Below, piece after piece: positions 1 through 64,000 of a stretch of DNA of 64,000 nt. The DNA lies in the IMG/VR virus record IMGVR_UViG_3300025875_000010, positions 1 through 64,000 of that record. One strand, 5' to 3'. Below the pieces are notes generated by a model. That model did no database searches. It was not told where the DNA came from and was given only the letters and a program-made list of their open reading frames with translations. Both the position numbers and the translations under genes were made by a program. Source of the DNA: a virus. Its lineage: Duplodnaviria > Caudoviricetes. Position 1 is the first letter of the stretch. Each line of letters starts with the position of its first letter.

Positions 1-1523
1 TTCATTGTAACCGCCATGTCGACGTACTGATCCTTCTTGATTGACAAAAGGTCGGTACGGATTCCAACGGAGTTGAGATACTTCCTCATATCTTCGGAGC
101 GCCACTGGTCGAATGTAACCAAGCGTAGATTGAATCCCTTAGTCTGCAAGCTGATAATGTAGTCCTGAACCTCAGTAAAGTTGACTTCATTGCCCTTCTT
201 CGGCTCCCAAAAGCGCAAAGCATCTACCTTGACCTTGGGTGCCGCTGGCTTTAACTGACCCGTAACGTCCTTAATCGAAACCCAGCTATCAATGTGGGCC
301 AAGGCCACGGCACAGCGGTCGTGCTTCTGTGCAAGGTCAACGTGAACAAAGTACATTCTATCTGGGTCGGGCTTGAAATGCAACTTGAATTGACCAGCGT
401 CTGCACCCACCTCATTGCCCACGCCATTAGGGTAGTCAAACGCCTCTTCGATACGAGTTCTATCCTTGAAGAAAGCGTCAACAGCGTCGGGTGGCATGCA
501 AGCCAGACGACCCAATGCATCTGAATAGTCATTGACAAACTCAGAAACCTTTTCCTCTAGGGTAACGATAGGGTTTACGTCCCAGCAAGGTCGGCGCAAG
601 GCATAAATCTTTGGAGCCTCATACGCCTCGATGTGGTCCTCTTCCCACTCAATAGCAATCTCATTACCCTCGTAGCCGTCTGGAAGCTCAGGATCAATCT
701 TCATTATCTCCCGGCGCTTGACGACCTGCTTTGCCTTTACAGCACGATCATACAATTGCATCATGTAGTCACCCTTGAAACGAGGGAAAGACAGGCTGAT
801 GTACTTACCGTATGTAGCAAAGCGAGAGTTAACTGAGGCTCTGTACATCTTGTACAGACCATCAGCGGTCTTTCCTGTCTCACCCTTGGCTGATTCTAAC
901 GCGAAGGCTGCAATCTCGTCAAGAATTACTGCAAAAAGGTTTAGACCCTCGAAGGCTTCTCTTTCGGAGTGACCTGAGTACAGGTTAATGTTCTTTAGAA
1001 AGGAAACTTCCCCCTGACGCGCTGGCTCTCTCCCGGCACCGGTCTCATATCTTCCCTCAAACCAAGGAGACAAAGTAATGTAGTTCTTAAGCTTCTTAAA
1101 GAATACTCGGTTTGCCTGATCAGAGTTAACAGCAACATTCAATAGGTCAATGTTGTCATTCGATGGCTTGCCATAATATGCTGCCGGGTCCTTTAGGCAT
1201 AGCAACTGATAAACGATGTAAGTGAATGCCATGGCACTCATTTCGTCCTTACCGCTTCCCTTACCCAACATCAAGATAATTTCGTTATTAGTATACTTGC
1301 GATGCCAATTCTGAGCATACTCAGGGCTCTTATGTAGCAGCTCCAAAGTTTCTTTACGATAAATCTGTGTCATGTGCAGTAGGCATTCGCGCTGGATTGG
1401 AGACAGTTTCATCTTTCTACCGCCCAAATACATTGGGTCTTGCACAAAGGTATCAATGTCTACTGGAATCTCTTCAAATGGGCCATCATCCAGTACCGCT
1501 AGGAAGTCATCAAACCCGCTCAT
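1..1523 (-). CDS. terL: Terminase large subunit (partial, runs off the left edge; missing from the ORF track)
   Basis: Manual translation from ATG 1523: MSGFDDFLAVLDD...EIILMLGKGSGKD (Walker A)...LNVAVNSDQA...AVILDEIAAF (Walker B)...YFVHVDLAQKHDRCAVALAH (RNase H-like nuclease Asp). ATGA overlap with the upstream gene. Confidence 0.93.
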   Translation of the reverse strand, partial: MSGFDDFLAVLDDGPFEEIPVDIDTFVQDPMYLGGRKMKLSPIQRECLLHMTQIYRKETLELLHKSPEYAQNWHRKYTNNEIILMLGKGSGKDEMSAMAFTYIVYQLLCLKDPAAYYGKPSNDNIDLLNVAVNSDQANRVFFKKLKNYITLSPWFEGRYETGAGREPARQGEVSFLKNINLYSGHSEREAFEGLNLFAVILDEIAAFALESAKGETGKTADGLYKMYRASVNSRFATYGKYISLSFPRFKGDYMMQLYDRAVKAKQVVKRREIMKIDPELPDGYEGNEIAIEWEEDHIEAYEAPKIYALRRPCWDVNPIVTLEEKVSEFVNDYSDALGRLACMPPDAVDAFFKDRTRIEEAFDYPNGVGNEVGADAGQFKLHFKPDPDRMYFVHVDLAQKHDRCAVALAHIDSWVSIKDVTGQLKPAAPKVKVDALRFWEPKKGNEVNFTEVQDYIISLQTKGFNLRLVTFDQWRSEDMRKYLNSVGIRTDLLSIKKDQYVDMAVTM

Positions 1524-2065
1524 ACGTCAACCACCGTAATTGGTTCAACCTTTCCGGTTACGGCTGTCAACCTGCGAGCCACTTCCATCTTGCAGTGATT
1601 ACATGTAGAAGTTACTTCTCTCAGGATAGCAATTAGCTTCTCCTGCTTTTCTTCAAGTTCCGCCATTTCGTCACCAAGGGCGGCGTCAGAAAGTAATCCT
1701 GATTTCTGCAAAGTCTCAACACGCTTTGCCTGAACGTCTGCCAGGTTCTTTAGAGCAGCGTTCTTAATCTTCATTCCATCAATGGAATCAACATTGTCTG
1801 CCTCTTGAACCAAGTCCCAGTATTCGGTAATAATCCTATTGTAGTTACCGTCGAATTCGTGAACTACTTCCTGAGCACGCGCCCTTAAAAGCTCATCGTC
1901 CTTGGCTACTTCCTTGAACTCTTGAATGTAGTTAAGCACATCCTTGCGCTGCAAGCCGGTGTCTCGTGCAATGGCTGTAGGGTTTCGCCCCTCTAGGTGG
2001 AGGGTGACGACCTTATGCATTTCATTGTACCGGGCTTCTTCGGCCAGGATTAGTTCTTTTGCCAT
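1520..2065 (-). CDS. Probable terminase small subunit (N-terminal HTH, helical body)
   Basis: HTH-like GRNPTAIARDTGLQRKDV; directly upstream of and coupled to terL; has its own leaderless promoter. Confidence 0.65.
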   Translation of the reverse strand: MAKELILAEEARYNEMHKVVTLHLEGRNPTAIARDTGLQRKDVLNYIQEFKEVAKDDELLRARAQEVVHEFDGNYNRIITEYWDLVQEADNVDSIDGMKIKNAALKNLADVQAKRVETLQKSGLLSDAALGDEMAELEEKQEKLIAILREVTSTCNHCKMEVARRLTAVTGKVEPITVVDV

Positions 2066-2071
2066 GAATTG

Positions 2072-2100
2072 ATCATAATGGTTAAAGTGTCAAAAGTCAA
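2072..2100 (-). promoter_or_regulatory. Sigma-A-type promoter, leaderless
   Basis: TTGACT-N17-TATGAT-N6-ATG(2065). Confidence 0.75.
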
Positions 2101-2107
2101 ATCTTAG

Positions 2108-2215
2108 TCAACCAAGATACTCAATCATCCGTGCAAGGACTTCTTTTCGATCATTAACCATGCCCAAAGCTGTATTGCAATTATTGCAAATTATTCCTCT
2201 TACGCAATCTTTTTG
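2108..2215 (-). pseudogene. 5'-deleted remnant of an endonuclease VII-family gene
   Basis: Startless frame QKDCVRGIICNNCNTALGMVNDRKEVLARMIEYLG* matches the C-terminus of the intact EndoVII at 3092-3535 (GKCVRGLLCFSCNMALGYAQDNIERLENMIKYLSG). An in-frame TGA lies immediately upstream. Confidence 0.8.
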
Positions 2216-2232
2216 TCAAATTTTCTACTCGA

Positions 2233-2448
2233 CTAAGAACTGACTTTGACTCGTTCAATTTCTCGCTTGATGTACCATAGAGCCTTTTCAAGGTCCTGAA
2301 TTTCGTTTGCCTTGTTCTTTAGACCCGCGCGGGCGATGTACTTTACTGCATTGCCCCGATTGAAATTCATCTGCTCCGTTAGCTGAATAATTTCTATACC
2401 GTTATAAGCTGTGTAGTGCAAAGGATGATTTACTACGTCCTCTTCCAT
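2233..2448 (-). CDS. DUF3310-family protein
   Basis: VNHPLHYT...IEII...FNRGNAVKYIARAGLK...DLEKALWYI signature. Confidence 0.85.
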   Translation of the reverse strand: MEEDVVNHPLHYTAYNGIEIIQLTEQMNFNRGNAVKYIARAGLKNKANEIQDLEKALWYIKREIERVKVSS

Positions 2449-3095
2449 TACTTGTATGTCTCGCTTTCCTGTACGATGCTGATCTCTTGACCAGTAATGC
2501 TGACTAGTACATTTGGTCCCGGCCTTTGGGTGTACACGTTCATTTCACCGGCCTTGGCGTACTTGAATAGCTGGTTATCCCACTGATCTATTATGCCGTC
2601 GCGCTCAACTAGATCAAGGAACTTGTCGGCACCTTGCGGAGTCCAGAGCATTGACACCCCGCCATAACGCTGATACGCCCTACACACATGCTTACCCACC
2701 ATCATAGATTCATCGAACACGTGATCTTGGTCCCTAGGTAAGAACAAGGCGAAGGCGTCAGTGTCTCTTGGAAGCTCGCTCGTAATCGGCCAGAAGATAT
2801 CATTGAACAAAGGGTGTAGGATTGCGTCATCTTCAAAGGTGACTATTTGCTTACCGGGGTCCATCCACAAAGCATTGAGCACCGTGAGATAGATGCCTAG
2901 CTGACCCACCTTAATGTCGTCAGTGTTAATCTCAACGTGGTTTCTTTCAAGATTGTATTTTAGTATCTCTGGATTGCTGCCGTCGATGCCTCGTGTTCCG
3001 GAATACTTCCAGTGAAAGCTCTGATCAAGCTGCCTTCTGATTTCATCGGTGTACGCCTTGCGCCGGTCGTCAATGCTAAAGATTGTATAGTTCAT
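2448..3095 (-). CDS. Glycosyltransferase family 25-like
   Basis: RR...GIDG...GQLGIYLT...VTFEDDAIL...LPRDTD...WTPQGADKFL follows the GT25 (Lex2B/Lic2A) pattern with an EDD motif. Confidence 0.7.
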   Translation of the reverse strand: MNYTIFSIDDRRKAYTDEIRRQLDQSFHWKYSGTRGIDGSNPEILKYNLERNHVEINTDDIKVGQLGIYLTVLNALWMDPGKQIVTFEDDAILHPLFNDIFWPITSELPRDTDAFALFLPRDQDHVFDESMMVGKHVCRAYQRYGGVSMLWTPQGADKFLDLVERDGIIDQWDNQLFKYAKAGEMNVYTQRPGPNVLVSITGQEISIVQESETYK

Positions 3096-3535
3096 TTAAT
3101 TCCACTCAGGTACTTAATCATATTTTCTAATCTCTCTATGTTGTCTTGGGCGTATCCAAGTGCCATGTTGCAAGAAAAGCAAAGGAGACCCCGGACGCAC
3201 TTGCCACAAGTAAATTCGCCTGGGCAGCAAGAATGATCGTGGTCTACATGGAATGACTTGGTTGTCTCGGATGCAAGCGTATCACAGGTAGCGCAGGTAC
3301 CATTTTGAGCCGACAGCATGGTGTCGAACTGCTCTGATGTAATACCGTACCTTCGCTTTAGGTGATAATCTCTCTGCATCTGAGGCGTTCTCTTTTCAGG
3401 GTTCTTCTCCCGGTACTCCCGTGCGTATTCAGTTACACACGGCTTGCACCATCTGTGAAGCCCATCCTTATTTGCTTTCGCAGGTCCAAATGCCGAAGTC
3501 TCTTTGTCTTGCTTGCACCTTGTACATGTTTTCAT
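3092..3535 (-). CDS. Endonuclease VII-family (probable homing) endonuclease
   Basis: N-terminal CxxC...DG...CxxC; YGIT...QNGTCATC...HVDHDH...VRGLLCFSCNMALG. Confidence 0.9.
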   Translation of the reverse strand: MKTCTRCKQDKETSAFGPAKANKDGLHRWCKPCVTEYAREYREKNPEKRTPQMQRDYHLKRRYGITSEQFDTMLSAQNGTCATCDTLASETTKSFHVDHDHSCCPGEFTCGKCVRGLLCFSCNMALGYAQDNIERLENMIKYLSGIK

Positions 3536-3536
3536 A

Positions 3537-3570
3537 TTGACATCTTAAAACGTTTAACGTTAAATGTCAA
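3537..3570 (-). promoter_or_regulatory. Leaderless sigma-A promoter embedded in an inverted repeat
   Basis: Minus strand TTGACA(3570-3565)-N17-TAAGAT(3547-3542)-N6-ATG(3535). Plus strand reads TTGACAT...ATGTCAA, an inverted repeat. Confidence 0.8.
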
Positions 3571-3571
3571 A

Positions 3572-3709
3572 TTAACGAATGTTAAACTTCTTTAGGTACA
3601 CGTCTATAATCTGATAGCTAACCTGGCACTGCTTGGCAATTTCATCTATCGTCTTGCCTTGCTTGCGCTGTAGCGTTAGCCACTTCTTGCTGTGATACAG
3701 CTTACTCAC
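3572..3709 (-). CDS. Small HTH DNA-binding protein (45 aa; not in ORF track)
   Basis: GTG start; MSKLYHSKKWLTLQRKQGKTIDEIAKQCQVSYQIIDVYLKKFNIR. Confidence 0.75.
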   Translation of the reverse strand: MSKLYHSKKWLTLQRKQGKTIDEIAKQCQVSYQIIDVYLKKFNIR

Positions 3710-3908
3710 GAGACCCTGCCATTAGATGTGCATAAGCTTTCTGTAAGTCATCCATCAATTCCTCTATCAACTTGGGATTGCTAAACGAATGACCGGCCCA
3801 TAGCTGTAGATTTACCCTGGGCTCCTTGCCGTTCCAACCCGTTAGTACAACCGGCGCTGACTTAGCTGGGGTTCCGTTGAGGGGCCTCATAGCATTCCTG
3901 ACAGTCAA
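3702..3908 (-). CDS. Hypothetical protein
   Basis: Fits the tightly overlapping minus-strand operon. Confidence 0.55.
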   Translation of the reverse strand: MTVRNAMRPLNGTPAKSAPVVLTGWNGKEPRVNLQLWAGHSFSNPKLIEELMDDLQKAYAHLMAGSRE

Positions 3909-4051
3909 TTTTCCTTCCTAACTCCCTTGAATGGCTTACCGCCACGACGGATTCGCTCAAACCGTCCCTGTGATCGTGGTCGAGTGCCCCACATATCGAT
4001 TACAGCCTTGGCCGTCTCTCTCATTCCTCTCCCCATTGCGCTCTCAGGCAT
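3905..4051 (-). CDS. Hypothetical basic protein (48 aa, start MPESAM)
   Basis: ATG 4051 overlaps the upstream stop; the longer ORF-track start is unlikely. Confidence 0.5.
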   Translation of the reverse strand: MPESAMGRGMRETAKAVIDMWGTRPRSQGRFERIRRGGKPFKGVRKEN

Positions 4052-4235
4052 TACTAACCGCCTCTGCTGAGCCTCTAATGAACCTAACGTCCTTGGTTGA
4101 TTCAGATTCTTCGATGTAAATGCGGGGGCGGTCATCAGTCCAATTCACGTCCCAGGGGCAGGTTCTAATCTTGCCCCCGTCAGCCTGAACAACCCAGGCA
4201 CCATCCACAAACTTAGTATAGACTTGCTTTAACAT
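4044..4235 (-). CDS. Hypothetical protein
   Basis: TAATG-coupled to the RuvC-like gene. Confidence 0.55.
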   Translation of the reverse strand: MLKQVYTKFVDGAWVVQADGGKIRTCPWDVNWTDDRPRIYIEESESTKDVRFIRGSAEAVSNA

Positions 4236-4813
4236 TACTTCCTCCTAGTTAGTGTATTGTATGCATAATATGCAATGGCACATGCATCACCAACGTCATC
4301 GTCGGTAATGTTCATCTTCGGCCATTTTTCGTTAATGAAATTCATCGTGCGCTGCTTGCGAATCTCTCGCTTCTTAGAAGCATACCACGACGTAGATTTT
4401 CCTGGGAAGTCAACTTTTAGCTGAGCTATCTCTGCCCTAGTGAACGGTGGGTTGCCAATTGCACGCTGCCACTCAAGGGGGCTGACGTGTATTACCTTGG
4501 CGCGTCCGTGGAGTAGCTGGGCCAGCACGGCACCATAGACCAGGGACAGATCAATCGTCACCCGGACATTCTTGTTGTTCGCAAGAATAGCACCTTCCAT
4601 TGCGATGAAGTCAACGTCGAACTCGTGCATCAAAGCTCTAACCTTTTGTGATGCGTCCTTAAGACGCTCAAAAACTGTTGATCCTGTGAATAAGACCTTG
4701 CCCCACTTGACCGGCTTCCGGTTGTAGAACACACAAAAGGCTAGAGACTTAGTGCTACAGTCAATGCCCAAGACGCGGGATGCCTTGGACTTTTGTAAAT
4801 CTATGATGCTCAC
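4235..4813 (-). CDS. RuvC-like Holliday junction resolvase
   Basis: VLGIDCSTKSLAF, DFIAMEG and DDVGDACAIA acidic catalytic motifs; probable GTG start at 4813 (GTGA overlap). Confidence 0.8.
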   Translation of the reverse strand: MSIIDLQKSKASRVLGIDCSTKSLAFCVFYNRKPVKWGKVLFTGSTVFERLKDASQKVRALMHEFDVDFIAMEGAILANNKNVRVTIDLSLVYGAVLAQLLHGRAKVIHVSPLEWQRAIGNPPFTRAEIAQLKVDFPGKSTSWYASKKREIRKQRTMNFINEKWPKMNITDDDVGDACAIAYYAYNTLTRRK

Positions 4814-5118
4814 GCTACTCCTACTAGTTGCAATAATTCCATTCTGTTTACCGCTCGCTCCGCAAGGACACAGGACTGGCAAACATTTCCTTCATTATAA
4901 CGAGACAACGGTGTCAATTTACATTGTTTGCATAGTCTCTTTTTACCGGCCTTGCGGTCCTTCTTTTCGTAATACTGCTGCATGATCTTGGCATTGGTCA
5001 CAAGCTTGCAGCAATCCTTTGAGCAATACTTCTGATTATGACGGGTGGGGTTAAACTCCTTAGCACAATCTTGATTAGCGCAACTCTTACTTCCAGTTGT
5101 TGTTTCCATAATAACCAC
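4810..5118 (-). CDS. Cys-rich zinc-finger protein
   Basis: CANQDC...YCSKDC...CKQC...CQSC; GGAGG RBS 6 nt before GTG 5118. Confidence 0.7.
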   Translation of the reverse strand: MVIMETTTGSKSCANQDCAKEFNPTRHNQKYCSKDCCKLVTNAKIMQQYYEKKDRKAGKKRLCKQCKLTPLSRYNEGNVCQSCVLAERAVNRMELLQLVGVA

Positions 5119-5119
5119 T

Positions 5120-5659
5120 TTACACCTCCCCTCGGAGATATGCCGTAGCACTCTCCATGAGAGTCAGGTCATCGTCAAACAATCCTATTGCCTTGTTGCA
5201 TCTGCCGCAGAGCAGTCCCCGGACAGCTCCGGTCGTGTGGCAATGATCAACGGCTAACGAAATTCTTTCTATGCTTTCTGGTTGCTTGCAAATCTTGCAT
5301 AAACCCTGCTGGGCCTCATACATAACTTTGTAATCTTCAAGAGTTATGCCATAAGTCTTGATTAAGTTTCGATTCTTTCTGCAATCGGCGCAGTCCCATC
5401 GTAATCCATCAGTGGTACGGTATGAAAGAGCGAATTCTGCGGCAGACTTTAAAACCTTACAGTCTCCGCAAACCTTTTCATCTAGCACAACAATGTTAGA
5501 CTCCCTAAACAATGCCTTTTCAAGATTAACCTCAGAAACGCATTGCTTGCACCTTGTTGCTGGCCTTCCCCTGCTTGTCATGTAGAACTCGTCCCATAAC
5601 TTATCTTGTTTACATCTATTACATACTTTACTCCTTCCTGTCTGTACCTCTTCAATCAT
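5120..5659 (-). CDS. Endonuclease VII-family (probable homing) endonuclease
   Basis: Two CxxC-K-x-F...CxxC repeats, then YGITLEDY...QQGLCKIC...LAVDHCH...VRGLLCGRCNKAIG; start MIEEVQ (ATGA overlap). Confidence 0.9.
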   Translation of the reverse strand: MIEEVQTGRSKVCNRCKQDKLWDEFYMTSRGRPATRCKQCVSEVNLEKALFRESNIVVLDEKVCGDCKVLKSAAEFALSYRTTDGLRWDCADCRKNRNLIKTYGITLEDYKVMYEAQQGLCKICKQPESIERISLAVDHCHTTGAVRGLLCGRCNKAIGLFDDDLTLMESATAYLRGEV

Positions 5660-6462
5660 GGCGTTGGGACCTCCATAAGAGGGATTGTAATGTCGCCCTC
5701 TTGGTACTGGTCGAAGCAATCTTTTCTCACCGGGCAGTTGCGGCAAATCTTATTGCTTGGTTCCCCGGAATTTCTAGCTCTTGTGAAGGGAATGATAGGA
5801 AGCTGCCCATCATCAAATGCCTTCCTTGTTTCTTCAAGCCAGGCAAACACCTTGGTTATTATGGCCTCGTTGGCTTCGTTTAGTTCTACAGGAATCACTA
5901 GGTAGCTCTGGTCATTCTTATTGACGTAAAGCAAAAACCCTCTCCTTCTGCCTGTAGCCTTTAAGTAAATCAATAGCTGAATCAGGTGATTGGGTGAGGG
6001 CTTGCCACTGGCTTCCTTTAGAATGAAAGTCTCCTGGCGGGTTGTCTTAATCTCGCACACTAGCTCTTCGTCGTTCCAATTTACTACCGCGTCCAAGAAT
6101 CCTCGGATGGGCGGGTTTGTCATTGTGATTTCTGTCTCTTCTTCAATTACCAAGCCGGATGACTTCAATGCGGCCTGAATGTAATCATGAACCATGGAGC
6201 CTACGCCCATGTTGGCCACACCCATTGCATCTACTTCGTCCTGCCAGTCCGGTGTCCCGGTGAATGCCAAATACCAGTATCGGGCGCAGGTTCCATGCCC
6301 GTACCCGATTGTGCTTGGAGAGAAAGTCTTCTTTTGTGTGAACTCCTGAGCGGGCCTCCTCTGTGCGAGGAGGCCCTTCTCAATGGCTTCTGCTATTTCG
6401 GATGGATTCAGCCTGCCCTCAACGGACTTTAGCTTTAATCCTTTAATTACGCTACGACTCAT
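5656..6462 (-). CDS. Cas4-like PD-(D/E)xK exonuclease
   Basis: FSPSTIG...CARYWY, GFLDAVV...CEIKT, QLLIY, and C-terminal CRNCPVRKDC (Fe-S cysteines). Confidence 0.85.
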   Translation of the reverse strand: MSRSVIKGLKLKSVEGRLNPSEIAEAIEKGLLAQRRPAQEFTQKKTFSPSTIGYGHGTCARYWYLAFTGTPDWQDEVDAMGVANMGVGSMVHDYIQAALKSSGLVIEEETEITMTNPPIRGFLDAVVNWNDEELVCEIKTTRQETFILKEASGKPSPNHLIQLLIYLKATGRRRGFLLYVNKNDQSYLVIPVELNEANEAIITKVFAWLEETRKAFDDGQLPIIPFTRARNSGEPSNKICRNCPVRKDCFDQYQEGDITIPLMEVPTP

Positions 6463-6794
6463 GATTTAACCAGATACTTTAACGCATTGGACAACTTCTC
6501 TAGCTCAGCAGATAACGTCATCAATGTGTTCTTCTTTCTGGATTTTTCCTCCTTGGTTTCGTCTGTTCCGTACAGCATGTAATACTTAGCCATTAGTGCA
6601 AACTTTGTGCTTAATGCTTGCAATTTAACAACCAACGGCGCTGCTACGGAAGGTGGCACGCTGGGCTTAGCTATTAGCTTGATGACCGTTGCCATGGCTT
6701 CATCCACATCTTCGTCCATGAAGTACAGATGGATTTCGTTGAACTCGGTTACTTCCGAGACCATTTCCAATACTGTCTTTTCGTCTTCTTCCAT
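6459..6794 (-). CDS. Hypothetical helical protein
   Basis: Coupled ORF in the recombination operon. Confidence 0.65.
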   Translation of the reverse strand: MEEDEKTVLEMVSEVTEFNEIHLYFMDEDVDEAMATVIKLIAKPSVPPSVAAPLVVKLQALSTKFALMAKYYMLYGTDETKEEKSRKKNTLMTLSAELEKLSNALKYLVKS

Positions 6795-7156
6795 TATATC
6801 ACACTACTAGGTAGTTGTGCCTCTAATAGCAAAATGTATTCCTTCAAATCCTGAATCTGATCCTTCATGGCGAGGAAGTCACTCATACTGTGAACAACTA
6901 ATCGAATGACTTTATTCCCTTCGCCCAAGACTACCAGCAGCATAGGCTCCCTTTGACCGGCCCGGAAGGCGTCAGTTGAAGTCTTTGCCCATACATCTTG
7001 TGACAGTCCAAAGGTTTTACTGTATTCTTTAACGTCTACCATCCACGTGTCGTCAAGGATTCCGTCGCCCTTGTCGTGCTTACCGCGACCAGAATTCTTC
7101 TGTGGCACCGCGCCAATGCGCTTCAACTCATTTAGCTCGCTCTTTGCATCTGCCAT
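6794..7156 (-). CDS. Hjc-like PD-(D/E)xK Holliday junction resolvase
   Basis: E...NSGRG..KGDG...MVDVKEY nuclease pattern in 120 aa. Confidence 0.65.
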   Translation of the reverse strand: MADAKSELNELKRIGAVPQKNSGRGKHDKGDGILDDTWMVDVKEYSKTFGLSQDVWAKTSTDAFRAGQREPMLLVVLGEGNKVIRLVVHSMSDFLAMKDQIQDLKEYILLLEAQLPSSVI

Positions 7157-7362
7157 TACATGAAGCTCATTTTCTCAACGAGGCTGGTGTGACCATCAGC
7201 ACATTTGTAGACCAACACAGCATCGGCTGGGTAATACTTGCCACCCATGACAATTGCGTTACAGAAGTGACACATGTACATTCCCTCGGTGTCAATGCTT
7301 TCACCAAGTTCCTGATTCGCTTGTTCCTTCTGCTGCTTCTGGAACTTCTCCCAATTGCTCAT
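7156..7362 (-). CDS. Small zinc-ribbon protein
   Basis: CHFC...YKCADGH. Confidence 0.6.
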   Translation of the reverse strand: MSNWEKFQKQQKEQANQELGESIDTEGMYMCHFCNAIVMGGKYYPADAVLVYKCADGHTSLVEKMSFM

Positions 7363-8380
7363 CCTTAACCTCCCCTGTAGTCACCATTTCAACATCAGCC
7401 TTAACTCTTTCGAACAGGACTTCATCGTCCTTCAATGCTTGGACAAACTTGGTTGATCCATTCCACTGATCATCACCGTAATAAACCCAGGCTCCCGATG
7501 CACGAATCACACCAAACCTCTTGCCCATAGTGACTAACTCGTCAACATTATCAATTCCAATAAAGTCTCCGTCGTAGTAAAACTTGTAGGCAGATGCTCT
7601 ATTGGGTGGACCCATCTTATTCTTGACAACCTCAAATTTAACCTCCCGGCCAATTGGAAACTCATGAATTTTGTCTCCAATGAAAACATTGCCCTTAATC
7701 TGATAAGCCTCCTGCGGGGGGGCCTGCATCCTTACCATTACATTAGAGCTAAACTCTACAACCTTACCGTTGGTCGGCTTCTGAACCGGCCTCATTGAGT
7801 TAGTCATATCAGTACGAGTCTGACTGATCAAGACAACGGCGGTTCTCTCATTGTTATAATCAATGTCATTGAGCGCCACACCAGCGGAGCGGGATGCCGC
7901 ACCGATCTGCTTCTGACCATCGAAGTTATTACTCTCTCCCTTGTCATCAAGGAACTGCTCAGGCATTGTTTTAGAAATAGAATCCCATCCTAGGAAATCT
8001 AAGCCGTTCTTAAGCAGTGGTCTAACCTGATCGGTAATTGCGCCAAAGGACTTCTTCTTAATGAGAAGCAAGTTGTCGTTATCTACTCCAAGCTTGGCTG
8101 CCCAACCAGCATCATAACCCTCAACGGCCACAAAAGCACAAGTGCATCCCATCTTCTGTAGCTTGCCAATAGTAGTTAGTACCAGTGCGGTCTTGCTGCT
8201 GCTGTAGTTTCCATAAATTGTGGTGATAGAGCCTCGGGGGAACCCGCCGTTTGTGGCCCAGTTATATTCTAGACTGGCCGAAGGTAGCATTTGAGCATAC
8301 ACACCCTGAGCCATTTCAAATCTCTTAGCTGTCTTTGGATCAAGCTTCGCAAGCAAAGCATTCATTGCGTCGTTAGTCAA
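7301..8380 (-). CDS. recA: RecA/UvsX-like recombinase
   Basis: GGFPRGSITTIYG, KLGVD, WDSI, VVLISQTR, VVKNKMGPP and GAW motifs; TTG start; Walker A variant GNYSSSKT. Confidence 0.88.
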   Translation of the reverse strand: MTNDAMNALLAKLDPKTAKRFEMAQGVYAQMLPSASLEYNWATNGGFPRGSITTIYGNYSSSKTALVLTTIGKLQKMGCTCAFVAVEGYDAGWAAKLGVDNDNLLLIKKKSFGAITDQVRPLLKNGLDFLGWDSISKTMPEQFLDDKGESNNFDGQKQIGAASRSAGVALNDIDYNNERTAVVLISQTRTDMTNSMRPVQKPTNGKVVEFSSNVMVRMQAPPQEAYQIKGNVFIGDKIHEFPIGREVKFEVVKNKMGPPNRASAYKFYYDGDFIGIDNVDELVTMGKRFGVIRASGAWVYYGDDQWNGSTKFVQALKDDEVLFERVKADVEMVTTGEVKDEQLGEVPEAAEGTSESGTW

Positions 8381-8455
8381 TTGGTATCATCCTTTATATT
8401 ATTTAGTCCGCGTCTTTTCTATCCCGACACGCGGCCAGCCGGTACTACTAGTATA

Positions 8456-8566
8456 TCATCCAAATGGGTTGTTCTTATCCCATTCGTTAATAAACCATAG
8501 GGCTACCCCTGCGACACCAATCACAACACCGGCGACGATACTGCCTCCAATTAGCAATACGGTCAT
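8456..8566 (-). CDS. Small single-TM membrane protein (36 aa; not in ORF track)
   Basis: MTVLLIGGSIVAGVVIGVAGVALWFINEWDKNNPFG; ATGA overlap with the MazG-like stop. Confidence 0.65.
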   Translation of the reverse strand: MTVLLIGGSIVAGVVIGVAGVALWFINEWDKNNPFG

Positions 8567-8910
8567 CGGTTGTCTCCGCTACCACCAATAACTCCGCGAG
8601 CCTGACGGGAAAGAAGCTTATACATATTTTCTTTCGCCACCGTGCTGAGGTCGGTACCCAACTCATCAGCTAAGGCTGCTGCATACCACAAAACATCACC
8701 AAGCTCGTCAGCGATCTTTTTCCTTAGCTCGGGCGTGAGTTCACCATCATTATCACGCCAGACCTTCTTTAGCTTACCTGAAACCTCACCGGCCTCGTTG
8801 ACTAAGCCTAGGACAGCATAAGAGACTGCGCTAAAACTTCCGGTGCCAGCCTCGGGGTAAATTGCTGTGGCAAATGCCTTCTCTTGATAATCATTAAAAT
8901 CAAGACTCAT
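8563..8910 (-). CDS. MazG-like nucleotide pyrophosphohydrolase
   Basis: GLVNEAGEVSGKLKK...DELGDVLWY...N..KL..R. Confidence 0.9.
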   Translation of the reverse strand: MSLDFNDYQEKAFATAIYPEAGTGSFSAVSYAVLGLVNEAGEVSGKLKKVWRDNDGELTPELRKKIADELGDVLWYAAALADELGTDLSTVAKENMYKLLSRQARGVIGGSGDNR

Positions 8911-9184
8911 CTTCTACATACAACCCTTCGATAATGTATACGTCTCTATCTTCGTCATAGCTGACCTGGGCCTTAGCCCTGTCTAGCTGGATGGCGTTTA
9001 GTTCTTTGCCCGATAGCTCTACAACTCCACCGGCCTCTGCCAGCAACACGGTCATAATGGCCGCGTGCCAGTTTAGGCTGTCCTGCAACTCCTGTACATA
9101 CTCGTTAGTGTAAACACTAGCCTTTCTTTCCTGAGGCTTAATTGTTTCCTCGTCAGAGAATGTTTCTGAGTGTGAGGGTTCCAT
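8900..9184 (-). CDS. Hypothetical protein
   Basis: Fills the gap between dnaE and MazG in the same orientation. Confidence 0.6.
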   Translation of the reverse strand: MEPSHSETFSDEETIKPQERKASVYTNEYVQELQDSLNWHAAIMTVLLAEAGGVVELSGKELNAIQLDRAKAQVSYDEDRDVYIIEGLYVEDES

Positions 9185-12100
9185 CCTTCATCCTTTCTAA
9201 TTCAATATCTACTACTGCACCTTCGGTGCATTTCTCTTGTGCCTTCTTAAAAACCTTGTCAAATACAATCACACTGGTCAAGTTCTTCTGATTATCAGCT
9301 ACGATCATATTAGCAAAGTTCTTACCTGCCTTGCTCTTGCGTGGATTGAACCACACTACCTTACGCATGCTGTCTGGCATATCTGGATAATCTAACTCGT
9401 ATAAATACTTGACAAATAAATCGCTCTTGTTCTCAATCAAATCATCGTCTTTGCAGTACCGGGCGATCCGGTTGTCAGCCACAAGAAACACATGCAGGCC
9501 GTTGGTAATCTCGGTATCAATGTCGGTGAAAATACCAACGTTTCCGGTGCTATCCAGAATGTCTACACGAGCCCAAGTGTCGCGGCGCATAATATCACGC
9601 ACCATGCCTCGGATCAAGTATACACCCTTCTCGTCGTAGCCTTCGGCAACAATATTACCTTCGTCATCTTTTGATTCTTTAATAGGAGTCAATTGGCTTC
9701 TAACGACCGGCGGAACTGAGCCTAGATCGAACTCTGGAATTCCCAAGAACTCATAGAAGTTATTACGCTCTCTTCCGTGCAATGAGTTATCTTCAAAGCA
9801 AGCGCCACCAATAGCATTCAGACCGGTCAGGGCTGTCACCCTCAGTCCGTTACCCTTAACAGCAACGTAATCTGCTAACTCTTGATAGTTGGCGTAAGGT
9901 GCCCTGTCGGCCAACTTAGCTCCGGTAATGTTAGAGATACCCTTGACGTTAGACAATCCCATGCGAATATCATCTCCCTCAATGCTGAACTTCACCTTAG
10001 AGCGGTTGACGTGAGGCAAAAGCACCTTCATGCCAAGGCGCTTGGTCTCAATCAAATAATCAGTGATCGAATCCTTATCGCCCTCATTGTTCAACATAGA
10101 AACCATATACTCCTTTGGGTAGTAACGCTTAAGCCACGCCGTCCAGAATGACACCTTCGAATAAGCTACAGAGTGCGACAGGTTGAACTGATATGAAGCC
10201 GTTTCTTCAATAGAGTTCCATAGGAAGTCAGCAGTTTCTTGACCAACCTTGTCCTTTGCACCGGCCACAAATGCATCCTTGTATTCTGCCAAAAGCTTAA
10301 CGTCCTGCTTCTTTGCAGTGACCTTACGAATCTTGTTAGCCATGCTCATTCCCATACCGGCCAGGTCCGAGACCAGTCGCATTGACTGTTCCTGGTAAAT
10401 AGGTAGGTAGAAGGTTTCCTCCATATACTTATCAACCAATGGGTGAACCTTTGTGGCCTTCTCCTTACCTGCCTTACGCTTTAGATAGGAGTTACCAAAG
10501 ACGTTCATGGCACCGGGTCGAATCAGGGCATTGGATACCGCCAAGTCATTAAATGAGTCAACTTTCATTCTCATCAACAGTTTAGTATATGGCGTAGCCT
10601 CACACTGGAATACTCCCTTTGTGTTACCTTCGGCCAACATCTTGTAAACGTTCTGATCCTCTAGGTCAATCTTGTTGAGAACAACATCGATGTTGTGACG
10701 CTCCTTAATAAGCTTGATAGTGTCAGCGATTACGGCCAAAGTCTTTAGACCCAGGAAGTCGAACTTGATCAAACCAATGTCAGCGGCCTGGTTCATATCG
10801 GCTGCCAATACAGCAATGCGTGGACCCTGCTTGTCGCTGGGGTTGGTGGCAGTCTGGATTGGGGCAACGTCAGATAGGCTCATCTTACTCATGACGATAC
10901 CGGCAGCGTGCATTCCCTCGCCACGAATGCGGCCGCGCAATTCACCGGCCAGGTTCATGACCTCAGGATACTTATCGTTGAATTCCTTGCCCTGCGGAGA
11001 CTCTACGAAGATATCGAAGAAGTCGTGGTCCGGTGGGGCATTAACATTCTTGGTCGCCTTGTTGACCTCAGACATTGGAACGCGGAATACGCGCGCTGCA
11101 TCCTTGATGACATTCTTATCCTTGAAGTAGTTGAAAGTTGCAATTGATGCAACGTTCTTGAACTTCCTACGAAGGTATTCCTTTACCTCGTCACGACGCT
11201 TATCCTCAAAATCCATATCAATATCGGGATAGTCGTCACGCTCGGGGTCGATAAAACGGAAGAACAGTAGTCCATATTCGATAGGATCAATGTCAGTAAT
11301 ATCTAGCACGTAGTTGGCTAGTGATCCTGTACCCGATCCACGACCCGGCCCCACCATGATTCCCTTATTTTTAGCCCACTGTACCGCATCGGCAACAATG
11401 AGAAAGTAGGTGGAGAACTTCTTCATCTGGATAATTTCTAGTTCTTCGGTTAGGCGATCCTCATACTTCTTAATGCCATCTAGACCGCGCTTCCTCATGC
11501 CTTCGCGGCACTTCTGTTCTAGAATCTCATCAGGATCCTCGCCCTTTGGCTGAGGTAAAAGATCAAGCTCCTGGTGGTACGGATACTCACCGACAGAATC
11601 GGCAACACGCAAAGTGTTCTCATAAATGTCGGTACGGTCGATGCCCTGCTTAGCAAAGGACAGCATGTGCTGCTCTGCCGTGTGCAGGAATAGTCCAAAA
11701 TGCTCAAAGGTCATAGTGCGGTCGGGGTACAGATAGTTGTACCTTTCAAGCATATCCATCTTCTGAGACTTACTGTAATCGAAGTCCAGGCTAGAACTCT
11801 TCTTTGGATTTGTGGATAGGATCAGCAGAGCCTCTTCAATCCACAAATCTTCCTCACGCGCGTAGTGGCAGTCACTCGTTGCCACGGCAGGAATCTGCAA
11901 GCGGTCAGCAATCTCTAGAAGCGCCTTATTTAGCTCCTGTGGGTTGTGACCCTGAACTTCAATGTAGAGCCGGCCTGGGGCGATCCTGTATAGGTTCTTA
12001 GCGTGGTCGATTGCTGTTTGCATATCCCCGCGCTCGATTGCCTTAGCCAGAAGGCCAGAAAGACAACCTGAGGTGATTACCAATCCCTCGTTATACTCTT

Positions 12101-12491
12101 CTAGCAAGTCCATATCGATACGTGGCTTGTGGTAAAAGCCTTCGGACCATGCTAGCTCATTCATCTTCATCAGGTTGGTTAGACCTGTCTCATTCTGAGC
12201 CAAAAGGATGATGTGGTTATATACGTTTGTGCCGTCAGAACGCTTGGCCTTTGCACGGCGGTCGAACCTATCTGTCTCAGAAATGTAACCTTCTACTCCG
12301 AGAATAGGAATGATACCGGCCTTGTCGGCTGCCTCTTGAAACTCACGGTGACCGGCTAGGGTTCCGTGGTTGGTCTGCGCCAGGTGGGTCATACCGATTT
12401 CCTTGGCGCGAATCATGTACTCCGCTGCGGTGTTCAGACCGTCTAGTGCTGAGTAGTGGTCGTGAACATGAAGCTCTACGTATGGAGTCAC
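9153..12491 (-). CDS. dnaE: DNA polymerase III alpha subunit (family C)
   Basis: PHP motif LHVHDHYSALDG; GRGSGTGS; catalytic PDIDMDF; GMHAAG; KFDFLGL; YQFNLSHS; no intein seen. Confidence 0.97.
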   Translation of the reverse strand: MTPYVELHVHDHYSALDGLNTAAEYMIRAKEIGMTHLAQTNHGTLAGHREFQEAADKAGIIPILGVEGYISETDRFDRRAKAKRSDGTNVYNHIILLAQNETGLTNLMKMNELAWSEGFYHKPRIDMDLLEEYNEGLVITSGCLSGLLAKAIERGDMQTAIDHAKNLYRIAPGRLYIEVQGHNPQELNKALLEIADRLQIPAVATSDCHYAREEDLWIEEALLILSTNPKKSSSLDFDYSKSQKMDMLERYNYLYPDRTMTFEHFGLFLHTAEQHMLSFAKQGIDRTDIYENTLRVADSVGEYPYHQELDLLPQPKGEDPDEILEQKCREGMRKRGLDGIKKYEDRLTEELEIIQMKKFSTYFLIVADAVQWAKNKGIMVGPGRGSGTGSLANYVLDITDIDPIEYGLLFFRFIDPERDDYPDIDMDFEDKRRDEVKEYLRRKFKNVASIATFNYFKDKNVIKDAARVFRVPMSEVNKATKNVNAPPDHDFFDIFVESPQGKEFNDKYPEVMNLAGELRGRIRGEGMHAAGIVMSKMSLSDVAPIQTATNPSDKQGPRIAVLAADMNQAADIGLIKFDFLGLKTLAVIADTIKLIKERHNIDVVLNKIDLEDQNVYKMLAEGNTKGVFQCEATPYTKLLMRMKVDSFNDLAVSNALIRPGAMNVFGNSYLKRKAGKEKATKVHPLVDKYMEETFYLPIYQEQSMRLVSDLAGMGMSMANKIRKVTAKKQDVKLLAEYKDAFVAGAKDKVGQETADFLWNSIEETASYQFNLSHSVAYSKVSFWTAWLKRYYPKEYMVSMLNNEGDKDSITDYLIETKRLGMKVLLPHVNRSKVKFSIEGDDIRMGLSNVKGISNITGAKLADRAPYANYQELADYVAVKGNGLRVTALTGLNAIGGACFEDNSLHGRERNNFYEFLGIPEFDLGSVPPVVRSQLTPIKESKDDEGNIVAEGYDEKGVYLIRGMVRDIMRRDTWARVDILDSTGNVGIFTDIDTEITNGLHVFLVADNRIARYCKDDDLIENKSDLFVKYLYELDYPDMPDSMRKVVWFNPRKSKAGKNFANMIVADNQKNLTSVIVFDKVFKKAQEKCTEGAVVDIELERMKDGTLTLRNIL

Positions 12492-12943
12492 CAGCTTACC
12501 CCTCTCTTGATAGAACTAACATGGCCCTGTGTAATGCTGAACACCTGTGCGATAAACTTCTGCGTATAGCCTGCAAAAATCATTTCCCTCAGCCTAACGA
12601 CTTCCTTTTCTGTCAACTTGGCCCTACCGTTACCTTCGCCATGATTGGAAGTTCCGTGAGCAATCTTGTGAGCCTCGTTTTCGGCCTTGGTTACGTAAGC
12701 TAAGTTTTCTACAGCATTATTAGTGTTATCCCCATCTAGATGGGCAACTTCTAGACCTACTGGCCGGGGTCCGATAAATGACTCCGCTACCAAATGAGCT
12801 ACCTTACGAGTCTTTCCAGCAACATTAACTGTTAAATATCCACCCGTTACAGGGGCTGGCTTCAAATGCCAGCCGCGAGGACCAATTACAACTCCATTGT
12901 CGGATACCAAATACCTAGTGTCTCCTGGGTATGCTTTATACAT
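12488..12943 (-). CDS. HNH homing endonuclease (NUMOD4-like N-terminus, HNH_3 core, C-terminal HTH)
   Basis: YLVSDNG...GYLTV...VAHLVAESFIG...VAHLDGDNTNNAVENL...AENEAH; C-terminal QKFIAQVFSITQGHVS. Confidence 0.9.
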   Translation of the reverse strand: MYKAYPGDTRYLVSDNGVVIGPRGWHLKPAPVTGGYLTVNVAGKTRKVAHLVAESFIGPRPVGLEVAHLDGDNTNNAVENLAYVTKAENEAHKIAHGTSNHGEGNGRAKLTEKEVVRLREMIFAGYTQKFIAQVFSITQGHVSSIKRGVSW

Positions 12944-12981
12944 GTTATCTCCTATCTTGGCTTATGGGAGCGACCCCGCTA

Positions 12982-13080
12982 TTATTTATCTTCAAGTAAC
13001 TGGTCTAGATAGCTAGACCCTATCTCAATAGCAGCCTGAATATCATCTAACTCAGCCCAATCTTCTTCGGGCTCAATCAT
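12982..13080 (-). CDS. Small acidic protein (32 aa; not in ORF track)
   Basis: MIEPEEDWAELDDIQAAIEIGSSYLDQLLEDK; start overlaps the upstream stop. Confidence 0.5.
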   Translation of the reverse strand: MIEPEEDWAELDDIQAAIEIGSSYLDQLLEDK

Positions 13081-13348
13081 CCTCGTTCTCATCGTCCTCG
13101 TGATCACACTCTACACCAAGACCATAGCCGTACATGATTCCGTGAATAGTGAACTGGGCATAGGCTAAAGCATCAAGTAGCTCCATTAAGTCATTGGCCG
13201 TCAGGCTCTCGGCGGTGCTGTTCAGGTTGATCCACTTACTAATAGGATCGATGAGCTTATTCATCGCCCCCTTGATGTGGTCAACATCTTCTTCAATAAG
13301 CTCATCGAGAAGAAACTGCATCTCATCCTTAGGCTCTTCTTCGTCCAT
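13073..13348 (-). CDS. Hypothetical acidic protein (likely start MDEEEPK)
   Basis: Trimmed from the ORF track to reduce overlap with the HNH gene. Confidence 0.55.
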   Translation of the reverse strand: MDEEEPKDEMQFLLDELIEEDVDHIKGAMNKLIDPISKWINLNSTAESLTANDLMELLDALAYAQFTIHGIMYGYGLGVECDHEDDENEDD

Positions 13349-13637
13349 CTGATTTCTTCTTTCTAATAAAGGCTGCTGTTGCAGCAAATCTATCTCCCCG
13401 CCCGCCGAGTCTGCGGTAGTATTCCTCAGCACCTCGATGGCACTTCGTACACAATGCTACCATATCTGAGAGGCGTTCGTTTCCCAACCGGACATATGTC
13501 ATGTGATGCAATTGTATCGGGCCAATGGTTGTAGAGCAGGCCCTACAATAACGCCCGCGCGTGGAGAACCATAGCTCTCGCTTGGTTCTCCACGCGGGGG
13601 ACTTTAAATATTGCGTATAGAAGGTTTTATCCTTCAC
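13329..13637 (-). CDS. HNH endonuclease
   Basis: YLKSPAW...YCRAC...LHHMTY...ALCTKCH. Confidence 0.85.
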   Translation of the reverse strand: MKDKTFYTQYLKSPAWRTKRELWFSTRGRYCRACSTTIGPIQLHHMTYVRLGNERLSDMVALCTKCHRGAEEYYRRLGGRGDRFAATAAFIRKKKSDGRRRA

Positions 13638-14426
13638 TTACCACTGCAACTCGCCAGATTCAGTTTTTGCACCAGTGATCTGATTACCGGTCTCTACCGT
13701 TGCGACAACAGTGTCATCGTCAAGGGCATCACCGTCCTGATACACGGCACCGTAGTATCCGGGCTGCTCTTCGTAAGAAATCTTACGAAGAACCGCTTCC
13801 TCTAGGTCAATTACCTCCACGTCAATTGCATCATAGAGGTCAATACCCTTTGCCTCCTTGAGCTTCCATGCAGTCGACGTTCCGGTTCCGGAACGAGTGA
13901 TCCTCCACATCTTGTTCGTAATCTGGTTGTTATCGTCATCTTCCACCTCCTGAATTAAATCGTCAACGAATGACGAGTTAAAGCTGCGGGAAATAACAAC
14001 CGGCTTCACTCCCTCTCCGTCCTTGTAATCAACGAGGGCCCAGATATAAAAATTCCTCTTTTGACCCCAACCCTTTAGCTTCTTCTTGCCGTCAACTACC
14101 GGCGCATTAAGCCTGTCGTCCGCGTGACGTTCGCATGCAAAACATGCACCTTCATCTGCGGTGCAGCTTGCCCTACGCTTGAAGCCTTCCTTGCCGGGAG
14201 CCTGATGCTCTACCGCGCTAAGTGGAAGTCCATAATTAGGATCGTAACCCTCTACGCCCTCATCGAATTCCTGCAAGAAGCGAACAAACACAACGTCCTT
14301 ATCGTCCTTGCTCTTGTTATTCTTCCAGTTGAAATACTCTGCTCTTGGACGCTCGCGCGCCTCCTGCTCGGCCTTGATCTGTGCCTTTGTTGATTTAAAT
14401 GCTGCAATACCTCTTGAAATTGCCAT
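13638..14426 (-). CDS. Single-stranded DNA-binding protein (gp32-like)
   Basis: Zn motif CTADEGACFACERH, GTGTSTAW turn, acidic C-terminus; position after primase. Confidence 0.75.
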   Translation of the reverse strand: MAISRGIAAFKSTKAQIKAEQEARERPRAEYFNWKNNKSKDDKDVVFVRFLQEFDEGVEGYDPNYGLPLSAVEHQAPGKEGFKRRASCTADEGACFACERHADDRLNAPVVDGKKKLKGWGQKRNFYIWALVDYKDGEGVKPVVISRSFNSSFVDDLIQEVEDDDNNQITNKMWRITRSGTGTSTAWKLKEAKGIDLYDAIDVEVIDLEEAVLRKISYEEQPGYYGAVYQDGDALDDDTVVATVETGNQITGAKTESGELQW

Positions 14427-14477
14427 TGAAATTTAATCTCTCCTTTTATTATTGAGGGCTCTGCCCTTCTATGTATC

Positions 14478-14506
14478 ATTGTACACCCGGATGACTTAAA
14501 GGTCAA
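14478..14506 (-). promoter_or_regulatory. Sigma-A promoter for SSB
   Basis: TTGACC-N17-TACAAT; leader contains AGGGC-AGA-GCCCT hairpin then AAGGAG. Confidence 0.75.
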
Positions 14507-15575
14507 GTGCATATTCGAAATGTGGAATGGCATTCTTGATGCTATAGCGAATGGTTTCATCATCCATATCATCCGGGTCCTTGGCGGGAAGTCTATTGAC
14601 GCCACCATGGTGCGCCCATACAACTCTCTTGGTACTCATCATATCTGCAATCTTTACGCCTAGCTCTTCACCGGGCCGGTGCCCCATACATAGATTAGAA
14701 CCGGCCTTTTTGCACTTGGCACAAACCGGATAAAATTGCTTTTCATCCCAATCAGTCATAATAACAATAGTGTTAAAATACTTGCCTAGTAGGCTGGCAT
14801 GTTCCTTTGAAAAGTGGCCCATTAAAAGGCTGACAGTATTGGGATAGCCAACCTGAGTCAGCCTCATGGCGCTGAATGACGCCTCGACAATGATCGCAAC
14901 GTCACCCGTTTTTTTTGCACGGTGAAGATTAAAGAGTGTCTTGGAAGTAGGCAACCCCGGAGTATTCTTAAACGACTTGCCCTTAACAGACCGCCGTACG
15001 GCCCCAACTTCAACATTTCCCATAGGATCATGCATCGGAACACAAACCATATCAAGATTAACGTCGTAACCAATTTCAAAGTCCTTTAGTGTTTGTTTTT
15101 CAAACCCGCGTCCGCGCATGTACATTTGTCCATCGGGATACTTCCACATATCACGCCTTGTACGATCCAAATAATCCGCTTCAACTACATTTCCCTCTGT
15201 ATCCTTACGAACATAAGGAGACCAAAGCTCTTTAGTTTCATTAACCTTTTCTAGCTCGGCCACAAGGTCACCCTGAGCTGTTCTGCTCTTGGCTATTAAT
15301 CTTTTAATTTGAAAGTCATTAAGGTTGGCTACATTCTTAATGAGTCTTTCCAACCCGCCAGTCTTGTTACAGGACGGATTGAAGCAAATATAAGTTCCAT
15401 CGGTCTTATTAACAGCAAAGCTAGGGGTGTCCCTATTGCCGTGGTATGGGCAATAGGCCAAATACACCGCCTCAGTCTCGCCGTCAACATCTAGACCAAT
15501 TTTACGGAGTATGGCGCTTACTTGATTTTCTGTGTAGGAATTTGTTTCCCACCGGATATCCCTTCTATCTGCCAT
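14496..15575 (-). CDS. DNA primase (CHC2 zinc finger plus TOPRIM)
   Basis: CPYH...CFNPSC; TOPRIM IIVEAS and MTDWD; KDPDDM. Confidence 0.9.
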   Translation of the reverse strand: MADRRDIRWETNSYTENQVSAILRKIGLDVDGETEAVYLAYCPYHGNRDTPSFAVNKTDGTYICFNPSCNKTGGLERLIKNVANLNDFQIKRLIAKSRTAQGDLVAELEKVNETKELWSPYVRKDTEGNVVEADYLDRTRRDMWKYPDGQMYMRGRGFEKQTLKDFEIGYDVNLDMVCVPMHDPMGNVEVGAVRRSVKGKSFKNTPGLPTSKTLFNLHRAKKTGDVAIIVEASFSAMRLTQVGYPNTVSLLMGHFSKEHASLLGKYFNTIVIMTDWDEKQFYPVCAKCKKAGSNLCMGHRPGEELGVKIADMMSTKRVVWAHHGGVNRLPAKDPDDMDDETIRYSIKNAIPHFEYALDL

Positions 15576-15823
15576 GCTCTCTCCTCACCTACATAAACTC
15601 CTTGCCATGTATATACAAATTCAAATACATCTTCCTCTACCCATTGTTGTTCCCACACCGGGTCAATATCAAGATAAGGCGCAAAACCCTCTATTTTCAT
15701 CCAATTGACTATAGCTATCTTATATGTGTCACGGGATTGAACTATTTTATCACCGGCCACTGTGCCCGGCAACTGAAATCTTCTAATTATTTGATTCGTC
15801 ATACGTTTCCTCATAAATTCCAC
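15518..15823 (-). CDS. Hypothetical protein
   Basis: Lies between helicase and primase in the same operon. Confidence 0.65.
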   Translation of the reverse strand: MEFMRKRMTNQIIRRFQLPGTVAGDKIVQSRDTYKIAIVNWMKIEGFAPYLDIDPVWEQQWVEEDVFEFVYTWQGVYVGEERAWQIEGISGGKQIPTQKIK

Positions 15824-17000
15824 TGTTGTAATCAGTCTTTAGAAACATATCTCCCAAGTCACCAAATCGATTTTTTCTCATTACAACCTCAGTCAAACCA
15901 TTCTCATGCTTGTGAACTGCAACGATTACGTCTGCGGTATATTCAAGAGAACGTCCCCATGCTAGCTGACCCAGGTCCGGTGGCCTATTTCTGCCCTGAT
16001 CCTTGTCGGTAACAGCGCTAATAATGATGACCGGAATCTTGTTATTCTTCGCTAGAAGCTTCATTTCACGAGAGAAGTTCATCATTCGTGCAACCATTTC
16101 AGGACTCTTTGCATTGTCCATAGCTAACTGCTGGTAATCTAGAACAAGTAAGCCGGGATGATGCTGATCAATCTTGGCTTGCATGAAGTTAGGCGTTACG
16201 TCCTGGCCTTCCATTCCTGAGGTAACAATAAATCCAGTCTTACCGGCTTTTTTCTTGCCAATGGATTCAAATGCCTCAGAATCATAAACGCCCCTTTGAA
16301 GATCACTATTCTTGAAATCACCCTCACCGATCATCGTCCAGATTCTATTTCGCATATCTTCTGGCGTCATCTCCAAAGAAATGACCAATGGCTTGACCCC
16401 ATGATCCCAGGCTCGTTCGGCCATCTTTGCCGCCAACCAGGTCTTACCGTGGCTAGAGAAACCAATAAAGTAAATTACATGACCGGGAGCCATTCCCGTA
16501 GCATAGTAACTGTCAATTCCTTTAAATCCAGTTGGGATGCCAACTGTTCCACCATTCTCATCAGCTTCCTTGCGGGTCTTTTCAAAATGCTCTCTGGCAT
16601 CATCCAAATCCATAATATCCAGGTCCTTGTTAACCGTGGACATTCTTTGAAGCTTGGCTAGCTGAGCCTGTAAGCCATTGAGAATATCTTGAGGCTCGTG
16701 GCGGTCCTGCATATGCTTTCCAGTCTTAACTAAAAGTTCCCTAATTCTACCCTCAGTGTATTCCTTCTTTAACTGATTAAGGTAAAAGGCCGTGTCGCCT
16801 TTTACCTCAACTTCTTCTGCTGCCGGGTTGATTTGTGCAAGAATATCAATATCTGGAACGGTGCGGTACTCGTTATAATGGTTGCGAAGGTCTACGTACA
16901 CATCTTCATATTCACCGAATAACTCGGGGTCCTCGGACAGCGCCAGAAAGATATCTTTGCTCTTACATATAGAATTAATTACGTTGAGGGCTTCTGCCAT
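15783..17000 (-). CDS. DnaB-like replicative helicase
   Basis: IPTGF..ID; GFSSHGKT; SLEM; LVLDY; AKNNKIPV; LEYTAD; KNRFG. Confidence 0.95.
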   Translation of the reverse strand: MAEALNVINSICKSKDIFLALSEDPELFGEYEDVYVDLRNHYNEYRTVPDIDILAQINPAAEEVEVKGDTAFYLNQLKKEYTEGRIRELLVKTGKHMQDRHEPQDILNGLQAQLAKLQRMSTVNKDLDIMDLDDAREHFEKTRKEADENGGTVGIPTGFKGIDSYYATGMAPGHVIYFIGFSSHGKTWLAAKMAERAWDHGVKPLVISLEMTPEDMRNRIWTMIGEGDFKNSDLQRGVYDSEAFESIGKKKAGKTGFIVTSGMEGQDVTPNFMQAKIDQHHPGLLVLDYQQLAMDNAKSPEMVARMMNFSREMKLLAKNNKIPVIIISAVTDKDQGRNRPPDLGQLAWGRSLEYTADVIVAVHKHENGLTEVVMRKNRFGDLGDMFLKTDYNSGIYEETYDESNN

Positions 17001-17323
17001 TGCTTATCGTGTTCCTCTACTTTCTTCCTAGTCTCTTCGCGCAATTGCTTCCGATAAATTTCATCCTCAGAATCCTCATGCATCCATTCATTAATCTCTG
17101 AATAGTTTCTGAGGAAGTCTTGCGTTGAATGCATCTTCTTCAAGGTGAAGTAATACTCTAAAGTCTCTGCCGCCTCTACTCCCAAATCATCAAGCATGTA
17201 TGCAAAGTCCCAACGCGCTGTATTCCTATTTAGCTTGGGCTTTATTTCATACTTATCTTGATATAACTTGATGAACCGAGACATAAGAATATTTACTCTT
17301 TGTGTCTTGGTCTTAGCGTCCAT
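16979..17323 (-). CDS. Hypothetical protein
   Basis: Coupled operon gene. Confidence 0.65.
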   Translation of the reverse strand: MDAKTKTQRVNILMSRFIKLYQDKYEIKPKLNRNTARWDFAYMLDDLGVEAAETLEYYFTLKKMHSTQDFLRNYSEINEWMHEDSEDEIYRKQLREETRKKVEEHDKQWQKPST

Positions 17324-17559
17324 CAGGCTTCTCCTAAACCGGCCTCGGCTAACTCTTTCTTAGTCTGCTCAAACTTATCGACTAACTTATTCTCCGTAAG
17401 AGCATAGACTCTATCGATAAGATCGGCGGCCTTTTCACCGGGCATGGCAGAAGCTTCTAGCTCCATTTCTACGGTGGTGTTCTCAAAGTTGCCAAGATTC
17501 ATCTTATAGCCAATGCGGACACTGACCCTAGGTGGCTCTACCTTATTTAGCTCTTCCAT
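17323..17559 (-). CDS. Hypothetical protein
   Basis: Coupled operon gene (IGYKMNLGNFE). Confidence 0.65.
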   Translation of the reverse strand: MEELNKVEPPRVSVRIGYKMNLGNFENTTVEMELEASAMPGEKAADLIDRVYALTENKLVDKFEQTKKELAEAGLGEA

Positions 17560-17867
17560 TATTCATTCTCCTCTGCTATTATGACTTCCGGATCATCAAC
17601 CGGTGGTGCTGCCTGAAAACCTACTCCGGTTTTGTAGTTATTGCCCCCTGCGTTGATGGGCGTGCGTTGCGCTTCTGGATCGGTATAATGGGTTATGGCT
17701 TCACTAAATTTCATCCACATTGCACCTACAGCCAACATGCCCTCAACGTCATTGATCTTCTCTGCCATAATCCCGGCAGCGTCAAGGGCTAAAGTCGCTT
17801 GTATCAAAGCTTCTTCTGGACCTATGTCACCCTCCTTTGGAAGAACCTTATACCTCATTGTAAGCAC
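17559..17867 (-). CDS. Hypothetical protein
   Basis: Coupled operon gene. Confidence 0.6.
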   Translation of the reverse strand: MLTMRYKVLPKEGDIGPEEALIQATLALDAAGIMAEKINDVEGMLAVGAMWMKFSEAITHYTDPEAQRTPINAGGNNYKTGVGFQAAPPVDDPEVIIAEENE

Positions 17868-18417
17868 TCCAAACCGGCGTCATTTCACCGTCTGCTGTTT
17901 TCATGTAAAACATGGGCTGCTGTCTCAGAACAGCCAGCAATTCTTTGCGGCTGGGCAATCTAGTTGCTGCATATAGTGTACCATCCTTTCTCGGTCTACC
18001 TCCACCAATATAAAGCATATGTTCGTGAAGAGCAATAATATCTGCCTCGCTCCACTTCAAAGTGTCAAAAGTCTTTCCAGATGCATTGACACCATGCTTT
18101 GGTACTCGAACGGGCGAATTAATTTTACCATTTATGACATAACCTTGAATCGTGACTCGATTTCTATTAAGAAAATATGCCACTTCTTTTGTATCATATG
18201 CTGGCTTCATTCGCTTTTTAGCATCTGACAAAAGAAACTTCACTAACTTATCTTTCTCTATATCCTTCGCGGTAAGAATATCTCTTGGCCTGTCCTGGCG
18301 AATTATTTTATAAAGCCTGCCATCCAAAAAGAAATAAGCCTGACGACCTTTACTTCTCGTCAAGGGCTTATTGTTTGGTGGTCCTACGTTTTGCTTCCTA
18401 GGAGTCGGGTCAGCCAT
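17848..18417 (-). CDS. HTH DNA-binding protein (excisionase/MerR-like HTH)
   Basis: YDTKEVAYFLNRNRVTIQGYVING...WSEADI. Confidence 0.7.
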   Translation of the reverse strand: MADPTPRKQNVGPPNNKPLTRSKGRQAYFFLDGRLYKIIRQDRPRDILTAKDIEKDKLVKFLLSDAKKRMKPAYDTKEVAYFLNRNRVTIQGYVINGKINSPVRVPKHGVNASGKTFDTLKWSEADIIALHEHMLYIGGGRPRKDGTLYAATRLPSRKELLAVLRQQPMFYMKTADGEMTPVWSAYNEV

Positions 18418-18551
18418 AATCCAGTATCGCTCTCTTTCTTAATCATTGGTCTTTTACCACACATGATGCAAAAGAGCTCATAATGCCCTAGCTCACTGAA
18501 AACAGTATCTAAGAACACCCGGCCTTTGCACTTATTGCAAATTAACATCAT
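18384..18551 (-). CDS. Small zinc-ribbon protein (55 aa; not in ORF track)
   Basis: MMLICNKCKGRVFLD...LFCIMCGKR; ATGA overlap with the holin-like stop. Confidence 0.75.
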   Translation of the reverse strand: MMLICNKCKGRVFLDTVFSELGHYELFCIMCGKRPMIKKESDTGLWLTRLLGSKT

Positions 18552-18799
18552 TTAACCTTTACTTCCTTCTTAACGTTAGGGAACTTATAAACACCGGCAG
18601 TGGCTAGTGCTGACGTTAGAATCAGCAACCACTCATCCGTTGTTATTCCGTTCGTGTACACAGCGAACGCTGTGGTGACAGCCGTGCCAAGCGCAGACAG
18701 AATTGTCTTCCTATACCTGGCCCAATAGGGCTTGCCTAGGGTGAGGATAATTCTTAACTTACTTACCTCCACCACTTCCGCTGCCCTATGTCTGCCCAT
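18548..18799 (-). CDS. Probable holin (2 TM, basic C-terminus)
   Basis: RYRKTILSALGTAVTTAFAVYTNGITTDEWLLILTSALATAGVYKFPN. Confidence 0.65.
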   Translation of the reverse strand: MGRHRAAEVVEVSKLRIILTLGKPYWARYRKTILSALGTAVTTAFAVYTNGITTDEWLLILTSALATAGVYKFPNVKKEVKVK

Positions 18800-18805
18800 G
18801 ATTAA

Positions 18806-18814
18806 AGTATAACA
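18806..18814 (-). promoter_or_regulatory. Extended -10 promoter, leaderless
   Basis: TGT-TATACT-N6-ATG(18799); no clear -35. Confidence 0.6.
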
Positions 18815-18816
18815 TA

Positions 18817-19725
18817 TCAGGTGCTAAACTTCTTCCCGTCAACTATACATGTTAACCCCTCATCGGTTTCTCTAACAGGGATAAACTGTAAGAAAGCCTT
18901 ATTGTCAACAACATGAGCAATTCCAAAGCCCTTCTCCCAAGAAGGGTTGATGGTATATCTTAAACCATATTTGTTAGGGTCACAAAGATGACCCGTTCCC
19001 ATGCCAACTAAAGACATTTCCTTTCTCATGGGATAGGACTTATACACAACCCCGCCCCTGTGATCATGACCTCTGACCAAAGAAATGCCATAATTCTCAA
19101 TGTCTGACTTTACGGCGAGACCAGTAGTAGTTGTAGTTGCCCCGTGATGAACATGAATGCCTGCAAATCTTTCAAAAGGTGGAAACTCATAACTCTGCCA
19201 GGTGATGCCAAGGTCATCTAAAGACCATAACATATTCGGAGTGACATACTCCTTGCTCTCTGGCGATTTCTTATCCACGTACTTAAAAACTCTTATGTCG
19301 TGGTTACCCAAAGAATTATGAATATCTGCCTTTGGATGGTCTGCTCTCAGGTCTTGGTAGAATCTCCTTGCACCTTCGGCATTCTTCTTAATAAACGGCA
19401 GGGGATCAACCGGCTCTAAATCAACCGGCGCGGCATCGTTCTGCTTAATACTAGCTTCTATCAGCTTAGTATTAATCTTTTGGTTAGCCACCAGACGATT
19501 GAAGAACTCATCTGTCGTTCCATCGCTAAAGGTTGAGTATTCCAACTGATCATCTATATCTCCAACGATATCAATTGCATCCGGCTTCCAAGCCTTCATT
19601 ACCTTGAAAAACAATTCTACTGCTCGATTATCGTGGTATGGAATTTGTAAATCTCCGACAAATCCCCACTTAAACATTTCTGACACTCTTTGCCCTTCTG
19701 AAAGTATCTCTAGCCGCCAAATCAT
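18817..19725 (-). CDS. Calcineurin-like metallophosphoesterase (true start probably near 19686)
   Basis: GDLQIP, GDIDD, GNHD, HVHHG and GHDH motifs. Confidence 0.85.
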   Translation of the reverse strand: MIWRLEILSEGQRVSEMFKWGFVGDLQIPYHDNRAVELFFKVMKAWKPDAIDIVGDIDDQLEYSTFSDGTTDEFFNRLVANQKINTKLIEASIKQNDAAPVDLEPVDPLPFIKKNAEGARRFYQDLRADHPKADIHNSLGNHDIRVFKYVDKKSPESKEYVTPNMLWSLDDLGITWQSYEFPPFERFAGIHVHHGATTTTTGLAVKSDIENYGISLVRGHDHRGGVVYKSYPMRKEMSLVGMGTGHLCDPNKYGLRYTINPSWEKGFGIAHVVDNKAFLQFIPVRETDEGLTCIVDGKKFST

Positions 19726-19769
19726 CGTTCGTCATATATTGCCTTTCTTTAGGGGTAGATCAATGACAG

Positions 19770-19793
19770 GACCCCAGGCCGTAACCTGGGGTC
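19770..19793 (-). terminator. GC-rich hairpin, possible terminator
   Basis: GACCCCAGG-N6-CCTGGGGTC, a perfect 9-bp stem at the HNH stop; weak U-tract. Confidence 0.5.
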
Positions 19794-20089
19794 TAAACTG
19801 CCTCCACTCTATCACACTCTTGATCGTCTAGCAACTTGTCGCCCCTATCCATGTTGCAGCGCCAATGGGAAGCCTTCACATTTTCATAGACGTGAAGGCC
19901 GCCCCGGCTGATTGGAATAACGTGGTCTAATGTGGCGCGCATCCAAGCGTCACCACGAAGCTTTCGGTCGATCAGTGTATCACACAGGTGGCACATCCAT
20001 TCATCACGCTCAAAAACGGTCAGGTGACAAATATCGTCACCTTGAGCCATGACCGCACGACGTTTTGCGGAATAGTACCTTTTGCGCAT
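19793..20089 (-). CDS. HNH endonuclease
   Basis: CHLC...TLDHVIPISRGG.H...N...SHWRCN..RG. Confidence 0.88.
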   Translation of the reverse strand: MRKRYYSAKRRAVMAQGDDICHLTVFERDEWMCHLCDTLIDRKLRGDAWMRATLDHVIPISRGGLHVYENVKASHWRCNMDRGDKLLDDQECDRVEAV

Positions 20090-20132
20090 GCTACATTACG
20101 GCCCTCATGGTCCTATAATTATACCATAAAGT

Positions 20133-20561
20133 TTAATAACCTACTGCAATCCAAGAAACAATTCCCCAAGCTTCGATGCGCGGAGCGACCGTTTCGTGAT
20201 CGGTTACGTGAGCCCAGAATCCGCGATGATCAATCTCTCCACCAAATCCTCTAACAGTTACCAACTTCCTCAGCTTCCATCCTAGCGTTTCAACAGTTGC
20301 CGTAACAATTGGCCTGCATCCTGGGGTGAAGAAATTTTTGAACTGCACGTTAACATCAATATAATCTGTGTTAGTCCAAAGATATGCCGTCTTACCCGCG
20401 AGGATTCTCAAGCTAGAGTCCTTTGTAATGATTCTGTCATCAACTCTAATCCTTGGGCTGTTCTCATACAGCCATTGAATGTTGTTACTGGTCTGCTGTA
20501 GCTTATCAAGTTTTAACAATCCATCAGTGAACGACACCGGCCTATATGCTGTTACTGCCAT
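20133..20561 (-). CDS. Minor tail protein
   Basis: End of the tail operon; beta-rich C-terminus ending WIAVG. Confidence 0.6.
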   Translation of the reverse strand: MAVTAYRPVSFTDGLLKLDKLQQTSNNIQWLYENSPRIRVDDRIITKDSSLRILAGKTAYLWTNTDYIDVNVQFKNFFTPGCRPIVTATVETLGWKLRKLVTVRGFGGEIDHRGFWAHVTDHETVAPRIEAWGIVSWIAVGY

Positions 20562-20713
20562 CAGTCATCTTCCTCCTTAATGTCTTGGTCTACGGCCTCT
20601 TCGGGCTGAGAAGCGACAAGCTGAACCTTAAGCAAAGCGATTTGCTTGGCCTGCTCACCAATCTCATGCATGAGAGTGTCTATTACTTTGTTAATATCAA
20701 TATTGTTATCCAT
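20561..20713 (-). CDS. Small coiled-coil protein (50 aa; not in ORF track)
   Basis: AAGGAG RBS; MDNNIDINKVIDTLMHEIGEQAKQIALLKVQL...; TGATG coupling; TGG-TATGAT -10 at 20736-20744. Confidence 0.7.
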   Translation of the reverse strand: MDNNIDINKVIDTLMHEIGEQAKQIALLKVQLVASQPEEAVDQDIKEEDD

Positions 20714-20748
20714 AATTCTCCTTTAAGTTTCTTTTATCATACCACATG

Positions 20749-23250
20749 TTACTTCTCCAGCTCGGCAATTCGCTGCTCTAAAGTCTGAATGCTACCGACC
20801 AGGGCAGCTATAACTGCTATTACATCTACACCTGATGGCCCTTCTACCTTTGGATCGGGATTACCACGAACTACTTCCAGTGGCATTTCGTCAGTAACGA
20901 ATCCGATCTGATGCATCGGTGGGACTCCTGCGTTCTTAGCCTCACCCTTATGTCCCTTACGATAGAACTCTCGGGTTCTCATTTTTTTAACTACTTCTAG
21001 TGCATCGAATGATATGTCCTGAATATCTTCCTTGGTGGAACGGTCGGAGCTTCCAATGAATCCAGTTCCCCATACTGGAATGTTTCCGGTGTCCTGAACA
21101 TTACGGAACTCCATTCTCTCACCACCGGCGTCGGACGCCAAGTAATAATACTTCATGATTCCACCGAAGCCGTTACGGTTTTGTAGTACAAGCTTGACGG
21201 AAGAACCAGGGATTCCTGACTCTAGGATTCTCATTGATGAACCGTCACCGGGAACTGTGGTTCTAGCGCGGATTACAGTTTCTGCACGGTGGACTTCAAT
21301 CTGTCCTCTATTCTCAGAGTTGTTTGGACCGGCCGGGCCGTAAATGTAAGTATTGTCGTTGGCAATAGCAAATCTGGTGTCACCGACGTTACCAATATCG
21401 TCACCATCATAAAGCTTAAGTCCACCGTCGTTACTCAGCCAAATGCGAAGTCTGTTTCCGTTATCGTAGAATCGAGTTCCATTTGCTTCGTCAACGATCA
21501 TACGAGCATCAAGCTGTGGCGGCGTGGTCACGGTTCCTCTATCAGTGGCGTGATCAATTCGGAAGGTACCATTAGTTACATCGCCACCATAGGTAAAACG
21601 AATATCTTTCGATACGGTGAAAATGGCATCGTTACTCTGAATCTGAATAGAGTTCCATGCTCCATACCAACTATTGTTCAGAGGTACGTTCATAGACAAC
21701 GACTCAACACCGGCCTGTGGCAGTGATGCAGTGTAACCTTGAACGCGAGCCAAAGCCCCGGCTGGACTAAAGAATGAAATAACACCCTGGATTCCACCAG
21801 ACATAATCTCTACTCTTCGGCCGGTTACGTTAGTTCTAAAGCTTCCTCGCAGAGTGGCGCTACCGAACTCTACCGTTCCATCACCATTAATCGTCCAACC
21901 GGCTGTGTTTGGAATGTAATTGTATGATCTGATTACTGCCTTTGCATTATCTGCAACTTGACTTGAGGTTGAGCTTCCTACGACCAACTGACCTATAACG
22001 CTTGCCTCGTTAAAAACCGCACGACCAGTTAGGTTAACTGACCATAAAGGCTGAGCAATACCATTATAGTTTGCCATCACGCTTGACTTTAGTTCACCGG
22101 TCGTAATGGTTGCTGCATTGACGCTGGCTATATTTGCCGCATCAATCACGGCAGTTCCAATGTTTGCCTTGCTGGTTATCAACAAATTAGTGCCTACGGC
22201 ATCAGAAGTTACAGTGTTTGCAATCAGCTTCCTACCTGAGATTACTCCAATGGAAGTGTCTTCCACCCAAGTGCCGGTTGCACTGCGTCGATAGGTTTTA
22301 CCCGAATTGGTAGCTGGTGGTGAAGCTGTATTAAAGAAAACATCACCTGGCTTGTAGGCTGTTCCATCGGGAGCAGCCTGCGTTGTCGGCAGAGTCGTTC
22401 CATAGAATGCATTAGCTCCACCCAGCTCTCGGGCGGTGAAGTTCATCTGATTTGCACTTAGCTTGGCATTTGGATCAATTTCCAGCCCGCTCAAGCGCGT
22501 GGGTGTTCCGCTGGCCTGTCCCGATGGTGGGGACTTCTTGCCCTTGCGGTTAACGCTGACCAGTCTAAAGTAATACACCGTGTCGTAGGACAAGGCAGAC
22601 ACAATTGTGCCCTGCTTGCCGTACGGCTCAAATCTACCCACAATGGTTGAATCACTTGGGGTAAACCCACTTAGGGTGAAGGCATGTATTTCTACGTACT
22701 GCAAGTTAAATGGATTAATCGTACCGGCGCTGGTCTGTCCATCCCATTCCACGGTGATCTTACCCATTGTACTATCAACAATTGGTGCCGTTGGAGTTGG
22801 TGGTGTCTCTTCCGTTGCGGTCTTGGTCACACCTGGGCTCTTGTTGCCACTAAGGTCACGAGCCTTAATCGTAATCTCTACAGTCAGCTCAATGCCATCG
22901 AAAGCCTGAGCGTTCATAACTAGAGTAAAGTCAAAGGTAGTATTGATAGTATTGTAAGTTTGGCTCTTGCCATTAGCTCTAACTATTATCTCATAGTCCT
23001 TAAGGTCTCTCAAAGACTTCCGGTTTCCAAAGGCATCTGGGCCGTCAAGCGTTGGAGCAATCCATGTGGCAATAAAAGACTCACCCGTTGCGATCCACGT
23101 AAGACCTTCAACATCACCAGGTGGTGTTACATCACCGGCCGTCTTTAGCTTATAGACGGGGGACCACTGCGACACGTTCATTCCATCATTGGTACGAAAC
23201 TGTAATAGATAGTCCTGACCTGGGCGCAGGTCTCTTGCTAGAACTCTCAA
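20749..23250 (-). CDS. Central tail fibre/spike with Fn3 domains and C-terminal peptidase S74 chaperone
   Basis: Two Fn3-like units (PGDVEGL..W; PTPTAP..W...YYFRLVSVN); C-terminal GSSDRSTKEDIQD.....LEVVKKM and terminal coiled coil. Confidence 0.8.
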   Translation of the reverse strand: MRVLARDLRPGQDYLLQFRTNDGMNVSQWSPVYKLKTAGDVTPPGDVEGLTWIATGESFIATWIAPTLDGPDAFGNRKSLRDLKDYEIIVRANGKSQTYNTINTTFDFTLVMNAQAFDGIELTVEITIKARDLSGNKSPGVTKTATEETPPTPTAPIVDSTMGKITVEWDGQTSAGTINPFNLQYVEIHAFTLSGFTPSDSTIVGRFEPYGKQGTIVSALSYDTVYYFRLVSVNRKGKKSPPSGQASGTPTRLSGLEIDPNAKLSANQMNFTARELGGANAFYGTTLPTTQAAPDGTAYKPGDVFFNTASPPATNSGKTYRRSATGTWVEDTSIGVISGRKLIANTVTSDAVGTNLLITSKANIGTAVIDAANIASVNAATITTGELKSSVMANYNGIAQPLWSVNLTGRAVFNEASVIGQLVVGSSTSSQVADNAKAVIRSYNYIPNTAGWTINGDGTVEFGSATLRGSFRTNVTGRRVEIMSGGIQGVISFFSPAGALARVQGYTASLPQAGVESLSMNVPLNNSWYGAWNSIQIQSNDAIFTVSKDIRFTYGGDVTNGTFRIDHATDRGTVTTPPQLDARMIVDEANGTRFYDNGNRLRIWLSNDGGLKLYDGDDIGNVGDTRFAIANDNTYIYGPAGPNNSENRGQIEVHRAETVIRARTTVPGDGSSMRILESGIPGSSVKLVLQNRNGFGGIMKYYYLASDAGGERMEFRNVQDTGNIPVWGTGFIGSSDRSTKEDIQDISFDALEVVKKMRTREFYRKGHKGEAKNAGVPPMHQIGFVTDEMPLEVVRGNPDPKVEGPSGVDVIAVIAALVGSIQTLEQRIAELEK

Positions 23251-24065
23251 GAAATGTTCACCGCCAGGGCATATTCAATATCATTATCAATCGTCTGGTT
23301 GACTAAGTATGGAATGGCTAGCACCGACCTGGCAACAAGAATATTACCCTCATTGATTGAGTTCTGTTCTACTCTAATGCCATCGAAGAATAGGTTTCCT
23401 CCACCGGCCGCTGTGGCTGACGGGCGAACTGCAACGTATCTGATTTCATCCCATCTTGGACTACCAACCATTGTACCAGATGACAAAGACAGGCGAGCCA
23501 CATTATAAGAGTTGGCCGTTGATGCTGGCAACACAAATTCATAATAGTTGCTGGTGTCCAATCCAATTCTTACCCTGACACTTGAAATGTTGACGGTAAC
23601 ATGATATCCAATTACTATGCTGTCTGATCCTGTGTACATTGAAAGATTTTCATTGACACCGACGACTTCTGCATTTGTAGTTCCATTTGCTGAGTAACTA
23701 ATTTGCATGGTGTTCTGGTTTGCTCGTCCATTGGCGTTGGAAATTGTAGCATTAGTCCAGACACTGGTTGTTCCAAGAAGTCCTAGAGTCTTTCCACTAA
23801 TCTGTCCGACTGGATATGCCCATAGACCAACTTCATAGATGGTCTTAATACCGGCCGGTGGCAGCACGGCCCTGAACACAATTCTGTCGTTGTCAGGCTC
23901 AACACCAACTGATGTTATGTTGATTCTTTCTACTTCGTATTGCATTCTACTGTCGTTGATTGTCTCTGGCTGTGAACCGGCACCTACCGACAGGGAGGAG
24001 GCAATTCTTCCCTCGTCACCTGAGTAGAATCGCTTAATAATTTTTTTTCCGTTTGCGGTTATCAT
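23247..24065 (-). CDS. Minor tail/baseplate protein
   Basis: MITANGK...VGAG...MQYEVER...EVGLW, typical of tail tip proteins. Confidence 0.65.
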   Translation of the reverse strand: MITANGKKIIKRFYSGDEGRIASSLSVGAGSQPETINDSRMQYEVERINITSVGVEPDNDRIVFRAVLPPAGIKTIYEVGLWAYPVGQISGKTLGLLGTTSVWTNATISNANGRANQNTMQISYSANGTTNAEVVGVNENLSMYTGSDSIVIGYHVTVNISSVRVRIGLDTSNYYEFVLPASTANSYNVARLSLSSGTMVGSPRWDEIRYVAVRPSATAAGGGNLFFDGIRVEQNSINEGNILVARSVLAIPYLVNQTIDNDIEYALAVNIS

Positions 24066-24370
24066 GCTGGGCTCACATTAATATCTATCGTAGTGTTGTT
24101 GATATCGGAAAACTCAAAGAGCACATCGACCACACTGCTTCCGTCAGGTGCCGTTCTAATGGTCTGAGACACCACGGTAAAATTAGTTGGAGCGTTGGGG
24201 ATGGTGTCGTTGGGGCTGGAAAGAACCGGGCCATCTTGCGGCTGAACGGTAGTGATACCTTCATAACTGTCGGAAGATTCATCGGTATTCTCTTGCCTAA
24301 CGTCAATAACTCCTGGAGGCACGCCAAACAGAGGGCTTAGCTGAATATCTCTTCTGTTAGTTTTAGCCAT
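24062..24370 (-). CDS. Minor tail protein
   Basis: Within the tail operon; has its own leaderless promoter. Confidence 0.6.
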   Translation of the reverse strand: MAKTNRRDIQLSPLFGVPPGVIDVRQENTDESSDSYEGITTVQPQDGPVLSSPNDTIPNAPTNFTVVSQTIRTAPDGSSVVDVLFEFSDINNTTIDINVSPA

Positions 24371-24376
24371 GACTTT

Positions 24377-24421
24377 ATCCTAACACCCCTTCATCCTAAA
24401 TGCAAATTCTTAGACGACTAA
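24377..24421 (-). promoter_or_regulatory. Leaderless promoter with upstream 20-bp shared element
   Basis: TTGCAT-N17-TAGGAT-N6-ATG(24370); plus-strand gcaaattcttagacgactaa at 24402-24421. Confidence 0.75.
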
Positions 24422-24424
24422 TAA

Positions 24425-27400
24425 TTACTTCGACCTGCGAAGAATTAGATTAGTGTCCAAACCATCATTGAAATCATTCTTAATAGAGACGATGTAATAT
24501 TTATGAGTGGCTGGATATAATCCCTTGGCTGGATAGTTCATAGTAACTAAATCCCCCAACTGAACTAAGGGGTTACCAAATACCTGAACCGATACTTCAT
24601 CTGCTCCAAGGCTCCACAGCCCCACAACCCAATCTCCCAGTTCGTTTGCCATTTTTTCTGTTTGAACAAACTTATTATCAATATCAAGGGCAACCTTACC
24701 CTTTGCTCGGATTGACTGATCATCTTTCTTGATGATGACGTTTTCTTCCTCCTGGAACAGCTTGCGTCCATAGATGAACATCTTTTGATCAATCTTGTTA
24801 TCAATTCCGAAAGTAATGGAATCCTCACCCTTGATCACTGCGTCGCGCCTGGATGCATTGACCAAGGTGAACTTAGCACCAAAGGCATTGGCCGTATAAT
24901 CCGTACAGAATACCTGGGTGTTTGAAATGTATGGGAATGAGTGAGCCACAGGAACGTCATCCTCATTGAACTCAACATCGAATTCTCTAACCTCATGAAC
25001 TACCGGCCCGAACTCGTCGTAATAGTAGAACGCACGATTTCCAAAATGAGTTATCCTGCGCCCTCCCTCGCGCAAGGCTGCGACACCGGTCTGCATGTAT
25101 GGAGCCCAGCGCCATTCCCTTTCAATAAATCCGCTGGACAATCCCCCATTGGTTAGATCAAAGAATGAAGAAGCGTCTGGTGTTAGGCTTCCAGCATCAA
25201 ATAAAGAATACAGATAATCCACGTCAACGACACATGATCCTCTAGCGTAAACTCCGAAATTGCCCTGCTCAAACCATCCTCGTCTGACCTTAGGAATGTT
25301 CCATGCATTCATAAACATTCCATCGAGGTAGACCATAATGTTGGCAGAACCGTCGAAGTTATGTATGTGCTTGACCTCTAGGTCATACCACTTATCATAA
25401 ACAATGTTTGCTGCAACTCCAACCGCCTTTGCACCGGTCACTGCGCGGGTGAGAGGATTACTTCCCGCTCCACCCATCCACAGGTTAATCTCATTGGTCA
25501 TTCTCTTTGTTGAGTCTGCCATCTTTGTAGTCATAAACTCTAGATAATAGCCAATATCACCAAAGTCACTGGCAAACTGCAAACCACCGATAGCGAACTG
25601 GTCGGCGCGAATCTGCTTTTCAGGAAATCTGATTCTTGCTCCAATCAGTGTATTGGCCGTAGGTACGGTAGCATTAGGACGCATAACATAAATCAAATCA
25701 TCAGGCTTGTTAGGTGGAACCGATAGCTGAACAAATCCATTCTTCTGATGATGCCAGTTTGATCGACTCTCTAGGAAAGTTCCATTTACTCTGGTGACAA
25801 TGCTTGCGGTGTAAGCGTTAGGCTTTAACTTATGCTCTGCCTTTCCTGAACCGGATACTCCGCGCTCAGTGACAACTAACCGGCCGGTCCAGTTGTTAGA
25901 CCAGATCATTGCCGGATCGGAGTCGTCATCGATGGCGGTCTTTTCCTCAACACTAGTGACGATCTTGAGTTCTGTTCCGCCACCCTTCTTGTACTTTAAG
26001 TACTCTTTTCCCTTGTACTTCATAATTTCGCCGCGAATGTTCACATGGGACTCAAAGGGCCAGTGAGAAGCATCGACTGCACTGATATAAATGCTCATGC
26101 CGTTAAGCGGAATGTCTCTCAACAAAGCGGTGCCCCTTAGAACTACGCTTTCTTCCGAAGGCTCCCAAACGGTCTCCATTTCTGGAACACCCTTATTCTC
26201 CCTGAACTCCGCTGGCTTCCAATTAATTTCGACGTGATTGACTACCATGTTGTCGTCAGTCGATGACTCGATAACATCGGGAAGCTTAGCATTGTTTTGT
26301 ACCGCATCAAAGTTCCAATCAACCGTCTTATGTGTTCCAAAAATTGACTTTCTGGTCTTGATCTGCATAATATCATACTCATCAAAGTAAACCGCCGTCT
26401 GGGTTGCTTCTGACAGCTCGCTGATCTGCTCCCAGGCCGTGCCCTCATTGGCCCAGAAGTAAGGAATAATCTGTCCTGAGTCAATAACTTCCTGATTATA
26501 TGCGTAGTTAGTTAGACCTACCGTGTCCATGATTTGCCAGCAAATAGCTCCAATGGTAAGGTTTTCCCAGAATACCTTAGGCATATCGACTTCCTGTAAA
26601 AAGACAGAAGAGTCTTTTAAATTAACCGATACAGAATCCTCATCCTTGTTTCCCCAGCTATCGGCCCACATGGTGAACTCTCTGATTCTCTCATTGGGCT
26701 GACCTCCCGTGGGCGTAGCGTCGATCCTCAGGTCCATTGTGAACTTTGCCTTCTTATCGACAAGACCATAGAAGATTGATGCTTCATTGTCATCATTAAA
26801 TGCCTGATCAAAATTACTCAATGTTACTGCCGCTTGATTGGATGATGCTGCACCAACTGGTGCAATAAATGAGCGCTCTGATACCTCCATTGACTTAGAG
26901 TAGTTAATAACTATATCACTAATATCCCTTTCCAACCGGGCACCTAGTTGAATAACATCGAGATGCGCCCCGCCCTCATTCATGCTTCTTACTATTAAGC
27001 GAACCCCGTGAACCCATCCTAGTAAATTGTAAACCGGCGTGGTGCCCCAAGTTTGCGGTGAATCATTGGTAAGCCACAAGGCCACCTGACCACTCTTGGT
27101 GTTGGGCACAATGTTAGAACCAATCGTCCTCCACTGGGACTCTGTTGGATTAGCAACCTCAGTAATCTGAATGTCATATGATCTGGGGCGTGCGTAGCTG
27201 GTCTCAAATCCTACCACAACCTTATTACTGATTAGCTTCTCTTCGTACATCATAGTCAGCTTGATAGGTGTCGGGAAATTGTAATCTGCTGTGGCTACCG
27301 CTGTGGCTGATGTTCGTGAGGTTGATGCCCAATAAGTGTATGGGTCCTCGTCGCTGGCCGCATAGAATCTAGCGGCTGGGGCCTTATCTACATATCCCTG

Positions 27401-27670
27401 TAGAAGCTTAATTGTCTCCGTCAACCGGGCCTTTGCAATACCAGTTTCGGGACGGTTAGGCATTGTAATGGCGTTAGCATCAAATACAGAACTCCACTCG
27501 TTGTTAAGAGGATCATTAGCTGGCGTGACCGCAACAAGTGTTCCCTTGTCGTCCAAAGACTTGATCTTGCTGTAACGATTATGCTCGAACTCAACACGAA
27601 GCTGAGGAGTAGCACGAACTTCTGTGCCCTCCTGTATTAGTTTTCTAACCGCCAGTGTTGCTGACTTCAA
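24425..27670 (-). CDS. Tail hub / large minor tail protein with an internal ConA-like segment
   Basis: 1081 aa after Dit; C-terminal GNPLVQLGDLV hub-type motif; TTG start. Confidence 0.7.
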   Translation of the reverse strand: MKSATLAVRKLIQEGTEVRATPQLRVEFEHNRYSKIKSLDDKGTLVAVTPANDPLNNEWSSVFDANAITMPNRPETGIAKARLTETIKLLQGYVDKAPAARFYAASDEDPYTYWASTSRTSATAVATADYNFPTPIKLTMMYEEKLISNKVVVGFETSYARPRSYDIQITEVANPTESQWRTIGSNIVPNTKSGQVALWLTNDSPQTWGTTPVYNLLGWVHGVRLIVRSMNEGGAHLDVIQLGARLERDISDIVINYSKSMEVSERSFIAPVGAASSNQAAVTLSNFDQAFNDDNEASIFYGLVDKKAKFTMDLRIDATPTGGQPNERIREFTMWADSWGNKDEDSVSVNLKDSSVFLQEVDMPKVFWENLTIGAICWQIMDTVGLTNYAYNQEVIDSGQIIPYFWANEGTAWEQISELSEATQTAVYFDEYDIMQIKTRKSIFGTHKTVDWNFDAVQNNAKLPDVIESSTDDNMVVNHVEINWKPAEFRENKGVPEMETVWEPSEESVVLRGTALLRDIPLNGMSIYISAVDASHWPFESHVNIRGEIMKYKGKEYLKYKKGGGTELKIVTSVEEKTAIDDDSDPAMIWSNNWTGRLVVTERGVSGSGKAEHKLKPNAYTASIVTRVNGTFLESRSNWHHQKNGFVQLSVPPNKPDDLIYVMRPNATVPTANTLIGARIRFPEKQIRADQFAIGGLQFASDFGDIGYYLEFMTTKMADSTKRMTNEINLWMGGAGSNPLTRAVTGAKAVGVAANIVYDKWYDLEVKHIHNFDGSANIMVYLDGMFMNAWNIPKVRRGWFEQGNFGVYARGSCVVDVDYLYSLFDAGSLTPDASSFFDLTNGGLSSGFIEREWRWAPYMQTGVAALREGGRRITHFGNRAFYYYDEFGPVVHEVREFDVEFNEDDVPVAHSFPYISNTQVFCTDYTANAFGAKFTLVNASRRDAVIKGEDSITFGIDNKIDQKMFIYGRKLFQEEENVIIKKDDQSIRAKGKVALDIDNKFVQTEKMANELGDWVVGLWSLGADEVSVQVFGNPLVQLGDLVTMNYPAKGLYPATHKYYIVSIKNDFNDGLDTNLILRRSK

Positions 27671-27673
27671 AAC

Positions 27674-28084
27674 TTACACCTCTTCCATTTGAACGCTTAC
27701 GTCCCATAAATCGTACTCGCCTCTTTTAGATATTTTTTTATTGAACTCTGTGAATACAACATTAAAATTATTGATTGCTCCATCACCGTTGGTAATCTGC
27801 AATAAAAACTCACCGGCATTATCAAGATAAAACTCTTCAATATCCGAACCGCCCCAAAAGCCATCAACTGTCCAAGTTGATTTATTTGGAAGTTCTTCCC
27901 AGGACACACTAAATGTGTGCTTGTCGGCCACAACATACTTTCTCATCCGGCCGTTTGCCATGCGCTTGGAATTCTCAATTCTCTCAACGCTGACGGAAAG
28001 ATCACTACGATTATGGTCTGTTACTTTATTCCCATCCCACATCATTATTGCATTGCGGGCGAACTTCATTGGTGCTGGCGGCAT
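27674..28084 (-). CDS. Distal tail (Dit)-like protein
   Basis: Immediately after the tape measure; RMANGRMRKYVVADK..FSVSW. Confidence 0.65.
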   Translation of the reverse strand: MPPAPMKFARNAIMMWDGNKVTDHNRSDLSVSVERIENSKRMANGRMRKYVVADKHTFSVSWEELPNKSTWTVDGFWGGSDIEEFYLDNAGEFLLQITNGDGAINNFNVVFTEFNKKISKRGEYDLWDVSVQMEEV

Positions 28085-31000
28085 TAAATTTTCCTCTTCC
28101 TTCCCTTGCGATTCTCAATATTATCAAGTGCCCTTTCAACGCCAGCCTGGAAATCAATATCGTCCTTAATGACTGCGCCCCTTAGATCAACTGTTACATC
28201 ATAGCGCGTTTCTCCACCATTTGCAACATTGTCAACTACACGTACCGGAGTTGGCATTCCATTTGAAGGAACATCGAAGGTTGGATTGATATTAGCTTTC
28301 AAGATATCCCACTGAGGGCCAGTGAATACCGGCTCTGGACGGCGGGTTCCATTAGATACAACCTGATTTACGCCTGGCTGTAGGTATCCGCCATCGTCAT
28401 ACCAACCATTACGCTCCCAGAATACCCTAGCCTGGGCTGGGCTACCATAACGACCACCGAAATAGTTCATACCGGCCCAAGCCTGCTCATTAACCGGAGC
28501 AAGACGCATCTTAGGTGCTGCTACTCCGGGGCGCTTGTAAGCGTTCCAAGTTTTATCGATGTGCTGGAATAGACCAGAAGCTGTAGATACCGGATTCTGA
28601 GCCTCTGGCCTCCAACCAGATTCCTTGTTAATAACCCAATCAATTGCAGCCCAGTTTGCTCCAGTTCCCCATCCTTTTGCATTAGCGGCAGCCAACACCT
28701 GATCACGAACTGATCCTCCACCACTAACAGGCCCAACCGCTCCCGAAGCAATCTTTCTACCGGCAGCAGCAATTGCCTCAGGTGTCATAGCCCAGTGAAC
28801 GTGATTACGGTGAGAAGCTTGAATTGCAGCAGAATATGGCAAATTCTGACCATGCTTTAGGTTAGATCGATCGTCACCCAAACCGTTATAAATAAGTTCA
28901 GTAGAACCACGGAAGTTATCATAAATCCAGCGATTCATATCAGCCATGTAAGAATTACCGGCCCCACCAGGAGTTCCTGCCAAACCAATGTCGATAGCCA
29001 TTCCCTTACCATGGTAATCATTGGCTCCCGGACGAGTTGAGTCATTCAACCCAGCCTTAGGGAAAGCAGACTTAATGGTGTTCCATAGTCTCTGCCATGG
29101 TGCATTTCCACCGGCGATTGTGCCTGTGCTTCCACCGGCTGCTCCTGCCGATGCTGCCGCTAGCTGAGCCTCGTATGCTGCCTTACCATCTGCAACCTTC
29201 TTGGTAGCTGCAATCTGCATAACCTTAGCAGCAGAAACCATCTGCAATGCAGCAAGTCCAGCAGTAAACTCCATGAATCCACCGAGCGGACCACCAATGT
29301 CATTAGGATTTCCACCACTATTAATGGTTTCTAGAAGTGGCTTATTCTTCATCGCATCCTTTTTGTTAACCATGAACTCGCCTCTCTTGGCAAGAACTAG
29401 CTGCTCAGAAGGATATGGTGAAGCCCCACGAGGTACACCCGTTCTGTCTCTTGCACTACCTGCTGGGCCTCCGATTTCACCACCAATGTGCTTAGTTACA
29501 TATGGAATTCCAGCCCTGTGCTCTGCCGCATTGGCAGAACCGACAAATGGCCTTGGTGCATATGGTGTAGTTGTTGCTGGGTCTCCCGCTGGGAATACAC
29601 CAGTGCGCAAGAAGTCCTTAACCTGCTGCATGGTCATGCCCATACCGGCACCAATATCAGCAGCGATCTTCTCTGCAATCTGTACCCAGTTAATATCATT
29701 CTGTAGGGCCGCTGCGGCTGCATCTACGTTTGTCTTTAGTGCAGCACCGACGAATGAACCCCACTTGTTACCCTCATCGCGTAGGTCTAGACCATAGCCT
29801 TGATAAACCTTTTCTACTTCTGCGGTGTGGGCAATAAGCTCTGCCTCGTTCTGTGGAACAAATTCCTGCAAGGCACGAAGGCGCTCTGCCAACCCGCGCT
29901 TGTCTGCATCCATCTGCACCTGAACTGACTTTAGAGTTGACTCAGTGTCCTTTCGGTCGGCCTCCATGCGCGCCTCTGCTCCCGCTCTTGCAGCATCCCT
30001 TTCACTCTGCAACCTCTGATCAGCAATTGCCTTCTGGAAATTAAGGTTAGCCTGAGCGGTCTCCCTATCATTTCGCAATGCCTCCTGACGAGCTTCCTTG
30101 ACAGTCCTCATCTCTTCTAGACGAGCTTCCTTGACCGTTTTGATTTCTTCTAGGCGAGCTTCCTTTAGAGTCTGTAGCTGGTCAAGCTCCTCTTGCAGCT
30201 TAGCAACTTTAGCCTCAGATGCATCCTGAGAAATTCTATTCTGATCTTCTAGGGTCCAACTGTCCTGCTGTGCAACTGCATCATTAGCGACCCTAGCGGC
30301 CTCATCAAGATCGCCAGAGTTAAGGGCAACATTGAAGTCAATATTAGAGCTAAGTCTAGATGCCATTCTATCAATACGACGCTGCTCAGCTTCAAAAATT
30401 TCTTGACGCTTCTTTTCAGCTTCTTCTTCTGCCTCAATGGAAGCTTCAATTCCTTCAATGCGAGAATCCCAATAGTTTTCTTCCGCCTCAATGCGGTCTT
30501 CCCACTCGTCTTCGAAAGCCTTCTCCTTTGACTTCCATTCATTCTCAAATCCCTTTTCACGTGTATCCCATTCTTGATCAAAAGCATTCTCTCTGGTTGC
30601 CCAGTACCATTCAGCCTCACCCTGACGACGCTCAAAATCAGCATCAACGCGATCTGCGTCTGCCTTCATTGCTTCCTGACGTGCGTCACCCGCCTCGTTA
30701 ATTGACTCTAGATTACGAGACTGCATTTCTTGGAACTGACGATCTGCCTCAGAGAAGATATCGTTCATTGTGCCGCCCATTGCAGCCTTCTGAGAATTAA
30801 TAAGCTGATCTACATTATCTGCATTGAAGTTCATCATACCGGACGCCAAGTTGTTTAATTTTTCAACTTCGGCCGTCGCTCCACCAACATAATTACCAAA
30901 CTTCTTAGCTGCATTGCTGCCTTCGTCTAGACCGGCTGCTGCCAACCAGTAAACACGCCTAGCTTCCTTCTGCTCGTCAGTCATTCCACGACCAGCCTTC

Positions 31001-34000
31001 TTTGCCTCATCAACTTCAAGCTTCCAATTCTGGAAAGCCTTAGCCTCACTGATGATTCCAGTTGCAGGAACGTCATATACTTTTCGTAGATCCAAAATGC
31101 TAGCAAGCTGCTTCTTCATCAAATTACCCTCATCGGCGGTAATTTGCTTCGTCTTAACCATACCGTCTATGAAGTTATCCCAATACTGATCGGCAGTCTG
31201 CATAAGCTGCTCCATATCACCATTGTCTTCATACTCTTCCCAGAGTGTCTTTTCTGAGCTTGTTAAAGCCTTTCCATCCTTCATCTTCTGATCAATAGTG
31301 TTAATTGCTGAAACGAACGAATCTGCACCCTTAATTCCTAGCCGTGAGAATGCGGCAGAAACTTCATCATCACCCTTAATTCCGTTCTTAACCTTGCTGA
31401 ACATATCACTGAACATCTGATCATACTGCGCAGATGCAGCGTTAAGAGCATCGGCTTGAAGGAACTTATTTTCACCGGCTACACCAAAGGCTGTACCGAA
31501 CCTTGTACCAAGAATGGTAGCTGCGGCTTCCGCCTCGGCAGTAAGGTCACGACCCAAGTCTTCCATGAAGTCGCCACCACGGGCCTTAAACCATCCACCA
31601 ATTCCACCACCGGCGTCGTCGGAAGGCGTAAGATTGCCCTCAATCTTAACATCACCTGTGGTGCCATTAATCTGCTCAAGAAGCTGCTCTCTTAAGTTTT
31701 CAGGATTCTCTAGATGCAGTCGATCATACTTAACAGAAAGCTCATCAATTTCTGTTTCCTTGAACCCGGCCATATCAAGAGCGGCCTGGAATTGCTCCCT
31801 AGCCTGCTCAATTGTAGCACCAGCAGTTAGAGACTGCATTGCCATATCCAATGCCATTTCATAACCTGTACCGGCCTGCTTAGCGGCAACCATCGCCTTG
31901 GATAGACCATCTTGGGCCTTACTCATCTTATCAATAAGATCGATACGAGCCTGATGACCCTTTACTTCTTCCGGCTTCATGCCCGGCAACTGACCTGGAT
32001 TATAATCCCAACCCTGGACTTCCGCCCACTTTTCGGAAGCGCCACCAATTGCGATGGCGTTATCCTTGACCTCCATGATATTGTCATTCATGTTCTTGAA
32101 GTATATAGCCGCACCGGCAATAAGTCCTAACGGACCAAAGACCCTCAAAGCAACCGGCAGCATTGACTTGAATGCATTTGCACCAGCAGAAATGCCCTTC
32201 AATCCACCGCCTGCGGCAATAGAGGCACTAGAAATCATTCGGGCCTTGTCCGCAATGCCGGTGAATCCAGCCTTTATCTTGCCCATAATTCCTGGGCCAC
32301 CGGTAGTCTTTAGATTACCGGTCATCTTCCTGACGCTATCTGCCATTCCAGTGAATACACTAGTTGGTAGCACAGTGGCAACCATTGCCGCCATCATTGC
32401 AATATTAATCCATGCTTCGTTTACAGATTCAGAACCTTCATTCATTGCACCAATAGCCAGACCACCTACAGCCAAAGCTCCCACTATGGCACCGGTCTTG
32501 CTCATTGAGCGACGAGTATCCTCAGCGTGACCGGCGGTCTTCTTGCTGCTATCCTCTACTGCCTTAAATGCTGCTACGTCGGATGGATTCATCCTTGACC
32601 CAGAATGACCCGCGATCGGCTTTCCATTATCGTCTCTAGAACCTGCTGCATATGCAAAGCTATCTGCCGTTCCTGGAACACGCCGAACTGTCCTAGTGAA
32701 GCCATTAACTGTCTTTTGACCGGCCGAGGTCATCATACCATTAGCGATAGCATTCTTTTCCATGGCGGCAGTTAAAATATTAATCTGAGCAGCAAGGTTT
32801 GCTGCTGCTCCCGCCTCAGTGCTAAACGCAGAAGAAGCGGTACGCGCATTGATCATTGCTGCGGCTTCTTCTGCGCTCATTGCCTTAAACTTCCAGCGAA
32901 GATTACCAATCTGTAGACCAAGCTTCATTACGTTACCAAATAGGTTCGCAAAGATACCAGTAATCATCAATAGGGGACCGGCAATTGCAACAAGTCCTAG
33001 AATAGCTAGAGTTGCACCCTTACCAAAACTACCCATTTCTTGGAATCCGCTGATCAATGGCTTAATCATCTTCTCAAGTATAAATGTACCAATTTCAAGC
33101 GCCATCATTCCTAGAGGGATAAGCTCAGCCTTTACAGACTCAACTGCCGCCTTGAATCGGAATGATACAGATTCTTGTAGCTTTTCTAGCTCTCGGGCCG
33201 CACCCGTGGCGTGAGTCTCAGCACTCTGACCTAGAAGTTCAAATGCCTTAGCTGTCTGGTTAGACGTTCCGGTCATAGCGTCACCAACGTTACCTACAAG
33301 AGCAGTAATACGGTTGAACTGATAAGTACCAAAAGTCTTAGCGATTGCAGTTTGTACAGTTTGTGGGTCTAGTCCATTAAGGGCAACAGAGATTTCCTTA
33401 ATGAAATCGAACATATTTCCACCGGCCTTCTTTACGATGGCTGGCAAATCCTTATCTAGAACTTGATCCCAGTATTGCACAGCTTCCTTGGTTGGGTCAA
33501 GAATTCTGGTGGCACCGGACTTTAGAGCGTTGGCAGCCTCTGCCGCATCAACACCCGATTCCTTCATGGCTACAAGCATGACGGTCATTTCCTTGGCGTC
33601 TACACCAAGAGCTGCCATTGCGCTTGCGGCGCGCGGAGTAGCCTCTGCAATGTCCTGAATTGCAAGGCTAGTTGCGTTCTCAACGCTGTTGAAGAAATCA
33701 AAAGTTTGAGTCAGGTCTTCGGCCGTCTTAATGGTATCACGGAATGCGGTCTGTAGAGAAACCGTCATATCAATAGACTCTTGAACATCCATTTCACCAA
33801 GAGTAGCAATACGTGCCGCTTCGTCAGTTGAACTGAATAGCTTATTTCCGCTCAATCCAGTTGCAGCAAGCTGGGCCTGAATATTAATTACATCTTCCAT
33901 AGAAGAGCCATACTCCTGAGCCAAACGCTTAGCCTGATTAAGTCCTACTTCACGAACTCTAGATAGTTCTTTTTCTCTACCTTCTGCTGTGTCTGCTGTA

Positions 34001-34701
34001 GTGTCATAAACCTTAGCTACTCTGGTAAGCTCTTGGTCAATCTTTAGGGCCAAAGCACCGGCTCCTACTGCTGCCATTCCCAGAGGAAGTGTAAGACCAA
34101 CCATAATCTGACGACCGGCCCACTGTGTATTCTTACCCCAATTAACAGTATTTTGAGCGGCAGAGTAAAGCAACCTATTAATCATACCATAGCGAGTAAT
34201 GGAATCATTTAGGTTTGAATTAAGATTCTTTGGAATGAACATATCACTACTGTTCTTGCCAAAAGGCTTACTTGACCACTGAGTGGACATAGAGTTTCGG
34301 AGGGCCTCCTGGCCGCGAATTGCTTCACCAAGATTAGAAGTAACCCCAGTCCTTAATTCCTTCTTATAAGCGCGGAATTCGGCGCTGGCTTGACCCCAAC
34401 CAATCTTTTGGTTTTTGATTGCATTAGTTAGTCTTTCGGAGTCAGAAATTGTTCGTACGGTCTGCGTGTGGAATTGACCAGAAGAAGCAGCGGTCTCATT
34501 AAATGCTGCCCTTAACTCATTAAGAGCCTTTAGCTGTTCATTATAAATTTTACCACGATTCTGCTGCGGGGCTCCTGAACGTATAGCGTTCATGGACGTG
34601 TTCAGTCTAGTGAACTGCCCCTGTAGCTGCTGAATTTCGCGCTTTACCTGATCGAAATTAGCAGAACCATTAAACCGTACTACAATATCCTGAATCTTTA
34701 T
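28084..34701 (-). CDS. Tape measure protein with C-terminal M15-like peptidase and lytic transglycosylase domains; probable non-canonical start (ATA 34701 or ATT 34695)
   Basis: More than 2100 aa, helical, with a TMP core (LATLGEMD...NSVENAT). YHGKGMAID...HRNHVH is M15-like; ESGWRPEAQNPVSTASGLFQ...YFGGRYG is SLT. The frame is open 36 codons upstream of ATG 34593. Confidence 0.93.
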   Translation of the reverse strand: MKIQDIVVRFNGSANFDQVKREIQQLQGQFTRLNTSMNAIRSGAPQQNRGKIYNEQLKALNELRAAFNETAASSGQFHTQTVRTISDSERLTNAIKNQKIGWGQASAEFRAYKKELRTGVTSNLGEAIRGQEALRNSMSTQWSSKPFGKNSSDMFIPKNLNSNLNDSITRYGMINRLLYSAAQNTVNWGKNTQWAGRQIMVGLTLPLGMAAVGAGALALKIDQELTRVAKVYDTTADTAEGREKELSRVREVGLNQAKRLAQEYGSSMEDVINIQAQLAATGLSGNKLFSSTDEAARIATLGEMDVQESIDMTVSLQTAFRDTIKTAEDLTQTFDFFNSVENATSLAIQDIAEATPRAASAMAALGVDAKEMTVMLVAMKESGVDAAEAANALKSGATRILDPTKEAVQYWDQVLDKDLPAIVKKAGGNMFDFIKEISVALNGLDPQTVQTAIAKTFGTYQFNRITALVGNVGDAMTGTSNQTAKAFELLGQSAETHATGAARELEKLQESVSFRFKAAVESVKAELIPLGMMALEIGTFILEKMIKPLISGFQEMGSFGKGATLAILGLVAIAGPLLMITGIFANLFGNVMKLGLQIGNLRWKFKAMSAEEAAAMINARTASSAFSTEAGAAANLAAQINILTAAMEKNAIANGMMTSAGQKTVNGFTRTVRRVPGTADSFAYAAGSRDDNGKPIAGHSGSRMNPSDVAAFKAVEDSSKKTAGHAEDTRRSMSKTGAIVGALAVGGLAIGAMNEGSESVNEAWINIAMMAAMVATVLPTSVFTGMADSVRKMTGNLKTTGGPGIMGKIKAGFTGIADKARMISSASIAAGGGLKGISAGANAFKSMLPVALRVFGPLGLIAGAAIYFKNMNDNIMEVKDNAIAIGGASEKWAEVQGWDYNPGQLPGMKPEEVKGHQARIDLIDKMSKAQDGLSKAMVAAKQAGTGYEMALDMAMQSLTAGATIEQAREQFQAALDMAGFKETEIDELSVKYDRLHLENPENLREQLLEQINGTTGDVKIEGNLTPSDDAGGGIGGWFKARGGDFMEDLGRDLTAEAEAAATILGTRFGTAFGVAGENKFLQADALNAASAQYDQMFSDMFSKVKNGIKGDDEVSAAFSRLGIKGADSFVSAINTIDQKMKDGKALTSSEKTLWEEYEDNGDMEQLMQTADQYWDNFIDGMVKTKQITADEGNLMKKQLASILDLRKVYDVPATGIISEAKAFQNWKLEVDEAKKAGRGMTDEQKEARRVYWLAAAGLDEGSNAAKKFGNYVGGATAEVEKLNNLASGMMNFNADNVDQLINSQKAAMGGTMNDIFSEADRQFQEMQSRNLESINEAGDARQEAMKADADRVDADFERRQGEAEWYWATRENAFDQEWDTREKGFENEWKSKEKAFEDEWEDRIEAEENYWDSRIEGIEASIEAEEEAEKKRQEIFEAEQRRIDRMASRLSSNIDFNVALNSGDLDEAARVANDAVAQQDSWTLEDQNRISQDASEAKVAKLQEELDQLQTLKEARLEEIKTVKEARLEEMRTVKEARQEALRNDRETAQANLNFQKAIADQRLQSERDAARAGAEARMEADRKDTESTLKSVQVQMDADKRGLAERLRALQEFVPQNEAELIAHTAEVEKVYQGYGLDLRDEGNKWGSFVGAALKTNVDAAAAALQNDINWVQIAEKIAADIGAGMGMTMQQVKDFLRTGVFPAGDPATTTPYAPRPFVGSANAAEHRAGIPYVTKHIGGEIGGPAGSARDRTGVPRGASPYPSEQLVLAKRGEFMVNKKDAMKNKPLLETINSGGNPNDIGGPLGGFMEFTAGLAALQMVSAAKVMQIAATKKVADGKAAYEAQLAAASAGAAGGSTGTIAGGNAPWQRLWNTIKSAFPKAGLNDSTRPGANDYHGKGMAIDIGLAGTPGGAGNSYMADMNRWIYDNFRGSTELIYNGLGDDRSNLKHGQNLPYSAAIQASHRNHVHWAMTPEAIAAAGRKIASGAVGPVSGGGSVRDQVLAAANAKGWGTGANWAAIDWVINKESGWRPEAQNPVSTASGLFQHIDKTWNAYKRPGVAAPKMRLAPVNEQAWAGMNYFGGRYGSPAQARVFWERNGWYDDGGYLQPGVNQVVSNGTRRPEPVFTGPQWDILKANINPTFDVPSNGMPTPVRVVDNVANGGETRYDVTVDLRGAVIKDDIDFQAGVERALDNIENRKGRKRKI
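30088..30167 (-). repeat. 33-bp (11-aa) tandem repeat within the tape measure
   Basis: cgagcttcctt recurs at 33-bp spacing (KEARLEEIKTV KEARLEEMRTV KEAR). Confidence 0.7.
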
Positions 34702-34709
34702 TCAGCTCC

Positions 34710-35422
34710 TTATTCCGACTCAAATCCAAATCCGAGTTCGGCGTATTCCTGTCTCTGCACTTCATTTTCACCAAGCATCTTAACTGAAGCTCGACGCCTT
34801 ACCTCATCTAGTCTTTCCTGAACAGGATTGCTTTCATTCTTGTCCAAATCTATTCCCTGAATTGCTGCTTGAAAATGTCTTTGTGTTCTTTCTGCCTTTC
34901 GCTTATGCTCAAGAATAAGCATCAATTCCGGCATACTTAGATTCTCTTCTAAGTCATCAAAATTCATCCATCGTCCTAATTGAAAGACTTCTGCCTCTAA
35001 CTCTGCTAGTTCTAGCTCTGACCATCTTGTTCCGCTGCCACCTGCTGGGCCGCCGCTAACTCCATCGCCTGCTCCACTAGTTTTGGGTCGTTAAGCTTCA
35101 CTCCCAAGAAAATTTCAATTACCTTAAACATTGTATCATAATCAAATAGTTCTTCCAGAAGCTCATAATTAGTTACCTTGCGTCCGGTCTTTTCTCCGTC
35201 GTCACCGATCTCGTCAGTTTCAAAATCTTCTCTCTGACGCTTTAAGCAAAGGCATACAATATCTAGAAGTGCATGCACTCCCTCATCATTGTCATCTACT
35301 TCGCCCAGCTTAGCTAGCAACTCATTACCCTTACGAGTTACCTTAATGTTTGCTGGCTTGCAGGTAATTGTTGAATTATCATCTAGAACTAGTTCTTGCA
35401 CTTCATATACTGTGGTTGCCAT
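34710..35422 (-). CDS. Tail assembly chaperone, long -1 frameshift product (237 aa)
   Basis: Slippery C-CCA-AAA at 35087-35081. The -1 frame opens just before it and runs ...RWSELELAELEAEVFQLGRWMNFDDLEENL... to TAA 34710. Confidence 0.85.
35012..35422 (-). CDS. Tail assembly chaperone, short product
   Basis: Lies between major tail and tape measure; ends GVKLNDPKL... Confidence 0.85.
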   Translation of the reverse strand: MATTVYEVQELVLDDNSTITCKPANIKVTRKGNELLAKLGEVDDNDEGVHALLDIVCLCLKRQREDFETDEIGDDGEKTGRKVTNYELLEELFDYDTMFKVIEIFLGVKLNDPKLVEQAMELAAAQQVAAEQDGQS

Positions 35423-35450
35423 TGTTCTCCTTAGGTTATTTAATGATTTT

Positions 35451-35494
35451 AGTATACCGTCTTTTCTTCAAAAAGCAAAATCTTAGACGACTAA
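35451..35494 (-). promoter_or_regulatory. Promoter with upstream 20-bp shared element
   Basis: TTGCTT-N16-TATACT; plus-strand gcaaaatcttagacgactaa at 35475-35494. Confidence 0.7.
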
Positions 35495-35500
35495 GAATTG

Positions 35501-35527
35501 AAAAAACCCCCAGATTTCTCTAGGGGC
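35501..35527 (-). terminator. Rho-independent terminator after the major tail gene
   Basis: CCCCTAGA-GAAA-TCTGGGGG-TTTTTT. Confidence 0.85.
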
Positions 35528-35544
35528 TCCTTCAAAAACTAGGA

Positions 35545-36183
35545 TCACACAACAGTTGTTAGAAGTGGGGATACCGCTCTATCTGTAATGGTTCCGTATG
35601 CTGCTCCACCAGACGCGCTAGCGTTTGGAAGGCAGCGGAAGCTGGCTGGAAGTCCAGTAGCCTCAGCCCTACGTAGCGCAAAGCTTGAGCTTTCGGTCTG
35701 AATTGCACGGTAAATGCGGTAGACTCGCTCCTGTGCTGCATTTGCATCCGTTACCGGACCAGGACCAACGAAGAGCAAAGCGCGCTCCTGTGGAGCGTCA
35801 CCTAGATTACCAGCAGAGATATTGACCGTTCCGCCAACAGGTGCTCCACTCTGACCCCAAACAATTAGAAGGTTCTCTAGAGTTGCCTCGGCCAAAGTAG
35901 TATTAACTGTTACACGCATTCCCTGCTTGAACAATCTTGCGGAGTCAAGCATCTGGTCAACCTCAACCTCACCGTAGTCAGGCTCATAAGATAGCTCAAC
36001 GCCCTCCATGGTGAATCCGACAGGAGCCATTGCTGCTGTTGGAGTGTTTCCAGTTCTTGGAACTGGAATTGCAACATTGTTGCTTGCGGCCAAAGTAGTT
36101 GGAACGTTTCCCTCTGGCATTTCACCAGTTGGACCGACCCAGAAATTAGCTGCACCAACGATGATGTTCTTTGTATTTGCCAT
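35545..36183 (-). CDS. Major tail tube protein
   Basis: NIIVGAA...VGFTMEGVELSYEP...DQ.LD...TLAEATLENL; strong RBS, own promoter and terminator. Confidence 0.88.
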   Translation of the reverse strand: MANTKNIIVGAANFWVGPTGEMPEGNVPTTLAASNNVAIPVPRTGNTPTAAMAPVGFTMEGVELSYEPDYGEVEVDQMLDSARLFKQGMRVTVNTTLAEATLENLLIVWGQSGAPVGGTVNISAGNLGDAPQERALLFVGPGPVTDANAAQERVYRIYRAIQTESSSFALRRAEATGLPASFRCLPNASASGGAAYGTITDRAVSPLLTTVV

Positions 36184-36246
36184 TAGTATTTATTCACCTC
36201 CCAAAAGTGAAAGTATTGCTGGCTAGGCATTTATCTTCTCGTACAT

Positions 36247-36274
36247 ATCATAACGCCTAACCCTTAAAATTCAA
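36247..36274 (-). promoter_or_regulatory. Promoter for the major tail gene
   Basis: TTGAAT-N16-TATGAT. Confidence 0.6.
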
Positions 36275-36276
36275 AA

Positions 36277-36783
36277 TCACTGAGTGTTCTCAACATAACT
36301 GGCTGCTATAGTAACCAAAGCTTCGCTCGATCCTTGTTCTGAACCGGCGGGCATCTGAGCACCTAACACCTGCACATTGATGTGCGTAAAGCGATATCTT
36401 TTCTGTAGCGCCGTACCGTTTGCCACTACAAAGTCATTAACCCTGCGAGCGGCAGCCTCATAATCTTGAAATTCTTTTTCAAACAAATTGATCAACTTAC
36501 CCATTGCCTCGTCATCTGTAGAACGAATAGAATAAGCAATGTTGTGTGTTTTCATCCACCAATTAACTCCATTGTTAATTCTACTCCATGAGTAAACGAG
36601 AAAAGGAAATGAACCAATGCCTGGCTGTGCATCAATAATCTGTAGTAGCTCTGGAATTTCTTCAACCGGTACGATAGGCACCAGACCACTGTAATTAGTC
36701 TCAGTCAAGATGCCTTCTCCTTTAATTCTGCTCCACAAATACTTATTCAAAGCATGAACAGGAAACACTTTATCAATAACCAT
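36277..36783 (-). CDS. Tail terminator-like protein
   Basis: Position before the major tail; FPFLVY.W motif. Confidence 0.65.
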   Translation of the reverse strand: MVIDKVFPVHALNKYLWSRIKGEGILTETNYSGLVPIVPVEEIPELLQIIDAQPGIGSFPFLVYSWSRINNGVNWWMKTHNIAYSIRSTDDEAMGKLINLFEKEFQDYEAAARRVNDFVVANGTALQKRYRFTHINVQVLGAQMPAGSEQGSSEALVTIAASYVENTQ

Positions 36784-37600
36784 ATAGTTTCATCCTCCTT
36801 CTTCTCGCTCGACGTACGTAATCAATTCGATTATCGTCCATGTGCTTCTTAGCTAAACGTTCGCCGGTCTTTTCATCAAGAACGTTAATTCCCAAATCTT
36901 TTCTTCTTCTACGTGTCGCTTGCTTGGCAATCTTTGATAGATCACCGGGCCTAATTACATCTGCCTCTAGCATTGGTTTTACGTTTCTCTCATATTCTCC
37001 CGGCGCAACCTGGCTCCACCATGTAACGAAAAAACTACTAAAAACTCCGGTAGTTGTTTTATATCCCGGTGTTGTGTTGACCTCTCCCTGCCTATAGTAA
37101 ACGACTCCATCTTTCACAAATGACATTCCTTTGACGCCCGGCAGCTTTGGTCGAATGTTGACCGGGATGCCGTACTCCATGACAGGAGCCTTCCATGTAA
37201 AAATGTGAACGCCTGGATTAACTCCAAGCTCTAGCAATTCCGGCTCAATTGGGCTTGGTCTGGTTTCTGGTAGAAAAGTGAACCCAATAGCTCTATTCTT
37301 TCCTTGCCCTACACTGACCAACTTCCATAGTCTATTTGCTGGGCTACCTACCAGACTTCTATCTCCATAAGTGTCTCCCCAATTGTAAACATGGTAAAAA
37401 TGCTCCCTACCCTCGTTACTTGCTGCTGCAATATCAGCTTCTTCTTCAAATTTTCTTGATAGCTGCTGTGTGGCAAATTCAACTGCGCCGTCAACGTACC
37501 GACGTGTGGAAATATTGTCTGCAATTCCCTTAATATATCCATTAACAATTCCCGTCTCACCTTCGTCCATCGAAAAATCAACCCACTTTTTTCCGGCCAT
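36773..37600 (-). CDS. Neck/tail completion protein
   Basis: Position between stopper and terminator; FYHVYNW. Confidence 0.55.
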   Translation of the reverse strand: MAGKKWVDFSMDEGETGIVNGYIKGIADNISTRRYVDGAVEFATQQLSRKFEEEADIAAASNEGREHFYHVYNWGDTYGDRSLVGSPANRLWKLVSVGQGKNRAIGFTFLPETRPSPIEPELLELGVNPGVHIFTWKAPVMEYGIPVNIRPKLPGVKGMSFVKDGVVYYRQGEVNTTPGYKTTTGVFSSFFVTWWSQVAPGEYERNVKPMLEADVIRPGDLSKIAKQATRRRRKDLGINVLDEKTGERLAKKHMDDNRIDYVRRARRRRMKLYGY

Positions 37601-38148
37601 TACTGTTCCTCTGACCTTTTCAAGACAGTCAAGTTGTCAATATGCTTTCCGAATGGATCAAATGTTGGTGTGACTCCTTGAACTTCAAATACCGTTGGCA
37701 ATCCGGTCTCTTCCTCTTGCCACAAGATTGCATCATTACTACCTCTAATGTTTGTAACAAGCTGTCTGCGGTTTAACACATATTTAGCAGGAAATACCAT
37801 CTGAATTGCTTCAAATGGCATATACTTTCCATCTAGAAAGTTTTCATTGTTTGCTGATGAGCGAAAACCTACTTCTGGGAACCCACGCACGTAACATTCA
37901 ATATCGAATCTATTAGTAGTTGGCTTCCATGTGGTCCCTCTATCTCTTTTGATAGGTGTCGCCACGGCAGCATCTTCTCGCCACTCCTTTTTAATGCCTC
38001 CGGTCTCGGGGTCCTGCACAACTTCCCAGTGTCCACTCTTAATTAAATCCTCAGCACTAGGAGTTTCTTCCGCAGCATTAACTGAGGCATACTCATTAAG
38101 AACAGTTGCCTTCATATTAAATCGAACACCTAAAAGAGTATGAATCAT
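37600..38148 (-). CDS. Head-to-tail stopper (head closure)-like protein
   Basis: Position; VFEVQGVTPTFDPFG. Confidence 0.6.
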   Translation of the reverse strand: MIHTLLGVRFNMKATVLNEYASVNAAEETPSAEDLIKSGHWEVVQDPETGGIKKEWREDAAVATPIKRDRGTTWKPTTNRFDIECYVRGFPEVGFRSSANNENFLDGKYMPFEAIQMVFPAKYVLNRRQLVTNIRGSNDAILWQEEETGLPTVFEVQGVTPTFDPFGKHIDNLTVLKRSEEQ

Positions 38149-39023
38149 ATAATCACCATGCCCTGCCTGCGATATGGCTCTAGCAGATCATCCGCACGCT
38201 TGTTGCCCGTTCCACGGAAGGCACCGGCAGAATACATTAGATTCCAATCTCCGGACTTCATGGATTCTAGGTAACGATCACGGTAGATTGTCTCACCACT
38301 TCCATAGTCTTTAGCTAGCAGCAATGCGGCCTGACGGATATCATCTGGTACTGAATAATATCCCCACTCTCCCTCAATTTCATAAGTAGTGCCCGAACGG
38401 AACTTCTTCCAATAGGAATCTGGAACTACGATGACTCCACTAACAAGCTGAACATTATCGATATAGTCCTCTGGTGGCATTTCTTTAATGGTGAAATAGT
38501 TCTTATTACCTACGTATAGGTACCAACCATCGTTAGAGGTATTAAAATATCCAACCGGGCCTCCCTTGATTCTATGGACGCGCATTAGACGTTTAGGCAA
38601 AGCGATCTTTTTTTCTCCATTGCCCACCACGCTGCATGTTCCTATTTCATAACCAAAGTCTTGCTGAGTGTAAGTTTCTATAAAAATACGAACCTGCTCT
38701 TCCAAATCCTTCAACTCGCCATCAGCAATATGAACATCTTGGAAAACCGTTTTTAGATCACTCAATGAAACTAGCGGTGTAATAACTTCAACTGAGGTTG
38801 TCCTCTTAAAAGGATTGTCCCACGTTCCGCCGACCCACTCAATATCCAATCTTCCATCAAACTGAGTCTGGACATAAGTTAACTCTAATTCATAATTTGG
38901 GGCTGGCATTAAACCGACCTGCCTGTGAATCTCTTGACCATCCTTATAGACAATTGCAGTCAATGGACCGGGAAATGGATGTTCAAAAGTTACAGTTGCA
39001 TTAGTGTCACGGTAAACGCTCAT
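38145..39023 (-). CDS. Head-to-tail adaptor
   Basis: FIETYTQQDF...EGEWGY..VPDDIRQAALLL...TGN..ADDLL..YRR. Confidence 0.75.
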   Translation of the reverse strand: MSVYRDTNATVTFEHPFPGPLTAIVYKDGQEIHRQVGLMPAPNYELELTYVQTQFDGRLDIEWVGGTWDNPFKRTTSVEVITPLVSLSDLKTVFQDVHIADGELKDLEEQVRIFIETYTQQDFGYEIGTCSVVGNGEKKIALPKRLMRVHRIKGGPVGYFNTSNDGWYLYVGNKNYFTIKEMPPEDYIDNVQLVSGVIVVPDSYWKKFRSGTTYEIEGEWGYYSVPDDIRQAALLLAKDYGSGETIYRDRYLESMKSGDWNLMYSAGAFRGTGNKRADDLLEPYRRQGMVII

Positions 39024-39029
39024 TCTTAT

Positions 39030-39058
39030 ATTGTAATGGCTCCTTAGTTATTTATCAA
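39030..39058 (-). promoter_or_regulatory. Leaderless promoter
   Basis: TTGATA-N17-TACAAT-N6-ATG(39023). Confidence 0.7.
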
Positions 39059-42000
39059 ACTGTGCGATTGACTGTAGCCTCAACAACACCAGCCTGTAGC
39101 TTAGCTCCAAGGGGACCATACGTATACAAACCAATATTATAATTACTACCCCAACGCTCACCGGCTGCCCAGTACGTCACACTAACTCCCGCATCATTAA
39201 GAACAGTGTATGCAGACTGACCGACAGCATTCCACTGGGCCGTAGCAGGCCAACCGATTTCACCAATAAGACCCTTTTGGTTGTGCGTAGCAAGCCATTC
39301 AGTAAAATCATTAAGCTCATCTATTACACGAGCAGATAGATTTGCATAACCACGATTGACCGCATCAGTATTTACCACATCATAAGATTCTGCGTAAACT
39401 CCATTATTAGCAGGATCAAAGTAATAATGAGCCTCGTATACGGTCTTATTGGCGGGATCAGTAATCCAAGGGTTACCGTTCTTTAGTGCCCATTCTTTAG
39501 CTCCGCTCCAAGAATCACCGGCAATATAAATTATTCTGGTGTCACCAGTTCCTCTAATTGCAGTTACAGCAGCCTGGGAAGCAGACTTCCACGGAGTCAA
39601 CCCGGCGGCGCCCAAAGAGCCTTGAGCAAAATTATCAATATCAACAGTGTATGATGTTCCTGAAACAGCATCATTAGAGTCAATTTGAACCGCAAAAGCG
39701 TTAGACGTAAAGTCAGAATCATAGGTAGCCACGACGTTAACCGCAACTCCTGGAATTAACTGAGATACCGTTGCGCCCGTGTCTGCGCGCGTGTGTGTGA
39801 TGTTAGGTGCTGTCACCCACTGGTAGCTAGAATTCTGATATTGTGGCATGGCTCTCCATACACCCGCTGTACCGGCTGCTAGTGTCACCTGAATAGAAAG
39901 TGATCTTCCTGTCAACGTGCCTCCCAGCTTTTGCCCAGCGTCATCACGACGAATTGCCAAGAATCCAGATGAAGATGCAGTTGCAACAAGACGAAGTTTT
40001 CCGCTAGTACTACTTGCTGTTACTGTACCGCCACCGCCGGTCCATCCCTGAATACTGGTAGCCCAATCGTATCTTGTGGTGCCAGTAAACGCGCCAACGG
40101 GTGCGGGCGGAAGATCATGAGGCTCATTCATCAAACCCCATCCCACAATAGAAGTCTTACCAGCAAAACGCTGCTGCAACTTCGTCCACACATCAGCAAA
40201 ATTTGCATCAGTCAAGCCTGCTCCAAACATAACCTCAGTATCATCAGTCTTTACAAATCGACCATAATTATGGAGATCAGGAATAACATACAAGCCAGCA
40301 GCAGATGCTCTATCAATGGCATCTGATAGTTCTGTGATGCCTGGCTCAGACAACGCTCCACCGAGAACATTCTGTACTCTTTCCCAACGGAAAGGCATTC
40401 TTACTACCTTGTGACCTCTTGAATAGTAATAATCAAGGGATGCCCTAGAGTCATAAGAATAATCTGTGCTGTATACTCCCGGCAAAGAAAGTGGTTCATG
40501 AGCAAACTCTCCACCGGCTGAGTTAACTCCACGTAGAGTTACGGGAACGGCAGAAGCAGTTAAGGCAGCAGTTGCTGTTGCCTCTCCACCAACGCCAACA
40601 GCTTTAAGTTCAATAGTTTGTCCTGCTGTCATCTGATACGAAGTTAACTGAGTATCAATCTCAACCCACGCACCGGCGTTTGCCCTGATGTAAAGCAAAT
40701 CGGGCAATCCGGTTACCGTGAAGGTTACCAAACCAGAAGCGTTAATTTTTAGATTGTTAATTGTTGGTGGAAGAATTCTGTGAAACTTAGGCCAATAAAT
40801 TCCCAGATTAGGAACATTGTTAGCATTGTCTACACAGCTTACAACTAACCCTGTACCGGCCAGACCGGGGTGAGCCTTGTAAGCATAAGTTGCCAATCCC
40901 GAAGCAACAGGCTTTTTGAAGTGGGCTGTATTCTCATAAGCTTCCCTCTCGGAATAAGCCTTAAGCGTACACTGAGCAACAGTCTTATCAGCAAACCCTC
41001 CACCCCAAAATGGAGTGTACTGAATGCGAAGAGTTCCGTTTGGATTAATGGATCTTATAACTGCATCATAACCAGGATCATCTTTAACGTGATCGCCAAT
41101 CTGAAAAGTTGGTGGTGGTGGTCTGTATCCACCGCCCGGAGCTACTACAAAATTACCATTGCCATCCTTGGCGCTAACTCGCACTCCACCGCGCATAAAT
41201 GGGAAGCTTCCAACACAATCTACAATAACATACCGGCCGTCGGACCTTTTGTGTACACTCCCCTCAGAGGTGTCTGGATTCTCAGAAATTACAAAACCTT
41301 GAATTGGATCTGTTGACCAACCTCCAAAACCATTGTAATATTCTATGTTTGCTTGTGTACCTATTCCGGTAAAGTTAGCTGTAGACCAACGGCACAAGAC
41401 CCATCCACTGAATCTATTAATAGCAAATATATGAATGTAGCCACCTTCGATGGATGGGCTGAATACTGGACGGAAGCCAGTATCTCCACTAGCATAAAGC
41501 AATGTAGATACCCAAGTTGTAATATTAGTCGTCTTGGCATTTGGCACCCTGTGAACGCACCATCCCCACTCTCCACCTAACGGATTATTTGATTGAACGC
41601 GCATAGAGAGAACATACAGGTCATTTCCAATAAACACTCCGTCCATCGGCCACGAATAATGTGTATCTGAAATTGGGAACCAACGCAAGCTAGGACTCGT
41701 TGCCTTGTAGAATGTTACCGTAGAAGTAGAAAGATCAGGACCAGACTGAATAGCTAAACTGTCGTTAGTCATAACTGATCCGTTACGATCTACTGGAATT
41801 CCTGTTGCTGAATCTCTCCAATAGGTATCAGCAAACAGCCACAAAACCCGGCCGGTTCCATCATTAAACGGAATGCTTCTAGCAGAGTCTGCACCCAGCC
41901 ATCTGCCAGTATTACCGGTCCTTGGATCAAACTTAATATCTAGATCAGGAGCAGGCTGAACATTATACGCTTGTGTGTGTGTGTACACCATTTCATTACC

Positions 42001-42078
42001 GGCGAAAATTCTATCAATTCGATTAGCACCCGCTTTGAGTTTACCGAAAGTATTGCTGCCCATTTTAACTGTTGGCAT
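39055..42078 (-). CDS. Multidomain virion glycosidase: DUF4185/DUF5005-like beta-propeller plus GH5 with an inserted CBM-like domain
   Basis: WLGADSARS...VLWLFADT...YAYKAHP...YWPKF propeller; RGVNSAGGEF, VRMPFRWER, DLHNY, LMNEPH, YEAHYYFD and IGEIG GH5 motifs. Confidence 0.8.
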   Translation of the reverse strand: MPTVKMGSNTFGKLKAGANRIDRIFAGNEMVYTHTQAYNVQPAPDLDIKFDPRTGNTGRWLGADSARSIPFNDGTGRVLWLFADTYWRDSATGIPVDRNGSVMTNDSLAIQSGPDLSTSTVTFYKATSPSLRWFPISDTHYSWPMDGVFIGNDLYVLSMRVQSNNPLGGEWGWCVHRVPNAKTTNITTWVSTLLYASGDTGFRPVFSPSIEGGYIHIFAINRFSGWVLCRWSTANFTGIGTQANIEYYNGFGGWSTDPIQGFVISENPDTSEGSVHKRSDGRYVIVDCVGSFPFMRGGVRVSAKDGNGNFVVAPGGGYRPPPPTFQIGDHVKDDPGYDAVIRSINPNGTLRIQYTPFWGGGFADKTVAQCTLKAYSEREAYENTAHFKKPVASGLATYAYKAHPGLAGTGLVVSCVDNANNVPNLGIYWPKFHRILPPTINNLKINASGLVTFTVTGLPDLLYIRANAGAWVEIDTQLTSYQMTAGQTIELKAVGVGGEATATAALTASAVPVTLRGVNSAGGEFAHEPLSLPGVYSTDYSYDSRASLDYYYSRGHKVVRMPFRWERVQNVLGGALSEPGITELSDAIDRASAAGLYVIPDLHNYGRFVKTDDTEVMFGAGLTDANFADVWTKLQQRFAGKTSIVGWGLMNEPHDLPPAPVGAFTGTTRYDWATSIQGWTGGGGTVTASSTSGKLRLVATASSSGFLAIRRDDAGQKLGGTLTGRSLSIQVTLAAGTAGVWRAMPQYQNSSYQWVTAPNITHTRADTGATVSQLIPGVAVNVVATYDSDFTSNAFAVQIDSNDAVSGTSYTVDIDNFAQGSLGAAGLTPWKSASQAAVTAIRGTGDTRIIYIAGDSWSGAKEWALKNGNPWITDPANKTVYEAHYYFDPANNGVYAESYDVVNTDAVNRGYANLSARVIDELNDFTEWLATHNQKGLIGEIGWPATAQWNAVGQSAYTVLNDAGVSVTYWAAGERWGSNYNIGLYTYGPLGAKLQAGVVEATVNRTV

Positions 42079-42081
42079 ATG

Positions 42082-43305
42082 TCACCCCTGAATCACATAA
42101 AGTGTTGTAGCTACCTTGGTTGCCAGGGCATCATAAGCGGACTGAGTAATTGATCTTACTTCTGTGATTCCTACTCCCGTAACCTTGGTGTCAACTAGCG
42201 GCTTAAGGCTAGCTGGTGTAACTGCTCTGAATTGCTCTGTACCGGTATTTGTCTCGGTGACAGAAGCCAATTCAATAATTCCAGCTACCGATGTAGTAGC
42301 TGGGCGAACGGTTGGAGCCGTAGCTGTACCCGTTAGGTCACCGGCAAGTTGAATTAGACCCGGCGTTGTTGTAGTTGCATTTGGTGGGGTATAATCTCCG
42401 GCTTTGGCTGTACCGGCTATAGTGCCAATCACCAAACTAGAAGTACCAGCGCCAATAGTAGTTCTAACTGTGGCCGCATCGACAGAAGTAATGATGGTAC
42501 GACCGATGGGTGTTGAGTCAGTAATATTAGCAGACGTAACTGTACCACCGGTTCCACCTCCTGGCGTTGACCATGTGCCATCACCTCGAAGATATGTAGT
42601 TGCATCTCTTGTTCCTGTGGCTGTCAAATCAGTAACGACGTGAGTGTGAGCTAAAGGAGTTCTAGCATCACTAAGTCTCGAATCATTACCGGCCGCTGCC
42701 GTACCTGCCGTTGTACCAATAACAAGACTTGATGTTCCAGAGCCCGTAGCTGTACGCACAGCAGCAGCATCGACAGCAGTTAATATGGTTCTACCAATTG
42801 CTGTTGAATTGGAAATATCTGTCGCCGTATGAGTGTGAATAGTGTTTGCCTTACCAGCCAAACCGGGAACCGTTGGTGCTGCTGCTGTACCGGCCAAGTC
42901 ACCGGCAAGTTGAATAATTCCCTTTGCTGTAGTTGTAGCGTCAGTACCCCCAGCACCCGTTTGCCCCTGGGGAATTCCTATGTTAAGAGTCTGATTCGGC
43001 GCGGCGCCCGTGATGGTCGCAGTTGCGCTAGCACCAGCAGCCAAAGTGCTTACCGTACCAATCGACAAAACATTAGTTGGGCCAGTTTCTCCGATAGCAC
43101 CTCTAGGAATTCCTAGAGCAAGCGTGCGGGCGGAAGGAGTACCCCCTAATGTTACTGTGGGGGTAGCTCCCGCCGCTAACGCGCTAGCAGAGGCGCTGGT
43201 AATTGTACCGGCAGGTCCCTGCGAACCGGTAGGACCAGCATATCCAGGCACCTCAACGGTGATGACTTCAATGTCATCTGGGCTGTATGGAATCGGCATG
43301 GTCAT
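42082..43305 (-). CDS. Collagen-like fibre protein
   Basis: G-X-Y runs, TIG..TATITG.APNQTLN..IP.G repeats, HTH fibre repeats, GIIQLAGDL, and C-terminal TQSAYDALATKVATTLYVI. Confidence 0.8.
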   Translation of the reverse strand: MTMPIPYSPDDIEVITVEVPGYAGPTGSQGPAGTITSASASALAAGATPTVTLGGTPSARTLALGIPRGAIGETGPTNVLSIGTVSTLAAGASATATITGAAPNQTLNIGIPQGQTGAGGTDATTTAKGIIQLAGDLAGTAAAPTVPGLAGKANTIHTHTATDISNSTAIGRTILTAVDAAAVRTATGSGTSSLVIGTTAGTAAAGNDSRLSDARTPLAHTHVVTDLTATGTRDATTYLRGDGTWSTPGGGTGGTVTSANITDSTPIGRTIITSVDAATVRTTIGAGTSSLVIGTIAGTAKAGDYTPPNATTTTPGLIQLAGDLTGTATAPTVRPATTSVAGIIELASVTETNTGTEQFRAVTPASLKPLVDTKVTGVGITEVRSITQSAYDALATKVATTLYVIQG

Positions 43306-43311
43306 GACCTG

Positions 43312-43340
43312 ATTATACCTGCTCCATGATTATTTAGCAA
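43312..43340 (-). promoter_or_regulatory. Leaderless promoter
   Basis: TTGCTA-N17-TATAAT-N6-ATG(43305). Confidence 0.78.
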
Positions 43341-43343
43341 AAA

Positions 43344-46300
43344 TTATGAATAGGTCTTGCTATTAGTGTAGGCCACAACATTTGAGTTATTATATGCTGT
43401 GAACTTTCTAGTAACAGCCGTTCCCGTATCAGTAATCTCAATAATGCTGTACTGCTCAACCGTTCCGCTAGATGGGCTTGGTCCCCAAGTCAATGTGTTA
43501 ACCTTTTTCGAAGCACCCTGATGAAGAGGTGAAGAATGCATAACAGGAATACCAAGTGAATTGGTTCCATCGTCATATCCAACGGCGTGCATATCACCAG
43601 CCAAAATTTCAACGTTCTTGCCGCTAGCCTTAATAAAGTTGGCTAGCTCAGTACGCTCTGTGTTGTAACTAGGCCACTCATCATCAGCATCAGAATAATT
43701 TGAGAATGGCTGATCATTTCCCCAAAAGATTAGAGGCTCCGTTGCAGCCGTAATCGTATTCTTAAACCAAGTCTTCTGCTCAGCACCCAAAACAGTCTTT
43801 GAGCTATTGTCCGTAGCCGTTTGTACTGACTTGTAACTGCGGTTGTCGGTAACAATAAATCTAACTCTACCAATAACATACGTGTGATAGATTCCACCAG
43901 TAGCCGATGGCAATGAGTAATGCGGTACGCGCTTACGATATGCAGACTGAGCATATGGCTTAACAGTCGCTCCGGTGCCGCCAGTTCCATATGAATTGTT
44001 TGGACCGAAATCGTGATCACTCCACGTATAATCAAAAGCCATTTCCTTAAGCATTGGCCCAGAACCTGATGCGCTCAGCATTGTGTTAAACTTATTGTGG
44101 TAATTAGTCTCAGATGCTGTTGCATTGTCCGCATAGTGAAAATCTCCAACAGACAAGAAGAAGAGTGGAGAGTGAGCCTTAATTCTACCATAAGCTGCCG
44201 AAACACCATTTGCGTTGTCACATGAGGAAAAGGCAAACTTAAAGCTACTTGCGCCCTGAGGTGCTGTCCTCAAAGATTGAATCTTAGCTTTATCAATACC
44301 GGACCCTAGCTGCATTGCATAGTAATACTTAGTATTAGGTGTTAAGCCTGTAATTGTAGACTTCACATAACCGGCGCTATCTGGTGTTGAGGTAGTGGCA
44401 GCTAGAATTGGATTAGACATATCCGCTGAGGTGCTGACAGCAAGCTTCGCGGAAGGAGCACCTGAAGCCGTAGCTGATGCAGTAAATCCTGTAGACGTTA
44501 AGCCACCAGCCCACATTGTAACAATTGAGCCCGTTGGGTTTCCTGTACTGGTCTGGTTATGATAAGGGTTGGTAACCCCTGTTGGTACCGGCCAACCGGT
44601 ATGCCAGTGCCACAAATCTCTAATTTCTGTAGATGCATATTCCGTGGCAGAGGCACTTGTTTCATTGAATTGGTTATAGTTACCCACCTTTTGGTACCAA
44701 CTTGAACTTCCAGTAGATACCAAAGCATTTGAAGTAGCTGCTGGTACATTCATATTATTGTAGTAAAATCTTGCTTCACCAGCAACTATTTCTAGCATGC
44801 CCTCAAACTCTGTATTAGGAACATAATTATCGGCAAATACTACAATCTGACTTCCATTAGCCCTACCGACCAAACGGCACGTTCCATCACCATTGCTGGT
44901 TGTACGAATAGCAAGGCGCTCAGTGTCTCCATTATGAAGCTGAGCAATACATACCTCTGAATCATCCGGCGGAAGGTGTGTTACGCGCGCACGGAAGTGT
45001 AGCTGATGAACACCACCATCTTTTGCATCGAAGCCCATGTTTGTCCCGTTCAAATCAAGCTCTCTCAATTCAGAGCGCGCGAAGCTAGAGCCTGATGTTG
45101 TTGGGCCGTCAGCCCTCGCCCAAAATTGCACTCTATTAATTCCACCACTATTAACAACCTTGAAGTAAGGATCTTCGTTGTAACCGGCGGCAATGTCAGC
45201 CTGAGTCTTTGTGACAAACGTACTTCCACCATTAGGTGCAACCTGAACAGAAAAATGATTTTTTCCAGGTGCTGTGCCAATATTCAAAACCGTAGCTGGT
45301 GTTCCCGTTGGTGTTGGAGCTGGATCAACGGGTGTGGTTGGTGTTGTCGTAATGGCCGGTGAATAAACAGACTCGATGGCCTTATTGAATACCGTGGGCC
45401 AGCCCGTGTGCCAGTGCTCCAAATCTCTTACAATAACTCTAGAATATTCAGAAGGAAGATCCGATGTAGAGTTGCTTCTATTCTGAACACCAACCCTGAA
45501 CGACCAAGAAGCTGATCCTGTAGAGAGCAAAGCTGTTGAAGTAATAATTGGATCTCTCATGCTACCGTAATAAATTCTAAGCTGTCCATCAACAACTCGA
45601 ATTGAAAACTCAAATTCTGCATTAAGAACCAGAGGGTCCATTAAGCGAGGTGTGACCAAAGAACCATTAATAAACGCTCCCAAAGATACCACACCATTAG
45701 ATAGATATGCTCTGATTGATGCTCGGTCTCCCGAACCATTATTAAGCTCTGCAATTACTGTCTCGGGGTTGTTAGGTGGAAGATGAACAATTCTCATCTT
45801 ACCTCGGATGTAATGTGTTCCTACAAATGGGTTAAAAGTATATACTGAGCCATTAGAATTAACTTCTTTTAACTCCGTTCCAGTGAAATTAGAACCGGGA
45901 AGCTTCGGACCATCCAGTCTAGCACTCATCTGAACACCTCTCGTTTCAGATGGTGCTAATCTATAGAAGTCTACACTAGACATTACTGGACTTAAAAAGC
46001 CTAGAGCTTGACGAAGAAGGCCAACCTTTCTGGATACTACCGCATCCCTAGCCACGACAGACTTAGCTAGAAGTGCTAAATGATCAGACATTAAGAAACA
46101 GTGCAAATCTGCAATATCTTCTGTTACATTATATCTTGCCCAATCGCTCATGTAACCGGCCGGGTGGTCACCAGTAAAGGATGCTCCAAATGCAGAACCA
46201 GACGGGTTCTGTGCAGAAAAATTAGCCTGCATTGCAGCATCCCATACTGTATTAAGATAAATGGCAGCGTGCATGTACTCGTGATGGAACTGCTTTCTAA

Positions 46301-47831
46301 ATACCCTATCTCCCCAACGAGAATCAAGAAAAATAGTTGTTGTTGCCGCAGACCAAATGCTTGCTCCTGGACTGTTCATGTAACTAACACCATCAGTAAT
46401 GGCTACTGTTGACAACGGTGTTGATTGGACTCCCGCTGATGGATACTTGGCAACTTCCTGCACAAGAGCGCCAACCCTATTCTTAATGGTTTCCAAATCA
46501 GTCAGTGCCGTCCAAGAAATATTTTCTACATTAGAGCCTGTGGCCGGAACGGTCACATTGAATCCATATGTTGCTTCAATTGGATCAAGAGCAGCTAGAA
46601 CACCGTCTAAGCTGGTTGCCGCATTAACTGCCGAAATAATAGAAAATGTATTGTAGTACCTCTTAGCTGGTTCATGATACGAAGCATCAAAGTATGGAGA
46701 TAATGCAAATCCCGCACTAACCTCAGAGCCTGTCTTGATAACGGGCGCACTTAAGCCATCTCTTGACATTGCCAATGAGAAGTGATTCATTCCATCCAAT
46801 GGATCAAGATGTAGTAGCTGAGCTGGAGATGCAGAAATATGCTTGGCATGATCTACCGGACGAATTCTACCGTTGCCATAAATTCCCAAAACCTGCAAGG
46901 GCACCATGGCACCATTTCGCCAAATATAAAAATCTGTTTCAGTTACAGTTCCACTTAATGAAGTCCGAATAGTTTGAGCCGCTGATTCTGCTGAGCGGTT
47001 TCCTGCGGCGTCCACAGCAGATACCGTGTAGCTATACGCAGTGTTGGCTGACAAACCAGTGTCAACGTAGGTCCTATTGGTTAGTGCTGGGGCAATAGTA
47101 ACCCCGTTGCGCTGAACCCTATATGAAGCTACACCTACATTATCAGTGCTAGCATTCCATGAAATGCTAGTGCTAGTTGGATCGTTTGCAAATAAAATAA
47201 TTCCGGAAGGCACGGTTGGTGCGGTCGTATCAACCTCGGGGGCAGCGGAAAGATCGGTAGAAGCAAATCTGGCAATTCTTAAGCTGGGTGCTGTAGTTCC
47301 GCTGGAATAAACTCCCACGCCTCGCTGAGTGGCTGGCACTGCACCAGAAGCATCTTGAGCCTGAACAACTAGAACATCATTAACATAGCCACGAAGGATA
47401 ACGGCACTAGATGTTTCTTCAACTTCTAGCTTCATCTTTAATCCTTCGATCCTAGAATCGGTAGGAGTATTTCCACTTCCTAGCATGGTCATCGTAGTGC
47501 TGTTGGCTTCCTTGCGACGAATGGAAAACGCTGTTCCCGTACTTCCAGTCAAAAAGAATCCATAAAAAGCTTCGGTATTAGAATTAGAAGTTCCCAATTC
47601 TGGGAGGCGAACACAAGGCCCAGTGAAGCTTCCACCGTAAGTGTTTCCCATCTGAAAAGCAGATGAATGATTTCCTGTAGCCATAACAACCGGTGCGCGC
47701 TCAACATATGTATTTGTACCGGGCGGAACTATCGCACCCGACTTAAGGAGCATGCGGCTAGAATAGCCAGTCCAACCGTTTCCAGGTGAACTGGCGTCGC
47801 CCCTATCAAACTCGTCATTAAAAACTGTCAT
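43344..47831 (-). CDS. 1495-aa multi-enzyme virion protein: ConA-like, Fn3, degenerate PL7 split by a zincin, intact PL7, PhoD-like phosphatase
   Basis: DTTAPTVP...VDAAGNRS (Fn3); HEYMH; RSELRE, AQLH and YQKVGNYNQ (PL7); FAFSSC, VGDFHYAD, WSDHDFG, DNRSYK, LGAEQKTW and GDMHA (PhoD). Confidence 0.82.
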   Translation of the reverse strand: MTVFNDEFDRGDASSPGNGWTGYSSRMLLKSGAIVPPGTNTYVERAPVVMATGNHSSAFQMGNTYGGSFTGPCVRLPELGTSNSNTEAFYGFFLTGSTGTAFSIRRKEANSTTMTMLGSGNTPTDSRIEGLKMKLEVEETSSAVILRGYVNDVLVVQAQDASGAVPATQRGVGVYSSGTTAPSLRIARFASTDLSAAPEVDTTAPTVPSGIILFANDPTSTSISWNASTDNVGVASYRVQRNGVTIAPALTNRTYVDTGLSANTAYSYTVSAVDAAGNRSAESAAQTIRTSLSGTVTETDFYIWRNGAMVPLQVLGIYGNGRIRPVDHAKHISASPAQLLHLDPLDGMNHFSLAMSRDGLSAPVIKTGSEVSAGFALSPYFDASYHEPAKRYYNTFSIISAVNAATSLDGVLAALDPIEATYGFNVTVPATGSNVENISWTALTDLETIKNRVGALVQEVAKYPSAGVQSTPLSTVAITDGVSYMNSPGASIWSAATTTIFLDSRWGDRVFRKQFHHEYMHAAIYLNTVWDAAMQANFSAQNPSGSAFGASFTGDHPAGYMSDWARYNVTEDIADLHCFLMSDHLALLAKSVVARDAVVSRKVGLLRQALGFLSPVMSSVDFYRLAPSETRGVQMSARLDGPKLPGSNFTGTELKEVNSNGSVYTFNPFVGTHYIRGKMRIVHLPPNNPETVIAELNNGSGDRASIRAYLSNGVVSLGAFINGSLVTPRLMDPLVLNAEFEFSIRVVDGQLRIYYGSMRDPIITSTALLSTGSASWSFRVGVQNRSNSTSDLPSEYSRVIVRDLEHWHTGWPTVFNKAIESVYSPAITTTPTTPVDPAPTPTGTPATVLNIGTAPGKNHFSVQVAPNGGSTFVTKTQADIAAGYNEDPYFKVVNSGGINRVQFWARADGPTTSGSSFARSELRELDLNGTNMGFDAKDGGVHQLHFRARVTHLPPDDSEVCIAQLHNGDTERLAIRTTSNGDGTCRLVGRANGSQIVVFADNYVPNTEFEGMLEIVAGEARFYYNNMNVPAATSNALVSTGSSSWYQKVGNYNQFNETSASATEYASTEIRDLWHWHTGWPVPTGVTNPYHNQTSTGNPTGSIVTMWAGGLTSTGFTASATASGAPSAKLAVSTSADMSNPILAATTSTPDSAGYVKSTITGLTPNTKYYYAMQLGSGIDKAKIQSLRTAPQGASSFKFAFSSCDNANGVSAAYGRIKAHSPLFFLSVGDFHYADNATASETNYHNKFNTMLSASGSGPMLKEMAFDYTWSDHDFGPNNSYGTGGTGATVKPYAQSAYRKRVPHYSLPSATGGIYHTYVIGRVRFIVTDNRSYKSVQTATDNSSKTVLGAEQKTWFKNTITAATEPLIFWGNDQPFSNYSDADDEWPSYNTERTELANFIKASGKNVEILAGDMHAVGYDDGTNSLGIPVMHSSPLHQGASKKVNTLTWGPSPSSGTVEQYSIIEITDTGTAVTRKFTAYNNSNVVAYTNSKTYS

Positions 47832-49858
47832 TACGTCTCCTTAAAAATTATTGTGCCTTCTGGTGTTCCTGCTGGGGGAGAACTATCTGCTGGGCCTAGG
47901 ACTACAAAACCATTTGAAGTTCCACTATTTCCTCCAACCTTCTTTCCGTCTACCGGCGAAGTCGGCTTGCCTAGCTTAATTCTCAAGTCCCCATCTGGAT
48001 CGACCCATAAGTGATACTGACCAATCATAGGATGAACTGAGCTGTATTCGGACTGGAATGGTGGAACTACCGGAACCTTTACACCATTGATCGTAATATA
48101 TCCAAAGGAGTAAGTTACTGCATCGGACGGTGCCTGGATTGTAGCAGAGGCAGTTACAATATTTGATGACAATGTACCAGAAGTAACCCACGCCCTAATC
48201 GTACGTGGAGTCGTCTCTTCCACTGAATTATACACATATGTTCCATTGGCTGAGGCCGTGTCATTGATTGTACCATCTCCCCAATCAACATGATAAACCA
48301 AGGGAGTATTATTTGGATCGAACGATCCATCAAAACTGTAGGTAACCTCTAATGGGCCAACTCCTACTGTTGGAATTGGGCTTAAAATCTTAAAGGCCAA
48401 TACCGGAGCACCATCAGGAGCAATAATAGTTCCTGTTGACTTGGTTGCCGTAGAAGTTAATCCATTGGCATCTGTTGTCGTAACACTAATATCAAATGAT
48501 CTAGCCACTGTAATAGGATAAGTGTGACTTGCGGTCTTGGTTGGTTCATTTACCTGCTGAACCGATGAACCATCACCCCAGTTAATCTTATGGTTAGCCA
48601 TAGCATTTGTACCGGCCGTTGATGTAACTGTAACGGTAGCGGTCTGTGCGTTTACGGAAACGTTAAAGTTCGCTACCGGAGGATTTATAGTGACAACCGG
48701 ATCGGGAGTAGTGCCGCCGGGTGAGGTGACTGTTCCAGCAACCTTTCCCCAAGTGCCGTTTCCGCTAACTAACCAATCTCCCCATCGAGGGAGAAGTCTT
48801 CTAGCGTTGCGCTCTGACACCTGACTAGGAACCGGCCAATTAAGACCAGGGTATAGGTGATTAGCCACCCAAGGCTGAATGTGCATCCACTTATTGAATT
48901 CAGGTTCAGCGGGCAGCCATAGAGGCACATTCGATAGGTTCAGGTTGTCGCGCATGAAAAGAATGTTTCTCTTGATTGCTGAGTTTACCCAACTAGCTGC
49001 GTCAGCATATCCTGCATTAACTAGAATTGGAATAAGAACTAGCGCACCATCGATGCACTCATACTGGTAGTGAATTCCGTCACCGGTTCTCAATGGTGGC
49101 CCCCCAGAACGGGATGCGTCTTCTACGTTTGCACCAGATAGAACCTTATTTGCAACCTCGGCATTAATTACACCCTGTGAGCTTGGGTAGGTTGCCACGT
49201 CCCAACCAGAATTGAAAGATCCAGTAGCAATGAAGGTATTTTGAATAGTAGTATCTCCCAACCAGCGCTTGTAGAATCTAATCATTTCATCCAGAGTTCC
49301 TTGTACCGTAGTAGGCGCTCCCGATGGAACACCGGCCAAAGTAGTGATGCCGTGCTTTTTTAAATACAGCAAAATGATGATAGAAGATACACGAGCGCAT
49401 GCTCCCCAGTTGTTACCCGAAGTCTTACCACATTTGTATAATGAATTCCAGTTGGCCTGACCTGGCATCGTTGCATGAATTGCATAACGCCCCCATTCTA
49501 CCATCGTATTACGAGGGGCAGACTTTCCTGTGCTACGATGTGGGTCCATTCCTACAAGGTCGGCAGCCAAGAAGTAAACCCCCCAGGTGCGGTATGGATT
49601 TAACGGTTGATCGGTAGTAAGTTCAGTACCCATAGCCTCGATAATTTCAGATTCGACTTTAGCCTTGCCTAGACCGCCGCCGTCCTTGGAATATCTGATT
49701 GCAATATCCAATACATTCTGAGGGTGCAATTGGTCAACAACACCCATGTTTGCTGCGCCCGGATCGGCATTAGACTTTGAGGCCAATGAGGTCCAAGCTC
49801 CACCGCTGGTTGGCAATGAAGCTAGCGTTGTTTCCTTATATAGTAGATAATCTGGCAT
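47831..49858 (-). CDS. Alginate-lyase-like (alpha/alpha toroid) protein with two PKD domains
   Basis: LPTSGGAW...AADLV...NNWG...WLGD...YQYECIDG; PKD NWGDGS and DWGDGT; C-terminal YHLWVDPDGDLRIKLGKPTS. Confidence 0.65.
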   Translation of the reverse strand: MPDYLLYKETTLASLPTSGGAWTSLASKSNADPGAANMGVVDQLHPQNVLDIAIRYSKDGGGLGKAKVESEIIEAMGTELTTDQPLNPYRTWGVYFLAADLVGMDPHRSTGKSAPRNTMVEWGRYAIHATMPGQANWNSLYKCGKTSGNNWGACARVSSIIILLYLKKHGITTLAGVPSGAPTTVQGTLDEMIRFYKRWLGDTTIQNTFIATGSFNSGWDVATYPSSQGVINAEVANKVLSGANVEDASRSGGPPLRTGDGIHYQYECIDGALVLIPILVNAGYADAASWVNSAIKRNILFMRDNLNLSNVPLWLPAEPEFNKWMHIQPWVANHLYPGLNWPVPSQVSERNARRLLPRWGDWLVSGNGTWGKVAGTVTSPGGTTPDPVVTINPPVANFNVSVNAQTATVTVTSTAGTNAMANHKINWGDGSSVQQVNEPTKTASHTYPITVARSFDISVTTTDANGLTSTATKSTGTIIAPDGAPVLAFKILSPIPTVGVGPLEVTYSFDGSFDPNNTPLVYHVDWGDGTINDTASANGTYVYNSVEETTPRTIRAWVTSGTLSSNIVTASATIQAPSDAVTYSFGYITINGVKVPVVPPFQSEYSSVHPMIGQYHLWVDPDGDLRIKLGKPTSPVDGKKVGGNSGTSNGFVVLGPADSSPPAGTPEGTIIFKET

Positions 49859-49870
49859 CTGTCATTCTCC

Positions 49871-50653
49871 TTAAATTTCTGTTACTATCATATAAACTTG
49901 TGTTCCATCAGGTAGATTGGCTACGTCTGGATTAATTCCATAAACCGCGCCGCCACCCCCACCACCAGGCTGCGTTGACATTTCATCAATTCTCGAACTA
50001 AGAACATTTTGAATATTGTCAATGTAAATCTTTGGAGCCACTTGACGATCAGTTACAGGATCATTATCTATATGAATCTGACCAATGGTAAACGTATTAT
50101 CTGTGGCTCTTTTTACTAATGTTCCTCCACCGCTAACGCTAGTCGCAGCAGTCAAATCGGAATGGGTGTGATTACCTGCTGCCGCTGTCGCACTTGTGGT
50201 ACCCAAAACAACTGCCCCAATAATTGCTCTTACTGCCGGGGCATCTGCTGCGGTTAAAATACTTCTACCGGTTACAGACGAATCTGTAATGTTTGTTGAA
50301 ATAACTGCTCCGGCTGATCCGGCATCACCGCGAGGAATAGTTAAATTGAGAGAGTAATTTGGAGCGCTGCCCGTTATGGTGGCTGTAGCATTACTTCCCG
50401 GCGCTCCGGTAGAAACCGTACCGATTGTCATTGCTGCTGCTGGACCCGCAACTCCCGGATCACCCTTTGGAAGAACTAGATTAAGCGTTTGGTTTGGTGC
50501 CGTGCCAGTAATAGTTGCCGATGCACTTGCACCACCAGCGACTGTTCCTATTGTAAGAGTGTTTGAGAGACCATTTGGTCCTGGGTCTCCTCTAGGCCCT
50601 ACTGGACCCGGAGCGCCTGGTAATTCTATTGTTATTACCTGCGCTGGCATCAA
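49871..50653 (-). CDS. Collagen-like fibre protein
   Basis: GAPGPVGPRGDPGPNG; repeats shared with 42082-43305; APKIYID motif. Confidence 0.8.
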   Translation of the reverse strand: MMPAQVITIELPGAPGPVGPRGDPGPNGLSNTLTIGTVAGGASASATITGTAPNQTLNLVLPKGDPGVAGPAAAMTIGTVSTGAPGSNATATITGSAPNYSLNLTIPRGDAGSAGAVISTNITDSSVTGRSILTAADAPAVRAIIGAVVLGTTSATAAAGNHTHSDLTAATSVSGGGTLVKRATDNTFTIGQIHIDNDPVTDRQVAPKIYIDNIQNVLSSRIDEMSTQPGGGGGGAVYGINPDVANLPDGTQVYMIVTEI

Positions 50654-51045
50654 TCATCAACCTCGCCATGAACAACTACGTCACCGGCCAAATATGTCCT
50701 AGCATCACCGTTAGGTTCCACTATCTGAAAATTCCAGATGTAATCACCCGGTGGAATTGTCTTTGTAATTGAGGTTGGCATGTACAAATCTACCTTATTG
50801 GTATCACGAATAGTACACGTGTAATTATACTGAATTGGGCCAGATAGCGATGCACTAATCATTGCTTCCGCAGTCAATCCATTCAGATTAATAGGCTGTA
50901 GAACACCACTTGCGTCTTTGGCCTCCATGACAATTGTAAACTTTTGAGAGTCACCCTTCCAGATGGTCATGTTGTAGTTGCTTGGCAACTTTTGCATGCC
51001 AAAATTACCAGTGGGTACTTCCCCTGGAAAAATTACATCGGCCAT
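50650..51045 (-). CDS. BppU-N-like Ig-fold fibre anchor protein
   Basis: YNMTIWKGDSQKFTI...PINLNG..A...PPGDYIWNFQI...TYLAGDV.V. Confidence 0.6.
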   Translation of the reverse strand: MADVIFPGEVPTGNFGMQKLPSNYNMTIWKGDSQKFTIVMEAKDASGVLQPINLNGLTAEAMISASLSGPIQYNYTCTIRDTNKVDLYMPTSITKTIPPGDYIWNFQIVEPNGDARTYLAGDVVVHGEVDD

Positions 51046-51055
51046 TTGCTCACTC

Positions 51056-51343
51056 CTACTGTATTCTTAAAATTCCGCGAGTTATCTCCCGGTCATCTAG
51101 ATATAGTGTATAGTACATCACCGTAAATTCAAAATGAGTAGATTGCTCGGCAAGCACTCTCCACACTGCACCGGTCCTCAATCTTGAGAGGCCACCGTTC
51201 TTTACGGTAAACTCTCTGGCAAAAGAGCCTCTCTCCAAGATAACCTTAAAATCTCCATTGGGCAAGACGATAGATTTACCCTGTGCATTCTTGAAATTAA
51301 AGGTTTCCTCGAAGCTCTCGCCCTTTGTCAGAGTAAAATTCAT
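51056..51343 (-). CDS. Small Ig-fold protein similar to the downstream anchor
   Basis: LTKGESFEETFNF...YYTLYLD...TRGILRI. Confidence 0.55.
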   Translation of the reverse strand: MNFTLTKGESFEETFNFKNAQGKSIVLPNGDFKVILERGSFAREFTVKNGGLSRLRTGAVWRVLAEQSTHFEFTVMYYTLYLDDREITRGILRIQ

Positions 51344-51777
51344 TAGCCTGCGTAGAACTCTCTGAGTTCTCTTGGTGTAGCTACTCTGAACCCGCCGTCT
51401 ACCTCAACCAAATAATCTGCATCCTCTTCCTTTACAAGAGCATATGGGTGCTGACGATTGAACTTGTATCCTCGAATCTCATAAGAGAAGTTGGTACGGA
51501 TCATCTTGACGACGACATATTCGTCCTCTTCCTCTTCCACGACCACCTCTTCTTCCACTGTTCCGGTAAAATCCTCAGGAATTAAAGCAATTTCCTCTTC
51601 TTCTATTTCAGGCTCTAGAGTCTCCTCATACATAAGCCAAGTAACTCCCATCTCACCAAGCTCGGTAAGAATATCGGCCTTCTTTGTCTTGCCGTCCAAG
51701 TCAACTGCAAACTGCCTTGCAACCTCTTTTAGCTCAGGAATAGTTAATTCTTTAAAACTCTTATCTCCTAGTGCCAT
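51343..51777 (-). CDS. Rho-N/HeH-like domain acidic protein
   Basis: LTIPELKEVARQFAVDLDGKTKKADIL followed by an acidic tract. Confidence 0.6.
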   Translation of the reverse strand: MALGDKSFKELTIPELKEVARQFAVDLDGKTKKADILTELGEMGVTWLMYEETLEPEIEEEEIALIPEDFTGTVEEEVVVEEEEDEYVVVKMIRTNFSYEIRGYKFNRQHPYALVKEEDADYLVEVDGGFRVATPRELREFYAG

Positions 51778-51805
51778 TTAAATCAAATCCTCTCTGTTGA
51801 ACTTC

Positions 51806-51834
51806 ATTGTATCTGGTGATCTGTTTTAAGTCAA
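51806..51834 (-). promoter_or_regulatory. Sigma-A promoter
   Basis: TTGACT-N17-TACAAT. Confidence 0.75.
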
Positions 51835-51843
51835 TTAAAGCCA

Positions 51844-51877
51844 GAAAGACCGGGAAGGTTTCCCCTCCCGGTCTTTC
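51844..51877 (-). terminator. Terminator after the capsid gene
   Basis: GAAAGACCGGGA-N10-TCCCGGTCTTTC, a 12-bp stem. Confidence 0.8.
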
Positions 51878-51888
51878 ATGGACTGTTA

Positions 51889-52890
51889 TCAGGCTCCTGT
51901 ACCGACTCCAATGTTACGGACGATTACGAATGCCTCAGTGTTCTCGATCTGAGTTCCTACACGGCAGAACATGGTGTACTCAATTGTGTCCTTCTTGGCT
52001 GCGTACTGGCGTACGACCTTGATTTCACGCTTGACTCCCCATAGAAGGTTCTGTGGGAAGGTTAGCCATAGCTCACCGTGGTCACCTGTAGCACCAGAGT
52101 AGCTTCCGTCCTGGGTCTCATCGAATAGTGGAACCTCCTGTAGAGGCACTCCGAATAGACGACCAGCGTTGAATCCAGCGGCTCCGTCAGGTACAACCTG
52201 TGCGTTAGTGTCTCCATAAGTTGCAAGATTAACGTCAAGCGTACGAGAGTAAAGCCAATCCTGAATCAAGTTGCTTCCTGCGAAGAACTTCAACTGTCCT
52301 CTGCGCTGCATGAACTTACGTGGCATTGCCTTAATTGCAGCGTTAGCTGCGGCAAGGTTAAGTGGCTCTCCACCGTTGTCAATGATGTGGGCTGCACCAT
52401 CGGTTGTACCGTTGATAGCAAGCTTCCTCCAACCATCGAAGACCTTTAGGGTCTTGTCAGAGCTGGTGGTATCACCATTAATTGCCAAGTCCTCCAAGTC
52501 CATTCCGGCCTGAGTTGCCATTAGGCGCGCGATGTGATCCTCCAATGCCTCACCCTCAAGGTTGTCCTCAAGTGTTTCGGTTGAAAGCTCCCAGTCAAGA
52601 CGTAGCTTGTGGGTACGCATGTTGATCTTAGAGAAGAATACACCCTGGTTTTCACCAGTGTCTACCGCCTCTACAGCACCACGTAGCAAGCGCTGTCCGA
52701 CACCGATACGATCAATTTCCTGCTCAGTAGAGCGCATGCGGATTGTGCGAACCTGACCACCTAGGACTGTTGAGTCCCACATGTAGTCGATGAACTGATT
52801 TGCCTGCTCCGGAGCCAAAAGGCCAGAGCCAGGTGGGGAACCAATCTCGGTAGAGACGATTACCTTTTCAAGTAGTTCGTTGTTGCTCAT
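51889..52890 (-). CDS. Major capsid protein (HK97 fold)
   Basis: GLLAPEQANQFID...LSTETLEDNLEG...EDLAINGD...FGVPL...GVKREI; strong RBS. Confidence 0.93.
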   Translation of the reverse strand: MSNNELLEKVIVSTEIGSPPGSGLLAPEQANQFIDYMWDSTVLGGQVRTIRMRSTEQEIDRIGVGQRLLRGAVEAVDTGENQGVFFSKINMRTHKLRLDWELSTETLEDNLEGEALEDHIARLMATQAGMDLEDLAINGDTTSSDKTLKVFDGWRKLAINGTTDGAAHIIDNGGEPLNLAAANAAIKAMPRKFMQRRGQLKFFAGSNLIQDWLYSRTLDVNLATYGDTNAQVVPDGAAGFNAGRLFGVPLQEVPLFDETQDGSYSGATGDHGELWLTFPQNLLWGVKREIKVVRQYAAKKDTIEYTMFCRVGTQIENTEAFVIVRNIGVGTGA

Positions 52891-52955
52891 ATTATATTTT
52901 CACCTCCCGAGTGAAATAAAGTATTTGGTATTACAAACTTACATGGTGCGTTGGA

Positions 52956-53543
52956 TCAGCGAAGGCCGTCCATTGAGAAGATAGTACCGCGCCACATACC
53001 ATTGCTCTTCTGTAGAGAAGATTCTTCCTCAGACCCGCCAAGGTCTGCGGACTTTCTAACTGCACCTGACTTCTCAACTGCGCCCAGCTTCTCCTGAACA
53101 CCATTAAACTTTTCTGTCAAGGTACCAAATCTATTGCTTAGCTCATCGTGCTTTGTAGCTAGGTCTTCAAGTCCCTTTTCGAACTTTTCAGTGGCCTGCG
53201 CTAGAGCTTCGGCATTCTTACTGCCGTGATCTTCCAAAGTTGATTCAATGCTCTTACGTAGATCATCAAACATCTTGGTTAGAGGATTCTCCTCAACATC
53301 GCCGTCCTTAGGAGCGTCCTGGTTAAGTACCTCTGCCTCTTCTACCTTTTCTGCACCGGTTCCGGTAACGCTTACGTTCTCGTCCTTTACCTCAGTTGCA
53401 GTGTCGGCTTCCTCACCCTCAGGTGCGATAGTCTCGCTATCACCCTTAGGAGAAACTTCCTCAGCAGACTCAACCTGAGTGTCAGTGTTTTCAACAACAT
53501 CCTCAGGGGTGTTTACATCTTCTTCGTTCTTCTTTTCTGCCAT
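52956..53543 (-). CDS. Probable nested in-frame scaffold protein (195 aa)
   Basis: GAGGGAGGTGAAAAC-ATG(53543) strong internal RBS; MAEKKNEEDV... Confidence 0.65.
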   Translation of the reverse strand: MAEKKNEEDVNTPEDVVENTDTQVESAEEVSPKGDSETIAPEGEEADTATEVKDENVSVTGTGAEKVEEAEVLNQDAPKDGDVEENPLTKMFDDLRKSIESTLEDHGSKNAEALAQATEKFEKGLEDLATKHDELSNRFGTLTEKFNGVQEKLGAVEKSGAVRKSADLGGSEEESSLQKSNGMWRGTIFSMDGLR

Positions 53544-54293
53544 GTTTTCACCTCCCTCAGTTGATTCAAACTTCTCGATAATGGTGTTAACCTTTTCTGC
53601 CTTGTCACCGCCATCGCTCTCAAACCATCCAATGTTCTGCATCGGTGCGCCACAATCGACGCAATCCTTGGTCTCGTCCGAAGCCACAACTGCTACCGGC
53701 TCATCACCCTTCTTGCAGTAGAAAACATTTTGAAGTTCCATCTTGGCTAGCATTCCGTCTACTTCGGTGGAACCGTCAGCAGCCTTCTGAATGCTAAGAA
53801 TGTTTGATAGCTGATTGGCTGGGTTATCAACAAGTGATAGCTCTACCATTTCGTAATCCTTGATGTATCTAATAGCCTTACCGGCGTCCTTGTTAAATTT
53901 GCTTTCAGCGTCCTTAACGTTACCGCCGATGCTGAAACCGGTTAGAGTGCCATCGTTAACCATTTCCCAAATGTGCTCTGCACCCTTGGAAATATATGCG
54001 TCAACGTAAATTCCGGTATAAGTCTTTTTAGTCTTCGTGTCAAAGAATTCTTCCTCGCGGGCGTTAACTAGCTTGCCTGCTGGAACTGGCTGATGCATAA
54101 GACGAATGTTTCCACGGAAGTTAGCAAAAGCCTTAGCTGATGCCTCCTTGGTTACAATGTCGCCGTGCAAATCTTCTGAGTCGAGCGTGGCGAAGCCAGA
54201 GACAATTCGCCTCTCCTTGTCCACCTTCTGCAATGGCATGGTGATGCGAATGTTATCGCCTTCACTCTGCCAATTAGCCTTTTCTACTCTCAT
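52956..54293 (-). CDS. Capsid maturation protease with fused scaffold
   Basis: RRIVSGFAT..SED.HGD...IRLMH...LTGFSIGG...ELSLVDNPAN; acidic/coiled-coil C-terminal half. Confidence 0.88.
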   Translation of the reverse strand: MRVEKANWQSEGDNIRITMPLQKVDKERRIVSGFATLDSEDLHGDIVTKEASAKAFANFRGNIRLMHQPVPAGKLVNAREEEFFDTKTKKTYTGIYVDAYISKGAEHIWEMVNDGTLTGFSIGGNVKDAESKFNKDAGKAIRYIKDYEMVELSLVDNPANQLSNILSIQKAADGSTEVDGMLAKMELQNVFYCKKGDEPVAVVASDETKDCVDCGAPMQNIGWFESDGGDKAEKVNTIIEKFESTEGGENMAEKKNEEDVNTPEDVVENTDTQVESAEEVSPKGDSETIAPEGEEADTATEVKDENVSVTGTGAEKVEEAEVLNQDAPKDGDVEENPLTKMFDDLRKSIESTLEDHGSKNAEALAQATEKFEKGLEDLATKHDELSNRFGTLTEKFNGVQEKLGAVEKSGAVRKSADLGGSEEESSLQKSNGMWRGTIFSMDGLR

Positions 54294-54925
54294 AGGTAAA
54301 TGTTAACACCGTTTTCTTCAAAAGCAAAATCAAACACATACGTACGGTAATCAGCAGAGCTTCGGTTGCCCTTTGATGAATTACACGATCTACAAAGCGG
54401 TTGCAAATTATCAATCAAATTGCTTCCACCTTGCGTAATCGGCACTACATGATCTATAGCAATATTATCTCTGGAGCCGCACGCCAAACATTTCTTTCCA
54501 TAAGCTAGGAAAATAGCCTCAATAACATCCGCTGTAATAACACCACTTGAAAGTTTTTTCTTAGAATTATAGTTGTGCCAAGCTGCTTTGTGTCTTTCAG
54601 GGTTTGCCTTATATGGTGGATTAAGACTATTGCGCTGCCTCTTCATCTCTCGATAGCAAAGGCGGCAGCGGCTCTCTCTACCATCCGTAGAGTTAGTTCG
54701 TAAGTTAAATTCTACTAATGCTTTTACCTTTTGACAAGAAATACATTTCTTGTCTGTTGCGCGGGCACGGTTCTGAACAGCAACCACTCTTAACACACTC
54801 TTGGCGTCTTTATTTTTTCTACAAATTTTGCAAACCGTTTGCAATCCATCTTTAGCTAAAGAGTTTCGGCCAAAATTTTCAAATAACTTAGACTCCATAC
54901 AAACCGCACATATTTTAGTTATCAT
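54290..54925 (-). CDS. HNH homing endonuclease between portal and protease
   Basis: Two CxxC..DG..CxxC repeats; CLACGS...IDHVVPITQGGSN...LCRSCNSSKG; 4-bp overlaps on both sides. Confidence 0.9.
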   Translation of the reverse strand: MITKICAVCMESKLFENFGRNSLAKDGLQTVCKICRKNKDAKSVLRVVAVQNRARATDKKCISCQKVKALVEFNLRTNSTDGRESRCRLCYREMKRQRNSLNPPYKANPERHKAAWHNYNSKKKLSSGVITADVIEAIFLAYGKKCLACGSRDNIAIDHVVPITQGGSNLIDNLQPLCRSCNSSKGNRSSADYRTYVFDFAFEENGVNIYL

Positions 54926-56616
54926 GACTGTGTGCGACCGGCGCCCTGCGAAGCGCGTCCTTCACCGGCTGAGTCGGTGGCGTTGGCTGTACGTGCCTGG
55001 TCACGACTTCTATTTCCCGTAGCCTGAGCACGCTGTTCAGCGCCCGGCCCACCTGACGCTGCCTTTACCTTAGCCGCCTCGGCCGCCTGCTTCTCCTGAG
55101 CCTTAAGCTGCTTATTCTGGAATTCAACAGTTTCTGGTGCGATGGCACTTGCTGCAACCATTGGACGCTCATCTCCCCAAGGTAGGGGAGATTGGCCCTT
55201 ACGAGCACGAACCTCGTTAACCGTCTCAATAGCCAAACGAAGATTACGCTCATCAATCTTAGACTGTGTATCTTCGTCAGTAAGAGCAAGCTCATTTAAC
55301 TTTAGACGGAAAATGTCAGTTAGCTCACCAACTACACGATTAATCTTCTTTTCTAACATCTTCTGCTCGGGACGACAAACCTGTTCCTTGAATGTCTTGT
55401 CTGCATCTCTTGCGGCAGCTAAACCACCAGTAGATTCTGATAGTGATACTTTTGTAACCGGCACTCCATGAGCCATAAGAATATCTGAAATGTTACCACG
55501 ACGATAATTAACGAAGCTGGAATCCTGTGTACCGGCCTCTACTGGCTTCATTTCAAAGCTAGCCTTTTGGTCCTGCTGATCGGCAGGTAACGGAACATAA
55601 ATAGTTCTGTGGTTGCGCCCCTTCAATCCTGTTTCAAAAAACTCTAGAAGATTCTGTTCGCCCTGGCTACTAAATGAAGCTCCCTTAACTACAATAACAT
55701 AACGAGGAACTGCCTTGTTTTCAAAGTAATCAAGGTTGAATCTTGCTGCAAACTCATTACCTACAATTGCCTGCTGGGCAGCTACAATATTGGGTACACC
55801 ATAGAACTGGCTGGTTGGGCTGTACTTCTTAATATGAATAATTTCATTTGGACGTGAGTCATTGCCAATAGGATTTGAAATGGTTTCACCGAAGTTTCGA
55901 TAGAATGTCGCCCTATTGCTGACCATTTGCACGTAGCCATCGCGCTCCTTACGGATTCGAATGGTCGATGCTGGAATGTGACCAATGTAACCAACCGTGC
56001 CATCGAGAGTACGACCAATTTCTATGTAACCGTTTCCAGTAACTTCGTAATCAGTCCACACCTTTATCAAAGTCTCAGAAAATGTATCTTCTGCATTGCA
56101 GTCATCTAGATAATCATAAATGGCTTCCTTTGTGCGATCAAGCTTTTTGCGCATTCTCTCCTTGGCATCGCCTTCCGCGTCGCTTAGCTTGCGCTGCATA
56201 GAATGAGTAAAAACAAAATCAAACCCCAAACCGGCGATGTTAGCAACCTTGGCTCTAACCGCAGCAGCATGAGGTGCTGACATTTCATAAATTTTAGCTA
56301 AGTAATCTAGGTTGTACTTAGGTAATACAACACCAAATAAATTATAAGCATCAATAGTTGATTCTAACTCGTCGCGCTTTGTACCGGCATCGGCGTGGCC
56401 TGAGTAAACCTTTTCCATCCTGCGGGTCTGTGTGCGCTTGGTGTTTGCATCAAGACCACGAACCTTCTTTAAATCTGAGCCGCTGACTGAGAATGGGTCA
56501 ACAACATCGTTAACTAGCTCTCTATTGGTCTTAATTAACGTGGGGGAAAGAAGGGTCTGCTCATCGTCGGACTCTACGTTCCGATTGCGACGCGCTCCTG
56601 CTACCCTATCAGCCAT
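54922..56616 (-). CDS. Portal protein
   Basis: DYEVTGNGYIEIGR...HIPAST.R...EIIHIK.Y...YGVP...YFENKAVP...ILMAHGVP...TVNEVR. Confidence 0.93.
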   Translation of the reverse strand: MADRVAGARRNRNVESDDEQTLLSPTLIKTNRELVNDVVDPFSVSGSDLKKVRGLDANTKRTQTRRMEKVYSGHADAGTKRDELESTIDAYNLFGVVLPKYNLDYLAKIYEMSAPHAAAVRAKVANIAGLGFDFVFTHSMQRKLSDAEGDAKERMRKKLDRTKEAIYDYLDDCNAEDTFSETLIKVWTDYEVTGNGYIEIGRTLDGTVGYIGHIPASTIRIRKERDGYVQMVSNRATFYRNFGETISNPIGNDSRPNEIIHIKKYSPTSQFYGVPNIVAAQQAIVGNEFAARFNLDYFENKAVPRYVIVVKGASFSSQGEQNLLEFFETGLKGRNHRTIYVPLPADQQDQKASFEMKPVEAGTQDSSFVNYRRGNISDILMAHGVPVTKVSLSESTGGLAAARDADKTFKEQVCRPEQKMLEKKINRVVGELTDIFRLKLNELALTDEDTQSKIDERNLRLAIETVNEVRARKGQSPLPWGDERPMVAASAIAPETVEFQNKQLKAQEKQAAEAAKVKAASGGPGAEQRAQATGNRSRDQARTANATDSAGEGRASQGAGRTQS

Positions 56617-56947
56617 TCTTGTCTAGCTCCTTTTGATACTTGTATTCATCAATTAAATTACCAATATCATATGGGTCTGGCGTCTCACCATTCTGCATGC
56701 GTGCCATTTCTTCTTCCCATTCACCTTCGCTAATTGGACGGGCTCCCTCTTCAAAAACCGGACCGCCCTCCATAATGCCCAACTCATTGTGAACAAAGGC
56801 AATCAACTTAGCAACAGCTTTCATGTCACCCCTGCGTGCGGGTGCGACAAGATAATTAAAGTTTTCGTCTACAACAGGCTTTCCATCAATTCTCCAAGTG
56901 TAAACACCATAGGGAATGCCTTCGTCAACAATCTTATATCCGCTCAT
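56609..56947 (-). CDS. Hypothetical protein upstream of portal
   Basis: YGVYTW...ETPDPYD; leaderless promoter. Confidence 0.7.
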   Translation of the reverse strand: MSGYKIVDEGIPYGVYTWRIDGKPVVDENFNYLVAPARRGDMKAVAKLIAFVHNELGIMEGGPVFEEGARPISEGEWEEEMARMQNGETPDPYDIGNLIDEYKYQKELDKNG

Positions 56948-56953
56948 AAATTT

Positions 56954-56981
56954 ATATTAACACAACCATTGTTATTGTCAA
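56954..56981 (-). promoter_or_regulatory. Leaderless promoter of the portal operon
   Basis: TTGACA-N16-TAATAT-N6-ATG(56947), with TG extension. Confidence 0.72.
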
Positions 56982-56996
56982 ACCAATGACCAGCTT

Positions 56997-58553
56997 TTAG
57001 CTTTGTCCAGGTATAAATGACCAAGTTTGCGCATAGAATGAAACTGGTGAAGATGATTCTGTCACATTCACTCCAGAACTATCATTAACTCTTAGAATTG
57101 GTGACCCTACATTAGACTTATATAAATTAAGAGCTTGTGCAGCCGTCATCTCATAATCATAGGTAGCTAAATGACCAACGGTTACATCAAGCATTTCTGT
57201 ACCGGTCAAATTACCACCAATTCGAAACTTGCTGTCATTAGGAGTAGTAAGAACAAAAATCCAATGAGCCCACTGATCCAATTGTTGCGCTGTCGCGCTT
57301 GTGAAGGGCTGTCCATTTCTGTAAGCAGTCATTCCTACGGCTGAAACATTGCCGCCATCTACTTTGACATAACTAGTTCCAGTATTTCCAATAAAAAAGC
57401 CAGAATTATCATCAAGCTTGGCCCACATTTCAACTGTGCCAATAGTGTTGGCTTCATCCTGTTGAATTTCCAAGTAACCATTTCTAATAACAGCGCCCCA
57501 GGTGCTCAGATAGTCTAATGGATTAGGTGTTTCATAATCCATTAGAACAGATTTAAATGCCAAATTTCTCGAACCACTAGTTGGCGTTATTAATCTATCG
57601 TTAAGTATCAACACAGTTAACGAATCAACCCATCCTTCTTCTGGAAGATCAAACCTTAATAGCAAGTTAACATCTGTAGCGTCCTCTAAAACAATGGCTC
57701 CATTCATTACCGGAGTCCATGTAATATTATCAGTAGAATACGAAAGAACAGCTTTAAATCCTTGATAAGTTAAAGACACACCGGCAATCGTATCGGATAT
57801 CATCGATGATACTGGCACCATGCCCATCCACGTTCCGCCGCCATCGTTGGCTATCATTCTAGTTCCCATAATACCAACACCACTTGTAAAGAACTGATCC
57901 CAATTTGTATAGTCAAAAACAACAGTAGAATAAATGTCAGAGTCTCGATTCATCAACGTCCATGTTGTAGCTCCATTGGCAGATGCCGTCTGCTCGGGGG
58001 CTCTTACGGCCTTACCCCACTCGTAGTGCTGGCCTACTTCTCTTGCAGACAAACCTCTAGCATAGAGCGCAACGCTATCATAAATAGCAGACCCCGTACC
58101 ACCATTAATTCGAATTGAACCTGAGGTAGAAGTAAAGGGAGATAAAAGTAAATCTAAAGATGCTACCAAGGTTGCATCAATATATAGCTCGGCCTGCGTA
58201 GGGCGATAAATCATAGCCACATAAAAAGACTTACTATTGTTAGGAGTCCATGATGTTTCTACCGTACCGGCATCTTGCTTTATCCTTAAAATGAAGTCTG
58301 TTCCATTCCAAAGCACGCCCTCTCCAGTATGACCAAGTACAACAACTTCACCGGTATTTGTCATCGGCATAAACCAAGCTTCAAGTGTAAAAGAAATCGC
58401 TTCGTATCCCTGATTGTAAGGCTCAAAACTAATGTTATCTGATGCACTGATAAGTGTTGATGATCCTGAACCGGCCACTAACGGCGGGTTCGATCCATCC
58501 AACGTACGAAACGTATGCGGATTACTACTCATCACTTCTAACTCGTAGTTCAT
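56997..58553 (-). CDS. LamG/ConA-like lectin-domain protein (probable virion component)
   Basis: SFTLEAWF...LYIDA...DSVALYARGLSAREVGQHY; second unit TVEMW...WAHW...LYKS. Confidence 0.72.
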   Translation of the reverse strand: MNYELEVMSSNPHTFRTLDGSNPPLVAGSGSSTLISASDNISFEPYNQGYEAISFTLEAWFMPMTNTGEVVVLGHTGEGVLWNGTDFILRIKQDAGTVETSWTPNNSKSFYVAMIYRPTQAELYIDATLVASLDLLLSPFTSTSGSIRINGGTGSAIYDSVALYARGLSAREVGQHYEWGKAVRAPEQTASANGATTWTLMNRDSDIYSTVVFDYTNWDQFFTSGVGIMGTRMIANDGGGTWMGMVPVSSMISDTIAGVSLTYQGFKAVLSYSTDNITWTPVMNGAIVLEDATDVNLLLRFDLPEEGWVDSLTVLILNDRLITPTSGSRNLAFKSVLMDYETPNPLDYLSTWGAVIRNGYLEIQQDEANTIGTVEMWAKLDDNSGFFIGNTGTSYVKVDGGNVSAVGMTAYRNGQPFTSATAQQLDQWAHWIFVLTTPNDSKFRIGGNLTGTEMLDVTVGHLATYDYEMTAAQALNLYKSNVGSPILRVNDSSGVNVTESSSPVSFYAQTWSFIPGQS

Positions 58554-58559
58554 AAATTA

Positions 58560-58588
58560 AGTATAGTCTTAGTCACCCAAAAAAGCAA
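58560..58588 (-). promoter_or_regulatory. Leaderless promoter whose -35 lies in a terminator U-tract
   Basis: TTGCTT-N17-TATACT-N6-ATG(58553). Confidence 0.78.
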
Positions 58589-58612
58589 AAACCCCGAACT
58601 AAAGTCCGGGGT
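58579..58612 (-). terminator. Rho-independent terminator
   Basis: ACCCCGGAC-TTTA-GTTCGGGGT-TTTTGCTTTTTT. Confidence 0.85.
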
Positions 58613-58727
58613 CATGCTGTAACTAACATTTCCATCCTAAGGTGTTCGGGAACTCTTGCGAAATTCAGGCACGAACGCCGTTAACAACTCTCATCTGTAT
58701 CGGCCCACAAGCCGCACCCGAGGTTGT
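58579..58727 (-). ncRNA. Candidate structured small RNA (~150 nt)
   Basis: Bounded by a consensus promoter and an intrinsic terminator; two foldable domains including a GCAA tetraloop; only 7-9 codon ORFs without an SD. Confidence 0.5.
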
Positions 58728-58733
58728 GGTTAT

Positions 58734-58762
58734 ATTATAGCACATCATTTAGCGTCTGTAAA
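58734..58762 (-). promoter_or_regulatory. Strong sigma-A promoter at the end of the endolysin gene
   Basis: TTTACA-N17-TATAAT with TG extension. Confidence 0.75.
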
Positions 58763-59686
58763 AGTGCCATCAGCCAATAGAACTAGTCTACCTTTTTCAA
58801 ACTTCTGTTCAATTAGACCGTCCTCTTCACGCTTATATTCAGCACTCGTTGGGTAACCAAGACGACCATTCTCCCAACCAGTTGATGCATAGTAATTAAG
58901 GAATGCACCGTGAATATCCCAGGCTCCGGTCTTTGGAGACCAGTAAATTGCCCAACCGGACGCGAAGTGGCTAGAATGTCCAACTCCATGAGTCAACTCA
59001 TCGCTCGTAGGAAATCCAGTAGTTAGCTCACTACCAATTACACGCCAACGCTTTAGAATTTCTCCATGAACTTCGTGGGCTGTGCCCTTATCAACATTTG
59101 GATGCCAATAAATAGCTCCATTAGTAAACTCCTGCCAACGACCAGCCTTATCTAATGTTGAAACTTCTGGACCGTCCGGCTGACCTACGATTCCCTTTGT
59201 ACGGTCATAAGCCACCCTGATGGCTCCTACAATTGGGAACTTGAACTGTGGAACTACTGGTTGTGCTGGGCCACCTAGATTCCAGGCCGCCTTGCTATCG
59301 AAACCGGCGCGGTTCAGACTAAACGATACATGGAAGTGCTTATCGTGTGGATTACTTCCGTTATATGCTCTCCATGTTCTAAAATCAGGACTAGTAATTC
59401 TGCGGTTGAAGATAATGTATCCTCCACCGGTCAATCTTGGATCACCGGCTGCGCCCTTCTTGCGTAATTCTTCAACAATCCAAGCCGCGTCAATGCCGTC
59501 CTTGTCAACATCGCGCGCACGTACAACACCCTGCCCAGCAATAATTACCCAAGGATTGTGGTCGGAATCTCTAGATGCGTGAGCAGCATCACCAATTGTT
59601 CCATCTGATGCCTTGTCTCGTTTAGGCCAACGAACATTAATTTCATCTACCAGAGCAATGCTGGCATTACAATTACGCCACGTCAC
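58745..59686 (-). CDS. Endolysin: M15-like Zn peptidase domain plus LGFP repeats
   Basis: GDAAH...SDHNP...ARDVD...YIIFNRRI...NPHDKHFHVS; GFPTSDE and LGYPTSAE LGFP repeats; GTG start. Confidence 0.85.
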   Translation of the reverse strand: MTWRNCNASIALVDEINVRWPKRDKASDGTIGDAAHASRDSDHNPWVIIAGQGVVRARDVDKDGIDAAWIVEELRKKGAAGDPRLTGGGYIIFNRRITSPDFRTWRAYNGSNPHDKHFHVSFSLNRAGFDSKAAWNLGGPAQPVVPQFKFPIVGAIRVAYDRTKGIVGQPDGPEVSTLDKAGRWQEFTNGAIYWHPNVDKGTAHEVHGEILKRWRVIGSELTTGFPTSDELTHGVGHSSHFASGWAIYWSPKTGAWDIHGAFLNYYASTGWENGRLGYPTSAEYKREEDGLIEQKFEKGRLVLLADGTFTDAK

Positions 59687-59790
59687 TTATCATCATCGGG
59701 ATTAGTGGGAGCGTCTGCTTCCTCACCTGCGTAAACCCAGGGATCGGAGTGATCCTGCTCCCCGGCCGTCCTTGCCTTTGGTTCTGTCAT
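59683..59790 (-). CDS. 35-aa acidic peptide coupled to the endolysin (not in ORF track)
   Basis: AAAGGAGG RBS; MTEPKARTAGEQDHSDPWVYAGEEADAPTNPDDDK; its TGA overlaps the lysin GTG. Confidence 0.7.
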   Translation of the reverse strand: MTEPKARTAGEQDHSDPWVYAGEEADAPTNPDDDK

Positions 59791-59813
59791 ATTTATCCCC
59801 TCCTTTCTAGATT

Positions 59814-59842
59814 AGTATGCTCCTTTCGTTGCTAAAAAGCAA
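59814..59842 (-). promoter_or_regulatory. Promoter of the lysin operon
   Basis: TTGCTT-N17-CATACT; the -35 lies in the terminator tail. Confidence 0.68.
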
Positions 59843-59875
59843 ATGACCCAGCCTCGGAGTAGAAGGCTGGGTCAT
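59835..59875 (-). terminator. Terminator after the nrdJ operon
   Basis: ATGACCCAGCCT-N9-AGGCTGGGTCAT, a perfect 12-bp stem, followed by TTGCTTTTT. Confidence 0.82.
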
Positions 59876-59879
59876 CGAC

Positions 59880-60044
59880 TTATTCTGTTTTTTCTCTTCC
59901 ATCTAAAGAATGATGGAGAATATGCCATCCAATTGAGCCATCGTCTCTCTTTACAGGCTCTGTTGTGGGCCCGCAAATACATTCATCATTGTTAGTGTTA
60001 TGGTCCACAAGATCATTAACTGGATAAGTATGAACTGCTGTCAT
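59880..60044 (-). CDS. 54-aa His/Cys-rich protein (not in ORF track)
   Basis: MTAVHTYPVNDLVDHNTNNDECICGPTTEPVKRDDGSIGWHILHHSLDGREKTE; TAATG-coupled to nrdJ. Confidence 0.72.
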   Translation of the reverse strand: MTAVHTYPVNDLVDHNTNNDECICGPTTEPVKRDDGSIGWHILHHSLDGREKTE

Positions 60045-61987
60045 TAGTTTGCTGAGCCTACAAGCTCACATTGACCTGAAACACAACTTAGCATCTGCGT
60101 TCCAGTAGTGTTATCTTCCTTCTCATATAGTGGAAGGATAGACCAATTAACGTGTGCTGGCATATCTGCAACAAACTGCTTGTAACCGGACTCGTCGGTG
60201 TCCTGGTATGGTGCTTGCTGATATGTACCGGCATCATATGGAAGAAAACTGATTCCACCAACGATATCCCAGTTTTTGTAAACCCAGTGGCTTACCTCAA
60301 TCCATTCCTCTTCACGCACGTTGACGGTGATAGAAGGATTATGCTCGGTCCAGTGCATCTTGTACACCTTCCAGAACTCTAAGTGATCAATAGCAGTTAA
60401 CTCATTTCTGGTGACCGCGCCTACCGGTGCCTTCTGTGGGAAGTAGAAGACAGTTGTACTGTCAGGTGCCATTAGGTCAGGCTCATTAGGAATACCGGCG
60501 TCATTCATGAATGATGTTAGCGGGTCCTTGTTGTCCTGACGGACGGAGCGAATGTAATAGTCATTGTGCCACGGGTGCATTCCTGACGAGGTGCCGGTAA
60601 GCTGAGAAACTGTTCCGCTAGGCTTGACAGTTGTGATCGCCGTTGAGCGATTGATTCCCATTGCATCTGCCACGCGGGCATTAACTTCAATCGTCCGCTC
60701 TCGTAGAGAGTCCAATGCGGAAGCCAAGCGGTCAAGCCCTTGTCGGCCAGACGTAAGCTTGTTTCCAAACTGTCCGGTGAGTGAAACTCCAAGAAGCCTT
60801 TCCTCTTCGCAGTTATCTCTCCAAATCTTTCTAAGATACTTGAAATTGGTGAAGCTGGCCTGAATGGTTCCCAAAATGGTTGCAATTTCTGCCTTCTCAA
60901 GTAGTGCCTCCTCCGTATCGCTTTCCTCGACAATAATTTCAGTTAAGTTACAGAACTGATACGGACGCAAAGAAATCTCTCCACATGGATTTGTTCCACC
61001 CAATAGAGAACCGTCGCGTCGCGGTGCGAATGCAGCCTTCTTCATGTTTTCCATGTTTACGATACCGCGCTCGCCTGAACCGGACTCGTATAGATTCTGC
61101 CATTCGTGCATAAACTCACCGATGCTTGGCTTCTTGTAATGTGCTGCGGAGTTGTTAGCTAGACGACGATATGGAGTTGCCTCCCACCACGCACCGCTCT
61201 TTGCCTTAGCCATATCATAATCGTCCAAGTCCTGCAAACTGATCAGAGCAGAACGGCGCACACCACCCACGACAACCACGTCCCCAATCTTGCACATAAT
61301 GTCATGGCACTCAAGGCTTGTAAGCTTTCTTCCTGCTGCTTTCTTGAATGTAGCGATAGCAAAGTCAAATAGATCGACAAGTGGTTGTGGTCCCGATGAG
61401 CGACCTCCAAATGTCTTAAGCTTTGCTCCTGCTGGACGAAGCGCTGTAATATCAATTGCAGGAATCTGTCCAACATAAAGCATGGCAATAAGTTCGCGTA
61501 GCGCGCGTGCCCAACCTTCCTTAGAGTCCTGTACGTTGATTACTGTCTTTGTGTATTCGAAGTGCTCGTTTACAACCGGCAATCTGCTGGTGTACTTGCG
61601 CTCTGCGCTGAATCCTAAACCGGTACCGTTCATCAAAATGTACAGCGCTTCATCAAATGATCGTGGACTGTCTACCGGAATAAAGCTACAGTTATATCCT
61701 GCAACGTGTGAGCGGTCTAGTGCTGGTCCTGCCGTCATCAATGCACGCATCGAAGGCATGACTTTGTGGTTCAAAATTGCTGAGTGAATGCGATCCCATT
61801 CGTCCTCAGTTACTACGTTTGGATAGCTCTTATCCATGTGGTCATGCATGTAGTTCACATAACGGTTAACTGTCTCGTGCCAGGTCTCACGACGACCAAT
61901 ATTGTCGTCCCACCTAGCATAACGAGACACGGCAATAAATGCCTTATACGGGTCTGTTAGAGCACCCGTATCATCAATAATACTCAA
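60044..61987 (-). CDS. nrdJ: Class II (adenosylcobalamin-dependent) ribonucleotide reductase, monomeric RTPR type
   Basis: SRYARW...RETW; PSMR; YNCSF; GTNPCGEI; TVKPSGTVS; WTEHNPS; C-terminal CVSGQC; TTG start. Confidence 0.95.
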   Translation of the reverse strand: MSIIDDTGALTDPYKAFIAVSRYARWDDNIGRRETWHETVNRYVNYMHDHMDKSYPNVVTEDEWDRIHSAILNHKVMPSMRALMTAGPALDRSHVAGYNCSFIPVDSPRSFDEALYILMNGTGLGFSAERKYTSRLPVVNEHFEYTKTVINVQDSKEGWARALRELIAMLYVGQIPAIDITALRPAGAKLKTFGGRSSGPQPLVDLFDFAIATFKKAAGRKLTSLECHDIMCKIGDVVVVGGVRRSALISLQDLDDYDMAKAKSGAWWEATPYRRLANNSAAHYKKPSIGEFMHEWQNLYESGSGERGIVNMENMKKAAFAPRRDGSLLGGTNPCGEISLRPYQFCNLTEIIVEESDTEEALLEKAEIATILGTIQASFTNFKYLRKIWRDNCEEERLLGVSLTGQFGNKLTSGRQGLDRLASALDSLRERTIEVNARVADAMGINRSTAITTVKPSGTVSQLTGTSSGMHPWHNDYYIRSVRQDNKDPLTSFMNDAGIPNEPDLMAPDSTTVFYFPQKAPVGAVTRNELTAIDHLEFWKVYKMHWTEHNPSITVNVREEEWIEVSHWVYKNWDIVGGISFLPYDAGTYQQAPYQDTDESGYKQFVADMPAHVNWSILPLYEKEDNTTGTQMLSCVSGQCELVGSAN

Positions 61988-62044
61988 TTAAATTCCTCCT
62001 ATACCCCGCCTACAGTGGGGCTTTCCTCAAGATTTGGTTCCTCA

Positions 62045-62072
62045 AGTGTACCACTGAGACTATTCTATGCAA
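62045..62072 (-). promoter_or_regulatory. Promoter for nrdJ
   Basis: TTGCAT-N16-TACACT with TG extension. Confidence 0.6.
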
Positions 62073-62094
62073 GGTAAGTCAAAATTATTTTACA

Positions 62095-63189
62095 TCAATT
62101 ATCGGATTCAATATAGAGGCTCTGCAAGTCAATGCTTGCTGCTGCTGCGGTAGTTCCATTGGAGTGATGAATATGGGCTGACAGCATAGTGTTCAGCGCA
62201 GGAAGATCAACATTAGCAGTGCCGCTAACAACAATACCATCGTTTAAACGCTGGGCAGACCAATAAACAACCGACCCTCCACCAGAAGGAGCAAATAGCC
62301 TAAACTCATAAAAATCGGTTGCCGCCACCTGCGTGCGGAAATTGACACCAAGATCGACCGATGTTCCTGCACCAGTTCCATCATTGCACATAAAGCGCCA
62401 AGTAGTTTGAGTAGAGTTGGCTCCAAACCCGATCAAGTTCAAAAAAGTTGAAGGCTCAACACTGGGAGAGAGGGCCGCTGTTGTAGAACTCAATCCAACA
62501 AATAATCTATTCGTTGGAGTTATTGCCTGCAATCCCAACCTAGCAACAAAAAAGAATCCTCCCATGTTGGGAGTAGATGACAAAAACCACTGAGCAGACG
62601 ATGATCTAGTACCGGCTGCTGCCGCTGCCGTTGCTGCCGAAGTGAACCTGGACTTAACCATTGAAGTATAAAAATTGGTAGAAGCGTTATTCACTAACGT
62701 TGGGTTGGCAACGTTAGCAACATTTAGACCATCCAGTGTAGGAGTCGCAACGTTGTTTACAGCATTCCAGCGGGCAACCCTATTGGAAAACATTGCAGGT
62801 TGCAAGGCAGTGTCCTGACCAGATGGTCCTATAATAGACAAAAGCCTGCGGGCCCTATATCTAGTAAATAACTTTAAACCTGTAGCTGGTGCCGTTGGAG
62901 TGGTTGTCACATGCTCTGTAGATATAAGAGCTTCGGTTGTGGAGCCCCCACCGCCGCCGACCGATGCAACAGCATTATCAACATAAGACTTCTTGGTGGC
63001 ATGATCTGGACTTGACGGATCGAAAGCAATATTAACATAACCAAAGTCTGAACCGGCCAAAATATTGTCTCTTTTAACTAAAGTTCCAGTAAAAGATGCA
63101 GTAGTGGCATTATTCAGTAATGTCTTGATGCCCTTGATTTCTGTGGCAATGCGAGAGGCTAAAGCCTGAACTTCACTTACTACGCTCAT
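62095..63189 (-). CDS. Fibre/minor structural protein
   Basis: N-terminal coiled coil VSEVQALASRIATEIK; ATKKSYVD fibre motif; beta-sandwich C-terminus. Confidence 0.6.
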   Translation of the reverse strand: MSVVSEVQALASRIATEIKGIKTLLNNATTASFTGTLVKRDNILAGSDFGYVNIAFDPSSPDHATKKSYVDNAVASVGGGGGSTTEALISTEHVTTTPTAPATGLKLFTRYRARRLLSIIGPSGQDTALQPAMFSNRVARWNAVNNVATPTLDGLNVANVANPTLVNNASTNFYTSMVKSRFTSAATAAAAAGTRSSSAQWFLSSTPNMGGFFFVARLGLQAITPTNRLFVGLSSTTAALSPSVEPSTFLNLIGFGANSTQTTWRFMCNDGTGAGTSVDLGVNFRTQVAATDFYEFRLFAPSGGGSVVYWSAQRLNDGIVVSGTANVDLPALNTMLSAHIHHSNGTTAAAASIDLQSLYIESDN

Positions 63190-64000
63190 ACTAGACCGGC
63201 CTCAAATGTTGCCACGAAATTAGTTGTAGTGTCACCTACCGCTGCGGCATCGGCAGCAGTACCGGCCGTTGTGCCAATCACAATATTAGATACACCCGCA
63301 CCAATGGTGTTTCTAGCTGCCGAAGCATCTACAGCGGTAATCAAAGACCTACCAATTAAAGTCGAGTCGCTAATGTTAGCAGCAGTGTGGGTGTGAACGG
63401 TGGGTGCCTTGGTATCTGCAACTATCTTCAAACCGGCCGGAGTTACGGCACGAACTGTATCAGTTCCAGTAGTCGCTTCGGTAGTGGTTGCTAATTCAAC
63501 AACACCGGATGCAGATTCTGTGGCTGCTGGTGGCGCATAATCTCCAGCCTTGGCTGTACCGGCATTTGTACCAATTACAAGGCTAGAAGTTCCCGCTCCA
63601 ATTACACCACGAACAGCAGTTGCATCAGTTGCGGTCAGAACATTGCGACCGACCGTCGTTGCATCAGAAATATTTGCGGCCGTATGAGTGTGACTGGCAG
63701 GTGCCGCTCCAACTTCTGCGGCAGTAAAAGTCTTATTTCCGGCCATTGCAGTGGTACCTGTAACGCCAATAACTAGATTAGACGTACCGGCACCAATATT
63801 GGTGCGAGCCTGGGTCTGCTGTGCTCCCGTTAGAGTCTGAGCAGCATCAAAACGAACTCTGTTTCCAAGAGCAGCCGTTATTGTTGCCGCAAAGTTTGGA
63901 TCATCACCAAGAGCCTCTGCAATTTCATTAAGAGTGTCTAGAGTTCCCGGTGCAGAGTCAATAATTGCCGCTACTCTGTTTTGAATTTCTGTATTTGTCT
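63186..64000 (-). CDS. Fibre protein (partial; the frame continues past the right edge)
   Basis: The frame is open upstream of the ORF-track ATG: IIDSAPGTLDTLNEIAEALGDDPNFAATITAALG (classic tail-fibre motif), then HTH/GTSSLVIG repeats. Confidence 0.8.
   Translation of the reverse strand, partial: TNTEIQNRVAAIIDSAPGTLDTLNEIAEALGDDPNFAATITAALGNRVRFDAAQTLTGAQQTQARTNIGAGTSNLVIGVTGTTAMAGNKTFTAAEVGAAPASHTHTAANISDATTVGRNVLTATDATAVRGVIGAGTSSLVIGTNAGTAKAGDYAPPAATESASGVVELATTTEATTGTDTVRAVTPAGLKIVADTKAPTVHTHTAANISDSTLIGRSLITAVDASAARNTIGAGVSNIVIGTTAGTAADAAAVGDTTTNFVATFEAGLV

Follow-up and report, generated by a model that had tools for sequence, protein, structure and literature searches.

What does a tailed phage encode in about 12 kb between its capsid and head-tail adaptor genes, and where would the products act? 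Accessory collars and fibres are believed to help phages adjust how they adsorb to glycan-coated hosts, a step that is poorly understood for phages of mycelial, matrix-embedded actinomycetes. Here, we analysed such a block in the window, i.e., the whole stretch of 64,000 nucleotides examined (positions 1 to 64,000 of IMG/VR record IMGVR_UViG_3300025875_000010). The initial annotation had read it as an enzyme-loaded fibre scaffold displayed on the head or neck. The core of that reading held: the block appears to be a cassette for an accessory virion appendage, comprising an anchor-type Ig protein, two fibres, and embedded enzymes predicted to degrade envelope polymers.

Layout of the capsid-adaptor interval

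The interval is filled by seven consecutive, tightly packed minus-strand ORFs (39055-51343), where the initial annotation had placed them, and a conserved 144-aa gene also lies on the capsid side. The upstream boundary is the major capsid protein (51889..52890, minus strand; phrog_1623, 3e-91), which is 66-69% identical to the major capsid proteins of cluster BE Streptomyces phages (Muntaha, Comrade, and others). The source phage is an uncultured relative of large Streptomyces phages (Stanwilliamsviridae-like, cluster BE-like siphophages). The 144-aa gene (51343..51777, minus strand; phrog_9487, 1e-32), encoding a SAP/HeH-like N-terminus and an acidic linker, was found in nearly all related loci reaching past the capsid gene, every minimal slot included, and was therefore placed outside the variable cassette. 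The downstream boundary is the head-tail adaptor (38145..39023, minus strand; phrog_442, 1e-26), which carries an extra N-terminal Ig-like domain; its AF2 model comprises a beta-sandwich at 1-81 and an adaptor core. Its fold is of the T5 type, and the Foldseek matches were neck chains of DT57C, T5, and Mycofy1 (E 3e-5 to 1e-4).

Spacing within the cassette is tight or overlapping, and promoter and terminator counts in the block showed no excess over shuffled sequence. The phage encodes a complete tail tip separately, in a module that includes a variable 833-aa protein, and the cassette is therefore an add-on.

An exchangeable slot among relatives

Among 52 related loci, 33 had a minimal slot of 0.57-0.8 kb; an Ig gene occurred in none of these, but in 18 of the 19 expanded slots. 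In each locus read, a fibre gene came after the Ig gene, in most cases immediately, with a product starting with xVxVxVxLPG and GXY triplets; this N-terminal pattern was common to 18 slot fibres in 14 loci, this window counted. Phosphodiesterases occupied the slot of two other lineages, one with a LamG and PhoD combination (L050) and one with a GDPD giant protein (L042). In the window, enzyme genes follow each fibre, as the initial annotation had pointed out. No conserved rule of this kind was apparent among relatives, some of which carry two fibres and zero enzymes, and others enzymes with different partners. The synteny survey it had called for thus recovered an exchangeable Ig-plus-fibre cassette, whereas the pairing of fibre with a following enzyme was not general. 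Judged from these sequence comparisons, the slot is hypervariable, and its cassette is accessory, exchangeable, and probably non-essential, here unusually enlarged with enzymes.

An Ig-like ring candidate and two paralogous fibres

The 131-aa protein (50650..51045, minus strand) is a candidate collar or anchor protein of the p132/BppU-N fold, with its N-terminal 18 residues disordered. Its AF2 model (pLDDT 84.5) was closest to p132 of T5/DT57C (VIA Z 12.8-12.9, rmsd 2.5 over 114-115 residues). After p132, the best structural matches were fibre-anchoring rings of baseplates and necks (Douge, 80alpha, NF5, and TP901-1 baseplates), with a VIA Z of 11.2 for the Douge baseplate chain and of 8.8 for both the Bas63/Sf14 neck collar and the R4C adaptor Ig domain. 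Z was 8.6/6.9 against BppU, the model superposed on the TP901-1 BppU N-domain, and the BFVD match was a 'BppU N-terminal domain' protein. At the sequence level, the protein belongs to its own family, phrog_1084 (3e-13), and matched the T5 p132 sequence family, phrog_3304, only marginally (E 0.0023); hhalign detected no similarity between it and the adaptor Ig domain. The Ig-like ring family comprised 11,901 cluster representatives at E<=0.001, almost all unannotated.

The neighbouring 95-aa small beta protein (51056..51343, minus strand), whose gene overlaps the upstream gene by 1 nt, had no Pfam or PHROG match, and its homologues were confined to the closest cassette-bearing loci. An hhalign comparison with the 131-aa family (prob 43%, E 2.4e-4) suggests an Ig fold and hence a possible second Ig-like collar subunit. 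Of the two Ig-fold anchors originally proposed, the 131-aa protein is backed by its AF2 model (Z 12.9), and the 95-aa protein is suggested.

Fibre A (260 aa; 49871..50653, minus strand), whose start overlaps the stop of the 131-aa gene, has an N-terminal beta-strand (VITIELPG), 5-6 GXY triplets, and repeated beta modules of ~45 aa, and matched PHROG tail-protein families at 3e-17. Fibre B (407 aa; 42082..43305, minus strand) has an N-terminal extension, VITVEVPG, 5 GXY triplets, beta modules, DUF5907 repeats, and a Phage_tail_C tip. The two are paralogues over ~250 aa (blastp 2e-37), and their shared N-terminus, QVITIELPG-GXY in fibre A and EVITVEVPG-GXY in fibre B, bears out the earlier observation. 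Calling them collagen fibres was an overstatement: GXY triplets are present, but the runs are short, and Pfam Collagen (PF01391) missed the threshold for fibre A (E=1.4). No heptad-type coiled-coil segment was noticed when the fibre translations were read by eye.

Three multi-domain enzymes

The 675-aa enzyme (47831..49858, minus strand) has a PL5-like, alginate-lyase-type (alpha/alpha) domain at 1-365, two PKD-like domains at ~400-590, and a C-terminal tail. The alginate-lyase assignment retains its structural part, with an Atlas score of 0.88-0.90 to PF05426 clusters and a TM of 0.71, and lacks an HMM basis, hmmscan having returned no match to the PL5 family (PF05426). The PKD_4 match was weak (7.7e-5; 23.1 bits, under the Pfam 27-bit cut-off), and the protein carries a precomputed PF26986 Cap_depo tag.

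The 1495-aa chimera (43344..47831, minus strand) starts with a putative lectin-like N-domain. Pfam and PHROG comparisons placed an FN3 domain at 46953-47243, a degenerate first PL7 copy at 45417-45950 (GTELKE / AELN), an active-looking second copy at 44610-45275 (RSELRE / AQLH / YQKVGNYNQ), and a PhoD phosphodiesterase at 43371-44549. The second PL7 copy (PF08787, Pfam 5e-29) keeps the R-x-E-L-R, Q-x-H, and Y-x-K-x-G-x-Y-x-Q motifs, and both copies matched PDB 1uai (6.5e-17 and 1.3e-8). The PhoD domain (PF09423, 3.6e-19; phrog_13624, 2.7e-72) has intact metal-ligand motifs (SC, GDFHY, WSDHD, and GDMH). A zincin had also been proposed here; the HEYMH motif exists (46269-46283, at residue 517), but its region gave no Pfam, PDB, or NCBIfam peptidase match, and the label went too far.

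The 1007-aa enzyme (39055..42078, minus strand) has a 42-aa N-terminal leader, a DUF5005-type domain (40585-41952), and a GH5 endoglucanase-type domain (39130-40542) with a beta-rich insertion of ~170 aa (39595-40101). GH5 (PF00150 Cellulase) was detected at 9e-33 in Pfam and matched PDB 4lx4 at 1e-46 in two stretches; R560, N651-E652, H884, and E940 are present, including the acid/base E652 and the nucleophile E940. An insertion-bearing GH5 was also found in an Actinomycetota MAG. The GH5, PL7, and PhoD domains proposed at the outset are thus real, with catalytic motifs intact in GH5, the second PL7 copy, and PhoD, whereas the 'propeller/arabinan' label of the 1007-aa protein traces to a precomputed DUF5005 tag only. 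The protein does not qualify as a Tal itself: it has an enzyme domain, but no Sipho_Gp37, and its gene lies before the adaptor. Neither the PL7-PhoD fusion nor the DUF5005-GH5 fusion had a full-length match in the phage collection searched.

A proposed enlarged collar-and-fibre cassette

We propose, with a probability of roughly 0.5, that an enlarged exchangeable collar-and-fibre cassette with embedded enzymes explains the block. A ring on the virion would be built from the 131-aa protein, possibly together with the 95-aa one, and would most likely sit at the neck, where the adaptor is predicted to bear an outward Ig-like domain, with the distal tail as another possible site. This ring would hold fibres A and B through their common N-terminus, and the fibres may bind host surface glycans. 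Three signal-less, presumably co-transcribed proteins would bring a PL5-like lyase, a PL7 lyase, a PhoD phosphodiesterase, a DUF5005-type domain, and a GH5 glucanase. These may cut the actinobacterial wall or matrix (polyuronate or teichuronic-type chains, beta-glucan, and phosphodiester-linked teichoic-type polymers), which could help the long-tailed particle reach the cell or progeny leave the matrix. As a working hypothesis, the 1007-aa and 1495-aa proteins at least would ride on the particle. A more specific version remains tentative and is, in our view, rather doubtful: a neck collar with two adhesin fibres and three multi-domain enzymes acting as a matrix cutter at the head-tail junction, one case of a widespread undescribed capsid-adaptor toolkit to which the phosphodiesterases of other lineages would also belong.

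Should the enzymes prove to be virion-borne, the cassette would represent the first neck appendage loaded with enzymes and would supply new depolymerases (polyuronate, beta-glucan, and teichoic-type) against actinobacterial envelopes. Otherwise, the slot still offers a clear, easily surveyed exchange hotspot for host-range and matrix-degrading genes.

Possible enzyme cargo and mounting site

Collar and fibres could also belong to the virion while the big enzymes are soluble late proteins, freed at lysis and clearing matrix or wall for the progeny. This is a serious possibility, somewhat short of an even chance. In three contexts in other phages, genes for homologues of the 675-aa protein (39-45% identity) come right after holin genes, at late-operon ends, an arrangement that fits a putative lysis-released enzyme as well as virion cargo. 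The 675-aa protein opens directly with its catalytic domain, none of the enzymes has the fibre N-terminal motif or shares a terminal peptide or docking domain with the others, and PhoD-like genes of BE1 phages, and likewise of cyanophages, lie outside the structural region. On the other hand, no signal peptides were found in the three big enzymes, and their genes alternate with fibre genes in a head-neck operon in which stops and starts overlap or nearly abut. The DUF5005-type domain (residues 43-498 of the 1007-aa protein) shares 57% identity with the N-terminal part of proteins that occupy the Tal position after the tape measure and Dit in other siphophages; elsewhere, this domain is fused to a tail-tip protein. 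Moreover, the PhoD protein of L050 has a short beta-strand N-terminus and directly follows an Ig-like gene, and displayed enzymes typically carry FN3, PKD, and lectin-like spacers.

The mounting site is a separate matter. The same collar and fibres might be mounted on the distal tail as in T5, where a p132 ring encircles a tube-like ring and carries side fibres; the capsid-side position would then reflect a permissive insertion site. We consider this possible but unlikely. Since p132, the closest structural match of the 131-aa protein, sits at the distal tail in T5, the site cannot be read from the fold. Gene order is a heuristic. The baseplate chains that come next among the matches and the T5-like adaptor point the same way, as does fibre B, whose end carries a Pfam 'phage tail tip' motif and which has matches among minor tail proteins of actinophages; some curators name the Ig gene 'tail fiber'. 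Against this, the capsid-to-adaptor position is kept in a distant high-GC lineage (L105), which has the order Ig gene, collagen-like fibre, then a gene that looks by eye like a gp6-like connector. In addition, the same fold forms the neck collar in Bas63 and Sf14, the adaptor of this family bears a peripheral Ig domain, and a BE1 relative has a neck structure that is visible by TEM and bound by a satellite phage.

It is improbable that A and B are true capsid (head) fibres, trimers in capsomer centres or at threefold sites like phi29 gp8.5 and the collagen-like SPP1 gp12. Their genes do come directly after the capsid gene, the short N-terminal collagen-like run could trimerise, and phrog_5711, labelled 'head fiber protein', matched at 2e-23; however, this match spans the repeat motif only, the label goes back to how a mycobacteriophage protein of 131 aa was annotated, without verification, and the fold of the obligatory partner is that of a ring-forming collar rather than a capsid-binding one. 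The cellulosome-like scaffold of the initial annotation, with cohesin-like sites on the fibres and dockerin-like modules on the enzymes, has very little in its favour beyond the order fibre, enzyme(s), fibre, enzyme in this one genome. Against it, no cohesin or dockerin family matched in Pfam across the cassette, the enzymes have no common terminal segments or domains, and relatives combine fibres and enzymes differently.

Comparison with known systems

The cassette was initially thought to be distinct from known appendages, a claim that is too strong: a collar and fibre with carbohydrate-active tips is the known design of the NPS and of collar-whiskers. In solved phages, the p132/BppU-N fold forms a 12- or 18-mer ring gripping the N-termini of trimeric fibres. 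T5 p132 assembles into a dodecamer interwoven with the N-terminus of the fibre, and a mutant without fibres loses it. Collar and fibre are mutually dependent in T5, and here Ig and fibre genes co-occur. The p132 and fibre genes of T5 are adjacent, as in the window. Like p132 of T5/DT57C, the 131-aa protein is a stand-alone Ig-like protein of ~130-140 aa with flexible termini. The L-shaped side tail fibres (pb1) are accessory and bind surface glycans, as the window fibres may do. T5 differs in that its ring sits at the distal tail around p140, the genes come last in the tail module, and it has a single fibre type and no enzymes.

For the neck passage structure (NPS) of lactococcal 936/P335 phages, a BppU-N-type beta-sandwich ring has been proposed at the head-tail connector; this collar, for which the same fold is predicted, is non-essential, occurs in about two thirds of relatives, and ends in exchangeable carbohydrate-binding or hydrolase-like modules (PMC6669499). 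The window cassette is likewise found in part of its group, with exchangeable distal modules. Ring domain, trimeric coiled coil, and CBM form one polypeptide in the NPS (PMC6669499). The window has a separate 131-aa candidate ring protein and fibres, which are collagen-like with beta modules rather than coiled coil, and adds separate enzymes of 675-1495 aa.

The collar-whisker of Bas63/Sf14 and the fibre-tail adaptor/Fiber-1 of podophage GP4 have a dodecameric Ig-like collar on the adaptor/head-completion interface, whose N-terminal extension holds the appendages (PMC12609058). The 131-aa protein matches the Bas63/Sf14 collar at Z 8.8. The whiskers there consist of dimers strung along a rope rather than collagen-like trimers, and they lack enzymes (PMC12609058). 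Finally, virion-borne depolymerases and tail-associated lysins (Tal extensions, tailspikes, and branched multi-depolymerase baseplates) also have signal-less glycan-degrading domains encoded in a structural operon. Those proteins are located at the tail tip and attached through defined N-terminal adaptors, whereas the genes of the window enzymes lie in the head-neck slot and their products have no recognisable adaptor.

Genomic setting of the capsid-to-adaptor block

The source contig is 77 kb long with 46% GC, and the window covers 64 kb of it. All structural genes in the window lie on the minus strand, in the order portal, HNH endonuclease, prohead protease, major capsid protein, the block, head-tail adaptor, neck and tube genes, and tape measure (2169 aa). 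The major capsid protein (51889-52890, minus strand) is 66-69% identical to those of the ~130-kb cluster BE Streptomyces phages of the Stanwilliamsviridae (Muntaha, Comrade, and Gilson). The head-tail adaptor (38145-39023, minus strand) is T5-like and has an extra N-terminal Ig-like domain, which is found in every member of its family. The genes for portal and prohead protease are separated by an inserted HNH/endonuclease VII-like gene (54290-54925, minus strand); at this place Muntaha has a different small gene. A 302-aa metallophosphoesterase (18817-19725) is encoded outside the structural module.

The seven ORFs of the block (39055-51343) are real, with tight or overlapping packing, and the GH5, PL7, and PhoD motifs encoded there are intact. 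The initial annotation is largely correct in what it observed, and right in reading the block as an accessory cassette for an appendage, with enzymes that degrade the envelope. A Megablast search of phage records with the 12.3-kb block gave no nucleotide match, and tblastn with its 1007-aa protein returned only two weak GH5 matches. Promoter- and terminator-like sites in the block were at chance level in our scans. A short GC-rich stem-loop (51852-51869) directly follows the capsid gene and may be an attenuator setting the ratio of capsid to downstream expression. Further, across 38000-50000 the AT skew is positive or near zero and the GC skew is weaker than in the flanks, where GC content is similar. 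The shift is consistent with either acquired genes or a Thr/Ala/Gly-rich composition.

The slot in related viruses

With the capsid protein as query, we fetched 80 related viral loci, 52 of which contain both the capsid and adaptor genes. The slot between them is minimal in 33 of these loci (0.57-0.8 kb), holding a conserved 144-aa gene alone, and is expanded in the others, either with a homologue of the 131-aa Ig-like protein of the window (18 loci, 1.7-9.4 kb) or without one (a single locus). The window has the largest slot seen (12.9 kb). As minimal slots exist among relatives, the cassette is dispensable. The 144-aa protein (51343-51777 in the window), which combines a SAP/HeH-like N-terminus with an acidic linker, is encoded between capsid and adaptor in nearly every relative, minimal slots included.

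Wherever a cassette was read, a fibre gene comes after the Ig gene, usually directly. These fibres start with alternating hydrophobic beta-strands, a PG, and a GXY run, a pattern present in 18 fibres from 14 loci, counting the window and Muntaha gp26. In the closest relatives (L005, L006, L009, L012, and L087) the 95-aa gene is present as well, together with two fibre types: one has the motif at the very start and the other after an extension of 12-25 residues, like fibres A and B of the window. A high-GC lineage (L105) has the order Ig gene, collagen-like fibre, one further gene, and a putative gp6-like connector, the last being labelled by eye. In a related 77.7-kb viral contig (L087:9781-12292) the same slot contains four tandem paralogous small genes, whose products open with the motif YTKQTW...RLN..E.GI, as is typical of the stems of trimeric fibres. 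In the cultured relative Muntaha, the slot (L001:18226-19946) encodes gp26 and gp27, both annotated as hypothetical. One is a beta-strand-anchored protein whose middle is lectin-like and whose end is collagen-like; the other is its 252-aa partner. These two genes would be good starting points for experiments.

Collar-like protein and fibres

For the AlphaFold model of the 131-aa protein (50650-51045; pLDDT 84.5), the best match was p132, the collar protein of T5/DT57C (Z 12.8-12.9, rmsd 2.5). The N-domain of a Douge baseplate chain (Z 11.2) matched less well, as did baseplate chains of 80alpha and NF5, TP901-1 BppU-N, the Bas63/Sf14 neck collar (8.8), and the R4C adaptor in its Ig domain (8.8). 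The fold is common in BFVD, both as a stand-alone protein and as the N-terminal part of fibre proteins, and the family is very large, with 11,901 cluster representatives at E<=0.001. Distant family members lay on contigs whose short length left their gene context uninformative, and the one non-Streptomyces isolate is unannotated. A scan of viral contigs with the single 131-aa sequence gave no match, whereas an alignment-based scan found members. The adjacent 95-aa protein (51056-51343) is weakly similar to this family (hhalign probability 43%), and hhalign detected no similarity of either family to the adaptor family.

Fibre A (49871-50653, 260 aa) and fibre B (42082-43305, 407 aa) are paralogues (2e-37), and their N-termini match, as the initial annotation had noted. 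Their description as collagen fibres holds less well, with GXY runs of only 5-6 triplets in fibre A and 5 in fibre B, below the Pfam collagen threshold. A 'head fiber' PHROG label was traced to an unverified annotation and set aside. Readthrough fusing fibre A to the following enzyme was rejected, since the junction has a clear ribosome-binding site as well as two stops in frame. At the junction of fibre B and the 1007-aa gene (42076-42084), stop and start are arranged as TGA-CAT-ATG in the same frame; readthrough of this single stop would join fibre to enzyme, a possible but unsupported event.

Enzymes of the cassette

None of the three enzymes has a signal peptide. The 1007-aa protein (39055-42078) has a GH5 domain (Pfam 9e-33; PDB 4lx4, 1e-46) interrupted by an insertion of ~170 aa, with R560, N651-E652, H884, and E940 kept. 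The nearest cellular counterpart of this insertion-bearing GH5 is in an Actinomycetota MAG, which would fit an actinobacterial host. Atlas gave no model or match for the N-terminal half of the protein. Residues 43-498 share 57% identity with the N-terminal part of ~1000-aa proteins of other siphophages, in which a Sipho_Gp37 domain comes next. Because the genes of these proteins come right after the tape measure gene and a 333-aa Dit-position gene, this DUF5005-type domain is a tail-tip-position module in those phages. The same type of domain recurs in a 752-aa protein just before the adaptor of L012.

The 1495-aa protein (43344-47831) combines FN3, two PL7 copies, one degenerate and one intact (RSELRE, AQLH, and YQKVGNYNQ), and a PhoD domain retaining its metal motifs. 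A homologue search with residues 1-850 was swamped by FN3 matches and gave no information on residues 300-850. The HEYMH motif behind the zincin label is present, but no peptidase family or structure matched around it. Phosphodiesterases recur in the slot: directly after an Ig-like gene, L050 encodes a PhoD protein that also has a lectin-like domain and a short beta-strand N-terminus, and L042 encodes a 1466-aa protein with a GDPD domain.

The likeness of residues 1-365 of the 675-aa protein (47831-49858) to PL5-type alginate lyases is confined to Atlas features and predicted structure. The PKD-like domains that follow matched Pfam at 7.7e-5, below the curated cut-off. Homologues of the 675-aa protein (39-45% identity over residues 1-400) are encoded immediately after holin genes in three contexts from unrelated siphophages (L106:9252-11989, L109:1373-4857, and L110:1586-4290). 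Of the three, two have a strong tag for PKD_4, and two are tagged Cap_depo without qualification. This family may be a lysis-linked depolymerase.

Proposed location of the appendage and of the enzymes

We favour the neck as the appendage site, at a probability of roughly 55%, because of the T5-like adaptor with its Ig-like domain, the conserved gene position, and the neck structure of the BE1 phage MindFlayer, which is visible by TEM and is the attachment site of its satellite. A distal-tail position is less likely, though in T5 the same ring can sit there and gene order is no rule. The phage also encodes its own complete tail-tip module, with a conserved 1081-aa and a variable 833-aa protein. 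The latter (20749-23250) matches the 2000-aa minor tail proteins of relatives over its first 174 residues alone and is probably the exchangeable tail-tip receptor-binding protein. Attachment to the capsid surface is improbable.

The three enzymes may be carried on the virion, but the holin-adjacent homologues of the 675-aa protein point away from it, as do the PhoD-like genes of BE1 phages, which lie far from the structural genes. We also found no convincing terminal peptide or domain that the three enzymes share with one another, with the fibres, or with the 'post-fibre' proteins of relatives. The cellulosome-like scaffold envisaged initially is accordingly incorrect or at least unsupported, and the claims of a head or neck location and of an enzyme-loaded particle are premature.

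Comparison with known collar systems

In T5, twelve copies of p132 form a ring that intertwines with the N-terminal ~50 residues of the side fibre, and p132 is gone in a fibreless mutant. In Bas63, the whiskers attach to an Ig-like dodecamer that sits on the adaptor (PMC12609058). The same fold is predicted to build the lactococcal neck passage structure, a non-essential collar with fibres that have carbohydrate-binding or hydrolase-like modules at their ends (PMC6669499). A collar plus fibres with carbohydrate-active tips is thus already known from these systems, as are virion depolymerases. In contrast, the split architecture of the window cassette, with a separate putative ring protein and collagen-like fibres, is new, and so are the PL7-PhoD and DUF5005-GH5 chimeras and the scale and mix of enzymes in the slot between capsid and adaptor.

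Follow-up and report, generated by a model that had tools for sequence, protein, structure and literature searches.

Promoter, terminator and conserved fold of a candidate small RNA behind the endolysin gene of Stanwilliamsviridae-like actinophages

The gap between the endolysin gene and the first structural gene in the 64,000-nt stretch of phage DNA analysed here (the window; taken from a 77-kb IMG/VR virus record that is ∼60% complete) raises the question of whether it holds a gene of its own, one whose product is an RNA. The first reading placed in this gap a candidate novel small RNA that is structured and has a promoter and a terminator to itself, and this reading is supported by the comparisons below. 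The unit of promoter, RNA element and terminator is real and has the stated coordinates; it lies on the minus strand, as do all the genes around it; from its sequence signals, we infer that the RNA is expressed.

The coordinates of the unit and its surroundings are collected in Table 1. The 518-aa gene is followed by a gene for a 112-aa protein and then by the portal, protease and capsid genes. The portal protein of the window shares 54–58% identity with its counterparts in Stanwilliamsviridae phages of Streptomyces (clusters BE and BK, ∼130 kb), and the 518-aa protein is ∼25% identical to its homolog in that family. The phages Jay2Jay and Blueeyedbeauty keep the gene order of the window, which is reductase, (HNH), endolysin, gap, a ∼570-aa protein, a small protein and portal. 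The interval between the reductase and the lysin holds two small ORFs (59683–60044, minus strand), and after the terminator in this interval, ahead of the lysin region, there is a TTGCTT-17-CATACT sequence (59800–59842, minus strand) with the layout of the 518-aa gene's promoter.

Table 1. Features of the endolysin–structural gene junction in the window, and genes inserted at the same junction in relatives
Feature	Position	Strand	Remarks
Class II ribonucleotide reductase	60044–61987	minus	
54-aa ORF	59880–60044	minus	Cys/His-rich
Strong terminator	59876–59842	minus	in the reductase–lysin interval
35-aa ORF	59683–59790	minus	acidic; strong SD; overlaps the lysin GTG start
Endolysin with LGFP repeats	58745–59686	minus	by synteny with the annotated endolysins of Jay2Jay and Blueeyedbeauty
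−35 hexamer TTTACA of the small-RNA promoter	58757–58762	minus	within the last endolysin codons
Extended −10 TGcTATAAT of the small-RNA promoter	58734–58742	minus	TG 58742–58741; TATAAT 58739–58734
Predicted small RNA, ∼145–148 nt	58580–58727	minus	A58727 to U tract; from promoter register and terminator, and covariance model match; ends predicted
P1, 5′ strand ACAACCUC	58720–58727	minus	begins at the predicted +1
Inner hairpin CGGCU-UGUG-GGCCG	58701–58714	minus	RNAalifold, 7 clade-B sequences
P1, 3′ strand GAG(A)GUUGU	58684–58692	minus	
P2 hairpin GCG-UUC[GUGCCU]GAA-(UUU)-CGC	58658–58678	minus	presents the conserved GUGC (58672–58669)
Near-invariant motif CCUUAGGAUGG	58632–58642	minus	variants only GGGUG, GGAAUG, GGUUG, GG-UG
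A/U-rich linker	58619–58631	minus	conserved (G)UUAC at its end
Two-tier intrinsic terminator	58580–58618	minus	lower stem AGCA/UGCU, upper 10-bp stem, U tracts
Leaderless promoter of the 518-aa gene	58553–58588	minus	−35 TTGCTT 58588–58583; 17 nt; −10 TATACT 58565–58560
518-aa gene (ConA-like/Laminin_G_3, phrog_11584)	56997–58553	minus	first of the portal–protease–capsid block
Insertion between the RNA terminator and the 518-aa gene, ∼65-aa ORF	L025:2612–3053		closest relative
Insertion between the RNA terminator and the 518-aa gene, HNH-type endonuclease	L046:2361–2863		isolate
Insertion between the RNA terminator and the 518-aa gene, HNH-type endonuclease	L052:2415–2866		isolate

The small-RNA promoter had been described as the best-consensus promoter in the window, TTTACA-17-TGn-TATAAT, and this description is exact in sequence and position: with its 17-nt spacer, 11 of 12 consensus positions and the TG, it is the best such site both in the region and in a whole-genome scan. 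The stop codon of the endolysin gene (58747–58745) falls within the promoter spacer. The layout of the promoter is fixed with respect to the RNA, as the distance from the end of the −10 box to the first base of P1 (the 5′ helix of the RNA) is exactly 6 nt in 28/28 homologs that bear a promoter. All of these also have a −35-like hexamer, spaced by 16–18 nt and mostly by 17 nt, and 25 carry TGn. Based on the fixed 6-nt register, we put the +1 at the first base of P1, here A58727.

An intrinsic terminator had been placed ∼150 nt after the promoter; we find a strong one ∼145 nt downstream. Its G+C-rich upper stem of 10 bp (58613–58590) is followed by a U tract, and the lower stem AGCA/UGCU, with a second U tract, prolongs the terminator to ∼58580. 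The combination of GUUAC and a terminator was considered as a general form of terminator and rejected, since none of the genome's other strong terminators shows it. Similarly, the claim that no SD-led ORF lies between promoter and terminator agrees with our finding of none in this interval. The AGGAUG motif is followed by a short AUG frame that relatives do not conserve; it reads AUG-GAA-UAG in the closest relative and crosses the terminator in others.

The element was also claimed to form the 3′ UTR of the lysin mRNA. This is supported by a clade without a recognisable promoter (L006/L076, L020, L051, L059, L064 and L065), in which the RNA can be a lysin 3′ UTR only. Members of this clade have a hairpin of 7 bp across the lysin stop codon (L051:2630–2650, L020:1950–1975), with a compensatory change between GGUAUCC/GGAUACC and GGUAUUC/GAAUACC.

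The strongest argument against a chance arrangement is comparative, namely that what we read as a promoter–RNA–terminator unit is found at one site in dozens of diverged phages. The conserved site lies between the endolysin and the first structural gene, and ∼40 distinct IMG/VR sequences carry the unit there in synteny. Because a blastn search of phages with the window element gave no match, homologs were sought by motif and by portal-anchored synteny. From the motif scan and 80 portal-anchored IMG/VR loci, nhmmer yielded 38 distinct homologs, all of which sit 2.2–2.4 kb upstream of the portal gene; an additional divergent copy is found in L090/L092. When a clade-A copy was used as the blastn query, 123 Streptomyces phage records (Stanwilliamsviridae) were matched, at one place each. 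Searches with a covariance model derived from 21 clade-A sequences detect a single copy per genome in four complete relatives, and likewise one copy in the window. In Jay2Jay and Blueeyedbeauty, the post-endolysin gap contains a near-identical 65-nt sequence along with a terminator and a promoter that overlaps the lysin 3′ end; the window has the terminator, as well as the boxes UUCGUGCC and CUUAGGAUGG, in common with this gap.

Copies beyond this set of phages were sought with pattern scans. The scan of 185,579 species genomes (one per prokaryotic species) found no real host or prophage copy; its sole match, inside coding-like sequence of an archaeal MAG, was rejected as due to chance. The viral and metagenome scans found no distinct new member of the window's clade, as one extra contig duplicates a known sequence and the other matches occur by chance.

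Comparison of the junction among relatives indicates what the element stays with and what it does without. The type of lysin gene is swapped between clades (LGFP, LysM and others) while the RNA core is unchanged, and where genes have been inserted downstream (Table 1), the RNA is still beside the lysin stop codon. In L025 and L046, the inserted gene is closed by a duplicate of the ‘(G/A)UUAC + terminator’ module, resembling the one in the RNA; the inserted gene of L052 has a different short terminator at its end. In L104, a distant relative, the RNA element is absent, and the terminator and the promoter of the next gene are kept. In L077, L078, L095 and L100, there is no RNA element, and the upstream gene runs straight to the promoter of the next gene.

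If the element were only a 3′-UTR module of the endolysin gene, one that stabilises or insulates the lysin mRNA and has no function in trans, its promoter would be incidental or a local booster. The constant position of the element against the lysin stop codon despite downstream insertions, the clade that lacks a promoter and the failure of our target searches (below) to find a target all fit such a module. However, a near-consensus promoter is held at the fixed register to P1 in all 28 promoter-bearing homologs, next to very divergent lysins, and the RNA core stays when the lysin gene is exchanged. Moreover, a plain terminator is enough in L104, and a stabiliser needs no invariant non-helical sequence. 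We therefore regard a role confined to the 3′ UTR as improbable.

The structure of the RNA is conserved in its main helices. The folding energy of the window RNA is −50.8 kcal/mol, compared to −41.5 ± 3.9 kcal/mol for shuffled sequences (z = −2.4). RNAalifold (clade A; the window's clade) predicts P1 starting from the +1, the inner hairpin and the two-tier terminator. P1 has compensatory variants (ACAGCC/GGUUGU, ACGACC/GGUCGU, ACAGCU/AGCUGU and ACAGG/CCUGU). The inner hairpin is an invariant insertion in the window's clade, and shows no covariation because of this invariance; similarly, the small hairpin P1a of clade A is invariant and thus uninformative either way. The 5′ domain varies between clades. 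The hairpin with the GUG(C) loop is found in all clades, on covarying stems that include GCGCUG/CAGCGC, CAAUUC/GAAUUG, CCAUUG/CAGUGG and UAG..CUA. Single-sequence folds of diverse relatives independently give the P1 domain, the GUG(C) hairpin, an open CUUAGGAUG–linker segment and the terminator.

Covariation was counted in a covariance-model alignment of 39 distinct rows. Standard pairs make up 91.7% of the cells, compared to 71% after shuffling and 38–49% in slid controls, and 26 of 27 pairs are changed on both sides (14.9 shuffled; 11–18 in slid controls), although these counts, like those per helix below, are biased towards structure because the alignment was fitted to the model. A second covariance model had taken in four spurious terminator matches from the first round and did not enter the counts; the per-helix recount was made with the four rows taken out. 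In this recount, double-change cells number 20 in P1 (shuffled mean 2.4), 30 in P2 (7.9), 38 in the lower terminator stem (9.9) and 29 in the upper terminator stem (8.0). P1, P2 and both terminator stems thus show compensatory changes in excess of shuffles. G-U pairs greatly outnumber A-C pairs (109 versus 18), which argues that the structure is that of an RNA from the gene strand, rather than of DNA or of the opposite strand.

These data bear on whether the locus is an RNA gene at all. The very high conservation of some unpaired stretches would also suit a regulatory or packaging site in the DNA, or a tiny protein-coding gene. The compensatory changes and the excess of G-U over A-C pairs, however, fit only an RNA read from one strand, and the indels, which are not multiples of three, leave no shared frame; as noted above, the short AUG frame is not conserved. 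The A/U-rich linker differs in length by 1–7 nt between homologs, and this variation, together with indels of 1–2 nt and the lack of a shared ORF, excludes coding. We consider either of these alternatives to an RNA gene highly improbable.

The fold that had first been drawn by eye agrees in part with the family structure. Its first domain, consisting of P1 and the CGGCU/GGCCG hairpin, is borne out by RNAalifold. The outer helix of its second domain and the UAAC/GUUA flank hold in the nearest relative, with compensatory changes (outer helix GGC-GUUCG/CGAAC-A-GCC, flank CUAC/GUAG and an extra G-C), but not beyond it. The inner GNRA hairpin, GAAUUUC-GCAA-GAGUUC, is found in the window only and is not a feature of the family. 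In the window, the family-wide P2 overlaps and competes with the GGCGUUCG/CGAACACC helix drawn by eye. The minimum free energy fold of the window RNA is at −49.8 kcal/mol, compared to −42.6 kcal/mol when constrained to the family consensus. In the former (58580–58727, minus strand), the 5′ region pairs over a long range with the P2 region and the CUUAGG box, a third alternative that relatives in general lack; a fold like that of the window, deviating from the family consensus, is also predicted for the close relatives L029 and L084.

Between P2 and the terminator, the invariant letters are those of CUUAGGAUG, the A/U-rich linker and UUAC. The near-invariant motif within this segment has an unpaired probability of 0.3–0.8, and is partly paired in many predicted folds. 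We noted likenesses of AGUCCGG to CR-I of RNase P and of AUGAG to the initiator tRNA loop, as well as a possible 3-bp GUG/UAC contact between loop and linker; all of these involve invariant bases and may well be fortuitous.

We compared the RNA with known families. At the gathering threshold, no model of Rfam 15 (4227 models) matches anywhere in the window. At E values up to 10, the versions of the window, L036 and Jay2Jay give only sub-threshold matches of terminator type (E 0.07–10). The original prediction had set the RNA apart from tRNA and tmRNA; consistent with this, ARAGORN finds neither in the window. A pRNA of the phi29 type (RF00044) was rejected based on the lack of an Rfam match and, by eye, of mutually complementary loops.

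A conserved folded domain placed right before a terminator also brings to mind a riboswitch- or T-box-like attenuator, in which a ligand or tRNA is sensed and the terminator is opened. Many tRNA genes are present in these phages, and the sequence UAGGAUGG...UACCG bears a loose resemblance to the T-box sequence AGGGUGGNACCGCG. We rejected this idea, as there is no Rfam match to a riboswitch or T-box at E values up to 10 and no structure that competes with the terminator: in partition functions, the terminator helix has a probability of ∼1 in the homologs, which implies that no antiterminator is conserved. In addition, the UGG varies (GGAUGAG, GGAUGUU), and a separate promoter serves the downstream gene. 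An attenuator of this kind is very unlikely.

The promoter of the downstream gene also bears on a more general question, whether the RNA acts as the leader of the late genes. The 518-aa gene begins with TATACT-taattt-ATG, in which 6 nt separate the −10 box from the start codon at 58553 and there is no SD; on sequence grounds, such an arrangement marks a leaderless mRNA transcribed from a promoter of its own. The −10 box ends 6 nt (7 nt in one case) before a start codon without an SD in 19/19 genomes, including three without the RNA, and the terminator tail overlaps with the −35 box, which reads TTGCTT here and TTGGCG or TTGGCA in other genomes. Since the leaderless promoter is present even where the RNA is absent, the RNA is not a leader of the late operon. 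Further sigma70-like promoters, several of them leaderless, occur within the structural block (for example at 56981, 51834, 43340 and 39058), and thus a single antiterminated late transcript is not required. Sigma70-like promoters with a start codon 6 nt past the −10 box are numerous, among them those at 56981, 43340, 39058, 3570 and 2100 on the minus strand and, just beyond the window, at 64845; leaderless genes appear to be common within the structural module of this phage.

A strong promoter followed immediately by a strong terminator, just upstream of the portal–protease–capsid block, could nevertheless be a transcription switch in cis, like lambda nut, HK022 put or PR′-6S-tR′, in which P1 and P2, with or without a phage protein, lead to read-through into the structural genes. 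Two adjoining stem-loop domains with a conserved single-stranded box are in keeping with such a switch, as are the strong internal terminators present in the structural region, and in the promoter-less clade it could still work on transcripts that come from the lysin gene. However, the next gene is leaderless, lacks an SD and has its own promoter in every one of the 19 genomes, and a read-through mRNA with a leader would translate it poorly. More promoters follow the internal terminators, and relatives without the RNA keep the junction of terminator and leaderless promoter. No second copy occurs in the complete genomes, unlike nutL/nutR and putL/putR, and no Q-family antiterminator (PF06530, PF03589) is found in the 77-kb record, a search bounded by its completeness and by the diversity of Q proteins. 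A late switch of the Q type in particular was rejected, based on the lack of a Q match in the ∼60% complete record and on the promoter of the downstream gene. Thus, both the cis switch and the 3′-UTR module are weakened by the downstream promoter, the register of the small-RNA promoter and the relatives with a plain terminator, and we give the switch only an outside chance.

Our best guess is that the RNA is a trans-acting small RNA of the 3′-UTR type. To the full statement, that the locus is a genuine unannotated noncoding RNA gene, of a family new in Stanwilliamsviridae-like actinophages, whose product is a stable small RNA of this type acting in trans, we give about an even chance. Host RNA polymerase would start at A58727, from the near-consensus extended −10 promoter that straddles the endolysin stop codon, and would stop ∼145 nt further on, at a terminator shared with the endolysin mRNA. 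In the predicted product, P1 would form a 5′-terminal helix domain that buries the 5′ end, and the P2 hairpin would display GUGC; the invariant and largely accessible CUUAGGAUG, the A/U-rich linker with UUAC and the long terminator hairpin would follow in that order. The invariant segment may pair with a host RNA or hold a protein, in trans. The burial of its 5′ end, the strong hairpin at its 3′ end and the near-consensus promoter of the host type give the RNA the look of a stable and abundant species, and the promoter-less clade fits the processed 3′-UTR type.

An anti-defence decoy, a lysis regulator and a packaging or structural RNA had been put forward as possible functions. We searched for targets by complementarity. 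The complement of the invariant motif, CCATCCTAAG, has no site on the sense strand of this genome, and in the four complete relatives its counts equal those of a control pattern, with no enrichment. Similarly, the unpaired region pairs no better than shuffles with the 5′ terminus of the neighbouring leaderless mRNA (z from −1.6 to +1.4). Rather than a base-pairing regulator or a leader, the RNA might be a decoy or cofactor that binds a protein through the GUGC loop, the CUUAGGAUG box and UUAC, a reading that we hold to be doubtful. Its partner could be a host factor of defence or RNA metabolism, or RNA polymerase in a put-like insulator arrangement, in which passage through the terminator would be limited to transcripts that contain the RNA. 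A decoy or cofactor RNA would, if real, represent a new class of RNA–protein interplay in actinophage infection.

The preferred reading, a small RNA of the 3′-UTR type, can be compared with known examples. Small RNAs from 3′ UTRs are of type I, with a promoter in the 3′ end of the upstream gene (DapZ, MicL), or of type II, processed from the mRNA (CpxQ). The layout here is that of this class, with the −35 box inside the lysin coding sequence, the stop codon in the spacer and a terminator shared with the lysin mRNA, and the promoter-bearing and promoter-less members of the family resemble the two types. Structured 5′ parts followed by a conserved, less structured segment near an A/U-rich stretch and the terminator are a further likeness. 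The RNA differs from those of this class in its larger size (∼110–150 nt), its two covarying helical domains and its origin in an actinobacterial phage, and its conserved motif is purine-rich (AGGAUG), and not a seed of the anti-SD type. Actinobacteria are not known to have Hfq or ProQ; in the absence of Hfq, the enterobacterial paradigm applies only loosely.

The phage systems named above have features in common with the unit, but differ in key aspects. HK022 put and lambda nut are stem-loops on the nascent RNA just downstream of a promoter, nut being a hairpin with a conserved single-stranded box. The two-stem-loop layout downstream of a promoter is a superficial likeness, as the element here is present in a single copy per genome, has no recognisable boxA and is followed at once by a strong terminator and then by an independent promoter. 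Lambda PR′-tR′ and the corresponding Stx-phage transcript StxS share with the unit a strong phage promoter and, within ∼150–200 nt of it, an intrinsic terminator close to lysis or late genes (PMC7547250); StxS, the Stx-phage form of lambda 6S RNA, indicates that a short transcript of this kind can act in trans as a small RNA (PMC7547250). Unlike in lambda, the unit follows the lysin gene instead of preceding it, a separate leaderless promoter serves the downstream genes, and no Q gene was found; moreover, the structure of this RNA covaries, whereas lambda qut is a DNA and pause signal.

No description of this RNA was found in the papers searched. Streptomyces phages and actinobacteriophages have no entry in a 2025 review of small RNAs encoded by phages (PMC12197685). 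The RNAs that it covers are likewise noncoding regulatory RNAs of phages, some of which are associated with endolysins, such as the antisense PAK_P4as15 (PMC12197685); the RNA here is sense-oriented. The small RNAs of phages that infect Actinobacteria are thus essentially uncharted, and this RNA may offer a route to how large lytic actinophages use RNA in bacteria without Hfq. The unit extends through a family of Streptomyces phages (∼130 kb), for which many cultured isolates and tractable hosts are available, and into uncultured relatives whose hosts differ. With clear covariation and invariant unpaired boxes, it is a candidate for a new RNA family entry.

The comparison would also correct annotation, in that the post-endolysin gap of >120 GenBank records would be a gene. 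Nearly all of the matched records listed carry no annotation at the position of the match. In NC_070784.1 (Streptomyces phage TunaTartare), a ‘hypothetical protein’ is annotated over the RNA element at 10582–10693; because nearly all other listed records leave this stretch without annotation, the protein is probably a mis-call.
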